From NCBI GenBank assembly GCA_973895155.1, contig OZ316891.1, forward strand, positions 5,117,708 to 5,181,707: 64,000 nt of DNA, given 5' to 3'. Under the pieces are notes generated by a model. That model was not told the DNA's origin, did no database searches, and saw nothing but the letters and a program-made list of their open reading frames with translations. Positions 1-64,000 of this stretch are shown piece by piece (position 1 is the stretch's first letter; the number at the start of each line of letters is the position of its first letter). Origin of the DNA: Marsupella aquatica (lineage: Eukaryota > Plantae > Marchantiophyta). The position numbers were made by a program, and so were the translations under genes.

Positions 1-2065
1 CAACCAAGGGTACAGAGTCCCATGGGATAACTTTTGGGGGCAAATTCTTAACAGCTTATTACTTAACAACAAGCCTGAAAGCCAGCACATAGTGAAAAAA
101 TCTAGAGAAAAACTCAAATTTAAAAAACAAATTGCCAGCTCCTCCTTGGTTTAGGGAACTCAGAATCAACTGCGAAAAATCATTCGAGCTGCGTGCAGTC
201 CAATATAGGTATTTCCACATAGGGCAGGATAAAAAATGTGTTACTCTAGATTCAAACTATGGAACACTTTCTAATATAAGAATTTCATGAAACCAAAATA
301 GGTCAAGCAACATTAATAACAGAGTTATTTTATAGAATAAGTCTCTTACAATATGGACATTTAAATTATATCTCACCTGTATCCCAACAATAAACTAAAT
401 GAACCTGTGAGCTACTGGCTGGTTGCCAGATCTAGCAGTCTTTTAAAAACATTGAATAGGTTTTTCAAACATAGATACTTACAATAGGTCTTTGTCACCC
501 TAAGGGTGGGGCCATTGCTTTGCATGGTGCTGCTGAGCATCTGTCATGAGGGAAAGCGAGGGAAGGATGCAAGGCAGCAAGGGTAAGAGCTGAGCATCTG
601 TCATGAGGGCAAGCAAGGGAAGGATGCATGGGTCAGAGTTATGGCAAATATGTCCACAAAGAGCGGAGGTGGCACAAGGAAGGGGGGATTAGGGTCGGTG
701 ATCATTTTTTAATTGCAGTCATATTGTTGTTGCATGCATGCATTCTTTGCATCCAGGCAAACATTGCAGGCATGCGGTTATATCTGCAAAAATATTATCC
801 CTCTGGTCAGTGTTGTTGTTGGGAGGACAAGTATGGTCATGCAAAAGAGAGAGAAATTTATTTATATTTTATTCTTGGTTTTTTCTTTTCCTTTTTCTCT
901 GTTAATTTAAATTTACAAATATATTCAGGTTTTTTGAAAAAATGATATAAAATTTTAAGATTTAGTTTTTGTGGGGGGTGACACAGGAGAGGTGTATTGG
1001 TGGATCTGAGGGTGCCAATGCATAAGTTTTGAGTGAGAGGCCAACAGTGGTTCACGACTATTTCTTTCTTTCTTCATTTTGTAAATAGACATCCCATCCC
1101 ACCTGTTTGGCGGGCCTTCATTGCACTGTTTGATGCATCTCACAAAACATTGCTCCCGGGAAATGCTAGTCCTATGGGTCAAAGACGGTAAAGAAATCTC
1201 ATGCCATTACAGTTCACATCAACAAAAATGAATGTTGACATCCTTCATACAGGTCGTAACGTTGACACGTTCACATCAATCGAAGAGGACCTACTACAGG
1301 GGTCTAGATGTGTGCTCTCTATTAAATGGTGGTCAACCTTATGTCACCAACTTCACAGGCCCAAGGCTGTGGTTAGGTGTATGTTGTTGCCCAAGTTTAA
1401 AGTGGTGGAAGAAACAACCGAACCCCAACAGTCATTTTTTGCCCAGAATCTCCAGATTTCAAGGCTTTTTGAAACTAACTGCCATCTGATCCTAACCATC
1501 AAACCTACCCAACCGAACTCTCAAATTCAGTTATGGCATCATTCTCTGGAGGGTAAGTTCTCGCAGGGTAATTTTTAAAAGTCTTTCCATTTTTTTCAGG
1601 GTGGCTTATGTCAACTTGTGTGAAGATGCTAAGACTATTCATCATCCTACATTATTTTTCCTGGACTAAATTTTGACTTTTAGATCTCCATAAATTTAAG
1701 GACCTGAGATTCTGGCTAAGGGGGAAAATGGTTAATCGAAGACTAAAGAATCTGCCAAATTGTTGTCACAAACCGCGAAGAATTTTAAGTGGCATATTGT
1801 TGCCTCTAGACCAAATGCTGACTGTTTGTTATGAGAAAAACTTCAAAAGGTGTGCTGGCGTGTGCGTGGGACCAAAAAAGCCATAGGAGTACCCATCATA
1901 GGAAAAATGTCTTCAAGTAAGACAATAATTCATCCACACTTCGAAGGTGGAGTTATGCTTTGGTCCGACAAGACCCAAGAACAGGGTAAATATTTGAGAT
2001 TTTAACTTTTTGTCAAGGTTGCTAATGTCACCTTGTGTGATGCTAAAACCGGAATGGAATCTACG

Positions 2066-2651
2066 TGTCAAGATGTTGCTTAGATCATCATGTATCTAAT
2101 TATACTAGATTAATTTGTGATCGTTAGATCTCTCCTAGATTTAAGGAAAACGTCTAATTATTGCCAAGGGGGCTGTGGCTAGATGGGAAGGAAACAATTC
2201 CACGAACCGTCCATATGGACTTTACTCAGGGGTGTGGTTACGTACAAACCGAAGCCCGTGCGGAGTACAGGCGTCCCGCGAGACGGGGGACACTGCTGCC
2301 GTGGACGACGGTGGGCCGCGTACCGTGGATGGCACCGGATCGAAGGGACCATTCACCGTTAGGCTCCTTTACTCCGTCGGTGAATGTGGGCGCTGTTGTC
2401 CCCAGAAAGAAAGGCTTGAGGGAGAAGACAGAGGCGGAAAGCAAAAGACTGCTGTACTGCGACGTGCATATACGGTGCTCTAATTACTGCTGCGGTGTTG
2501 GGCAGGTTAGTGGCTTACCTGTAGCCCCGAACGAACCGCAGGTTTAGGGTTTAGGTGTGTTCTAATTTATAACGGACTATATAGGGGATGAATCATCCGA
2601 TCTTTATGGTTACGGAAGAGTACACAAACGTACAAAGGTACACCTCCATCA
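2066..2651. mobile_element. Possible solo LTR or TE remnant (GC-rich island)
   Basis: GC-rich block in AT-rich DNA, bounded by TG (2066) and CA (2651). Flanks CTACG / CTACT match 4 of 5 as a TSD. No coding homology recognised. Confidence 0.3.
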
Positions 2652-3310
2652 CTACTGTAGATAATTTTCATGTCATTTTTGTTTCTGGAAACATTTTAGT
2701 ACAGTGGTTATAAACTCATTTTTATCTAACAATACTTATGAAACTAAAGTCTGGATATACTTACACTTTGTCTATAAAACCCTGGCAAAACTTGGGTGGA
2801 CTTACAAAATTGATTACACTGTTTATACTTTTGACTGAAATGGAAGCAATAAACTATTGGCTTATGGTTTGCAACCTATTTGAATTACATTATCAAACCG
2901 GCTTGCTTGGTGACTTGACAACTTTATGACATTGAACCTGAAAGGATCACCATGGTTAGGTAGTCAGGACTAGGATCAGCATGATGTCTTGATTACTTTC
3001 TCTCCAAGATAATCAAAGTAGTCAAATTGCAATCTGTAATTAGTTCCTTTTTCTTTTCAGTGTAAAAGCCACAATTGCTTTACGCAGTTCTCGGGGATGG
3101 GTAATGACAATGCCTTGGTCCATCTGGGCATTTTTTTTCCAATAATTACACTACTTTACAAGATTATAATACACTATTTTTCTCTGCCAGTCAGTTTTGG
3201 TAACTAGTGCCTTATTTTAAAAAATACTTGGATGAACCCGTATATTTGCAATCCTCTGATTTTTGAAACTTCCAAAATTCATCCAAGCAATCAAACATCA
3301 AATTTTTACT

Positions 3311-4263
3311 TGGATGACAAGTTTTACCTCAAAACTTAAAAACAAAACACTACAATACCATTCTTGTCAAAATGGACCAACCCCCCCTAAAAGAAAAAAA
3401 AACAATACATACTCTGAAAATAACCCTGGTCAGGACACCCGGTTCCACTCACCCTGGACCGGACCTTTGGCCTGCTAACCAGGGCACCCTTTCAGTAATT
3501 GGGATCTGGCTATGGAAAGACTTAGCGGGTTTAATGTGACAACTCACTATGGTAATACTTCTTCGGGCAAACCACTTAAACCAAGGCTTTGCAATATTTA
3601 AATAAAAGTTCCAAGTCACGATATTCCCCGGAAAAGTTGACAATCGAGTAAAACCCAAAAATTAAAAACCTTGACAATTTAACACCCGGTTCCACCATCG
3701 CCCGGTCCGGTTCCTTGGCCCGTCAGCCCGGATCCCGGTCAATGGCTACTCGCGCAGTAGTGCGCACCGAATCGCGCGCTGTTCGTTTGGATGACAAGTT
3801 TTACCTCAAAACTTAAAAACAAAACACTACAATACCATTCTTGTCAAAATGGACCAACCCCCCCTAAAAGAAAAAAAACAATACATACTCTGAAAATAAC
3901 CCTGGTCAGCACACCCGGTTCCACTCACCCTGGACCGGACCTTTGGCCTGCTAACCAGGGCACCCTTTCAGTAATTGGGATCTGGCTATGGAAAGACTTA
4001 GCGGGTTTAATGTGACAACTCACTATGGTAATATTTCTTCGGGCTAACCACTTAAACCAAGGCTTTGCAATATTTAAATAAAAGTTCCAAGTCACGATAT
4101 TCCCCGGAAAAGTTGACAATCGAGTAAAACCCAAAAATTAAAAACCTTGACAATTTAACACCCGGTTCCACCGTCGCCCGGTCCGGTTCCTTGGCCCGTC
4201 AGCCCGGATCCCGGTCAATGGCTACTCGCGCAGTAGTGCGCACCGAATCGCGCGCTGTTCGTT
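3311..4263. repeat. Near-identical head-to-tail tandem duplication, ~476-477 bp x2, upstream of the ABCG gene
   Basis: TGGATGACAAGTTTTACCTC starts at 3311 and 3788, and both copies end ...CGCGCTGTTCGTT. The ORF track shows near-identical ORFs at 3449-3658 and 3925-4134. Only a handful of differences. Confidence 0.95.
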
Positions 4264-4467
4264 AGGGTAGGGGCACGGCTCGAGACCTCTGATTAATGAA
4301 AATAGCCGAAGACCGAACCACAGCCCTACCCGATTCGCACCTAAGTTTAGAGGGCCTGCTAACTTTACCGTTTAGCTAGTTCAGCTAAATATACGGTGGC
4401 TGCGGGAGCGCATTGTACAAAAGCTTGGAGAGGGCGACGAACTCCTGAGCCCTGTCACTGCGTCAGT

Positions 4468-4872
4468 GTGAGCTGAGCTGAGCTGAGCTGAGCGCATGAG
4501 GAGTGTGAGCTGAGTGCGAGCTACGCATTTTAATTTCTAGTGGGTGCCCTACGTGACAGCAACGAGGATGCGAGGATGCGAGGATGCCTCAATTGATATA
4601 CTATTCTGAAGCTCGGGAGCTGTAGTGACGAAGATTGATTGATCTGAGAGAGAGAGTGAGAGAGATATGCCTGAACTGATGTACTAGTCAGAAGCTCGAG
4701 AGCTGAAGTGACGAGGATTGATTGATTGGGTGTTAGAGAGAGAGAGTTTTGGATCCCGGCCGTGGGCGGCTGGTTGGGGGCATTGCAGCTCCTCTTCACT
4801 GATATACTGGGACACTCTGAAGCTCGAGAGCTGAAGTAAGGAGGAGTAACGAGGACTGATTGATTGATTGAT
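4468..4872 (+). repeat. Low-complexity 5' region of ABCG: (TGAGC)n, (GA)n and three degenerate copies of a GAAGCTCG(A/G)GAGCTG...GACGAGGATTGATTGAT-type unit
   Basis: Copies seen at ~4608, ~4691 and ~4819. Confidence 0.7.
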
Positions 4873-4918
4873 TTAGGCGGCGGGGCACGAAGGTATTGTG
4901 CTGGAAGTCGTCGCAGAC

Positions 4919-7844
4919 ATGACAGAAATTCGAGCGTCCATGCACGCTTTAAGTCCTCTCAGTGCAAACTTGCACAAGAGGATGAAGAGCGACATCAAGA
5001 TAGATGATCAGGACGAAATTTGTGCGAGGCTGTCATGGACAGATTTGTCCGTGGTCGTGAACAGCAATCTCGTGGTGCTTAACAAAGTCTGTGGGTATGC
5101 GGAGCCTGGTCGCCTCGTGGCCATCATGGGACCTTCAGGATCGGGAAAGTCAACTTTATTAGACAGCCTTGCGGGACGGCTATCCAAAAATGCAAATGTG
5201 GCTGGAGACATCCTCTTGAATGGGCGCAAGGAGAAGCTTTCCTACGGGACTGCAGTAAGTTACCTCTCTCTATCACACATCGATCTCTTAAGACTCTCAC
5301 TGTTTGTTTTTTTGGATGTTCTGCTTTCCGGAGGCGCTGACTCGTGGTCAACGATGTCCTAGGCCTACGTCGCACAAGACGACGTGCTATTGGGAACGTT
5401 GACGGTCTACGAAACGCTTCTATTTTCGGCACAGCTCAGGTTTCCAGATTCCATGCCTTGGCATGAGACGGAGATAATTGTCAAGTCGACCATTTCGGAC
5501 GTGGGTCTCCAGGATTCGATCAACACACCGATCGGAAACTGGCATCAGAGAGGCCTCTCAGGTGGGGAGAAGAGGCGAGTCAGCATTGCGGTGGAACTCT
5601 TGACTCGTCCCCGGTTGCTGTTCCTCGACGAGCCCACCAGCGGATTGGATAGGTACTCATCTTTCCTCGTTCAATTTCGAGTTGATGCCTTGGGTTGCAG
5701 CAGGTTTTGACAAAGTTCTGGAGCAAGTCACTGATTCGGCCGTCCCCTCGGATCTGCAGTGCCTCGGCATTTCATGTCATCAGCACTCTAAGAAACCTGT
5801 CTAGAGATGGGCGGACCGTGCTTTGCAGTATTCACCAACCGAGCTCGGAGGTGTTTGAGTTGTTCGACGACCTTTGCCTTCTATCAGGTGGCAAACAAGT
5901 TTATTTCGGTCCGCTCGCTGGGGCCCAAGAGGTGAGGCCTTGCCCCCATTTGTCCAGGTCCACCGTCGGACCTCCTCTCGAAAGACCTTTCTACTGGAGC
6001 TCGCACCCTCTGTCTCGATCTGTGATCGCTGTATGGTTTTTATAAAACGGAAAATTGCCTGATGTCTGTGTGGAGGTTCTAACTCTTGCGTGCTGATGAC
6101 AGTTCTTTGCAAATGCTGGTTTCCCTTGCCCACCGATGCGAAACCCAAGCGACCACTTCCTCCGCCACATCAACGCAGACTTCGATAAAGTAAACGATTC
6201 ACTCATCATTTCTTCCGCAGGCTCCAACTCTGGAAAATTAAGGAGGGATGAGGAAAGCCAATACACCTTTAGCAGTCCTATGAGCAGGATGAGCACGGCG
6301 GAACAAGTCCGTGTTCTGACCCATCTCTTCGCTACAGGCGAGGAGAAGAAAGCAGTCTTGAATAATATTGCCAACCTAACGTCGCTTGGGGGCAAGGTTC
6401 TTTCCACCCGGGGCACTGAGGCTTCCTTTTTGCGGCAGTCATGGATTCTTTCAAAGCGATCCCTCTTGAATATGACGAGAGACGCAGGCTACTATTGGCT
6501 GCGTTTGGGGATGTATATTCTGCAGTCCCTTTGCGTAGGGACTATTTTCTATCGGGCGGGAACGCATTATACATCCATTGCGGTGAGCTGCAAACTTCTT
6601 CCACCCAAAACGGCCTTTCGTGTAATGTTTCGTGGTTGTGAGAATTTGCGTTGGGACTGCGTCTCACATTAACATGTATTCGCGCAGGCCAGGGCATCCT
6701 GTATCTCTTACATGGTCGGGTTCATGACGTTCATGAGCATCGGAGGGTTCCCTTCATTCGTGGAAGATATGAAGGTGAGCTCACTCTGTATCTTAGTTGT
6801 GTTTGCAATGGAGCGGCTCATCTCTCGTCCTGTTTAGAGGGGTGTATTTGAGTTGAAGAAATTAAGGATCCATCGTTCCCCATTCTAACATGAGACTTGT
6901 AATAACTACTGTACAGGTCTTTCAGCGGGAGAGGCTTAATGGGCATTACGGTGTTGGACCTTTCGTGATCGGCAATACCGTGTCTTCCTTGCCCTTCCTC
7001 TTTCTGATAGCCCTTGTGTCCACCATCATCACCTATTTCATGGTGGGGTTTCATTCGGGCTTTGACAGATTTGCGTACTTCGTGCTCTCACTGATGGCAT
7101 GCTTGGCCGTTGTGGAGAGTCTAATGATGGCCGTAGCAAGCGTCGTACCCAACTTTCTCATGGGAATCATCACGGGCGCTGGCATTCAGGTAAATTGATG
7201 CTGCTCTGTCTCAGTTTTCATCATATTTGGTGTCAGGTCTCCTGTAATAGTTGTCATCGGGATTGTCATCCCTATTTGCGCACTTGTTTACAGTATTCTT
7301 CTTTCTTGCAGGGGATGTTCTTGCTTCTCTCCGGATTTTTCAGACTCCCCAACGACTACCCCAAGATCTTCTGGAAATACCCTATGTTCTATGTAGGATT
7401 CCATATGTATGCGCTTCAGGTAATTATTGACCGTTTATTTCGCATAATATCTTGTTGGTGCCATTCAATTGTCATTACTTCGGTGGGGGAAGCTAACCGG
7501 ACTGTCAGTACTAACACGGGCGATGTTATTCGCTTGTACAGGGCGAGTATCAGAATGATTTACTTGGGCTCTCTTTCACGAACTTGAATCCCAATTTGCC
7601 TCCTCTGAGAGGAGAGGACATTCTGAGGTACACCTACCAGATTGATTTGTCACGCAACAAGTGGTGGAATTTGGCGGTCCTCTTCTTCATGAGCATGGCT
7701 TATAGGGCTATCTTCTATTTCCTCATACGGTTCTCGGAATCCGTAATGCCAGCCATCCGCGCGTACATTGCAACAAGGATGTACGCCTGGCACTTGAAAT
7801 CTTGCGGGGTGCCCATCAACAACAGTGTCTCGCCGGAGTTATAG
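4919..7844 (+). CDS. ABCG (WBC) half-size ABC transporter, ABCG11-like; 8 exons, ~682 aa
   Basis: Exons 4919-5254, 5363-5652, 5760-5931, 6103-6582, 6688-6774, 6917-7189, 7312-7419, 7542-7844. All introns are GT-AG and the exons sum to 2049 nt in frame. Motifs: Walker [10 protein letters not shown], signature [12 protein letters not shown], Walker [31 protein letters not shown], and TMD motifs RDAGYYWLR and [11 protein letters not shown]. Confidence 0.95.
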
Positions 7845-10800
7845 ATTATAACTTTAAACCTACACGTTCTAAACTTTGGTGCTTACCCTGCCCAACGTCA
7901 GGTCTCTGCAACATGTTTCAGGCTGTTTCGCACTTGTAAATAACGTAGAGTTTCAGAGCTGCTGTGGTACATGTATCGAGCTCGAATACCTGGAAATTAA
8001 GTCCAGACGAGTTGTTAACTCATTGAGCTCGATATAGAAAGAGGCATCCCGCTCTGTGTGCCCCGTGGCTGAGCTGAGCTGATCGAGCGGCTCCGAGGGA
8101 GTTGTGATTAATTTGTGGAACAACGTTCTATCGTTCTAAACGTTCTACCCTAAAAACTTAGCCTGGTATATCGCCTTGAATATGAGCTGAGTGCAGACCA
8201 GATACAGCGGATGCGTTCCGTCGCCTCTTTTCATCCTTTTCCCCCCTTTCAGCGAAGGTGGTGTCACTGGCGACAAACGGTTGCCAGTTTTTATTGGACC
8301 CGGTTCTGGGAGAAGATGTTGTCATTGCTCCCCCCGCCACTGTAAATTGCAGGTGGAGGTGAGATGAACTCAGTTGTCTGGGTCATAAGTTCCAGGATTT
8401 TGGAATTAGGTTGTCCCTTGCTAAAAATGAATCTTTAGTATTGTGAAGTGCTGTAATCGAATTGGGACGAGTCATACGAGATTTAACTGATCTCTGGAAG
8501 CTGTAGACGAGCCTGTGTCTCCTCCGGGAATTAAAGAGACGCTCAGACATGCATGACATTGTAGTGAGCCTCGTAATAAAGAGAACTTCAGTTATCACTT
8601 GAGTGAATGTAAATACATTTTCCCTGATCTTTGTCGCTGACAATGGTTGGCGCATGATATCTGGAAAGCTGAGCCATTTTGATACGTAGAATGTATTATT
8701 TATGTCTGCAGAAAATTCTGATACAACATTGTGTTTTACTTGGATCTGTAGATCGTCCGTATCTGTAGTAGTATATAGGTTTTTGGCTTGTTGGCGACCC
8801 CTTGCCTGCCTTTCTAGTACATCATGCAGCATGTGGCTCATTTTATCTCCAAAAGTGTGAAAGTGTCCAACTGATCTGTAGAAAATATTACAGAAAGTTG
8901 CAACAGCAGAACATCTGGTCGTCGGGTCATCTGCAGGTAACACCTGTTTGCACACTTTCACAGAATGATGTCAAAGACTCAGTCTAATGATAGGTGCGCA
9001 ATTTCAAAGGTATGTCAAAGTTTAATGATAGGTTCCAGTGAAAATCCAGGAGAGTTACTCGGCCGACACGTCCACGTCAATTTGTGTCATGGCTAGCAAA
9101 GAATGTCCTCGGTTCTCCCGAAAGTCCCAAACTCCCAATGCAAGCTTCACACTCGTGATCGAGGGCTATCCGGCTAGTGAGGTACTGACAGTTTGCCTAC
9201 TTTACTGTACTGCACACAAAGGCGAATGGACTCGGGGAAGTGACACTCGGACTGACAGAAGTTAGTTGAGCACCAATTACTGCACACGAACAGCGTAACG
9301 CATATTGGGATCTGTGCCATTTGCGATCCCTTCCCTGGCTAGACTTGCGTCTTCCACCTGAAGGAGATGGTCAGATGGTAGCAGTAGCAGCTCTCTCAAC
9401 TTGCTGTTCCCCACTTTCCCGTCTTCCGGGGGTCATGATTCTCTCTCCGCCTGACTTTGTGGGTCAGGTTACAAGTGAGTTGAGCGATTACAGTACGTCG
9501 TACACATCTCACTCACCAGGAAATTGCTTCTGGTCATCTGGAATTTTCCTTTGCTCTTTATTTTCACACAATTCTATTCTATAAAACCAGCAAATGAGAA
9601 ACGTCAGAAAGAGGCGAAACAATCTACTGGAGTTTCAAACTCCCTGACAATGGCAAACTAAATAAGTGAAGGAGCCGATAAATGAGTCTGAAGCCATGAT
9701 CAGGGAGTGAGTAAATGCACTACAGTGGCAATGGATGGCAGGAGGAGATTGAATACGACTCGCGTCGCTGAGGCCTGGGGGTGTTGAGAGCTCGCATTAC
9801 AATTCAAGTGAGACTACGTGAATGTCGAGAGCTCTCTATAGTCTGTATACACCAGCGTAAATTTTGAAGATTCTCCGTTTTCGCCAGTGTGGCAACTGGC
9901 AGTTTTGTACAGGAGAAGATGCTAGCAAATATTTTCTATCTGGTTATTTTACATAAATTTATATCATCAGTAGTATCTGGATTTAAGGATGACCATTTAC
10001 ATTGTAGTCTATATGAACTGTGGTAAGATCTAAAACTGGCTCATGGAGGACAAACACCCAGCCAATATTTTTAGATTTAGAGAGGTCAGTGGGATTTTTG
10101 CAGATTTTGCCCACTTAAGAACCCTGCTCTACATTACTGATGTCTAACTAACTAAATAGGCCCGGTATTTGCTAAAATAATAGAAGTGCTGGAAATTCTT
10201 GCAGGAACTACACTACTACAAGCTCCTGCAATTTACTCAGCAAACGGGACTCCCTTAGGACCCGTTTTCTGATTAAGTCAAGAGGACTCTGATATAATGT
10301 TTTTTTGACGAGGATGAATGGGACTTAAAAGACAGTGGGGATATTATCTTTAGTGTATGTATACAATCACAGCGAGGATGATATATTTCATATCAGGCCA
10401 CTGTCATTGCATACACTAAAGTTAAAATGGCTGACCGTCACGTTTGAAGATAATGAATGCAAGACCTCAATAGAAATTGGCAGCTTGGTCCATTCTTTAT
10501 TCCAGCTCAAGATATGGTCAAAGTTTTTGACAAGAAAACATATACACACATCAGCAAAGGGGCCCACTAACAGCTGATCCACTCGTATGGCACTCATCAA
10601 TAAGTGTTTCTTATTGTATGCATTGTCACCTATTGTGGTAACTGATAAATGCAAGTGTATACTTATGGATGAAAATCCACTTACCAATTTTTTTATCATT
10701 TAGTGAACATATTTTGTCAGTTAGTGAGGGTCAACTTGCACTTATGCAAACTACATTTTTGGTGGGTCAACCTGCACTTATGCAAGACTACATTTTTGGT

Positions 10801-13800
10801 GGCTTATTCAACAAAAGAAACACTGGACCATAAGGGGACTACATGGTCATCCTGCACTTATCCATCCTGCACTTAGACGTTGTTCACTGTACTCAAGGAG
10901 TTGAGGGAAGCTCGAACAGGGACACCTCATCGAAAGATTATGGGTCCCTAGCAAAGATGCTGTGGCTCCCAACAAGGCACCTCAGCAATCTCAGTTGCCT
11001 TGTGCCCAAAGCAGTACGAGGATACAAAAAAGAAACCTCTAGGCCAGAATCCTACTTTAATTGCAATCCTAGATAATTATCAAATTGTTTTGTTTAGATT
11101 AATAGGGTACATGTCAAAGTAACACTGTAACTCTCAGAACACAAAGTGCTTTGAGGGTCAGGAAATAATAAGCCAATGCTGTTCCCGCAAAGTTATCAGG
11201 TTGTGGCGGAAAAGAGCCAATGTTGTTAGTGCAAATGTTATCATGTTGGGGAGGGAAAGCTCAACTACCAAAAATTGTAGGGAAGGACGATAAAAAAATA
11301 TATATTTGATGGTAATTAGCTAAATTCTTGGAAATAATAGGAGGGTAAAAGAACTTATTAGAAACTTATAGTTTTAAAATGTTATCTGGTACATAGCCTT
11401 TGATAAACCTAAAATAGGTCATTAATGCTAAAAATAAAAAATGTTTCTAGGAATATGTTATTTATAATTTAAATTATTATACCAGGTTAGGATTGCAGAT
11501 GGTGTCGCAAAAGTGAAACCCCTTTGGACCACCACGTTGCACACAGTGCTCAACCATATGAAAAAATAATTCTTTGTCACTCTGATGGAAGTGTAGCTTA
11601 CCTACACTTCTAGCATACCCTCAAAACTAAAAAAGATTTGAATTTATGAACATTAAATGATTACAATTAAACCCAAATTTCAAAAGACCAACCTTGGATC
11701 CATGAGAGCATCATTTCATGGTGTGGCCCTTACTAACATCCATCCCCCCCCCAAACGAAAAAAAATTTAAAATGAAGAAAACAAAGAAAGCGAAAATAAA
11801 TGAAACGAAAGTACCAACCTCACATGCATGTGAGTGCAGTTTATAAAAAAAAGAACAAAAACATTTCAATGAAGAAAGCAAAAGAGGCTACAGTAAGTCC
11901 GTTTAAATGTGATCTGTTGTGTCACCACCCCCTCGAGTCCCTTTCATATTCACCCCACAGTCTATAGTTACCGTGTCTACATTAGTGCTCCTGCTTTTCA
12001 TAATTGGTCTGCGCGTGAATAATGGCCACGAAGCCCGTCTGGCTCCCCCCCCCCCCCCCCCCCCCTCAACTTACCATTCCACTCTGCTGGTGACACAAAC
12101 CTCTAATTGGGTGCAATAAATGCCTGTTTTGGGTTATTGTGGTGCTCATGTGTAAAGAAACATTATCAACTTATTTACTACCTAGTGGTAACTTGGTTTG
12201 CATTTCTGAATGGTTAAAATGTATTATTATTTGCGCTTCAAGACTTTTGGGGGTGATCATTTTAATTTTAGTTTTCATATTCTCATCTACTTTTTTGGTG
12301 TTTAGCTGGTACCTAGCTGAAATATGTGTTACTGATTTTAAGGGATCACATGGTTTTATCTATTTATTATTTAAGCGAACCAGATTACTGCTAGCTAGGG
12401 TACTGTGAATTACTGCATGTGAAGGCTATGGGAGCTGTTTAGTATAATTACATTGGAAGATTTGACATGTTTGGTTGAATAGGGTCCCTAACTATTGCAT
12501 GGGAAATGAAAGTTTAAACCAGAATAAGAAAAAAAATTTAGTAGAAAACATTTGATTCCAATGAAGCCTACAAATTGGAATGAAAATCCCATCAGAGCTA
12601 ATATAGCTAGTACTTTCAAGATAGCACAGATACAATTAATTTTGAAAACTCACACTCCTAATGACAGAATTTTGGGGTCTGACTAAATCCCAGAAAAAAT
12701 TCTTCCCATCAAATTAGTGAGACAAATTTCATGGATATTCCGAGTTTTTATTGGGAAACAAAAGTTTTGGCCCAATCTAGAGACTAGAGTAGACTGGGAT
12801 GTGGTACCGCACATGTGCATAGACTGGCTTGACCCAATATTGATTCCATCATCAGTCTTTCATGGTCCAGATATTGTCTACTTTCAGATAAATTATGCCT
12901 GGACCATAAAATGAGCAGGGATGACTGCAGTTGGCAGTTGGCTTTACAAGAACGAAGGCCATTCAGGGAAGCTGTCTAACAATTGTACCTGGAAAGCAGA
13001 CCCAAATCAAAGGTGGGCCAAACCTTTCCAAACTTGGGCTCCTTCTCTAAGGGATCTACATTTATTGAATCTCATGATTTCAGAACATTGTTGGTCACCA
13101 CGGAGTTGCATTTATTGAACAAAAGATGTTTGGTATGACTTGTAGTCTACCTGGTTGGGATTTGCATTTATTGAACAAAACTCTTTGGTATGGGGTCTAC
13201 CCTCACCTTTAGAACCATTCATTAAACTTCATTTCAAAAGATTTTTGGTCGTTAGTCTATAGAATTGTTCAAAATCAAAAGCTACTCTCAAGCCTATTGT
13301 CTAGAGTAACATTCAATCAAAACCTACATACTAACAATCTCAAGCTTATTATCTAGATTCAGGGAAGCCTCTAGCTAGTACTCCTAGATGGCGGCAAGTG
13401 TAGGGGTGAGACAACAGTGGGTCTGAGCAAAGCTTCAGTATATGGTCTTGACAATTAGAAGTGTCACTCCAATTTGCTTTGGTGGAAAATAGTCACAAAT
13501 GTTGCCTACCTCGTGAGACAACAGTGGGTCTGAGCAAAGCTCCAATGGTATTTAGAACTAGAAGTGGCACTCCAATAATTTGCTTTAGTGGAAAACAATC
13601 TTAAATGTGGCCTATCTCATGAGACAACAGTGGGTTTGAGCAAAGCTCCAATTGTTTTTACAATAAGAAGTGTCACTCCAATTTTCTTCAATTGTGTGGG
13701 AAAAAGTCACAAATGCTGCCTACCTTTTGAGACAACAGTGGGCCAAGCTCCATTATTTGGTCTTTGGAAGAAGAAGATCGAGTAACTCCATTTTGCTTTG

Positions 13801-13850
13801 GTGGAAAAAAGTCACAATTGTAGCCTGGTGAGGCAACAGTGGGTCTGAGT

Positions 13851-14325
13851 TGTTGAGCATAGACGACGATCGCAACGGCAAGCCCATGAACCATCCAACG
13901 CACAATAGTCGACACAAGAGATACGTGGTTCACCTCCTTGAGGCTACGTCCACGGGAACACACAAGAGAACTTTACTGAACTCTAAGCCCGTCGGCTATA
14001 CCGAGTCTCCACAGTGTAAGCTCTCCCTATCTCTCAAGTGGCTCCATAACAATGAGCCTTGGTTCTGCCTCTCCAAGCACACATGCCTCTTATGATATAG
14101 TGTGCAACTTAGTTGTATCTAACCACATAGTTGTACCTAACCACATAGTTGTACCTAATCACGTAGTTGTACCTAACCACATAGTTGTACCTAATCACGT
14201 AGTTGTACCTAACCACATAGTTGTACCTAATCACGTAGTTGTACCTAACCACGTAGTTGTACCAACCCACGTTGTTGTACCAACCACGTCATACCTAACC
14301 TAGACGTAAGAGTAAATACCCAACA
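13851..14325 (-). mobile_element. Solo LTR (Copia-like), 475 bp
   Basis: Termini TGTTG...CAACA with a perfect 5-bp TSD TGAGT (13846-13850 / 14326-14330). The minus strand has a Copia U5-like CCGTGGACGTAG...GAACCACGTAT...TTGTGT motif. Confidence 0.85.
14110..14290. repeat. 18-bp minisatellite (TAGTTGTACCTAA(C/T)CAC(A/G)) x ~10 inside the solo LTR
   Basis: Seen directly; it translates as a spurious (VVPNH[IV])n. Confidence 0.95.
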
Positions 14326-17186
14326 TGAGTGAAGCTCTAAGGGTCTAACTTTAAAACTAGAACTGTCACTCCAATTATTTGCGTTGGTGGGAAAAAGTCA
14401 CAAATGTTGCAAATCCTCTCAAAAGCCATCTGAGAGTGTGGAGTACTCTTCTAATAGAGAGTCTCAAATATTGAAAAAAAAACCCACCTCATGGGCGTCA
14501 CGCAATGCACTTGGGCGCACCTAAACTGGGTGTAGCCGGGCAGTGATATTTTTGGGCTCTCAGATTTAAGAGGGGCTGCGACAGTGTGTGAAGATCACTA
14601 GGTGAGTCAATAAACACACTTATTCAAAATCGAGTTCTCTCCTCGGAGCATTTACTTGGCACTCAATTTTGGCCACAACTCCCGGGCTTGACTGGTCGGG
14701 CCTCATATTCGATGCCAGATCAGTTGTTCCGGCTACCTCGGGTCACAACACTCCTAGCCTGGAAGAAGTCACCAACCAAAATTGATTGTATTTGAGATGC
14801 CCTAAATTGATTGTATTTGAGATGCCCTAATGAAGTATTTGAGATACCCTAATGGAGAAAAAAAATGAAAGGAGTGTAGTGCACTCGTTGAGACTGTCAA
14901 GCTTAGTTCAGGTACGCCATGACAGTGCTCACGGGAAACAATGAGGAATCATGCCGGTGGCTGGAGGGTGTCTGATGACTGGCGACCCGTCAGCAGCTGC
15001 ACAATTTATAGTTGGACATTTATATCGGCCTGATGAGAGAACTATTTCCATGCAGGAACAGGAGCAGTAGCTTCAACCAGTTTCCATCTCCATCTCCATC
15101 GAACGTTACTTATTGTGTTAAAGCACTCGGACAGCTTTGGGTCGGCGTCATTAGAATAAGAGATCTGTGGGGATGTCCAGCTTTCAGTCTTTCACCTCTC
15201 CATCTCTCGATCTGTGATTCGATCCCAGTCTAAGCCGTTTCAACAGAGGTACGTGATGTGGGACATGATCGAAATGCAGTCGGTGCCTTTCACTGTGAAG
15301 GATTCATTGAAGACTTTCTTGAGTCGAGATCAGTTTCTAATGCAGCTCGATCGGTTTTGGAAGAAAGTTTACACGAGGGCCACGAATTTCTGGTTCTCTA
15401 GTGCAGTTTTTGTCCCAATCAGATTCTTCTCACCGTCGCACAAGCTAGTTGCATGTCTAGGACCCACGTTTCATGGTAAAGTGCTCTGGAGGTATGGAGG
15501 TAGGAGTATTACCTTCCCAAACAATCGAACGTAAGGAGCAGTCTCTGTGGCACTGCATTGTCCACAAATCAATAAAGAAATCGAGCAACTCGTATCGCTG
15601 TTACAATATTGGAAGAAACGTATGGGAGCGTCTTTCGTCGGGCGACGATGCGGTGGTTCCCGAGCAGAACGGGTCCATAATTATGTGAAAAGTCTCGTTG
15701 AATTTGAGTAGGCATTCAAGCAATGGACGGCGGTGAAAATGTGGAATAAATATTCACCTGCTTCATGGAGGTCAGCTTCATGGAGGTCAAATAGTAGTGT
15801 TCGTTCATTCTCCTCTTTCATCCAGCACCACTTTCATTCAACGTAAAGGAGTATGTAAAGCTCCGGACATACTGTTGTGCATGACTTTCATGTTCCGAGT
15901 TGCCACGAATGGACCTAAGGGCTGTGAGGAGCCCAACAGGAACCTTTCTAGCTGCGGTGTAGTACCGCACGAGGACGTATCACTCAGCAGTGAGAGACGC
16001 CTGGAATGACAGGATTCTAGAACATTGGCTAAGGAGGAGCTCAGGAGCCTCGTGTGTTTCCGTAGTGGATTGGCGGAGGCGGGACAAACTTCTGTGGATT
16101 GGGCCATGCACATATTTCGGAGGGAGCACTGTTGCGCATGGTGTGGCCGATTTCTGCGTTGCTCCCTAGACCAGACGGCGGTACTTCCTCTGTCGCAACT
16201 GGTTATGATTGTATGCGGCGTTCCCGCTGACGCTCAACTCGTTTCCCGCTTTTTGACGCACCTTTGACACTTCCATATTTTGCTGCAGCAGTGCATCGTG
16301 TTGCAAAATTTCATGACACGGGTGCGGCGGCTGTCCTTTACATGCAGGTTTTTATGTCCCACCGGTAAGATTCATGCCCGCACAAAAAAATTGCATGCTT
16401 GAAATCTGGATGTTTTAACCGACGTGCTGCCATCGCTCGTATTGTAGAATGATGTTATTTAATTGTCTCTTTTTTGGGGAATCCGGAACTCCCCTGTGCG
16501 CACAACAATCATTATTGCCAAGCTAGCCTCATAGGTGCAAGGCCGCGAGGTTTACAGCTTACTTTTGTAGCTAGATTTGAGGGAAGATGTCGGAGAACTC
16601 AGGAAGAATAATGTGAAAGACCTGAAAGGCACCGGACAAGAAGGAAACAACTGGAAAAGAGTCGGCCAAGAAAAAGCGTCGCATGGAGAACGAGTATTTG
16701 GCGGTTGTTCGACTGTTGTACAGTCGTTAAATTCGCTTTGGCCTTCATGAGCTTTTACGATTATTCTCGTGAGCCCGTGGGCATGGTTGTGCAGGATTTG
16801 GGCTTCGACCTTTGTTTACTTTCCTTGTCCTGTTGCGCCCTCCGAAATCGGCGCTCTCCCTTCTTTCTGTGCTTTTACTGGACATTCTCCTAAAAGTGAA
16901 TTTCTTCCTCTAGCACGGACTCTGGGAAAGAATTCAGGGTAACAACATCAGGATCGCCTTTGTTCACAAGCTTGCAGAATTTCAGGAATGTATTTCGGCG
17001 CAGCTTGGATTATCTACCCTGATTTCAACATATGACCGGAAGTACAGCCCAAAGGTGACAAGAAGATGAGTTCCAATTTGCAGGACATGCTTGGGTATTT
17101 TTTTCTCGAAGACTGGGGTATTCTCCTCTCTCTCCATTGTTTATCTTTTTATGTCACTGCCACACAAAAAGTTTCAATATAATAAT

Positions 17187-17430
17187 TCAGCCATCTGGTC
17201 CCGACGTGAGCTGCTTCCCCTTGCCTCGTGTTCCTCCAATACAGTTACTGTCCCATGCCATTACAAAGTATGGCGCCAGCGTACCGGATAGGTTCCAGTA
17301 CTTCAAAGTACATAACTTTCCCATTCCAAAGGACAATTTGCCAAATTGGAAGCCTTTTGAATGCAAGAATTTGTGGTGCGACCTAACTGGTACCAATGTT
17401 CAATCCATACATGACAATCCAGCCTAGAAA
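17187..17430 (-). pseudogene. Decayed leucine-rich-repeat fragment
   Basis: The minus-strand translation GKLSFGMGKLCTLKYWNLS resembles the plant LRR consensus GxIPxxxGxLxxLxxLNLS. No intact ORF. Confidence 0.3.
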
Positions 17431-19899
17431 AGCTCTACGGTTAGCTGCAGAGCTTCCGTGAGGCATTTTCTACTCGTATGCGAAGACTTCGTGATTGGCC
17501 TCAATCTTCATAAACGGTAGGAGACTATTTGTTAGTAGCGATGATGAACAAGTTTTTGATGCTTTTCATCTAATAAGGATCCTACTTACATCTAGAGGTA
17601 TTGATGCATCATATTTCAAGTTAGTAGAGCAAACCTTCCTTAGCTTTCACTAGAGGGAGAACGATCTGATTACTCCAGTATATGAGAGGTACCGTAGTTG
17701 TTTTCAGGATCTCAAACGTTTTTCAAAATGGGCTGACGTATGCTCTTCATCGTTGTTCTGAGCGGCCAATGTCTAGGGTGCGATGTCATTAATGAGGACT
17801 AATGGGATTTCCTGAGGACCAGAATCCCTTGGCCTGGTCTCATAGCTCTCATATTGCCTCTTTTGATCTTGAGTGATACCCAAAATGCATCTACTCAACT
17901 CAGTAGATACGCAATTAAGTTCTCGGGGTCCATAAAAGAAGAAAGAAACAGAAGAACGAAAAGAACGAAAAGAAAATAGGAAACTCGAAGCTTGTTTTCA
18001 GCAAAGCACTAGAGAGTAGTCAGCAGACTATTCTCCTGACAGGAAAGCTGGCAAATACATAGCACTAGAAAGACCTATTGCGCACTAAGTCTTCAGACTA
18101 CCTCTGCCATTGGAGAGTACTCAGCAGGATATGCTGCTGACAGGAAATATGGAAAAGATTAACAGCACTCGAAAAACTTCTGCGCACTAGCTCTCCACTA
18201 GACTACTTCGCTGCTGACAGGAAATCTGGAAAAGACTAACAGCCTCGAAAAACTACTGCATACTAGCCCTCTAGACTACCTCTGCTTTAAGACCCTAATG
18301 AACGTGGAACCCGCACATAGAGAGAGTCCTCAAGCCCCGAAAGCTAAGAGCGCTGGTGTTGACTGCTTCACCTTGGCACGCGGAATTGCTTACCTAAATA
18401 TGAAGCACTCTAGCGAGTATCACTTACGTTCCAAACGCTAGTGCCAGATTGGAACGAGACAGTGGACGACGGTAGGCTGATGGGTCCTAGCGTATATACT
18501 ACCATTTAATCTTCTCTCATCAAAACCCAGATGGTAACGGGTAGGCTGACTTTAATAACTTTTCCCTGTGGTCAATGCAAGGGACAGCATGATTTTGAAC
18601 TCGATGGAGAAGGGCCTTAGTTCCTATGTTGCCGAACCTGCATTTGTCCAGCTAGGTTGTCAATTACTGATCATAGTATTATCCTCGTTACATGCTCCCT
18701 GCAATGCTTTCGCTCTTCACTCAAAATGACCATTTCAGTCCTAGGGTTTTATGATAGAACAGAATACAAACTGGAATCAATTCAGCTTAACACAACGAGC
18801 AAGCCGATGGACAGCAAATGACCCGCCTATGATCCATTAGCAAGAAGATGGTCAGCACGCGGTGTGGCAATAGTTATGCGCTAGTTGTTCAAAATTGGAC
18901 CTATCTCGTGAAGGAACAATCGCTCGGTTGATTAAGGATTCTGGAACAGAACTTACTGTGAAGGATCTTAGCGGAGTGTTTCTCTTCCTATGCCATTACT
19001 TGTGTAGTGTGACTATTCATAAACTACAGTCTCCTAATATATTCCCTACTCTCTACTCTCCGTAGGAACATCTAACAAATATCGTCTCGACAGGTCTGGC
19101 TTGAGATCTTCTTCGATTCGATTTTCTCATCCTGCTAGTTTTCTTCCTGTCCCGAAGGCACTGGTGGATCCATTGGAATAACGCAATCAGCGGGGACTAG
19201 TACGTGGGTCTCTTAGTCTAGCGTCGCTGGTAATGTCATACTCTCCAGCATGAGGTCCAGAAACTTACTCCAAGGTCTCTTGTTGATATCTACATCGTCC
19301 AAAATTGGTTAGATTGAACCTAAAACCTTTCTGGAGCAACTGTAAGACTGGACCAATATAATACCCAACATTGACATCACCCCAATAAAACAAAGAATTT
19401 TCCCCATAATTTGACTGGAAGTTTCTTAACGCATTATTAAAATGGAATTTATAATTCAAAATGCGACCACTCTTCCCAATAGAAATGACAACATTAATGC
19501 GTCCTATACGATCTGGGAGCCTTCCACTTGTGTAATGTTAAGAATGTTATGAATCACTACTACTACTGGAATTGTGAAACAGGGGGTTTCTTGTTGATTC
19601 GCAAATGAACTCGATTTTCAGCGATTTGATGGGGCTCCCTAATCTGATCATAAAGAAAGACGTATTCTTGGATCGAAACAAGTGTTTCCTGTTGAGATCA
19701 ATTTACATATATAGGCTCTGGATGGTGATTTTCCTGCTGTAGCTCTGCTAGCCAAAGCAGCATGAGGTTAGTAACATTGTCATATGGAGACGTTTAATGG
19801 GTGGAATTTTTCTGGAAAATCAACAAGCATGTTACAACGTCCTCGTTCCTCCTTGATTGACACTGCACAGCAGAACGTTGAGTTAGTCTATGACAAAGA

Positions 19900-21200
19900 C
19901 CGTCCCTCAAGAACGCATATAGGGAACTGAAAGTTTGTTGACGCTCTACCACCTTGTTCACAACCATTCAATGGATTTCCCTCGTACGTTGCCATGCTTG
20001 TGGATGCATATAATATAGCAAAAGGAAGAGAGAAACAGGGGTCATCAAGTTCGGTTGGCTCTGGCCGCTCAATTAACATTACTTTTAAAGATTGTGGCTG
20101 GATCGTCTCGCCTGTATATTATTTAGGCAGCACTTAAAGTGGAATGCACTGACTACATTGACACGTTCTCACCGGCCAAAATCAGATCAGGATTGCACAA
20201 AATACTCCTGGTCAATTCAAAGCACCACTTGCCTATGATGAATCGTACAGTGAGATGAGAGAAGACCTCAATCTGTTCAAGCCGGAAATATCTTGTCACT
20301 ATCTGATTGTCACCTTGTTCCGTTACCGTTTGAACGGGTCTCCCGGTCCCTTCCTAGTAACTAGTTTTTGATTTTCAATACTGTTACGTTACTTCCAAGC
20401 GTCTGAATCATCCAGATTCATTGAACTTCACACAAGAAGAGAGAGTCTTGTTTAACCTAGCTCGAACGGCGTTCATGGAAATTTGACTCACTATTGCCAT
20501 CAAAGTGATCGATAAATTATCGTCAAATTTGAGAATGACACCGTCAGCTTAAATATCACCATTGTCTGTTGGTTTCCTTGATTGCCCTTACTTCAGTTTC
20601 GCTTAAGTGGCATTCTACCCATTCGTTGAACAGGTCAATTTGCGAATGTCAACTCTAGATGCATTTGCTGTTGACCTCAATGAGTAAGTAGTACTGCATG
20701 AGCGATATACTAAAAGTTAAAAATTGTCATCACGAGGAAGATGCCCGGGAATTTGCAACAGTTTTGCAAAATATTGGAGGACTGGGGGAAATCAATTTTC
20801 TTCACCTGATTTGAAGATTGTTCATAGTTGATACAATATAAATTTTTCAAGAAATGACAAACTGTTTTCAAGCTCAGGCCAAAAGTTGAAATTTAGACTC
20901 CCAATAACAATTTTATTCTCATGTCATATATTGATACAGTATTCTATGAACCTTCCTAGTTCGCGTCAGGAAACATCAGATCTCGAGGAAAGTTCTGCTA
21001 TAAATTTTTGCAGCCTGATCTTGACAAGCAGTAACGTGTGCTCTAAATCAGACCTGGCTTTAAATGTGCCACGGTCAGATACCTTTAGGAAACGTATCTT
21101 GCAAGTTCTCGTTGCACAAGCACAGCAATTTACGTAGCTTTGACTACGAGGTGCTAAGTATTGTCTTTTGTCCTTGTCAGGATAGGAATAGACATCTTGA
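19900..21200 (-). pseudogene. Heavily decayed LRR receptor-like gene remnant
   Basis: Scattered minus-strand patches: SKLRKLLCLCNENLQDTFPKGI, LENSLSFLEKFILYQ, and STSMATYEGNPLNGC (resembling the S-Y-GNP-LCG cap C-terminal to plant LRR arrays). Many stops and frameshifts. Confidence 0.35.
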
Positions 21201-22345
21201 CTCAGTCCACGAAGTACTCAAAACTTCGGGAGGTTCGCCTACACCAATCTTGATTCAATCGCCGCTGCTCGTACTGATGGGAAACTTGGGGAGCATCCTG
21301 CAACTCGTTAGAACTCCAGACTGAGGGTTTCGGGAATCAGCCAAAAACAAAGCGGAAGAAGCCGTGAGCAATTTGCCAAAAATGGTACTTAGAAGCGAAT
21401 CTTAGGAAACTCAATAGGGAGAAAACCAAGAAGGGGAGAGAAGCAGACAGGAACCACCTCGGATCCCGGAACCCCTCATGATCTAGAATCTAACTTCAAA
21501 CAGATTTGTCCTTTCAAGTTTGAACAGAGCACCGAACAATCAATTTTTTAACGCGCTGTAATTTAATCAACACAGTGCTGGAATTATCTTACTTGTATGT
21601 CTTGAATACGATTTTCCACGTGCTAAAGAAGTATTAGAAGCAAGCAAATTATCTACAGCAAAATTGCCAATGTTTCGACGGCACCAAATTCAGAATTACG
21701 TGCAGAACGACTGAACCCTCTAGCTCGTTAAAACAGTTTTCAATTGAAAACTCAAAGACAGACTACTGTACTGCGGGGCGGACTTCTAGCGAAACAGTGC
21801 AGATGCAGCTATCATGTCGTGTTCTGGGAGGAAGACCAAAGCAAGATCCCCAGTCTAGACAGCATATGATTAAGCTCTGCTATATTCATGTTTGATGCGG
21901 CAGATATCTCCAAGGAAGAAGTAATGTAAACTTGAAGAAATCGTTTTCTGTGATGGCTATTTTGCAATCAACCGAAACCAAAGCTCTCACTGGACACGTT
22001 GAATTGTTTTAGATGATATCGAAGAGCTGCTGTATAATATTCCGATGTGAATACTGTTAGCTCTTTGATTTCACAAAAAATTCACACCCACGTTGTTAAT
22101 TGGGTGGTGTTGTGCACCAAAATGTACTGTCGGGCACATCGCATTGAATCTCCAAGCACTCTCAGAAGAACCTGCAAAGAGGCGTAGGTTTGAACCTGCT
22201 GGTCAGCTAGTTCGTTGCCGGGTCTCGCCCAAGTGATCGAATGTGAGGCGAACCAAACCTGGTCAGGTACTGTCGAGCTCAAAGCAGCGATTAGGCAAAT
22301 ATATTGCGAAATTTCCACAGATTTCGTGTTCAGAAGCCGGCACAA

Positions 22346-23545
22346 ATGCCACTCAAGGGCGGAGGCTCTGGAGGGTCTTCAATATGGATCGTCACAACGT
22401 TGTGCATTGCAAGTTTTTGCGTGGGCGCCTTGGTTACCAAGAGGATGTCGTACACCTGGGATGCAGGGGGTAAGGGCGGGGCGCAGTTACGTCTGGAGGT
22501 ACAGAGGACAGTAGAAAGTGGAGAAACATGCAACACCGAGCTTCCTGCTGATGTCGACTATGACAAACAGGACGTTCTCAGCGAATTCTCCAAAGTAAAC
22601 TCGGCCACACAGCGTCTCAATAAGACGGTCTTATCTTTGAAGACGGAACTGGCTGCTGCTCACCTTGTGAGTGACAAATCCAGAAGTAGTCTTGGCTATC
22701 CAGTTGGAGATACCAGTGTGGGTCGTCAAAAAGCCTTCGTTGTGGTGGGAATCAATACCGGATTTGAGAGTCAGGAGAGACGAGACGCTCTACGTTCGAC
22801 GTGGATGCCTCAAGGTGATAAGCTGAGGCGGCTTGAGGAGGAGAAGGGGATCATTGTCAGATTTGTTATCGGTCGTTACGGTGGTAGGAGCTCTTCTACT
22901 ATTCCTGACATTCAAGTTGACGCTGAAGAGTCTCGATACAAGGATTTTTTAAGGCTGGAACACGTCGAACACTACAAGAAATTGAGTAGAAAAACGAAGA
23001 TCTTCATTGCAACTGCATTTGCCAAGTGGGACGCAGAGTTTTATGTCAAAGTTGACGATGATGTTCACGTCAACCTAGGTGCGCTGACTACAAAATTGGC
23101 TGAGCATGTGTCAACACCACGAGTTTACATTGGCTGCATGAAATCTGGCCCCGTGCTCACACGAAAGTCAGACAAATATCATGAACCCGAGTTCTGGAAA
23201 TTTGGTGCCCATGGCAATAATTACTTTAAACATGCCACGGGGCAAATTTATGCAATTTCCAAGGATTTGGCATCTCACATCTCTGTCAATCGGCTAATGT
23301 TGCATGAATACGCCAACGAAGATGTGTCTCTTGGGTCTTGGCTCCTTGGCTTGGATGTAGAGCACATTGATGACAGAAGCATGTGCTGCGGCGTTCCACC
23401 CGATTGTGGATGGAAGAAAAGAACTGGTAATGTGTGCATTGCATCCTTCGATTGGTCGTGTAGTGGGGTCTGCGAGGTTGAGGATATGAAGGCGGTGCAC
23501 AGTCGATGTGCGGAACGGGAGGGTTCAGTTTGGAGTTCAATTTGA
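22346..23545 (+). CDS. Beta-1,3-galactosyltransferase, family GT31 (type II membrane protein); single exon, 399 aa
   Basis: N-terminal TM anchor (IWIVTTLCIASFCVGALV), coiled-coil stem, KAFVVVGINTGF..RRDALRSTWMP, FYVKVDDDVHVN (DxD), YIGCMKSGPV, HATGQIYAIS, EDVSLGSW, and C-terminal FDWSCSGVC. The first ATG is at 22346. Confidence 0.95.
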   Translation: MPLKGGGSGGSSIWIVTTLCIASFCVGALVTKRMSYTWDAGGKGGAQLRLEVQRTVESGETCNTELPADVDYDKQDVLSEFSKVNSATQRLNKTVLSLKTELAAAHLVSDKSRSSLGYPVGDTSVGRQKAFVVVGINTGFESQERRDALRSTWMPQGDKLRRLEEEKGIIVRFVIGRYGGRSSSTIPDIQVDAEESRYKDFLRLEHVEHYKKLSRKTKIFIATAFAKWDAEFYVKVDDDVHVNLGALTTKLAEHVSTPRVYIGCMKSGPVLTRKSDKYHEPEFWKFGAHGNNYFKHATGQIYAISKDLASHISVNRLMLHEYANEDVSLGSWLLGLDVEHIDDRSMCCGVPPDCGWKKRTGNVCIASFDWSCSGVCEVEDMKAVHSRCAEREGSVWSSI

Positions 23546-26444
23546 TTCGTCTACTTAGATATACATAGAGGATCTTATTTTAAATGACTCCTTTCACCAG
23601 CTGCCATGACGGTGGGCGATGGACATCCCTTAGAATAGTCCCCAGCGCCTTCAAATTGGTGATGCAGACTTGCTATGGACAAGCTCAAAATCGATCTGTC
23701 TCAGCAATACTTATTGCCCTCCGTGCACATTTCTTTCTATGTTTAAAGAGTCTTTCTTATTCAAAGTACTTTGTATGGTTGGTAAAAGTACGGGGTACAT
23801 ACTAGAGCACCAAACTGGATCCGGATGTCACGATACCTGAATCCTTGAGCCTAGATGGGATGTAGAGAAAATCGCTGGCAAGCTTCGGTGCCTAACTGCT
23901 CCTCTGCATTCTCAGAACTAAAGCAGGTTTTCTGTCTCATGTACCATATTTGACTGGGCAAATCAGCCCAACATTGTCATCACACTAACTAATAGCTCAT
24001 GTAGACTGTATAGATAATGTCCTGAGTGGGTCATACCAAAATTTTGGATAGCATGTGTAGTGTCAGCCCCACTTTTAACAGGAGTTTGCAATCCCCCTAT
24101 AAAAAAGTACAGTGACGAACGATGAGAGTGGCTCACTGCAAGAGGTAAGGGCAGGGATTTCTAGGGGTTCCTTGCCTATATGCCGGTTGTCCCCATGAAG
24201 GCTGTCAAGGTTCCGAATACACTTGGATTTCTCGATTCCCTTGACAGTAGAACACTGAGTAGGATTTCCTGTCTGGGTACATCATCAATGATGGGCGGCA
24301 AATTCGAACCAGTGGTCGATGTGAAGTCCTGTCTAGCGTACTGTCTACTGGAAACCATGCATAATGCTAAGGAACTTTACCGCAGGTTATGGGTAGTTCG
24401 TTTTGAGGACAATGAGAACTATAACCGTGCAATGTCTCGATAATGCTGTCTCTAGGTTTGTTTTATTTGCTTTAGCCGTCATGAAGTTTGTTTTCTTTGT
24501 TTTGAGAAAGCTCATAAGGGCACTCTTCCCTAGAAGATGCACAGGTTCCTGTCATAGCTCTTGAGAGTTCATCAACTCCAATTAGATTGCCTCCGCCCTT
24601 TCTGCTTGTGAAGCTTGGAACAATGACGGGACCATAACCTTGGACTACGAAAACCCTCGAGAGAATGAGAAATATATAATGTGATCCCAAAGTTGTTCGT
24701 CAGGGAGCCAGGCAACTGTACATGTGCTTAAACTCTGGGGAGCACTTTTGACTTCTAGACCACCACTTGCGGTTGAGTGGATTGATAGTCTTGGTACCTT
24801 CGGCGGAGGTTCAACAAAGATTGTAGTACTTGTATATGTTCGTGACATTGTGGCTTAACCGCTTGTCAGTTCCTGTTGACTGTATCGAAGTACTGGTAGC
24901 CTATTTATACGTCTATCAAAACAACCAGAACAGTTTATCGGCGTGGTTGTTTCGATAGCTAATGATTATTGCAATCTGAGCTGATACGACCGCAGAGTAG
25001 GTCTTATCAACTTGATAGATCTGTGTGTAAATTGCTCATCTTCAGATTAAAATAATATTATAAGCTTGTGGATACCATGTGGCTGAGTGTACCCTTCAGT
25101 GCCATGGCCAGGGTTCAATACTTCTCACGGGAATTGGCAATGCCGATCGATGTCGATTGAAGTTGCATGATTGTCGATTGTTACTTGACCAGGCGTTAAA
25201 GAGTCGATGTCGATCCAAGATCCAAGTTGCATGTTTATCGATTGTCCGACCGCATCTTGCATCGTCGCTACATCTGCTCGCAATACTCAGTTCAAGAGGT
25301 GCCGTGCTAAGCGATGGGAACAGAGAGATCGGGGTCTACCAATGCAGATGTGATCATTTGAACATTGCTATAAACTTCAGCTCATTACGAAAGCGGTCTA
25401 TGAAACCACGGTAAGTTTTATTTATTCGTTCAAATTAGATTGGTATTCTATATCATATGACCTCGAGTTGTAGATGGGTACAAAGTACATGAGAATCGCC
25501 TCCCATCCTATGATTGAGGTATCATGAACGATCAATCTTGCCTCCGTCTATGTGTTCAACGTAACTGCCCTAAGGTATGTACTTCGGACAGTTATCCGAC
25601 GAAATGTAAGAAGGAATTCAAAGAAGAATTTATTAAAACATTGTGTATACCCATAGTTGATCAACAAACGGGGTATCTTGTCAGAAAATTCACTGTAAGT
25701 CTTACAGCAAGCGTTGAGCAACGCGTCTGAGGTGGCTACGGTATCCTTTTCATCACTAACTTAGCCTTTTGCATATTGAATTGAAGATTGTGCATTGACT
25801 GACCTTATTCATGTATGTCATACATCGTTTGTTGGGCTCACTCATCTTCTGGAGTCAGAGCAGAGCCACCATGTCTGCAGCTGCTGAATGCTCGTTTGAC
25901 CAGGAGAGAAACTTAGCTGCTCACTTTCCAGGACTGTACAGTGTAGCTGTCTCTTCCAGAGCGATCCACTAAATCTGCTGAGTTGATCTTGTACACCGAA
26001 CTTGAAACGTTCTGAAATATGCTTTAAGAAATCACTAAAATAATAATGCAGGCAGGGAACAGAACAGCATCGATTCCAACTCTGCAATCATGCCTGAGCC
26101 CCAAAGCCTACAATTGGCAGTTAGTCATGAAGGCCAGAAAGAAAGTTCGTAAGTGGAGGAATGTGCAGAGTTAACTTTCTTCCCTGACAGATAATTCTGT
26201 GCAGAAAAGAGCTGTCCGGGATCTTCATTGAGTGGGGGTGAGTGAACGAGAGGGAGCAGCAAAAGCATGGGATGTGAAAAAAAACTGGGTCTCTCATCTG
26301 TTTTGTTGAGCACAGAGCAGAACGTGACGGAGTTCACTGGGGGTGAGTGGACAAGAGCGAGAAGCGAGGCTTGTGATGTTAAAATCCAATGGAAGTAGGG
26401 TGGGTCTCTTCTGAATAGTTAAAAGAGAGAGAAAGCAAAATCCT

Positions 26445-26516
26445 AGGCCCCGCCGAGATTTGAACTCGGGCTACTGGATTCAGAGTCCAGTGTCATGACC
26501 ACTAGACTACGGGGCC
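26445..26516 (-). tRNA. tRNA-Gln (anticodon CTG)
   Basis: Minus strand reads GGCCCCGTAGTCTAGTGGTCATGACACTGGACTCTGAATCCAGTAGCCCGAGTTCAAATCTCGGCGGGGCCT (72 nt). Acceptor stem GGCCCCG/CGGGGCC, anticodon stem CTGGA/TCCAG, T-loop TTCAAAT, and a TTTT Pol III terminator a few nt downstream. Confidence 0.95.
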
Positions 26517-28026
26517 ACTGTGTCCGCCACGTCCAGAAAATAAAATATATTCTTTAAACTATAGACTGAAAAAGGTTCGTCTGTTCCTTGAATCTTAAAA
26601 CCAGTTTTATGACTAAAAATCCCCATAGATGAAAAGGCTGGTTCTGGAGACTCTGATGGACACTGTGGTTCAAACCCATGAAAAGGCTGTAACAAATGGT
26701 ATGAAATGTAGTGAGAAAAACTAAAAATAAGAGTTCTATGGGAGTATAGTTTAGGGGTTTTGTGAGTGGAACCAAGCATATTGTCTAGCCCAGGTTTTGT
26801 GAGTCAATTAAATTAAAGTAAACACTAATTCTTGTTGGTTTTCAAAATGACTTCAAAAAACTGGATGTAAGTCTGGCAGCCTAAATATTTGAAAGACATG
26901 GTGTAGGGCCTCGACCGTGTAAGTAGGGCTTGCAGCAGCAAATTCAAGAAGGAATTGCAAGCAAAACAAGCAGCAAATCTCCAACTAGAACAAGCAGCAG
27001 CAATGATACCTATAAATTGCAGCATCATCATAGATAATTGCTGTCCTCGCATACATGGACATCCCTGACTTCACTCATCTGAACACAGAACACAAAAATA
27101 CCCTGTGTATGCATCTCATCCTCCATACAGAAATACTTTATTTAAAATACACTCACTACAAGACAAACTAACTAACCAAGTTCCTTGCAAAGTTCCAGGA
27201 TGAGCTGCTATGTGGCAAATTACTGTAAACAGTTTATCATTCATTTTTCTGTTGTGAGGTGCTCAATTACTACTTCTAAATATCTCATAGAGGCAAACTT
27301 GTGCTAATTAAGTAGTAGTGACTTAATTGTCTAGATAGGATGGGTTTAACTTTCATTCTCCGACACCAAGACAGGCCTCAAAATGGACCAAGCTTGTGAA
27401 CCATATATAGTTACATCCCCATGGACAGTGACAACCTTTACACTACTACTTGCTCTTGGGGATTACAGCCCAGGCATATTAAGCTCCTCAAGGCCATGGG
27501 GTTACCCTACTGACACTTAATGCCTTGTTTGTTTTTTCCCCATAAAAGCCCTAAACACCAAAAACTAAGGACGGGGGCAATGCCATTCAATCATAACTTC
27601 TCCTTGACATACTTTTACTAAAACTTGTTCATGGACCTCCCTATAGTTATTCTTAAATTCAATGAGAGACAAGTCCTTGGAAATATGTTAAGTGTTGTAT
27701 CAAAGTTATGTGCTTTGTTGCATGAGTCCTACGTGACCACCTATGATTATTTGATTGAACCCATATGTGAACAAAGGATCATGTGGGATTATGGAGCAAC
27801 TTGGAAGACAAAGGAATCGGGATCTCTATATTAGTGCTCATCCTGCTCCTCCTAATTTTGAATTGCTTGTACCTTCATAATCATTGAAGCTAGCTGCATG
27901 CTAGATCAACTTCAATCTTGGATCCTTTACATGTTGGGATTCATTAGTTATCTCCTACTTGTTTCCAAATCATTCTCCAATTATGAACTCAACCCAAAAT
28001 TATCTCCAGCTTCTTCTTTTTCATTT

Positions 28027-28201
28027 GGAGCTTGTGCTATGGATGCTTGGTATGGCCGGTCGGCCTAGAGTGCAGTAAAGCTCTTGTGTGTTCCCGTGGA
28101 CGTAGCCTCATGTGGAGGTGAACCACGTATCTCCCTGTGTCGACTCTTGTGTGTTGGATGGTTCATGGGCTTGCAGTTGCGAATGTCGTCTATGCTCAAC
28201 A
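28027..28201 (+). mobile_element. Truncated 3' (U5) fragment of the same Copia-like LTR family as 13851-14325, in opposite orientation
   Basis: Reverse-complement match to ~13851-14020 that ends in ...TATGCTCAACA. It lacks the 18-bp minisatellite part. Confidence 0.85.
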
Positions 28202-29964
28202 GGCCCTCCATATAGTGACCCCCTTGAAAATTAACCTGGGCGGATGTCATGTGTTGACACTCCAATATGGAGACTCCCTTCTTGCTATCCTTGTTGCTAT
28301 CTTGGCTTATTTGAATTGCTTACTAAATGTTCTTAATATGTCAGTTTGGTCTAGCTGATATGTATGCTTTGCATTGTTAACTTATATCAATTCTTTGGAC
28401 CCTTTTGATTAGTGTCGTCTTTGAATTATTTAGCATGTATATTAGGGTCATAAGTGGGCAATGCATGTGTATGCTTTTATATTCTGAATTTATCAATTTC
28501 TTTCAACCCATTTGATGTTTTCAGTCTCTCATTTTCTGTTTAGTATGATAGTCTTTGTTTTCATTTCTTGATTTTGAGAGACTGTCTTCTCTTTTCTCTA
28601 TATCTATTTAGAAATAATTTAATTCATTAAAGGCACTCCTCCTTCTGTTTGCATGAGAAGGATAGCCTCTTTTTAGTAGCATACAACTAAAATCCCCGCT
28701 AAAATCCAATCCATCCATGTACTAGTTTATATGTCCATTCTTCCTTAAAAAATTTCCCGTGCTTATGGGTTTTACACAATAGCTGTCACTAGCTTCAACA
28801 GTGAGCCCCCCTAAATACACAATGGGAAAGAAGGAAGGTACACTCAAGTTAGTGTACTTCTCTTTCACCTAGAAAGTATTGTACCTATAAGGTACACTCA
28901 AGTTAGTATACATCTCTTTCATTTGGGATGATTGTTGTTCTTTCACTAGGTCTTTGGTCCTTCAAGAATAACTGAAATGCATTTTGATAGGGACATTGAG
29001 GTCTCCAACAGGAAGTCAAAGTGGAGCCTGCTACATTTGATCACAAATCGCAGGGAGTAAGGTACAAGACAACATGTGGTCTGAAATGCATGCAATCTGT
29101 TTTCTACTCCTGTGTTTAAGTTTTGGTTGTCGATCAAGTATCAGTCTGTTTCTTTTGTGCATGCATTTGTTGTTTCTTATCCAACTGACAGAAGTGTGAC
29201 TGAGTTGCACATGTGATTTCCAGCCACTTGGGTATGAAAGCAATGGAAACGAGATCAGGTGAGATAAGGACCACTAGGTTCTAGTCATGCATAGGGAATG
29301 TATTGAAAGTTGCAATGAACGTGAGATTGGGTGACATATGGATGATAAGGTTTTGGTATACACAATCATCCTTATACTGCTCAGGCAGATAGCACTGTCT
29401 CACTTCAGATTTGTACATTGTTTTGTTGGTTTCTATGTGGATAATTTTGATGAAATAATGCGTGAGGTTTGGGAGTCTAAGGAACGATGCAGTGAGTGCT
29501 TTGACATATTAGGCCCCAGGTGAGTGCCAATTGATAGCTGAAGATTGGTCTGGTTTTACAGTAGAAGAACTATTAAAACCTTGTTGAATGACGTGTGGGA
29601 TAAAAATGATGTCACTTTGTATAGAAAGGAACTCACCTAGTATTCCTTTTGCTGTTCAGTTTATTTTACATGACTTGCGAGATCACATGCAGATCATGAA
29701 ATGTATTCTGCTTGCTTTGACTGAACAATATATAGCAAAGGCACTGGGCACAATCTGAAGATTCATGATATGTACATTGCCTTGTCAGTAGTGCAACATA
29801 TCCATAGTTGTCAACAAGTTGGTTACAATTGCTAGGTGCATGACAATGTTTGGAGGTACGTACATCTTGTAATGTGAAATTTGGAGCACTAAGTACTAAC
29901 ACTAAAGTTGTTTAATTTTAGTAGAATGTTGCTAGAGCAAGAAGATGAAGAGCATGGAATTTCT

Positions 29965-29978
29965 GGAGGGAGGGGGGG
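29965..29978 (+). other. Polypurine tract-like sequence preceding the putative host LTR
   Basis: GGAGGGAGGGGGGG, 4 nt before the inferred LTR start at 29983. Confidence 0.45.
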
Positions 29979-31646
29979 TCAGTATATGGAGAGGCATACA
30001 TTGCGTGCAACGTTTTAGGGTTTGGCCCCCCTAACTTATAAGTGAAAAATATTTTTTTGCAAAACCCTTTCTTTCTTTAAATTTTGCCATTTTTTACTAA
30101 AATATCCCTAAAACCTTTAAAGAAAACATTTTTTGTAATGAAATAGGCCTATGTGTTTTTTAAAGTCAACCTCAGGGGTCTCACTATATGGATGCCTCCC
30201 CATCCCCTATGACGTTTTTAGGCCTCGGACCCCCTAAAATGTAAGAAAAAATAAATTTTCAACCCCTATAAAGATGGAATATTCTTGGAATATTCTAAAA
30301 ATTTGGTTAGAAAGACCCTAATGTTCTTATAAGTCTCAAAATTGAATTTAAAAGACCCTATTGTTCTTTTGCAAAAATTCTTAAGTCTTCCCTTCAAACC
30401 AATAAAACAACCCTATCCTTTGTCGCACGTGATGTGCCATTTTTGTGGAAGTGAAATCCCCGAGAAGTCAACCAGTCAATAAAACATGCCCAATGTGTTA
30501 TTCCACAAAAAATTTGAAGTCTTCCGCCACACCCATTTAAATGGGCCTATACTTTGTCACATCACTAGTAGAAAACAATGTATTTTATGACCGAAACAAT
30601 GACTATTAATCAGGTCTTTTTAACAAAACAATGACGCAATCGTTCTCGTCTTTCCAGACGCGTCACAACGGACATTTTGGTCACGGTCCTTTTGGACAAA
30701 TGACGCTAAAAACATGTGGTCATTTCATACTATCCTAAATGACCATTTTTATGATATGGTCATAAATGTTGAACGGTCCAAAATGACGACACAAATCACC
30801 ATCGACGGTCAATTGCCGTTGACCGTCGATGGTCCCCGTACCCAATCACACAATGACATGTGGCAATCAAAAAACAAATAACATTGGTCATTTTGGACTT
30901 GTCCAAAATGATGTACATTATATAACAAATCAAATAGTGACACGTGGTTTAAAGAGGATTCACCATTTGGCAATATATTTGGGTCATTTTGGACGTGTCC
31001 AAAATGACTACGGTATAAACAAGTCATATTGAGACACGTGGTTCAATTGGGAGAAGACACGTAAAGATACACATTAGTCATTAATGACATGTCTTGAATG
31101 ACATAAAGTGAGTCATAGTGGACTTGTTTATAATGACCATGAGAAAGGTCATTGTATATGTCATTCTTTGAATCATTTAGTCTATGTCTTTAATGACCAG
31201 AGTTGAGTCATATTGGTCACAAAGATAGTTGTGGATAATGATCATTACATCAGTCATTCTAGCCAGTCATTTAGTCATTCTAGCCAGTCATTCAGACGAA
31301 GTATTCAATGATTTGGAGAAATTCAAATTTAAGTGATCATGATAGATAAAACTTCATGTCAATCAAAAATCATACATTACAAAGCCATTCAATAGATTTG
31401 CTGAATGAAAACTTAAAGCAACATTCGATATATATCACAAATCCAATTGATATTCATACAATATACCTTCATAAGTCTCACGATAAATATTGAACTCAAT
31501 GCAAATTTATGAAACAAAATTACATTGACATCAATAATATTAGATTGTCAATTGTTACAACCTGACATACCAATCATTCTGCATGTTTATAGAAAAACAG
31601 AGCTGTCATTCTATCATGTCTATTGTTTCTTGACAGAGTGCTATTT

Positions 31647-34600
31647 CTATTGCTTCTTAAGCAATCTAGAGTTCCATAGGGCATTCATCCCTTTCACATC
31701 AGATAATTTAGACTGGTTCTCCCCTGAATTGGCAAATGGCAATGCCACATCTACAAACACTTCAATCACACGCACTCGCAAGAAAGGGTTTTCAAAATCT
31801 GCACAATGAAACTTATCTTCTCCTGGCAGCCCTGTCACCTCACCTTCTGCGGCCACTATCATGGAATTGTCCACAACGCTCTTCATCTTCACCAAATCTC
31901 CTCTTGCAAACTGTGAACAACACATTTTGTTAAAAATGCAATAAACAGAAATTGAAAGATAGAAGAACACTCAAATCAAACACACATTTACCTTTGCAAC
32001 AGGGTTAGGAGACTGCATTGGTTTCTTCTGTGCAGGTGATGCATTTGCTGAGGATCCTTTCTTCCTTTTCTTCTTTCCCTTTCTAGTTGATGGAGTGTCA
32101 TCCTGCTCACTTGGAATGGGAGTTTCTTTTGGCAACTCAGATGATTCTGGGGTTATATTTGGTGTCAACTGAGTCGACTTGTCCTCTGGCAACTGAAAGG
32201 CATCTGAAATGGCTTCTTTGGGCAACTTAGATGGCAAAAGGTTCACTTCCAATTCAGTTTGCTTTAGAGTATTGTTAGCTATGTCAGTTGGTCTTCCCTG
32301 CGACACAGGAGGCTCCCCTAAAGATGCTATCATAAAACACACACAAAAGAAATGCATAAACAAACATGTATACACCAGCAACATGTAATCACACTAAAAA
32401 CATGCAAGAACATTATAAACATGCAATGACATATACACATCACAATAATTACATTGAATGGACAGTGTATACATGATAGAGAATTTTACCTTCATTATCG
32501 CCTGAAAAAGTAAGAGATCGCTTTCTACTACCTTGTTTGGTAGTTGTAGTCAACTTACTATGACTAGGCACAACTGTTGGAACTTGTACATTACTAGTGT
32601 GATGTGCCATCCACGTAGTCATCATGTTTGTCAACTCCCTCACAGTGCCTTTCAACTCAGCGACATCCAATTTCACAGCCCCAATGGCAGTGATCTCTTG
32701 TTTTGAATGTGGGGTCTATAAATGAACCACAAACCAACACAACATTCTCACTGTCAAACTTACAAACGACACAACACTCTGTCAAATGGAGAATGATGTA
32801 CAAATCAAATTGGTATGACAATACTCACAGCTGATCCATGTCTGTATCCTTGCCCCAGTAAGCTAGCACTTTTACCCTCCCCACTTGCCAATGATGGGCT
32901 CACCTTTGCTCCCACAAAACTACCAGTCTGACCTTCTGCACTTGCCAATGATGGGCTCATTGTCACCTTTGGCAATGAACCCTGACTACCATGGTTTTCT
33001 TTCAGGTCAGATATACCTGGGCTTGATCCTCTCTTCTGCTTCTGTTCAAACACACAATGAATGAGAAATCACAGAGTCTGTTTTCATCAAGATTCACAAA
33101 CAAGACAAAATTGATAGTGAAAATGATAGACAATTTACCATTCTCTTTGCTACTGCAGCATGCCCTCCCCTTCCAAAGTGAGAGGTATCTTGCACTCGTG
33201 CTCTTTTATCAGTCATCTGTTTACTCAAAGATATCAATGTTGGACTGGTAAAATGAGATACCAAAGCTACCCATTTCTTTGGATCAACACCAGATGGCCC
33301 AGGTTTGGTTGGATCCTCATTGCAAACTTTCTTCCAGTAAACATGCATTTTATGGCGCTCTCTCTTCAATATGCCACGACAATGACTCTGGAATTTGGTG
33401 TTAATAAATTCCCCACCCACATACTCCCACTCAGCTGCCATGTTATTCCACACTGTGGTTGTATGAACTTGTGGATGATCAGTCCATTTTGGCTTTGATA
33501 CATCAAAGACTCTGAGTACATAATTGCCACGAAGTTCCTCCAGCCAGTATTGTTTGTTGCCATCAGAATCATCAATATCATTGTCATAAATCTGCATTTC
33601 ACAGACAATGTCAGATCATAACTCTGGAATTTATGCAAAGTCCAGGTTTTATACACACAACAACAGAGAGGATCAGATTTGTCTAAATCTACATTCAAAA
33701 AAAGTACAATACTCACTTTAATGTGTTTGGGCACCTCTCCGCAATCCCTTCATTGTTTGGCAGTATTATCAAACTGCTTCTTAGCATGCCTTCGTTCCCT
33801 GCGCATCTCAGAGGCCCCGCCTGCAATGCACACACATGCATTCAATCAAAAAATATGTACATGATTGAAAAGTACAGCAAATGCACTTGCATATGCATGA
33901 CGAGCAGATTGTGTATTACCTGAAGATCCTCTGGAATGTAGTACATCAGATTGACCTGATCTGCCTTCAGATGCTGATGGAACCACTAAACAAACACACA
34001 ACACCAAAGCACTTCAATTAATTTCATTTCCAAGTAGAATATCAACTTCCAAACACACCTGAAAAGTAGAACAGTACAATCCACTCACTTTCATATAAGA
34101 GTCCAGTGTCTGGGTCTTTCCAACATCTCACCAGCCCCCCTCCACCAGGCCCAGTCTTCTTAGGACCACGATTTTGTTTCTGTACCTACATCATGGACAA
34201 TGTAAGCATATCAACATATAATTTGAAAAAGGGACAAGGATCCCTTCCTATTAGGATGATGAAGTTCAAGCATTACCTGTTGTTCACTCTTTGGTTCTGA
34301 CCCTCCAATGTCACAATCCTCAGTGTCATACCCAGAATGAGAACCATAGCCATCATCACCAAACTCTGCCATGTTCACCTTGGTAACTTCTGATAGTCTA
34401 GAGCTCCTCCTCTTTGGCAATGTTTCAGTTGAAGTACCTTTCACCAAAGCAGGCTTTCCTCTCTCTCGTTGTACATGTGTGGTTGGGCCTCTAAGGAACA
34501 ATTAAAGCAATCATCAACATACACCAATGCAGATCAAACATACATGCAAAATGAATCTACAACACCGTAACACTGTCTAGTACTTATGTACAGGATAAAT

Positions 34601-34840
34601 ACTAGTATGAGACCAATCTGGAATATGAAAACAGAAAAGGAACCTGACAACTCCATCTACTGAATCAAATTTGCAACAGACATATTAACACACACATCAG
34701 CTTGCAGTCTGGCCCCAGTCCTAGATCACGCATAATTCTGACATTATGCTCTATGTTCCGATTTTGGGCCTCCTCATAAGGATTCACAGAATGTGACAAC
34801 CCCTGCAATCTTCCTTTCACAGGCTGCATTCACCAACTGC
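31647..34840 (-). CDS. Multi-exon TnpA-like (Ptta/Tnp1 En/Spm) accessory transposase; integrity uncertain
   Basis: The exon at ~33138-33590 has P.GV....WVALVSHFTS...KRAR...SHFGRGG (Transposase_24-like). The last exon (~31647-31910) has VAAEGEV....KFH....FLRVRVIEV..DVALPF....KLSDVKG..ALW (Transposase_23/Tnp1-like). Several short GT-AG-bounded segments lie between. Exon model and 5' end are approximate. Confidence 0.7.
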
Positions 34841-34923
34841 ACAAATGGGTAAACCATTAGTCTGATTTCATATATAGTCCATACATGTAGTCCATCTATG
34901 GACTTCACACACCTAAAACCTAT

Positions 34924-37900
34924 TCACTGCTTATGCCTGCCCTTTCTTGCAGATCCCTCTGCATCTCTGCCTCGTTTGGGACCAGTCAATGGTCCTAGAT
35001 TTGCTCTAGACCTATAGGCCTTAGCCAATTCGATGTGTAATTTGACATTGTTTTCCATTGTATCATGGAAATCAAAGTCTATGTAATCACCTAACACCCT
35101 TGTGGACCTGGATTCTTTGTGGAGGATTGTTCTCCATGCTATCCCCTTCTCATTGGGGTGGAAGAAAACCTGCTCCACTTGCTTTGGGAAAATGTAATCC
35201 ATTTTCTTGGACACACCCAGTTCTCTATGGAAATTCACCTGCCAAAGACCAGACTCGAAATACCTCATACTGGCAGAGGATTTAGGAGTCCATGATGGAT
35301 CTGCCCATTTCCCTTTGAAAAGAATCACCTCTTTCCTCAAGCTGCCGTAATTCAGTACCAAGATATCTGTCAAGGCCCCTACATACTGTACAGATTCTTC
35401 TATGGTTGCACCAGACCTGTCCACTCGCTTCTCAGTGAATGTAGAAGCCATCCCAGAATCAAAAGTGCTGAAAGCACCAGAATCACAATCACTCAAACAC
35501 CCCAAGGATGGAATAGTCCTCCAATGGTGCCCATAGGCTCTGCATGCCCTATACAGTCGTGCCTTCAAACTAGGTGGTGTGGAGTATACAGATAGTAATG
35601 ACCGCTCAGACTCTTTCTCAAAATTATGGGTATTGACTAATGTTTGAAACCATTCCCTGAAAGGTGGCAATTCTTGGCAGTCAGCGGGAAATTCCACTGG
35701 TTTTCTTCGATTGGCAGGCTTCCTCATCCATTCCTTCCGGAAATCCACTCTTCGTTTGGTAACAGTCTCATTGGTAGCATCATATATCCTACATGGCAAC
35801 AACAACACTGAAGACATTAGTGCATGATCCACCATGAATATACAAACACAATGGGGCAACATAATTTAGGGTTTATGTACCTGTACCATGGAGCCAAGTG
35901 CTGTCTCTTCATTCTCCAATATATAATGATGCATGGCCATCATTTCAGACCAATCCAAAGTTATCGCCTTTGCAGCCCCTTCCAAAACAATGCCTGCAAC
36001 GCCAACATCCTCCTCCAACTCCCAGGTTCGTTTTCCCTCTCCCTTTGCATCAATCATGTATTCAGAAAGGAATCCCAAAGACTCATCTAATACATAGCCT
36101 TCAGCCATAGAAGCCTCTGGACGTGCCTTGTTTCGTACATAACCCTTCAATACCTTCAGGTTCCTCTCTATTGGGTACATCCATCTGCCTGTAACTGGGC
36201 CACACAAGTCTAATTCCTCCACTAGGTGAATCATTAAATGGGTCATGACATCAAAGAAGCTTGGTGGAAAATGGATTTCCAAAATGCAGAGAGTGAATGC
36301 AACATCCATCATCAAATTCTCATACATTGAAGGGTCCCACACCTTCGTACAGATCTGGCGATAGATATTGCTCACCCCAGCTATGGCCAAGCGAACCCCT
36401 TCATCAAGTAATCCCATTGTTGCCAGAGGGAGAATCTGTTGCATGAGTTGGTGGAAATCATGTGATTTCAACCCAGAGAGTTTCTTGGATTTTGTAACAC
36501 ACTTCGCCAAAGAACTTGAAAAACCAGTGGGCCCTTTCAAGGTCAATAACACCTCCAAGAACCTTGTTCTTTCCTTCTTGCTCAGGCAATATGGGGCTGG
36601 GGGCATCAACAATTTGTCATCGTTACGCTTGGGAGCTGGATTGGGTACAAGCCATAGGTGTTGGCGCACCTGTAAGAGCTTCATGTCTTCTCTCACAGAA
36701 GGAGTGTCCTTGGTCCCAATGATAGTGTGCACAATGTTGTGTGCAAGATTCTTCTCACAGTGCATGGGATCTAGACAATGGTTAATGAGTAGTTTCTGCA
36801 GTGGACACACAATTCAGAAATTAGGGCATTGAATACAACTTTTGACATCACTAGACAGTAGTTTGTGCAGTAGACACAATTCAGAAATTAGTGCATTGAA
36901 TACAACTATTACAAAATCTGGGCTACAGGAAGTATATGAAGAGAATATATTTCAAAGTCATATGAAGAGATTGCAGAAATTCATTGTAGTAGTATGGAGT
37001 CTTACATTCCAATAGGGCAACTTGTACAGACCAGTAGCCCTCTTCACTCCATGCACCTTTATAGGGCATTTCTCATCCTCAACCTTGGTTCCTCCCTTCT
37101 TCAAATATTCTGTTGTCTCGTCTCCCCACTTCTTTCTATCAGAGCTTGTCATTCTACACGGTGCAGGTCGACTCTCAATTGCACCATCAAAGTATTGTGC
37201 ACTGTCTGGTCTACGAAAAAGATGCCTTGCTGCTAACCATCGACGGTGGCCACTGTACTCTAATTTCTGCAAGTGCTTAGAACCACATGCCACACATTTT
37301 GGCCCATAGATGACACATCCTTTGTATCCAGAGTGTTGTTGTCCAGATATTAAACCATATGCAGGGTAATCATTGATTGTCCACAATAGCACAGCCCTAA
37401 GGTTGAAGTGTTGAGACAATCCTGGGCGTGGCAATTTGTCAAAGCAGGGCACTCCTTTCTTCCACAACAGCTCTAGCTCCTCATAGAATGGGCCCAATAT
37501 TATGTCCAGTTGTTCCTCTGTTACTGAATCAGGTCCTGGAATCAGCATAGCTAGCATGACAAAGAACTTCTTGGTGGTAAGCCAAGGAGGTAAGTTGTAA
37601 TTCAACAACAGTATTGGCCAGCATACCATGCTCCCCCATCAAAGACAACAATGCATTCACTCCTTTGTTTGAGAATCCATGGCCATGACAGATGTTCAGC
37701 AGAAGCAACATGAATGACACAACATCTATTTTGCTGCCTGGGAACAAAGGTTGCATTGCTGCATCTAAAGATAACTGTGCAGGATCAGTCTCCACAGGAG
37801 TTTCAGAGGTTTCAAGGGGGTTTACAGGATGGGCACCTTCTTCACTCTCATCATCCCCAAGTACAAAATCCAAGTCAAAATGGTCCTGATCATCTAGTTC

Positions 37901-38436
37901 ATGTTCAGGGGATTCTTCACTGGTTCTCAGCAACGTTTCTTCTAGTAGAGCCCTGATATGTTCTTCGACATCTATAGTTGGATGTTCTTGAACATCCACA
38001 GTTGGATACTCTGGAACATCCACAGTTGGATACTCTGGAACGTCTACAAATAAATGTTCTTCAACATCTACAGTTGGTTGTTGTGCACAGGTTGCCTGCT
38101 GAAGGTTTGCTACCTCAATGCCTCAGGGCCATGTTGTGACATGTAGTCAGCACCCCACTCTTCATCAGAAGAGTCTTGTCCCTCTCCCACCCACACTCGA
38201 CATGCAGGGTACTGACCATGTTTAATAAGGTGCAGTCTAGCAGTATTCCGATTAGTCCTATAATTCCCTTTGCAGTTCACACAAGGGCAGTACATCTTAT
38301 GGTCCCCACTCTTGTGGTAGGCCTTCTATTCTCGAACCCACAAAGCATCATCACGATGTTGTACTCTAGCTGGATGGAAGAGCGGCAACTTTGGAGTTCT
38401 ACCCACACCTAACATATTCTGTGGCAATTGTGCCAT
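34924..38436 (-). pseudogene. TnpD-type CACTA transposase (Transpos_assoc, Transposase_21, DUF4218, DUF4216), disrupted
   Basis: Motifs CPCVNC...HLIKHG; WPILLLNYNLPPW...LIPGP; LRAVLLWTINDYPAYGLISG; HCLDPMHCEKN; LSGLKSHDFH; FPPSFFDVMTHLMIHL; RWMYPIER; YVGALTDILVLNY..VILFKGKW; QVEQVFF. Introns at 37005-36796 and ~35880-35789. Lesions: stop at 38326-38328, frameshifts at ~38115 and ~35900, and a large internal deletion with frameshift at ~37630. Confidence 0.92.
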
Positions 38437-39020
38437 GCTAGCTTGATTGAAATTGTATTCAAACTATGATTTTCAAACTGAATCAGTGTGACATGCATAC
38501 AAAATTGGGCCTACCGTCACAGTTGTACAACCGATGCCAACCACAGTCCAATTGCTCAAACCCACAGAGCCCAATTTCTCAAATCCACTGTAGTAGGGCA
38601 CCTTCTCCTTCTTGCATACAAATAGAGCATCACATACAGTGTCATCAGAATGATACTATGAACGTAAATCTCTGTGCCTTCATCATTTCCAGTATTTGTT
38701 TGCCTATTAGGAATGTGAGCAGACAGGTCTGGAATAAGTAACGTTTGTGACATCAGTGACAAATTTACAAGTGAAGTTTAGACATCACACTCAAAGCACA
38801 TGCATGAAAATCGGAATCCTACCCTGGAAAAGATAGTAAAGTTGATTTCTCAAAATTAATTGCCTCAATCCGCAATGCACTGTCGTAGAGTGTGTATACA
38901 TGAGGAGTTCATCAAACTGCATATAAATAGTCCACATGTTTTAGCACTCTGAAAATTGTTTAAGTCCACGTGAAACCATCAAAAAGCTCTATCTCAAGTT
39001 TGTGTTCCATCCAGCCTCAA

Positions 39021-39680
39021 TCAAATCCAAGATATGTGGCTCCTAGCAGGAGTGCCTAGTGTAGGGTCAATGTCATGGTTAGGACAGTAAAACATCCCCT
39101 TCTTGGGCTGCCCATGTGCTGAGTGATCCCAAATTGTTCGATCATGGGCAAATCCCCTCTGCTGGATAAACAACAGGTAGTCCTTGTGCCATGCCTTAGG
39201 ACACCTCATGCACTGAACCAAAAAGCCATTAGCCCCATCATTGGGCCCCTGTCCACAAGTAAGACAAATATGGAGTCCACATGATGCTGTGCCAGGAACC
39301 AAACACTACCGACAGTAAAACCGGGCACAGAGAGGGTCTGGACATTTTCTTACCTCTTCACCAATTTTTCCAGACACATGGCACTTAAAGCAAGAATGTT
39401 CATCATTCTTGCAATCAACACAAAGCCATTCTCCAACATGGCCATCAGCCAGGGATATAGTTGGGCATAGCCATTGCTGACCCAAAGGACAGGAAACATT
39501 CTTATGGAAATGTCGGTGGCAAGGCCCATCACAAACAATGAGATCCCCTCCCTCATCACAAATCGCACATACATGTGGACTATTTTGGTTAATCTCAATG
39601 TCTGAATATAAGGCCAATTGAGGTGCTTGAGAGGATTCACCTCTGCAACGATTCATGGCCTTCTGCTTATTGCGAGCCAT
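39021..39680 (-). pseudogene. Stand-alone EDM2-type composite PHD finger gene inside the CACTA (219 codons, one in-frame stop)
   Basis: ATG at 39680, TGA at 39021-39023, single in-frame TAG at 39306-39308. Translation: VCAICDEGGDLIVCDGPCHRHFH...WLCVDCKNDEHSCFKC...VRKCPDPLCARFYCR*C...CGLHICLTC...QCMRCPKAWHKD...IWD...FYCPNHDIDPTLGTPARSHISW. This is colinear with the EDM2 PHD region as recalled, including its distinctive C-terminal YC-x2-H-(E/D)ID...TP-x-R-x-H tail. Confidence 0.85.
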
Positions 39681-40770
39681 GGTCCTGCACACTCAGACCC
39701 TACATCAGATTGTGAAGCAAGAAGGAATAACAGGGTGCAACATGACACAAAAGAATGAGGGTGCAACATAAAATATGACATGTAACCACAAGGGAGCAGC
39801 ATAAACCAATGCTTTATGGATGGCAAAGCACTAGGACTGAGCAACACAAATAACCTTGGCCTATGATTGGAAGCAATCACAAATATTGCAACCTGTATGC
39901 CTTCGCCTTCTGTCCAGCAGTGCTCACTCACCCTGCCTTTTTTAAATCTGTAAGGGCAACATAGAACAAATAGCAATTGAGTTTCAGCAAAGCATTGGTT
40001 CTCAAGTTTTAAAATGGACAGACTTGTTTCATTGTCTGCCTTGTGCGCATCAGGCTAAGACCGATCAGGGCAAATAATTTATATATTCAAGTAGTGAGAG
40101 CTACAAAATTTGTTGGGACAGTTTTCTAGTTCTGATCCTGCTGCGCTTTATATACAGCAACAACCTGAATTCGATTTTTATAGACCAGCTTTTCACCACG
40201 GCTACGACTTCAAAACAATCACACAATGAAATCATGTAGAGGCATGAAGTAAACATGGGTCAAGGCTGTGAATAAAGTTCTCACCTTGTCCCTGCATAGC
40301 ATCGGGAAATTCTACCCAGAGTCTAAAGCGGGAGATACCCAGGCGATGATCCATCCCAAGTTGCGTCAGGTCTAGGAAGGTTAGTACTCTCCTAATGTGA
40401 CAAGACTTCTTCTGGATCATTCTCTGTAACAAAATTTATTTGTTTGAAGTAAACGACTGAAATCATTTGATGGCAAATTCTCCATTTGGACTCTGTGGAC
40501 AGTGGGGTATAATTTTGTAAGACATTCCGGCCCACTGAACACAACGAACACAACAAACATTGCCAATGAAACATTCATTGCCAAACTCCATGAACTTACT
40601 AGCAGATTCTATGTTCAATTAGGCAACATTAAACAGACCAGCCTTCCACTCAGGCAGAAACAATCCTGGCCCACTCAAGCATTGATTAGGGTCGATCTTG
40701 TCCTTCCCGTGTACGCCTCAATGCTTATTGTATGCCGTTCTAACAACATTCTTCATTCGTTTACTCAAAG

Positions 40771-40955
40771 GATTCTATTATTGGACGAGAGCATCACGAA
40801 AGGAGCAGATATAAGTAAAGTTGGTGGTAGCTGATGATGAATGATCGACTGATGTTATAATCCAAGGCAATTACGAACAAATCGATCGTCTCCGACAAGA
40901 ATTGGGTCTCATGGAAAAGGGCATGGTTTATGTGAAGGGACTGTTAGAAAAATAG
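40771..40955 (+). pseudogene. CCB1: Captured terminal exon of host CCB1 (cofactor assembly of cytochrome b6f, DUF3529)
   Basis: After an AG acceptor at 40769-40770 the frame reads FYYWTRASRKEQI*VKLVVADDE*STDVIIQGNYEQIDRLRQELGLMEKGMVYVKGLLEK*. This matches the recalled CCB1 C-terminus (YYW.RASRKE.I.VK...VQG...EKGMVYVKG). It has two internal stops. Confidence 0.85.
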
Positions 40956-43299
40956 GTTCTCATAATTTTGGTGACAAGTTCAGGCAGAAGGTGGCTTTTA
41001 GAATTATAGATTTATCCACTTCAACTTATGCACACCACATGAGAGGGGACGATTGTCTAAGGTCGTGCAGAACTCCTGCCAAGGACATGAGCACGTTTTT
41101 GTTCAATTCGGTGTTGGAACTCAAGCAGTACCATTCAGAGGGAAAATGACAATCAAACAATTGATAGGGACTGTCGGAAATCAACAGCAGACAGAATGGA
41201 AAACTCGGAAGAACTGGTGCAACCTCGAGCAATCACAGAGAGAGCTCTAGAGAGGGACCGAGAGGTTGAGGTAATAGTCTCGTGGCAATCGAAGGGTTCG
41301 GAACTTAACATAGCAGACACAAAAAATGTATGCTATGCAGGAGGAGAAACAGAGCAATAGAGCAACATAGCAAGAAGGCAGGGGTAGCATGGCAAAAGGA
41401 AAGAGTAAATTGAAACTATGAAACATAGCCAGATTGAAGCAGAAGAAGAGCACAACCTCTTGCAGCTCCCGTTTCTCCTCCCGTAGCTCCCGATGTAACC
41501 TCCCGCAGCTCCCGCAGCACGCTGACGAACGGTGAGACCTCATGCAGCTCTTCCCGCAGATCCTGCCTGCTGTGACCTCTCGAAGCTCCACCAATGTGAC
41601 CTCCCGCAGCTCCACCACTCCTCTGTAGCTTAGTTATCCCCAATCATAGCTTGCAGCTCCTTCCCAATGAACCCTAAACCACTCCTCGCAGCCGAGCTCG
41701 AGCTTATGACCCGTAGGTTATCACCAATCACAGCTTGTCGCCCTTCGTTGAGGTAGCCTCCCACAGCTCCTTCGTAATGTATTGTCCCAAGTCTCCTCCT
41801 CACCCACTGGTTATCATCGATCGCACATCGTCGCCCTTTGCAGCTTTCTGAGACATATAGCTCCAACGTTAACGCCAAATGCTCCGCAATGTTGCGCGAC
41901 ACTGCAACAATGGATTGGAGCTCTTCCGTGGTAGTAGCTCCCAAGTCCTACCGGCTCACCCTAAGCTTTCCTACTCCCCTGACCGCGCGCAGCACCCTGA
42001 TACAGTTTGTGGGAAGAAACGGAGTGCGCACTCCACAAAGCTGTCTCAACTCGCAACTGAACTCAAATGCGCCCCGCACTCCATGCACATTGCCCACCGC
42101 CACATTCCTTTGATGAAAACGCGCACCTCAACCACAAAAACCCTACATTTCACAACTTGTGCTCGACTCGACATTTGCCGTTGTGCACCTCCAATGCAGA
42201 TTTGTCGACCACTTTTGTTCCGAGGGCCTACTACAAGAACGAGGGAATTGGAGCACAATGTTGATTGTATGATCCAGGGTGTGATCTCAGCCGTTGGCAC
42301 TTGTGTAGGTGCCAAAAATCTAATACCTCTCCACTAGGTTGGACAATTTAATACCTCTCCACTAGGTTATAAACTTAATACCTCTCCATTATTGGTTTGC
42401 AAAAAACCCAATGAAGGTTATGGTATATCCAATTTAAAGAGAGCCCTAAAGGTCATGGCTGTTTGTGTAGGTGCCAACAAGAATGTTAAGGACGCATGTT
42501 ATATATAAAAAATGATGCCCGCAATATAAAAGGTCCTTTTGGACCAAGGGAAAACCTTGGTTTTCTAACTTGGTGCTCTAGAGTTATGGCTCAAAATCAC
42601 ATTGACCCTAAACCCATAACCCGCCCCTCATTTAAACAAATTAATCCTTCATGGGAGGTGAGGGTGTTGTGGATTACATTAGTGTAATTAACTATGTACC
42701 GGCCATGGTTTTTGAGTGATAGGTTATGTCTGCAAAAATATATGCATGCATGAACACAATTTTGGACTACCTTATTAGTCTCACCATATGATAGTGATAC
42801 TCATCCAAATGTTAGCATTTAATAGCTTTCCACTCGTGACTCAATTGAGAGAAACCTCGAGAGAAACCCTCAGTCATGACTCAAGCACATTTATAGGGCA
42901 ACTATTAGTTTCATATAGACATATGTATAGTATGTGTACTTTTGTACATGCCCTTGCCAACACCCTCGTCTAGGGCCCACTTCACGGGCCCCTTACATGC
43001 TACATGACCACTACATATGAGGCTATGTTGTCTAAGAGTTTTTGAGAGCATTACACCAAAGCATTAACAAGTGAGCCTTCCCATGACTATATGACCTCCA
43101 ATATGCCAACATTAATGGTTTCCAATATGACAGCGTGAGTGACCCCATGTTTAGTCCTCAGATTGAAGCACCATTTAATTCAAATGACCCAATGAACTCC
43201 CTTGTACCTCCAAAGAGAACCCCCCAATAGCCTTTGTAAAGACCACATTTCCAGTCATTTGGTACTTCTGACTTCTAGTATGACAACCAAGATTACCCT

Positions 43300-46200
43300 A
43301 ATTTGAGGTGTTTTCATTAATGACCACATATGCAGTCAATTGTTCAAATGACCTCCAATATGACTACCAAGATGACCCTTATTGTAGTCATTGGCATTAA
43401 TGACAGATATTATGTGAAAATGACCCAATAAAGAGTCTCTCAGAGTGCCCCCTTACAATTCCTTTGAAATTTAATAGAATATATCCAAAATCCAAATGTC
43501 AGCACAAACATGACATAGTTATATAGAAGGACATAGTCTTCCACTAGTATTGCACTATATCTCTCTTGGAGAGACAAAAAAATAATTTGTTTGCCTTTGG
43601 AACGAATGGTATGCATGCATGGTGATACTTTTGGCAAATCACTCCAAAGTTGTATGACTTGGGAGTGATTTTCCCCAATGTTGGATCATCCCTTAAGTAA
43701 TTGCAAAAACATGGCTCCAAAGTGCTCATGGTGCAACTAGTGGTTGGAGAATAGTGGGTATAGTAGGACCTCGCACCTTGTGGAGTGGTTGCCACCTTCA
43801 TGTAGGGACCCATGGCACACTAGGGCCACATTAAGCTCCTAGACCCAAAAGGGTCATTTTTTATGGTCCATAATGACACCATGAGGGACCTCTATCATGA
43901 CCCCATATGGAGTCATTTGGCACAAATGACTTCCAAACGGACGGCCAAAATGACCCTTACTGCAGTCTTTGGCATTAATGACACACTATTCCTCCAAAAT
44001 GACCCAATGAAGATTACAACACCTACTCACAATGCCCCGACACTATTCATATGCAAAATGGAGTATTCCCCATCCAAATACCGGCACAAACATGACACAA
44101 TTACATCACAAGATGACAACCTTCCATTGGTGTTGCGCTACTTCTTGGAGAGACAAAAAAATGGCTCCATTTGCGTTTGGATACGGTGGTATGCATCCAT
44201 GGTGACACTTTTGGAAAATCACTCCAAAGTCGTATGACTTGGGAGTGATTTCCCCAAGGGTGCATCATGCATTGATAAACGCAAAAACATGTGTCCAAAG
44301 TGTTTATGTCGCAACTAGTGGTTGGACAATGATGAGTATAGTGTCCCGCACCTAGTGGAGAATTTCTCACCTCTATGTGGGGCCACATGGCACTCTAGGG
44401 CCCACCTTCAACCCCTAGCCCCAAATTGGTCATTTGTGCTTCTATTTAATGACTGCATGGGGGACCACACAAATGACCACAAGTCTAGTCACTTGACTTA
44501 TATGACATACCATATGACAATATTAATGACTCTACTTGTAGTCATTGGCATTATGACACAAATTTGTCTAAAAATGACCCAATAAAGATTACACTACATC
44601 CTTCATTGCCCCGTCACTATTCATTTGCAAAATAGAATATTCCCCATCCAAACAAAGGCACAAACATGACACAATTACATGGAAGGATGATAGTCTTCCA
44701 TTGGTGTTGCGCTACTTCGTGCAGAAACAAAAAATGGCTTCATTTCCCTTTGGATAGGATGGTATGCATCAATGGTGACACTTTTGGCAAATCACTCCAA
44801 AGTTGTATGACTTGGGAGTGATTTCCCCAAGATTGTATCATCCCTTAAGTAAACACAGAAATGAGACCAAAGTGCTAATGATGCAACTAGTGGTTGGAGA
44901 ATCATAAATATAGTATTTGGCATATAGTGGAGGGGTTGCGAGCTCTATGTGGGGCTACATGGCACTCTAGCGCCGACCTCCAGCCCTTAGCCCCAAATTG
45001 GTCATTCAGGCTTGTCTTCAATGACTGCACTAGGGACCCACCAAATGACAACAAGTCCAGTCATTTGACTTATATGACATCCTAAATGACAATTTCAACG
45101 ACCCTATTTGTAGTCATTGGCACTTATGACACAACTTTGCGCAAAAATGACCCAATGGGGGCCATAGTACCTCCAAAGAGAGCCCGCTTTAGATTCCTTG
45201 GAAGGTCTGAATATTCCTCTTCTCTAAACCCGCACCCACACCATACCAGGAAGCACGACTCCCTTGCCCATTCCATTGGTGCATCACTACCTCTTGGGGA
45301 ACCAAAAAACAACTTTTATTTGCCTTTGGATGGGATGGTATACATCCATGGTTGCACTTTTGGAAAATCACTCCAAAGTCGTACGACTTGGGAGTGATTT
45401 CCCCAAAGGTGCATCATGCCTTAAGTAAACGCAAAAACATGTGTCCAAAGTGTTTATGTCGCAACTAGTGGTTGGACAATGATGAGTATAGTGTCCCGCA
45501 CCTAGTGGAGGGGTTCTCACCTCTATGTGGGGCCCCATGGCACTCTAGGGCCCACCTCAAGCCCCTAGCCCCAAACTGGTCATTTGTGCTTTTCCTTAAT
45601 GACTGCATAAGGGACCCCTCAAATGACCACAAATCCAGTCATTAGACTGATATGACACTCCATATGACAGTTTTAATGACCCTACTTTTAGTCATTGGCA
45701 TTTATGACGGGCCATTGCTCACATATGACCCAATAAAGGCCCTAGTACCTCCAACTAGAGCCAACTCTAGATTCCTTGCAAGATTGGAATATTCCTCTTT
45801 GCTAAACCCGCACCCACACCATACTGAGAAGCACGACTCCCTTGCCCATTCCATTGGTGCATCACTACCTCTTGGGGAACCAAAAAACAACTTTTATTTG
45901 CCTTTGGATGTGATGGTATGCATGCATGGTGACACTTTTGGAAAATCACTCCAAAGTCATACTACTTGGGAGTGATTTCCCCAAAGGTGCATCATGCCTT
46001 AAGTAAACGCAAAAACATGTGTCCAAAGTGTTTATGTCGCAACTAGTGGTTGGACAATGATGAGTATAGTGTCCCGCACCTAGTGGAGGGGTTCTCACCT
46101 CTATGTGGGGCCCCATTGCACTCTAGGGCCCATCTCCAGCCCCTAGCCCCAAACTGGTCATTTGTGCTTGTGTTTAATGATTGCATGAGGGACCACACAA

Positions 46201-46690
46201 ATGACCACAAGTCTCGTCACTTGACTGATATGACATACCATATGACAGTTTAATGACTCTACTTGTAGTCATTGGCATTATGACACAAATTTGTCTAAAA
46301 ATGACCCAATAAAGATTACACTACATCCTTCATTGCCCTGTCACTATTCATTTGCAAAATAGAATATTCCCCATCCAAACAAAGGCACAAACATGACACA
46401 ATTACAACAAAGGATGACAACCTTCCATTGGTATTGCCCTACTTCTTGGAGAGACAAAAAAGTTTCATTTGCCTTTGGATACGATAGTATGCGCGCATCT
46501 ATATATGGTGACAGTTCTGGAAAATCACTCCAAAGGTGTATGACTTGGGAGTGATTTCCCCAAAGCTAGGTGCATCATGCCTAAAGTAAATGCAAGACAT
46601 GTGTTCAAATTGCTAATCGGCAACTAGTGGGAGGACAATGATGAGTATTGTGTCCCGCACTTAGTGGAAGGGTTATCAACCATATCAATG
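43300..46690. repeat. Tandem array of ~577-bp units x ~6 inside the CACTA
   Basis: ATGACCCAAT anchors at ~43421, 43999, 44574, 45147, 45724 and 46301. CACTCCAAAG..TA(T/C)GACTTGGGAGTG-type anchors at ~43640, 44220, 44793, 45369, 45947 and 46527. Confidence 0.95.
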
Positions 46691-46769
46691 ACTCTACAAT
46701 TATGACCGGTGTCTGGAATGACTATTGAGTATTTTAATTTTCATATCTCTTGGGTTCTTTAATGACTCT

Positions 46770-47200
46770 ATAAATAGTCATTTATGCAATAAGTCCATAA
46801 TGACTGTATGTTATTGTAAACATTGAATATCGTAATTTTTAGATTGACCCTATATTTAGTCATTTATGCGACAAGTCCATAATGACAGTATGTTATTGTA
46901 AACACCGATATATTCTAATTTCAAGAATGACTATGGAATTAGTCATTTATATGAGAGAAGTCCATAATGACAGTATGTTCTTGTAAACACTGATATGTCC
47001 TAATTTCAAGATTGACCCTAGAGTTAGTCATTTATGAGAGAAGTCCATAATGACGGTATGTTCTTGTAAACATTGATATGTCCTAATTTCAAGATTGACC
47101 CTAGAGTTAGTCATTTATGGGAGGAGTCCATAATGACAATATGTTGTTGTAAACACTGATATATTCTTATTTTCAGATTGACCCTATATTTTGTCATTTA
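46770..47200. repeat. ~83-bp subterminal tandem repeat x ~5
   Basis: AGTCCATAATGAC..TATGTT.TTGTAAACA at ~46791, 46873, 46958, 47041 and 47124. Confidence 0.9.
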
Positions 47201-50182
47201 ACACCGTTGGTTAAAATGACGGTAATACATTTTTTGTCATTTATCACCGTTGTCCAAAATGACCTAAATAGATTTTTGGTCATTTCTATCATTGTCTAGA
47301 GTGACTATAATGTTGCTAAACATTGATTTATCATTGTTGTTATTATTTGCGTCATTTAAGACACGTGTCTAAATTGACCATTTAGGAAAATTGGGTCATT
47401 TTGGTCGCATCAGTCATTACAGACATTATACAAAATGACGCAAAAGTTAACATTTTGTCATTTCAGTCTATTGGTCATTGTGGATAGTCATCCCCTGTCA
47501 TTCTTTTTGTGTCATTAGAAATTTTGGTCATTTATTCATCTCTGTCATTGGGTGATTGGTCATAAAGGGCCCTGTTTTCTTCTAGTGCATGTGATGTGCC
47601 ACTTCTGTGGAAGTGACCTCCCACCTGAGCTTGTTGTCCTAAAAACTTCAAAATTCATTTTTTTTCTAAATGTCACACAGGTTTTGTCTGAACCCGACAC
47701 TTTTGAGTGGGGTTTGTGTCAAAAGAGGTGCACCTGCAGCAAAATTACACCCTGGTGAGGACCCTAGTGTAATTAGGTGATTATTCTAAAAAGAGAGTTA
47801 AAGTATCAAAATCATAATTTTTTTAAATTTTTAAGTTTTTTATAAGGCCCTTTAAGCAAAATTAAGTTAGTATAAGCTCAAATGGGTAAGGGTACCATTG
47901 GAAGACGTCAAGGCCACCCTGGTTTTCACATAGTAAGCGTCAAGACGGCAAGAAGTTGAAAGGAGCTTCAAAAATGAGGTGACGGCCTGGACGGCCTTCT
48001 CACGAAGACGGCGCCGGCTTGGACGGCTTCTACACAGGGACGGCCGGGACAGCACCCATTTTTCACAAGGACGGCCGACTCCTTCCGCGCCGGTCCGCGT
48101 GAAAACTTGTGGACGTCTTGGACGGCCTCCACGTAGGGACATCCGGGACGTCCACCCCGTCACAACCTAACTTGACGTCCGCGCCGGCCTGATCACACTT
48201 TTCTACTTTTCTTCAAGGGACGTCCATGGCGGCCGACAGTAGGGCGTGAGCTTCGACCCTCAATGCTTACTTGTTAGACCACCATTCGAGCTCGTTTCAC
48301 TTGCTATAGCAGCGCAACTGCCTAGAGAATGTTCACCATGATTCCGAACTGCCATTGATAAGATGTTGAGGGGTATTGGGTCATCGATGCTCTCTGATTT
48401 CTTGGAATTGAGGAAATTTCAATTTTGAGAGCTTCGCCTGATCAGAACTCCTTCATTTTCATCTCTTTCCAGTTCATTTTTTCTCCCATAGCAGCACAAC
48501 TACCTTAGATCCCTGAGATTTCATTCTTGAGCCTCAATGCTTAGCCATTTTTAGGAGGAGAGCTCTCGAGCCTTCTCACATTTTCTGAGCTATGGCCACC
48601 AGAAGCTTACCAATTAGTAAGGCCATTAGGGTGACCTTACCCCCAGGTCCTAAGGCTTACTTTAGACTCCTTAGTAACCTGGTAGAGATGGGCTTGAGTT
48701 CCTTACTTTTTCTTCCTTGGGATATGGTGCATGGGTCCATCATTGCCAATTTTCTTTGTCCACCCCAAGCTGGCGCTTTCCGGAGTTCTACTAGAGGTTC
48801 AGCTGATGTGTGTACCACCGCCGTTATTTCTGAGGTGTACCAGTTGAGCTAGGAGGGAGAGAGACTGATCTCTGTTGGGGAGGACTTGACTGTCCCCTAC
48901 TTTAGAGGTACCAAGAACCGGAGGTCTGGTTGGAAGATTGATCAGTGCAGGAACCGAGAGTTAGCTCATCTACTCCGATTCCTTGTACCTATCTTTCATC
49001 CGACCAAACCCACCAGGGCTATGGTTTACTTGACCAGCTCTATCATCGTTTCATGGACCGGCAAGAGGAAGATCAATTGTGCCCTAGCTCTTTCGGAGGT
49101 GATCGCCAAGCAGGTGGCTGTCCTGTCTACTACCGATGATACATATCTAACACCCTACTTGGCGCACATTTACATTTCAAGAGGCTGCTTGTTATCAGTG
49201 GAGCTGAGCGATTGGAGGAGGAGAGCGAGACACTTTGAGCTCCCTCAGCCAGAGTTAGCAAGAGAGTTGACTCCACCGCCTACGACATCTCCGAGACCCC
49301 CTCTAGTGGAGCAGACGTCAGCACCGGATCTACCAGGGATGACTTCTCCCTCTTTCGTTGCTTCCACTTCTTACCCATCATGGACTGATTTTGTTGGTGA
49401 TGCTGAGCGACTAGCTAGTGTGGCTGGTTTCAACCAGCATTTGGTAGATGAGGCCACTAGACTCTTGAGTTGTACCCCTCTGCAGTTACTTGACTGTATT
49501 CGTGCTTTGCTTTCCGAGTCTCGTACCGCCCCACGTACCCCCTCATGTTTCACCCCTTGCACCTTCACCACAGCCTGATCACCCTATGGATGTGGATGAG
49601 CCGGAGGTATCTATTGCTGATCCTTCACTCCCTCCTCCATCCTCACCTACACCCCTCTACCTGATCCCCTTCTTTCCCCTATTCTTGATTCCCCTATCCC
49701 TCCTACATTTACACTTGAGCATCCTCCATCTCCTACCCTTGAGCCTGAGCCTAAGAGTGTAGAGTCTCCCAGTGTACCATTTATAGCTCCTACTCCTTTG
49801 ATGTCTCAGCCTCCTATTGTCTCTTCTGTTGCCAACATTGAGCCTCTTTTTGTCTTTCCCGCCCAGTTTGATAGGATGATTACGTCACTCATCGACGCAC
49901 GCAATCCTCTTGCACCTCCTTTACCTCCACTTATGTTTGGTCGTGAGTCTTTCCCTTTTTCACACACCTACGACATGGTTCTGATTTCTCGTGGTATTCT
50001 ATGGCTACCTATCGACAAGCTGAGACTACCCACGATTGAGACTCCTGACCTTTGGAGTTGGGTTTATCATTGTAGAAAGGTCATTGCACCTTTCCCTCTT
50101 CCAGCTCCAGACATTCCATGGCCATCGGATTACTTTGTTTGGATCGGATCGGATCGGATGGACATCCCATCCGGAAGACCAG

Positions 50183-53100
50183 TGTCGCGCCCCTAACCCG
50201 GGCCTTAAATCCAATTTAGTTCCATGGGGCGACCTTGACCACCAGTAGGGGTGAGGGTTCGGGCGAGGAGGTGTGTAGTGGCCTCGATTGACCCTAAGTC
50301 GGGCTAAGGCAATATACTTACTGGTATAACATTCACGCAACTCGTACTAGTCATAGGTATATTTGTTTTCCACCACTGGAATATTCCCACAGTTAGTGAC
50401 TCGGACTAACTCCCGGCTTGGGGCTTTCAAGCCATCGATGCGACAAAACCTTGTGACATGCAATGGGTGGCAATCCGTACCATTAGTTTGCACCTGGTAC
50501 GTCCCTTGAAATGGCGCCTTTGCCCAGACAAAGCATACACACAACACCAGTTACTTGCGAAAATATTAGAGGGAAAAGACTACATTTACTCAGCAAAGAA
50601 TCAGTTTACATAGTTGACTCGACTTCTAAGGGGGTCAGCGGGCCCAACGGCAGTTGATGCCCAGTCTCTATGAGGCCCCGCCCTGCACTTGCCCAGCAAG
50701 CTTGACTTTGGCTCTCACTCCTTGGTGCGCTCTGACCCTGCTCAGGCCGGGACTCCCCGTGCCTCGCCTTTCCTTACGCTGAGATAACTAAGCCTTCTCC
50801 CCTTCCCACAACGGAAGGGAGAGCCTAAATACTACGGTGGTGGAAAGGAACCGAAAGATACTACCTTCCGGGGTAATGCCTACTGACTAACTACCCTCTG
50901 ACTAGCCGGCCGCACTCCTCTGACCGGTTGACTGTTGACGACAAGGGCGCTAACCAAAATGGCAGCAGCTAAGTCTACTGACCAAAATCTAGTCCGTTGA
51001 TGGACTCGATCCTACGTTGGCTGATCCTAACTGATCCGGTCCTAATTCTTCCTACTGTGCCGCTAATCGACACCTAATGATAGCTATTCTGTCGTTACGC
51101 CTAACCAGAAGATGCTGCTGACTCAACCGCTTTGCGTGACGCCTGCTTCCTCCCTTCGCTAACCACCCCTTACGTGCGAGCCGTGGTCGGACCAGGGTTT
51201 GTCCCTCTGTCGGGGCGAGACCTCTAGCCGCCTTGATCAGAGGTGGGCCCAAGTCTTCACCGCTGGAGGACAAGCAGGGTAATGCAGTCCTGTAAGGCCT
51301 TGTTGTCTCGCACCGCCTCCTCAGCCTTGTTGGCAGCTTCATCGGCCTCTGTCTGGAGCCGTGCTACCTCCAGGTTGAGCTGGTTAATGGAGTCACGATG
51401 GGTCTGGTTCTGCGTCAACAATTTATCCCGTTCAGCGGAGAGACTACCTACCTACTGAGCTGTTTGTAGGAATTGGTTGTTGAGGTCGGTGAGGCTGGTA
51501 ACCCGGGCCGAGGATTCCGAGCGCAACTGAAGCACGGTATCATCCATCTTCTTGAGATCCGCTTGCGCCCTGCTTAACTCCTGGGTTAGTCCGTCCCGAT
51601 GTTCAACGGTGCGGACTAACTCCTCACGGTGGGTAGTGGCCTCCTCCTCGAGGTGTTCTACCAGCATTTGGAGGCGCCCGATCTCATTCCCCTTTGCCAT
51701 GAGTTCTTCTTCCAAGCGGCTTACGATCCGTGGTTGGTGCTCTAACATGAAGAAGGCTGGTTGAAAGTACGCCGAGACTTGTTGTCCGATGTACGTCGCC
51801 AGCTCCCTTGATAGAGTCTGACTAAACTTCTGGACCAGGTCGTAGGCCATGGTCCCTGGGGCTACTTGGTAGTCCTCCATCCTCTCGGGTACCGGTGGTT
51901 CCTCGGGCGGGGCAACAAGCTCCTTCGTAGTCTGCGCTGGGGAGGGGAAGGTTTCTTCAAGTGGTGGAGGGATTGGAGGTGGTTGTACTGGGGGTAGCGG
52001 AGGCTCGACGGAAGGGGGCGGCGGAATTTCAACCAGGGGAGGTGACGGAGTATTAGTCGGGGCTTCCGGCTTGGGGTTTTCCCGAGGCGAGGTAGTCCGC
52101 TCATTTGGGGTAGCCTCCTTCGTAGCGGGGGTGACATTAGTCGGAGCTGAGGTGGCCATATTCTTTCCCCTGGCCTCCCGCCGTGCTTTGTACCAGGCAA
52201 GGATGATGGCGATATGACTTCCCAGGTAAGTCTTCCCCCGATAGCCATACCTCCCTGAGCCCGCTTAAGCTCTCCCGAGAACCTTCGGTAAAAGAATTGG
52301 GCCCAGTTCCGCCGTTTGTATTGTTCCACGGGCATGATCGTGCAGAGGGAGATCTCGGATCGTGGCTCAATCATGTGTAGGGTAGTCCATATGAAGTTAA
52401 GCCGCTCCATGCAAATTAAGTTGGTGCACGACCCCTGCTTGTATCCGTTGTTTGTCTTACCTTCGGGTTTGAAGTGCCGAGGTGTATACTCCTTATCCCA
52501 AATTCGGAGTTCAACCGGCACCGGCCCGATTGGCAGGCAGAAGATCTGTGCTAACCAATGCTCCGTGAGTGATAAGGTCTGCCCTAAAACCTTAGTGGTC
52601 GATGCGTCGGTGTTGAAATTGGAGATGAACTCATAAATCTCCTTTGGCCCGGCCGCGCACGGTCTCCATAGCAAGTGAGCAAACTGCTCCAACTGATGCT
52701 CCTTGAGATAGTCCGCGTGGTCGAGTTTCTTGATCGCGATCCAGACTACCTCGGGAATGCAAATTACCTGTAATAAGTTAGACTTGGGATTATCCGGGGG
52801 CCGTCCAAGGGGCCGTCGGGTCTGGTTGGCCGGGGGGTTTGCCGGGGCAGGTGCAGGAGCGGCGTTGGTTCGCGTTGTCGAATCGGGGGCCGGTGTCGTT
52901 CTTGCCCACTTACGAGAACGCTGCTCGAGATGCGGACTAACTCGCTCGGAACCCGAAGAACACTCGGTGTTGTCCACGGGACGGGCTTGGGACCGGTTTG
53001 GAGGTATGCCGGTGGTCATCGGTTGAGGCGTTGGTGGTGTCGGTGTAGCCATATCCCAGTTGAAGGCGTTGGAGCTTTCCCCGAGGAACATAAGATTACG

Positions 53101-54052
53101 CGCCACTTCCCGTTGTCTGCTGATGTCTTCTTGGCGCTTTTCGGCTGCGATCTGCTGGTCTAGGTACTCCGGGATCTTGTCGAACTTTGCTTGAGTAAGC
53201 CGCTGGATGCCCTTCAGCCTAAAGAACTTTGCGGGGACTTCAAGAATCGCCTCTGCTACCGATCTAAGCCCTTCCTCGTTGAGATATAGCTCGGTGATGT
53301 AGTCTCGCAACTCGTTGTAGCTGGAATCCCTGGTGATGGCTGTCTTCTCGCAATTAACCTGTGCTACCTTGAATTGGCCACCAGCTTTGCGTATCTTCGT
53401 TCATAAGCGGCTTTCTTGGGACAAGAGTACCAGTAAGTCTCGGAGAACTTAGCACCTACCTCGCCAAACAAGGTCCAAAATCCCAAGGCTGTAAGGGTCA
53501 TACTAACCTTTGTAGTCCGGTTTGTCGAGTCCGCGTTCCCGCTGTTCGGTTCGCTTACTGGTGGAGGCCTTCCTCGTCCTGACTAAATCTTGCCACAACC
53601 CGCTCTTATCCCTCGATGATCTCCTCGTAAAGGTCAGCTTGATTCGAGCAAGAAGGCGAGAAAATGGCAGCGTCCGTAAATTCCGAAAGGTAGAAATGAG
53701 AAAATGGCCCGCAACGCCATCGACTCCTCTCTTATGGAGGTGCCAGGGTGAGCTCGAGCGTGAGAGGGCTAGGCCGTTTTGGTCGTTGATAATGAGCTGA
53801 AGTCGGCGTCTCAGTCCAAGCGTGATTCTTCTAACGGATTTTTACTCCGCCGCCGCCACTATACCTCGGTTGAGCGTAATAATCCTCTTCCTTAATTTGT
53901 AATCATTCGGTCAACTACCCTACTCCTAATCTATTCATAATGGCAAAAGACGGCTATTCGTGCTATTCTATGCTACGGCTACGGTCCTAATGACCGTATA
54001 AGACCTAATCTATGACCTGCGTGCGGTTAAGTGACACGTTACCCGTGTCACA
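50183..54052 (-). mobile_element. 3,870-bp solo-LTR-like element containing a long ORF
   Basis: Starts TGTCGCGCCCC (50183) and ends CGTGTCACA (54052), with a perfect 5-bp TSD ACCAG (50178-50182 / 54053-54057). No gag/pol and no internal LTR pair were seen. Confidence 0.88.
51100..53400 (-). pseudogene. Element-internal ORF: Transposase_32-like domain, Pro-rich linker, long coiled coil
   Basis: EIYEFISNF...TKVLGQTLSLTEHWLAQIFCLP...GYKQGSC...NWAQFFY. A 1-nt frameshift in the G-run at ~52237 continues as KTYLGSHIAIILAWYK, then Pro-rich and heptad-rich segments (RLEEELMAKGNEIGRLQMLVEHLEEE...). The coiled coil reads through a TAG at 51452-51454. Ends are approximate. Confidence 0.75.
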
Positions 54053-55789
54053 ACCAGTGAGCCCTGTTTGATTCATTATCGTGAGGACCTTTTTCGTCGA
54101 CAGTATTTGAAGGGACAGAGGACCAAAGGGAAGATAGCCCTTGGTTATGTAGCTTGCCTCCCTCTACTTGTAGTCGACCCTCCTCTATTACAGTATGAGA
54201 TTAGTATTTTATTTTGCAGACTTTTACTTAGCTTTGACTATTTGACTATCCCTTAGTCAAAGTTGACTTTTACTTTACTTAGTTTAGACTTAGAAAATGA
54301 AGAGACATGTCTCTTCATTCTCCTTAGCCCGTGGGCAATCTCATGTACTTATTGTGATACCAGTCTCATTTTGAGACAGTGTGGATAGTTATTTGCATCT
54401 CCTCATCTTGGAGTTTTGTCCCTTGTACGTGTAATGCAATTTTGCAAGGAAAATTTGTATTCCTTGAAATTTGATTACTTGTGCTAGGAGTCTACCCCTC
54501 CTTCATATGGTAATGCATGTTGCAATTGCCGTAAGAAGTAAAACCCATAAAAATACAGTTTGTGGAATGTATTAGAAGATCCGTTGGTCGGTGCCTAATC
54601 CAAACTACAACATTTGTTGTCCATTTTTGTATTTACATGAAGGACTTATCTTTGTAAGATAAGTATTGCATGTAATCAAGAAAGAGAAATCTATATGTTA
54701 ATTAAGAAGTAGCGACATTCTTAATTCAAGAATTTGAAGTACCATTGTGGCATATTGAATGTGCATTAGTTTTCCTTTGGAATTATGCATCGCTGAAAAA
54801 GGAAACATGCAGCCGGCATTTTAATGACACACTACTATACACACAATCCAAAACTTATCTTGGGTTTTGTGAGCATAGACACTTCTTAAACTTAGATTTA
54901 CGATAGAAACCTAGAGAGTAGTTATAGCAAGGTTATATTTGACTTATGAACGTCTCAAATAATGTCATAGCTCTTTCTTAAGACATGGTGACGGAGTCAA
55001 ATATTGTTAAACTATACCTCTAAAAGCTCTAAGATTCTATTATTCAGCAAATGTCCATTTTGTTCCTATTTTGTTAATTTCCTGTGTTTTGTTTAAGATC
55101 CTATTTTTCTTATAGATGTTGAGTACCATCTTTAAACCACTCAAAACACTTTAAAACATCTTTTCATCCCATTCTTGTTCTTCCACGGGAACAAACACCG
55201 AGTTTTTAGCATATATTCGATGATATTTGCTTTTGATAGCATACGACACCTAGCACCTATGCCTCCCCACTCACATGACCTACCACTATGTCAGAGCCTG
55301 CTGCACAGAAGAGTGAGGAGAAGTGTTGGTAGTTAATTTCTTTTTGTCACATATACTTCGGGAAGCAGTCGGCAGGCAGTGGATAAGGAGAGTCATTCCA
55401 AGGACCCGTAGCCCTGAATATTGTTCCTGAGCAGCAAGTGCTTGCAGCACTTGAGGGTATAGAAGCTCCATTTTCTCGAAAGCTTGCTCAAAAGTAAAAG
55501 TCTGATTATTGTAGAGGAGAGTGCAAGTTAGAGCTTTTGAAGAGTCACATCTTCCAAAAGAACAATAGTTGAGCTACATTAGCTCAATAGGCTTGTCAAT
55601 AGGTAGCATGACTTCTTTGAAGAAAAATGTTTGTTCACAAAAGTCCAGGAAGTTGTTGATATTGGTCAAAATCTGGAGTTGTCAATAACCATTGGTTACG
55701 TTAGAGCAAATGTTAAAAGCCTACAAAATTGGACCAAATTATTTAGATACTTTCCTTTTCTTCATGATTTGGCTCAATAGTTGCACAAA

Positions 55790-56240
55790 AGATGTCGTGT
55801 TGCCAAAGATCTTGATAAGAAAAAAGATGTCATGCTGCCAAAGATGTCATTAAGAAAAAACATATCATATATGTTGCCAAAGATCATGTCATTATGTGAA
55901 AGATGTCATGTAGTAAGAAGATGTCATTAAGAAAAATTTCATGTCGCCAAAGGTGATGTTAAGAAAAAATGTTGCTATGTGAAAGATGTCGTAAAGTAAA
56001 AAGATTTCATTGCACCAAAGATGTTGTTAAGTACTAAATGGTTGATAAGTAAAAGAATGTCGTCAGTCAAAGATGTTGTGGAGTAAAAATTTGAATGTTG
56101 TTAAGTACAAAATGGTTGACAATTAAAAAGATGACGTCAGTCAAAGATGTTGTAAAGTAAATGATGTTCTTAAGTACCAAATATTGTTAGTAAAAGATGT
56201 TAAGTAAAAAAGTTGTTAAGTAAATGATGTATATTGTTGC
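55790..56240. repeat. Degenerate AT-rich short-period repeat (AAAGATGT(C/T)..AAGTAAAA variants)
   Basis: Many AAGATGT variants in tandem. Confidence 0.7.
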
Positions 56241-59200
56241 CACTTTTTTGCCACCCCTTGCATCCTGAAACCCCATTGGTAACCCCAAAGTATTGGTTAC
56301 TTTAAGCCTTTTACTTAAAGTTACCACATCCGCATACTTGGCTTTGGCTGCCCCATTTCTGAGACCCCTTTGGGAAACGACACGGGTTGGCTGACTTTTC
56401 AACAACCTTTCTTTGCCACCCCTTGCATCTTAGAACCCCATTGCACGGCTCAGCCCACTTTTCAGCAACACAATTTGCTTACTCCTTGCATGGAATCCCT
56501 TTGGTAACCTCATCCAAGTTTACTTGGCTCCTTCCTCGCCAACACCATGCCCCCTTGGGGTGGTGGTGTGGTTTGCTACACTTTCCAACATTGGATGTTT
56601 GAGAGTAGGTGGTCCCCTCATATATACTTCTACAGACCTGCCACCCCTGGACCAAATTTTGTCCCAATATTTTGGCCCCCAACCCATGTGTCTTCCTATG
56701 CTAAACAGAGTGGCAAGACATAACGACAATAGAGGGCTTGTCATGGAGTTGGAACCTGGGGCAAGAAATTGAGTTAGGAATGGGACCCTGGGGTCTCAGG
56801 TTTCATTCCACCCCAGGATGTTGCCTACGTTGTTTTTCACAATTTTTGTTTTTAGACAGTGTGGCAAATGTAAGCCTCTCTAAGATAGGAGATGCTACAA
56901 TTATTCTTTATTTCCTGAATTATATCCTGATCATCAGATATCCCTAGATTTACAGACTACGTTAGATTCTGGCAAATGGGGTCCATGATTTGGTGGGAGA
57001 GTGGGGAATGGTATGTAGAGAATCTAGCAAATTTTTGCCAAAAGTGGCAAACACTTTTTTTGGAATTTGTCAAAAAATTGCAACTAAACAATACACTGGT
57101 TGGATCCAGACAAGGGCCAGGGTCATCTCCGGAGCCATTGTCCTTGTCGCTTCCTCGTCACTCTCCCTCATCGCATTGCAACTCCGCTGTTGTTGTTGCT
57201 TAAAAGCCCTCATGACCTTGGGCTTGATGTAGAGAGCTCCAAAGGGAAAGGAGCTACCCTCCTCCCTCTCTCTTAAAAGCTGTACCCTGCTGGTACAACT
57301 GTACCTCCTTACATGACCTCTATCCCCTATTTAATGCTAAACCTTAATGCTGTAAGGAGGGATGTAATATGCCCTCTACTTCTTCTGTACAGTACAACAG
57401 TCTGCAAGTACAACAATACCTGCCTTGTGCATCTTTGTGCCCCCTTTAATGCCACTCCTACCTGGCCTGTACCAGATTTCTTCACCTTCCTCTGGCTCCT
57501 TTGTTGTCTCTCTCTTTCCCCTTTTCTTTTTTTTCTCTTATTGGTTCCATTTTTACTGGTTTCAATTTTTCTCACCCACAATGACACACCAAATTTGAAT
57601 TTGAATGACCATCATGCCATTTTTGGGCACAACCTCTTATTATAGTTCTTGATACCTTCCCCTTTTCCAACCTTTCTTTGGCTGCGAAGGTACTACACTT
57701 TCTTCCATTTATTTGAACATTCAATACTTTTGAATAACATAGAATAGATTGCGGTTCATGAATTATTAGTCTAAAATGGCCTGAACGCCCATTTTTTGAA
57801 TGTGAATAAAATAATGAGAAAAATTGTCTTACATGCTTGTCATTTTGACATCCATAATATCCCATCATTTTTTTCATGGACATAAATTTTCTGGGACCAT
57901 AGGGTTACCATCTAGAGTCTTCACTAGACTAGAAGCCTACACCCCAACTCTAGCTTATGTTCCCTATTTATTAATATGATTTACAAATGCTCTGAATAAG
58001 ATAGGATAACTATTATTTACAAACAAGTTAATTTAGCATTGTCTTGGAGCAGGCCAGCTGTAAAGCACCTCACAAGTTGAGCGAAAGTCACCCTATAAAT
58101 GCCCTTTTTACCAGATCCTTGGCAGTGTGATATAATTATATGGCTTGACTGACCACAAATTCCAGGTTACAGTAGAGAACCCAAAGTGCAGTACAGGACA
58201 ATTAAGACATCACATTCTGTTGAATATGTTGCAGTCCCGTGTATATGGAGCGATGGCGATCCGTCTAAGCAGCACTTTCCATCTAGCTAGCTCACGAGCG
58301 TTAGAGAAATGCAGCTCAATAATTGCTCGTCACATGTCCAGTCAGAAGATGTATGTTACTCGTGAAGATATTGTCACCGTCTCCCAAGTAAATTGTGTTC
58401 TTGTGAATGTTGATCGATCGGACTGGCTCGTGATTGGATTGACTCAGGTTGAAGGCTCTGCTGTACAATCCTCTGTCTATGATACAAGATTGAAGAAGGT
58501 GAGTTGTCTCCGCGTTGGAGGCCATGCAAACAATTTTGTCGGGTCAACTGGTCAATTGACCAAATGAATATATCAGTGCTTCAAAGTACTGAGATTGGTT
58601 GAGACCTGCTTTGGTCAACATCCGCCCACTGAAAACGGATTTTAGATGGGAGGTCAGTGATGGGAGGGACAGTCTAGCTCGGGAAGCCATTGGTCTAGAG
58701 ACGTTTTTTGTTATGGTTGATCTGAGACTGTCTTTGTCTCGTGCAACATCACTCTCAGCGGTGAGAGAATTTCACTTTTCAGCTGGTTAAAACAGCATTG
58801 CTGTATGTGGACGACCAATTTTCACAGGTGACACTTTCTACTTCAATTCTAGGATCACAATTAATCAAGCCTTATCGGATTTAATCGACACATTCTCTAA
58901 TTCAATCCGGAAGTTTCCTGAGTGTGATCCTATGAAGAACATCCGGGGATGAAGTAGAAAATATCTCTTGTGGTACTATGGGACAGGGGGCTAGTAAGGA
59001 ATCTAGGGCAAGCAGAACAATTGAAATAAAAATCAGAACGACTGTGGACACAAATCACTGTATCCATCTTGGATCACTGGCGGGGCTTGTGAGTGATTTC
59101 ATGGGCTTGTGAGTGATTTCATTTCATGTTGCAATCTACTGAAATGTTGATCTCGTGTCCAAGTAATGGATGTCAGAGGATGCATGACCGGCACAAAATT

Positions 59201-59574
59201 ACTCAAACAAAATTATTCCAGCAAGTGAGCTTCATTGTGGTCTACCGAAGCCGTGAGCACTTTTGTACCGACATGCATGTACCTCAAAATTACTCAAACG
59301 AAATCACTCAAGCTAGTAAGCTTCGTTGTGGTCTTCCAAACCCTAAACCCTGAGCACTTTCTGTTCGCACCTCAAATGAAAGCTCTAGCTCTCTACTCGG
59401 GACGGATCTGTACCTTTTCTATCAGATGCACTTGTGGCTGGGTACGTTGCAACACTCGCAATCATGCTATTCATATAAAGTGAAAGAGAACCGTGGATCG
59501 CTCCCTCCAAACTACAATCCATCATCATTTTCGTCTCTGCCTGCCATGCAGGAAGTTGGGCCATTGATTACATT

Positions 59575-60160
59575 CTACCTTCTAGAAGAATTTGAGAAAT
59601 ACCTCTTGCAGTTATCTGAAACCTTGCAATTCTACGTAGTGCCTAACAAGCTACTTGTAGAATTTTGAAAAATTTAATTAGGATTGAAAGATCTAAAACA
59701 GTGAAGCTACCTTTGAAAGTAATAGAATAACAGAAGACTTAATTACCTTAAGTTGTAAAATCTATATCTGGGTTGCTTTCTTGTTAGCACCGGTCCTTTT
59801 AGAAAAATACAAGAAGTACCCTACGTATGTAGAGCAGAGATCTACAGTTGCGTCACTGATTAGAATCTAGCTTCTAGAAAAGTTTGAGAAATACCTGTTG
59901 CAGTTATCTGAAACCGTGCAACTACGCTCTACGGAGTCATGTAGATCTACATGCTGCAGTCATGTAGAATCTTGAATTATAGGATTGAGATATCTGAGAC
60001 AGGTGAAGACTAAGCTTGAAGTTGTAAAATCTGAATCTGCGCTGCTTTCTGTCAGCAAGAGTAATTCTAGATGAACACAAGAAGTACCTTAAATGTGTAG
60101 CAGGTACCTTCTCACGACCACTTCTAGAAGAGTACTTAAGTGAGATTCGTATCTGACAAG
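59575..60160. repeat. Diverged ~290-bp tandem duplication
   Basis: TTCTAGAA....TTGAGAAATACCT.TTGCAGTTATCTGAAACC at ~59580 and ~59872, with a partial third copy at ~60122. Confidence 0.7.
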
Positions 60161-63100
60161 TGACAACACTAGTGAGATCTGGTACAAAATATATGCACTA
60201 ATTGCACATCAAAATGGGACCACTTACATAAGGCACTTACCATGTCACACATCAAAATGTGACCACTTACAGAAGGCACAAACTATGTCACTGGATACCA
60301 TATAAACCTAAATATTTTGTTTACATCACTTAGAGTTTTCTAAAGGAGTACCTTGCTGTTGGTTTTTTATGTGCTGCCTACTATATATAGGGGTGCGTAC
60401 ACAACCTTGTGCAGACCACATCTCCTGGTAATTAAGTCCGGCTTCTCCTTGATGCTATGCACTGCCAAGTTACGGAAACTGGCAACTACATAGTTTACAA
60501 AACACAGTTCAGTTGAAGTTCTGCCCCAAACATATTGTCATGAGCATTAAATATAGTTGAAGTATGCGAATACAAATAACCTGGATGGATTGAGGGGTTT
60601 GTTATGAAGCCCCTAGGCAAGCCAAATATCAGTACGAGATTGCCCTATGTGTTCTATAATTGTGATTGGTACATGACTGTGTTAGTCGAACAGAATTATA
60701 CCAGAATCGCAGACAATGAACTTGACCCATGGCCCCGAGGGGGTTATGAAATATAATCTCTGAGAGCAGTGTGCCCAAGGGGGGCAGCCTTTGATGGCCC
60801 CCCAAGTGACCATGGATGAATGTCTGAGCATAACCCCCAAGTGCAGTATTCCTCAATTTGTTTCATGCAAAAGTACCCCTGAAAATGGGCAATGCCCTAC
60901 GAGAGCTAGCCAGGGGGCAGAAATCCATCAACCCCCGCCCCCACCCCCCCAAGCTGGCAGAGAGGGGTTTAATCAAGACATTAATTCAATCTATTGTGCC
61001 CAAATAACATTGGTCACTGGCCTGGTTTTAGACATAGTTTTGCATGGTTTGTATCTTAGTTATTGCACACCAAAATGTGACAGTGACAGTGTGAATACAA
61101 TGGAATCCATCTGAATATATTGCAAAATCCATGGGAGCATTTTGACAAATCCAAAGGTCTATCCTGGCTCCATTTTCCCATGTTGAAATCAGCATAAGCT
61201 TATTATTTTAGTCTGTTTAAAATCAGTATAAACTCAGTTATTTTGTCCAAGTACACCTTATATTTTACAATCTGATGTGCAATTAACATGTGCTAAAAGG
61301 GGTGCATTATTTTGCATCCCCTCTGATTCATATCCCCAAAGTTTTTTGCCTGAAAAGCCCAATTGAAATTCATCCAAAAAGCCAACATACAAAAAGGGTG
61401 GCACACAATTCAAGAGGGGGTCAGCAAGGGGGGGGGGGGACCAAAGGTTGAGTAGCCACAGGAGGGGAGAGGCTGGCACCAGGAGTGAAGCAGGCCCCAA
61501 AGAAAGGAAGCCAATTAAACCAGAAATTTAACCACTACAAAGGGATCAGCTAACCCCAAAAGATTGGCCAGTGAACAGGTGCAGGCGGGGCACCTAACAA
61601 TGAATCCAGGATAGAAAGAACTATCAGAAAGAACTTTCAGTACGACTTCTACTCTTACAAAGGGATCACATTCATGGTGGTGTAGGCTGGAATGGCTGGA
61701 CCTGCAAAATGTCAGTCATGAATTTCACAGAGAGCATTCCATGATCCCTAGTTGATGATCATGTCATTGATACTCTTATTCATATCCCGCTCTGATTCGT
61801 ATCCATGGCATACTTGGGGCAAAGAATGACGTCCCCGTATTGGGATCGCACCTCATTTTTTCCGGTTCATATGGTCGTAGAGCTCGACTGAGAATAATCA
61901 TTTTTCAGCACAATCTAAAGGCTGAGCAGAGCAGCTGCTGGCCTGCCCAGTAGTGTTAGTAGCTGGCCTGCCAGACGAAAGCTGCTCGCAGAAGTGACAG
62001 TCTGCTGCAATGCAATGCAAAGTTTTGCAATGTTGTAGCCCTGAGTAACGTGGTGCTGAATTGTTGTGCGCGTGCTGCATGACTTGTTGAGGGACTGTGC
62101 TGGATCCCTGACTCCACCAAGCATGGCACGCTTGGAGTCAGTTGAATCTGCTTTGTCAGGAAGAAAGCTGGTCGGCTATGGTTATCAGTAGCTGGGTGTG
62201 CTGCAAATTTCCATCCGCATCGTGCGCTAGATCGCCTGGGTCCACTGGTGTCTGGACTTCCAGGCTCCCGCCCGTCTCAATCTCTCTCTGTGGGATTCTC
62301 GCCAATTCACTGGTCTCAATGTAGGTACGAATTCCGTCCCTTGCTCCTTTAGTCCTCGTCCTTCAAGTAGGTAGGCGACCAGAAACTTATCAGTTATCAC
62401 CTCTTCATTCATGCATTCAGCCCATCTATCACTCACACATGTGTGCACCTTTATGTCCCTTGTCCTCGCCAGAGCTCGCATTGAATTCTTCCATCTGAGT
62501 TTCCGAGTCAAGTGCTCTGATTGGCCTGTCATCTCTCTTCCCTGTCCCCTGGCAACACTCCTCCGTCTGCTCTCAGGTTGCTATTCTTCCAGTATTGAGT
62601 ATTGAGCTTCATAATTATCTAACGTTTTTCGAGCAAGAGTACTCTCATCTGGATTGGTATGACCACTTTGACGTGTGCTGAGAGACAAAAAAATTGAATT
62701 CGAAGCAAGCGCTGGGTTCCTTGTAATTCGTGCAAGTTTGGATTTGAACTGTATCGCATTGTACAGCTCTCGGTAGTGTAATTTCTTCACGCGTGGAACA
62801 TGAACCAAATCAGATCGTGATCGAACACAGTCCTCGTCTCTCTGACGGGCCAGTTCTCTTCATCATGGTACCTCTCTATCGACACAAGAGTTCGATCAGC
62901 CGTCGTTGACTTACCTCAGCCTTCACTTTCCCTGATGTTGCTGAATGAGATGGATGTGTGCGCATTCGCAGGTTTGGACCCAATGCGCCGGTGCAGCATG
63001 AGTATGGCCTACTGTCAGGACATCCTGAGCTTTGAGCTTGAGCTCCCGCTTGAACTGCAGCTCCTGATTACTTTTGGCGCTGATGGTTTGATTTCTAGGA

Positions 63101-63292
63101 GTTGATTCGATGAAATTCGAACAAGCTCAACTGAGAAGTCGTTCAATGTCTTAGAAGGAGAACGGAACATCATAGTCGAGTCAACCGAAGGGAGCTTGGA
63201 GGAACCAATAGGTTAAACTGAGAGCTTGTTCAATATCTTAGAAGGAGAACGGATCATCCCAGACGATTCAAGCGAAGGAGCTTGGAGAAACG

Positions 63293-63891
63293 ATGGCCAC
63301 AATTGGTACTCAGATGTCTTTGGAATGGGGCACCATCCACCCATCAATGCTGGAGCGGGAACGAGAGCTTACATCCATGCCAAGCTCTACAACGAACACG
63401 AAGACCACCACCACGCCCACTGTTCTCAGCAACACTGTCTCTCCAATCTTCACTCCGGTTTCGACTGGAGCAAACACTCCCCAGCTGCCCTCACCTGGTC
63501 GTCCAAGTTTGATCGGCAGCCAAACTTTCTCGAACCCTGGCGGCATCTCCACCACGCACAATAACATTCGGGTTTCTGGGAAGCAAAGGCTGCTTGCAGC
63601 TTCCTCCGACAAGCCCTCGGGCGGAGAATCAGGCGTCAAGTCGCCCAGGGTTTTTGGATGGGCCACGCCTCTGCTGAGCCCCATCGGATCTCCGCTGCGC
63701 AGGCATCTTGCCAGCATGAAGGTGTACTTGCAAGAGATCGGGCACCTCACAACAATTGATCCACATGATGCGTGGCTCCCCATCACTGAGTCGCGCGGCG
63801 GCAATGCTTACTACGCTGCATTCCACAACTTGAATGCCACCATTGGCTTCCAGGCTCTAATCCTGCCCGTTGCGTTCACCTTTCTCGGCTG
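63293..63891 (+). CDS. Lysine/histidine transporter-like (LHT-like 8 type) amino-acid permease, first exon (gene continues beyond the window)
   Basis: SPIGSPLRR...YLQEIGHLTTIDPHDAWLPITESRGGNAYYAAFHNLNATIGFQALILPVAFTFLGW, followed by a GT donor at 63892. Confidence 0.9.
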
Positions 63892-64000
63892 GTAAACTCT
63901 GCTCTGGAGCAAATCTAAAATTCCTCTGTGCAATGCTCTGTTTCGCTTTTATTTCTTTCTCTAACGCTTTTCATGATAGTTCAATATTTGCTATAAAAGC

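Follow-up and report, generated by a model that had tools for sequence, protein, structure and literature searches.

The CACTA element and its surroundings

The window, that is, the whole 64,000-nucleotide stretch of Marsupella aquatica DNA analyzed here, contains a transposable element of 17,025 bp spanning 30563-47587. Its terminal inverted repeats (TIRs), CACTAGTAGAAAACA / CACTAGAAGAAAACA at 30563 and 47587, start with CACTA and are bounded on both flanks by the target duplication CAT. The principal features of the element, in window coordinates, are:

30560-30577: CAT target duplication (30560-30562) and CACTA TIR at the 3' end of the element, one of an inverted pair
31647-34501, minus strand: ORF fragments in the part that would be expected to hold a TnpA-like gene, covered in 4/4 sequencing runs
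34924-38436, minus strand: TnpD transposase (Pfam), broken in this copy by an in-frame stop, with indels relative to other copies
39021-39680, minus strand: stand-alone EDM2/NSD-type triple-PHD ORF, intronless, 219 codons, broken in this copy
39027-39575, minus strand: composite PHD module, codons 36-218, with a His-to-Cys change in PHD2, a 7-residue linker and no acidic residue before the first cysteine
39177-39179, minus strand: C168Y, which removes a zinc ligand of PHD3 and is private to this copy
39306-39308, minus strand: premature TAG at codon 125 (Q125*), private to this copy, with CAG in the others
39651-39677, minus strand: H3-like motif in a tail predicted to be disordered, codons 2-10, ARNKQKAMN here and ARTKQKAYK in the homologue P0002
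39681-39730, minus strand: pyrimidine-rich tract and, 4 nt upstream of the ATG, an acceptor-like TGCAG, a splice acceptor predicted from sequence only
43319-46678: about six units of ~576 bp repeated in tandem, with 75-86% similarity, within the 5' end of the element
46761-47296: subterminal tandem repeats of 83 bp and 43 bp
47573-47590: CACTA TIR at the 5' end of the element and CAT target duplication (47588-47590), at the empty-site joint

In contigs from runs X3 and X6, which represent further copies of the flanking repeat, only 5 letters separate 30558 from 47592, and 17,033 - 5 = 17,028, which is the length of the element plus one copy of the target. The 3-bp target duplication, this fit in length, the CACTA TIRs and the presence of TnpD together identify the element as CACTA/EnSpm. 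An earlier note on this DNA had placed the PHD ORF inside CACTA TIRs, and the CAT flanks and the empty-site joint bear this out. The repeat surrounding the element occupies 29800-30562 and 47588-48400, and its empty form exists in other copies of the repeat.

Pfam searches recovered the Transpos_assoc, Transposase_21, DUF4218 and DUF4216 domains in TnpD, whose likely ATG at 38436 lies 584 bp beyond the stop of the PHD ORF on the same strand, close to the 0.6 kb estimated earlier. TnpD is damaged by an in-frame stop at 38326-38328 and by frame breaks, with indels relative to other copies at 35897 and 38112. In the region of the expected TnpA-like gene (31647-34501) none of the 7 fragments searched matched a Pfam family.

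The ~576-bp units of the 5' array contain a palindromic sub-repeat and are depleted in CpG (o/e 0.27) and CHG (o/e 0.32); their number differs between contigs of other copies, and the array recalls the target arrays of VANC. Over 40357-42219, also in the 5' region, contig depth falls far below that of the element genes in 4/4 runs, from which subfamilies of the element may differ in promoter and leader. CpG is kept in this region (o/e 0.68 over 40000-42300).

Outside the element, 4877-7600 holds a host gene for an ABCG-type transporter (ABC2_membrane, Pfam), and 63242-63895 contains what we take to be the start of a host gene for a probable amino-acid transporter, the fragment having no Pfam match. 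An intronless GT31 galactosyltransferase ORF lies at 22346-23545 on the plus strand, and the five best of its 120 listed matches are from liverworts (Calypogeia 64%, Marchantia 61%, Riccia 60%), none of these three genera giving a close match; its flowering-plant relatives usually have introns. Two opposed groups of ORFs at 48853-53400 (241-512 aa; no Pfam match in the 2 tested) are probably parts of another mobile element, and a 476-bp direct duplication of 98% identity is found at 3310-4263.

A stand-alone EDM2-type PHD module

The PHD ORF is, as had been described, an intronless frame of 219 codons with its own ATG, running from 39680 to 39021 on the minus strand. With the premature stop read as X, Pfam detects in order an NSD-like PHD1 (E 2.5e-4), PHD_NSD (E 2.8e-6) and PHDvar_NSD (E 2e-5), and the best sequence matches among solved structures are the PHD regions of NSD3 (E 4.9e-10) and NSD2 (E 1.4e-7). 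A search of the Atlas returned only leads below 0.9, to NSD-like PHD clusters. The intact homologue P0002 aligns with residues 598-811 of the Marchantia EDM2 P0011 at 32% identity (E 1e-28), and this alignment takes in the C-terminal tail YC..H.ID..L.TP.R.HI.W. Together with the Pfam matches and the 25 conserved Cys/His columns described below, it upholds the earlier assignment to an EDM2-type PHD module with its C-terminal tail. No homology to a DNA-binding domain was seen, Pfam giving PHD families only. We also considered a reading of the ORF as an alternative terminal exon and rejected it, as 0/6 common poly(A)-signal hexamers occur between its stop and TnpD. The present copy is inactivated, as had been stated, by Q125* and C168Y in the PHD ORF, and its TnpD is broken too.

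Intact copies elsewhere

Other copies of the element were judged from contigs of public sequencing runs aligned to it. Codon 125 (at 39308), a Gln also in P0002, encodes Gln in 5/5 runs, at 99.7-100% of depth (X2 7840.6/7840.6; X3 37783/37888; X5 53.5/53.5; X1 701.2/701.2; X6 325.8/325.8); the five runs represent 4 studies and 3 organism codes, or 3 studies when that of the top run is left out. C168Y is absent from all four runs checked (X1, X2, X3, X5). One contig of 1,204 nt (depth 701) covers the entire PHD ORF with no indel inside it and no stop among the 10 differences listed of its 17. The ORF is therefore not confined to the present copy, and it is intact in others.

Long contigs of low divergence have a similar depth over the PHD ORF and over TnpD (701 vs 771-888 in X1; 245 vs 237-298 in X6), although depth does not equal copy number and the runs were themselves found using this region. 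Such similarity fits the PHD ORF being a regular part of the element family. No contig among the runs bridges the PHD ORF and TnpD, and linkage in the other copies is read from this depth. RNA runs make up 0/8 of the matching runs, a count with no bearing on expression.

Within the ORF, 9/16 listed differences are synonymous, where a share of 0.21-0.28 would be expected (p 0.002-0.016), or 9/12 without the 4 differences private to this copy; the tally takes in the listed differences, with 93 more over a 1.3-kb stretch, and is a hint of constraint and not a dN/dS estimate.

A family of short homologues

An initial homologue search yielded stand-alone proteins in 3/8 candidates, at 52-81% identity. 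When 1.84 billion proteins were searched without a filter, 349 matches were obtained; the top five were stand-alone proteins of 166-245 aa that ranked above every long EDM2. A profile search found stand-alone homologues in 17/168 candidates. The 17 full-length stand-alone homologues measure 187-245 aa and share 29-80% mutual identity (median 41%), and their identity to 12 host modules is 24-37%. Their zinc-binding framework is deeply conserved: of 25 conserved Cys/His columns, 18 are present in 17/17 homologues, 6 in 16/17 and 1 in 15/17. The family bears marks that set it apart from host modules, namely a Cys in PHD2 in 16/17 members where 11/12 hosts have His, and a linker of 7 residues as against 15-31 in the hosts aligned. 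Its proteins also share an end, stopping at, or just past, an HI.W-type motif. Among the best 150 of the 349 matches no protein longer than 245 aa combines the Cys mark with the 7-residue linker, although the pattern used failed on some rows.

The absence of the N-terminal region and methyltransferase-like domain of EDM2, which the earlier note had pointed out, extends to the family, since its 17 full-length members have only 187-245 aa. Its description of the architecture as domain-only holds in part: the stop does lie at the end of the domain, but the protein is not purely domain, as a conserved N-terminal tail of ~30 residues was found.

Many further family matches are truncated or frameshifted, and 0/14 family clusters examined carry an organism name from an annotated genome; these two observations fit copies of transposons. 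The transposon context itself is known for the subfamily in the window. For the distant homologues, a locus search of JGI metagenomes gave 0/74 candidate stretches; another based on P0157 gave 1/48, a 19-residue match in a marine contig that we judged spurious; and in viral contigs 1/21 candidate stretches matched, with no PHD ORF at the match.

Origin and maintenance of the gene

For phylogenetic analysis, rows were chosen from 151 extracted modules and from family members added later; outgroup rows were called "basal" or "NSD-like" according to tree position and similarity. In a tree of 44 rows, 15/15 stand-alone rows group together as a single clade (100/100) with a stem of 1.16, outside the sampled host EDM2 clades, and a tree of 70 rows again unites them (13/13). 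The gene thus does not nest beside host EDM2, but forms a separate, long-stemmed clade. We conclude that it derives from the EDM2 PHD module and is a derivative of EDM2, not an orthologue. As to its sister group, AU tests rejected neither a liverwort EDM2 paralogue (p 0.343) nor liverwort EDM2 itself (p 0.162), so either could be the donor. The EDM2 paralogue clade (100/99) comprises P0012, P0013, P0014, P0018, P0023 and P0025, whose proteins end shortly after the PHD module; the five members identified are from liverworts, and the clade includes Mp4g03050, a 280-aa stand-alone Marchantia gene.

Taken together, the 25 Cys/His columns, the shared marks and the single clade outside the hosts make it very probable that the PHD ORF is an old gene of this CACTA family maintained by selection. 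This sustains the earlier proposal of a maintained transposon gene over a fresh Pack-type capture: there are intact copies, a family spanning 29-80% identity, a long stem and no remnants of introns. A neutral, decaying Pack-CACTA capture of an EDM2 fragment would agree with the broken state of this copy, and CACTA elements do capture host fragments (PMC13317346). However, we consider it very improbable, since the zinc ligands are deeply conserved, the family shares a clean stop and sits on a long stem, synonymous differences are in excess, and identity to hosts is just 24-37%. It is also quite improbable that the family is one of bryophyte host genes, a single member of which was acquired and amplified by this CACTA lineage. 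Marchantia does have a stand-alone PHD gene of its own (P0018), and genomic context is known for the subfamily in the window only; yet P0018 groups in the tree with the host paralogue clade, outside this family, and both the decay of many members and the lack of organism names from annotated genomes among the 14 clusters speak against host genes.

Histone reading compared with EDM2

An Asp or Glu within the four residues before the first PHD cysteine is present in 96/101 long host proteins as against 0/18 family members. By analogy with the structures of AIRE and BHC80, we take this acidic position to be one that contacts H3K4. The acidic stretch C..[DE][DE]GG[DE]L after the first cysteine is mostly kept in the family. 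The loss of the pre-cysteine acid and the remodelling of PHD2 imply that the specificity of the family may differ from that of EDM2, and histone reading by its module may be altered or lost. The fold matches are H3-binding PZP modules and NSD PHD5-C5HCH, and are partial (TM to query 0.20-0.29).

In published work, H3K9me2 is among the marks bound by the PHD fingers of EDM2, and across heterochromatic sequence the AAE complex (ASI1-AIPP1-EDM2) shifts polyadenylation towards distal sites (PMC7472560, PMC7529245, PMC10241880, PMC3632883). Where transposon sequence carries H3K9me2, host EDM2 promotes its read-through (PMC7472560, PMC7529245, PMC10241880). In light of the sequence differences above, transfer of the H3K9me2 specificity of EDM2 to this family appears unsafe.

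An H3-like N-terminal tail

The conserved N-terminal tail bears a candidate histone mimic, which did not figure in the earlier note and is the most informative clue to mechanism. We used as the reference ARTKQTARK, which we take to be residues 1-9 of H3; ARTKQKAYK, which follows the initiator Met in P0002, matches it at 7/9 positions. The pattern [AST]RxK occurs in 22/29 family leaders, 20 of which have a small residue (Ala or Ser) at position 7; Lys or Arg stands at position 8 in 15 of the 22 and at position 9 in 14. The motif directly follows Met in 11/22 motif leaders, its spacing to the PHD module is kept at 27-44 residues, and it is missing or not recovered in 6/28 leaders. An AlphaFold model of P0002 (alignment of 55 rows) has a mean pLDDT of 86, with the PHD module mostly above 90; residues 1-28 are almost all below 50, hence predicted to be disordered, and in this monomer model the tail is not docked on the PHD.

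When each leader was compared with its own shuffles, 12/29 family leaders were better at p <0.05 versus 6/101 host leaders. As basic tails score well by composition alone, we ranked the true H3 order among its permutations: over 28 family leaders, which are related and not independent rows, it ranks 8 of 22,680. The rank is 14 without the subclade in which the motif was first sighted, 3 with one row per branch, and 31 in the subclade with extended starts. The host control, consisting of 134 EDM2-search matches, showed no H3-order signal, 60% and 6.5% of permutations scoring as high.

In liverworts, Selaginella and Mesotaenium, several full-length proteins of the EDM2 type (P0011, P0012, P0013, P0014, P0015, P0026 and P0033) start with MAR[TV], and most EDM2-like proteins of the seed-plant type start with an acidic stretch resembling MASSDDE. 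The MAR[TV] start of the hosts is possibly an ancestral short H3-like start.

These observations bear on a different reading, in which the gene is maintained but its tail is a nuclear import signal or a basic nucleic-acid-binding arm, and the PHD a scaffold that no longer reads histones. The motif is rich in Lys and Arg, with Pro at position 3 (Thr3 in H3) in 9/22 motif leaders; the pre-cysteine acid is lost in 18/18 family members; a comparable basic stretch, RPKMKAS, occurs in P0018, the stand-alone PHD protein of Marchantia that groups with the host paralogues; and the MAR start, found in 15/116 long host matches (Marchantia, Riccia, Calypogeia, Selaginella and Mesotaenium included), may simply be inherited. 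Nevertheless, it is residue order and not composition alone that fits H3, including the small residue at position 7, and the spacing from tail to PHD is kept, on which grounds we regard this reading as rather improbable.

Proposed role

We give about an even chance that the PHD product serves as a chromatin decoy or adaptor and thereby favours transcription of the element in spite of host silencing. Under this proposal, expression of the PHD gene would start from the element's own 5' leader and use the predicted acceptor immediately upstream of the ATG. The triple PHD, once folded, would attach to chromatin or to proteins of chromatin, and the exposed H3-like tail could engage either the PHD of the same protein or host factors that write or read the H3 tail (H3K9 methyltransferases and readers of the PHD or chromo type). 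Host machinery would in this way be occupied or diverted, the net effect being an element kept transcribable; occupation rather than catalysis is suggested by the lack of the methyltransferase-like and N-terminal domains of EDM2. More tentatively, counter-silencing might have two parts, an EDM2-derived reader on the element's chromatin and a true H3 tail mimic that diverts writers and readers of H3K4 and H3K9; we view this as possible but doubtful.

Alternatively, the protein could be an integration-targeting factor, its PHD tethering the TnpD/TnpA complex to marked chromatin and steering insertion with silencing unaffected. The position of the PHD ORF directly upstream of TnpD is in keeping with such a role, as is the presence of PHD fingers in Rehavkus transposases (PMC6446971), and this copy does sit in a repeat whose empty form exists. 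Yet a single insertion site says nothing on preference, the PHD is not fused to the transposase, and targeting alone does not explain the conserved H3-like tail, so that we hold this role to be unlikely.

Should the two-part reading with a true H3 mimic be correct, the element would be an instance of histone mimicry by a transposon, made out of its host's factor for heterochromatin read-through. The product is small, its gene has no introns and intact natural versions exist, so that the idea can be tested directly in Marchantia. The family also supplies a minimal form of the EDM2 module that occurs in nature, and our sequence and fold searches found no solved structure of that module.

Comparison with known systems

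The closest relatives are EDM2/ELP1 of the AAE complex and Marchantia Mp1g03210 (P0012, which is without the methyltransferase-like part), with which the family shares a homologous PHD module and C-terminal tail, the NSD-like Pfam families and the 25 conserved Cys/His columns. Its members differ from these proteins in size (187-245 aa vs about 700-1,800), in the PHD2 Cys, the 7-residue linker, the H3-like tail and an intronless gene located in a transposon, and in lacking the pre-cysteine acid. The PHD cassettes of NSD1/2/3 furnish the best solved-structure sequence matches; unlike these proteins, the family is without SET or PWWP domains, and its C-terminal tail is of the EDM2 type.

Histone-mimic motifs occur also in G9a and influenza NS1, and histone mimicry is a tactic known from viruses. 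SetDB1, a chromatin protein, likewise has a short motif resembling the H3 tail within a disordered segment (bioRxiv 10.1101/2025.01.21.634156). For SetDB1 mimicry has been shown biochemically, whereas the putative mimic described here is read from sequence alone, is N-terminal, spans the equivalents of both K4 and K9, and is encoded by a transposon. In Rehavkus, a PHD finger lies within the transposase of animal elements, in contrast to the separate EDM2-type triple module of this plant CACTA element (PMC6446971).

Among transposon-encoded proteins, VANC of VANDAL and TnpA of Spm/CACTA are likewise accessory genes of plant DNA transposons, with tandem arrays in non-coding parts. Both counter silencing, recognising DNA motifs and bringing about demethylation (PMC5735166; bioRxiv 10.64898/2026.08.24.746577), and the origin of TnpA has been placed in the DNA-binding domain of the transposase itself (bioRxiv 10.64898/2026.08.24.746577). 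Like them, the PHD gene is encoded in the element and conserved in the family, its context being that of this subfamily. It differs in its origin from a host chromatin reader and in having no recognised DNA-binding domain, and anti-silencing, demonstrated for VANC and TnpA, is putative here.

A CACTA-borne EDM2-type PHD gene was not found described in open full texts, which cover few subscription papers or Repbase reports. The word PHD is absent from the main text of a survey of 962 Spm proteins (bioRxiv 10.64898/2026.08.24.746577), and likewise from that of a gene-capture review (PMC13317346) and an atlas of Arabidopsis transposon products (PMC13547354). Thus, transposon accessory chromatin factors are a known class, and what appears to be new is the origin from a host reader and the possible histone mimic. 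The plant counter-silencing factors VANC, TnpA and the AtMu1 transposase recognise DNA motifs; a conserved gene derived from a host reader and bearing an H3-like tail would represent a second route, via the histone code.
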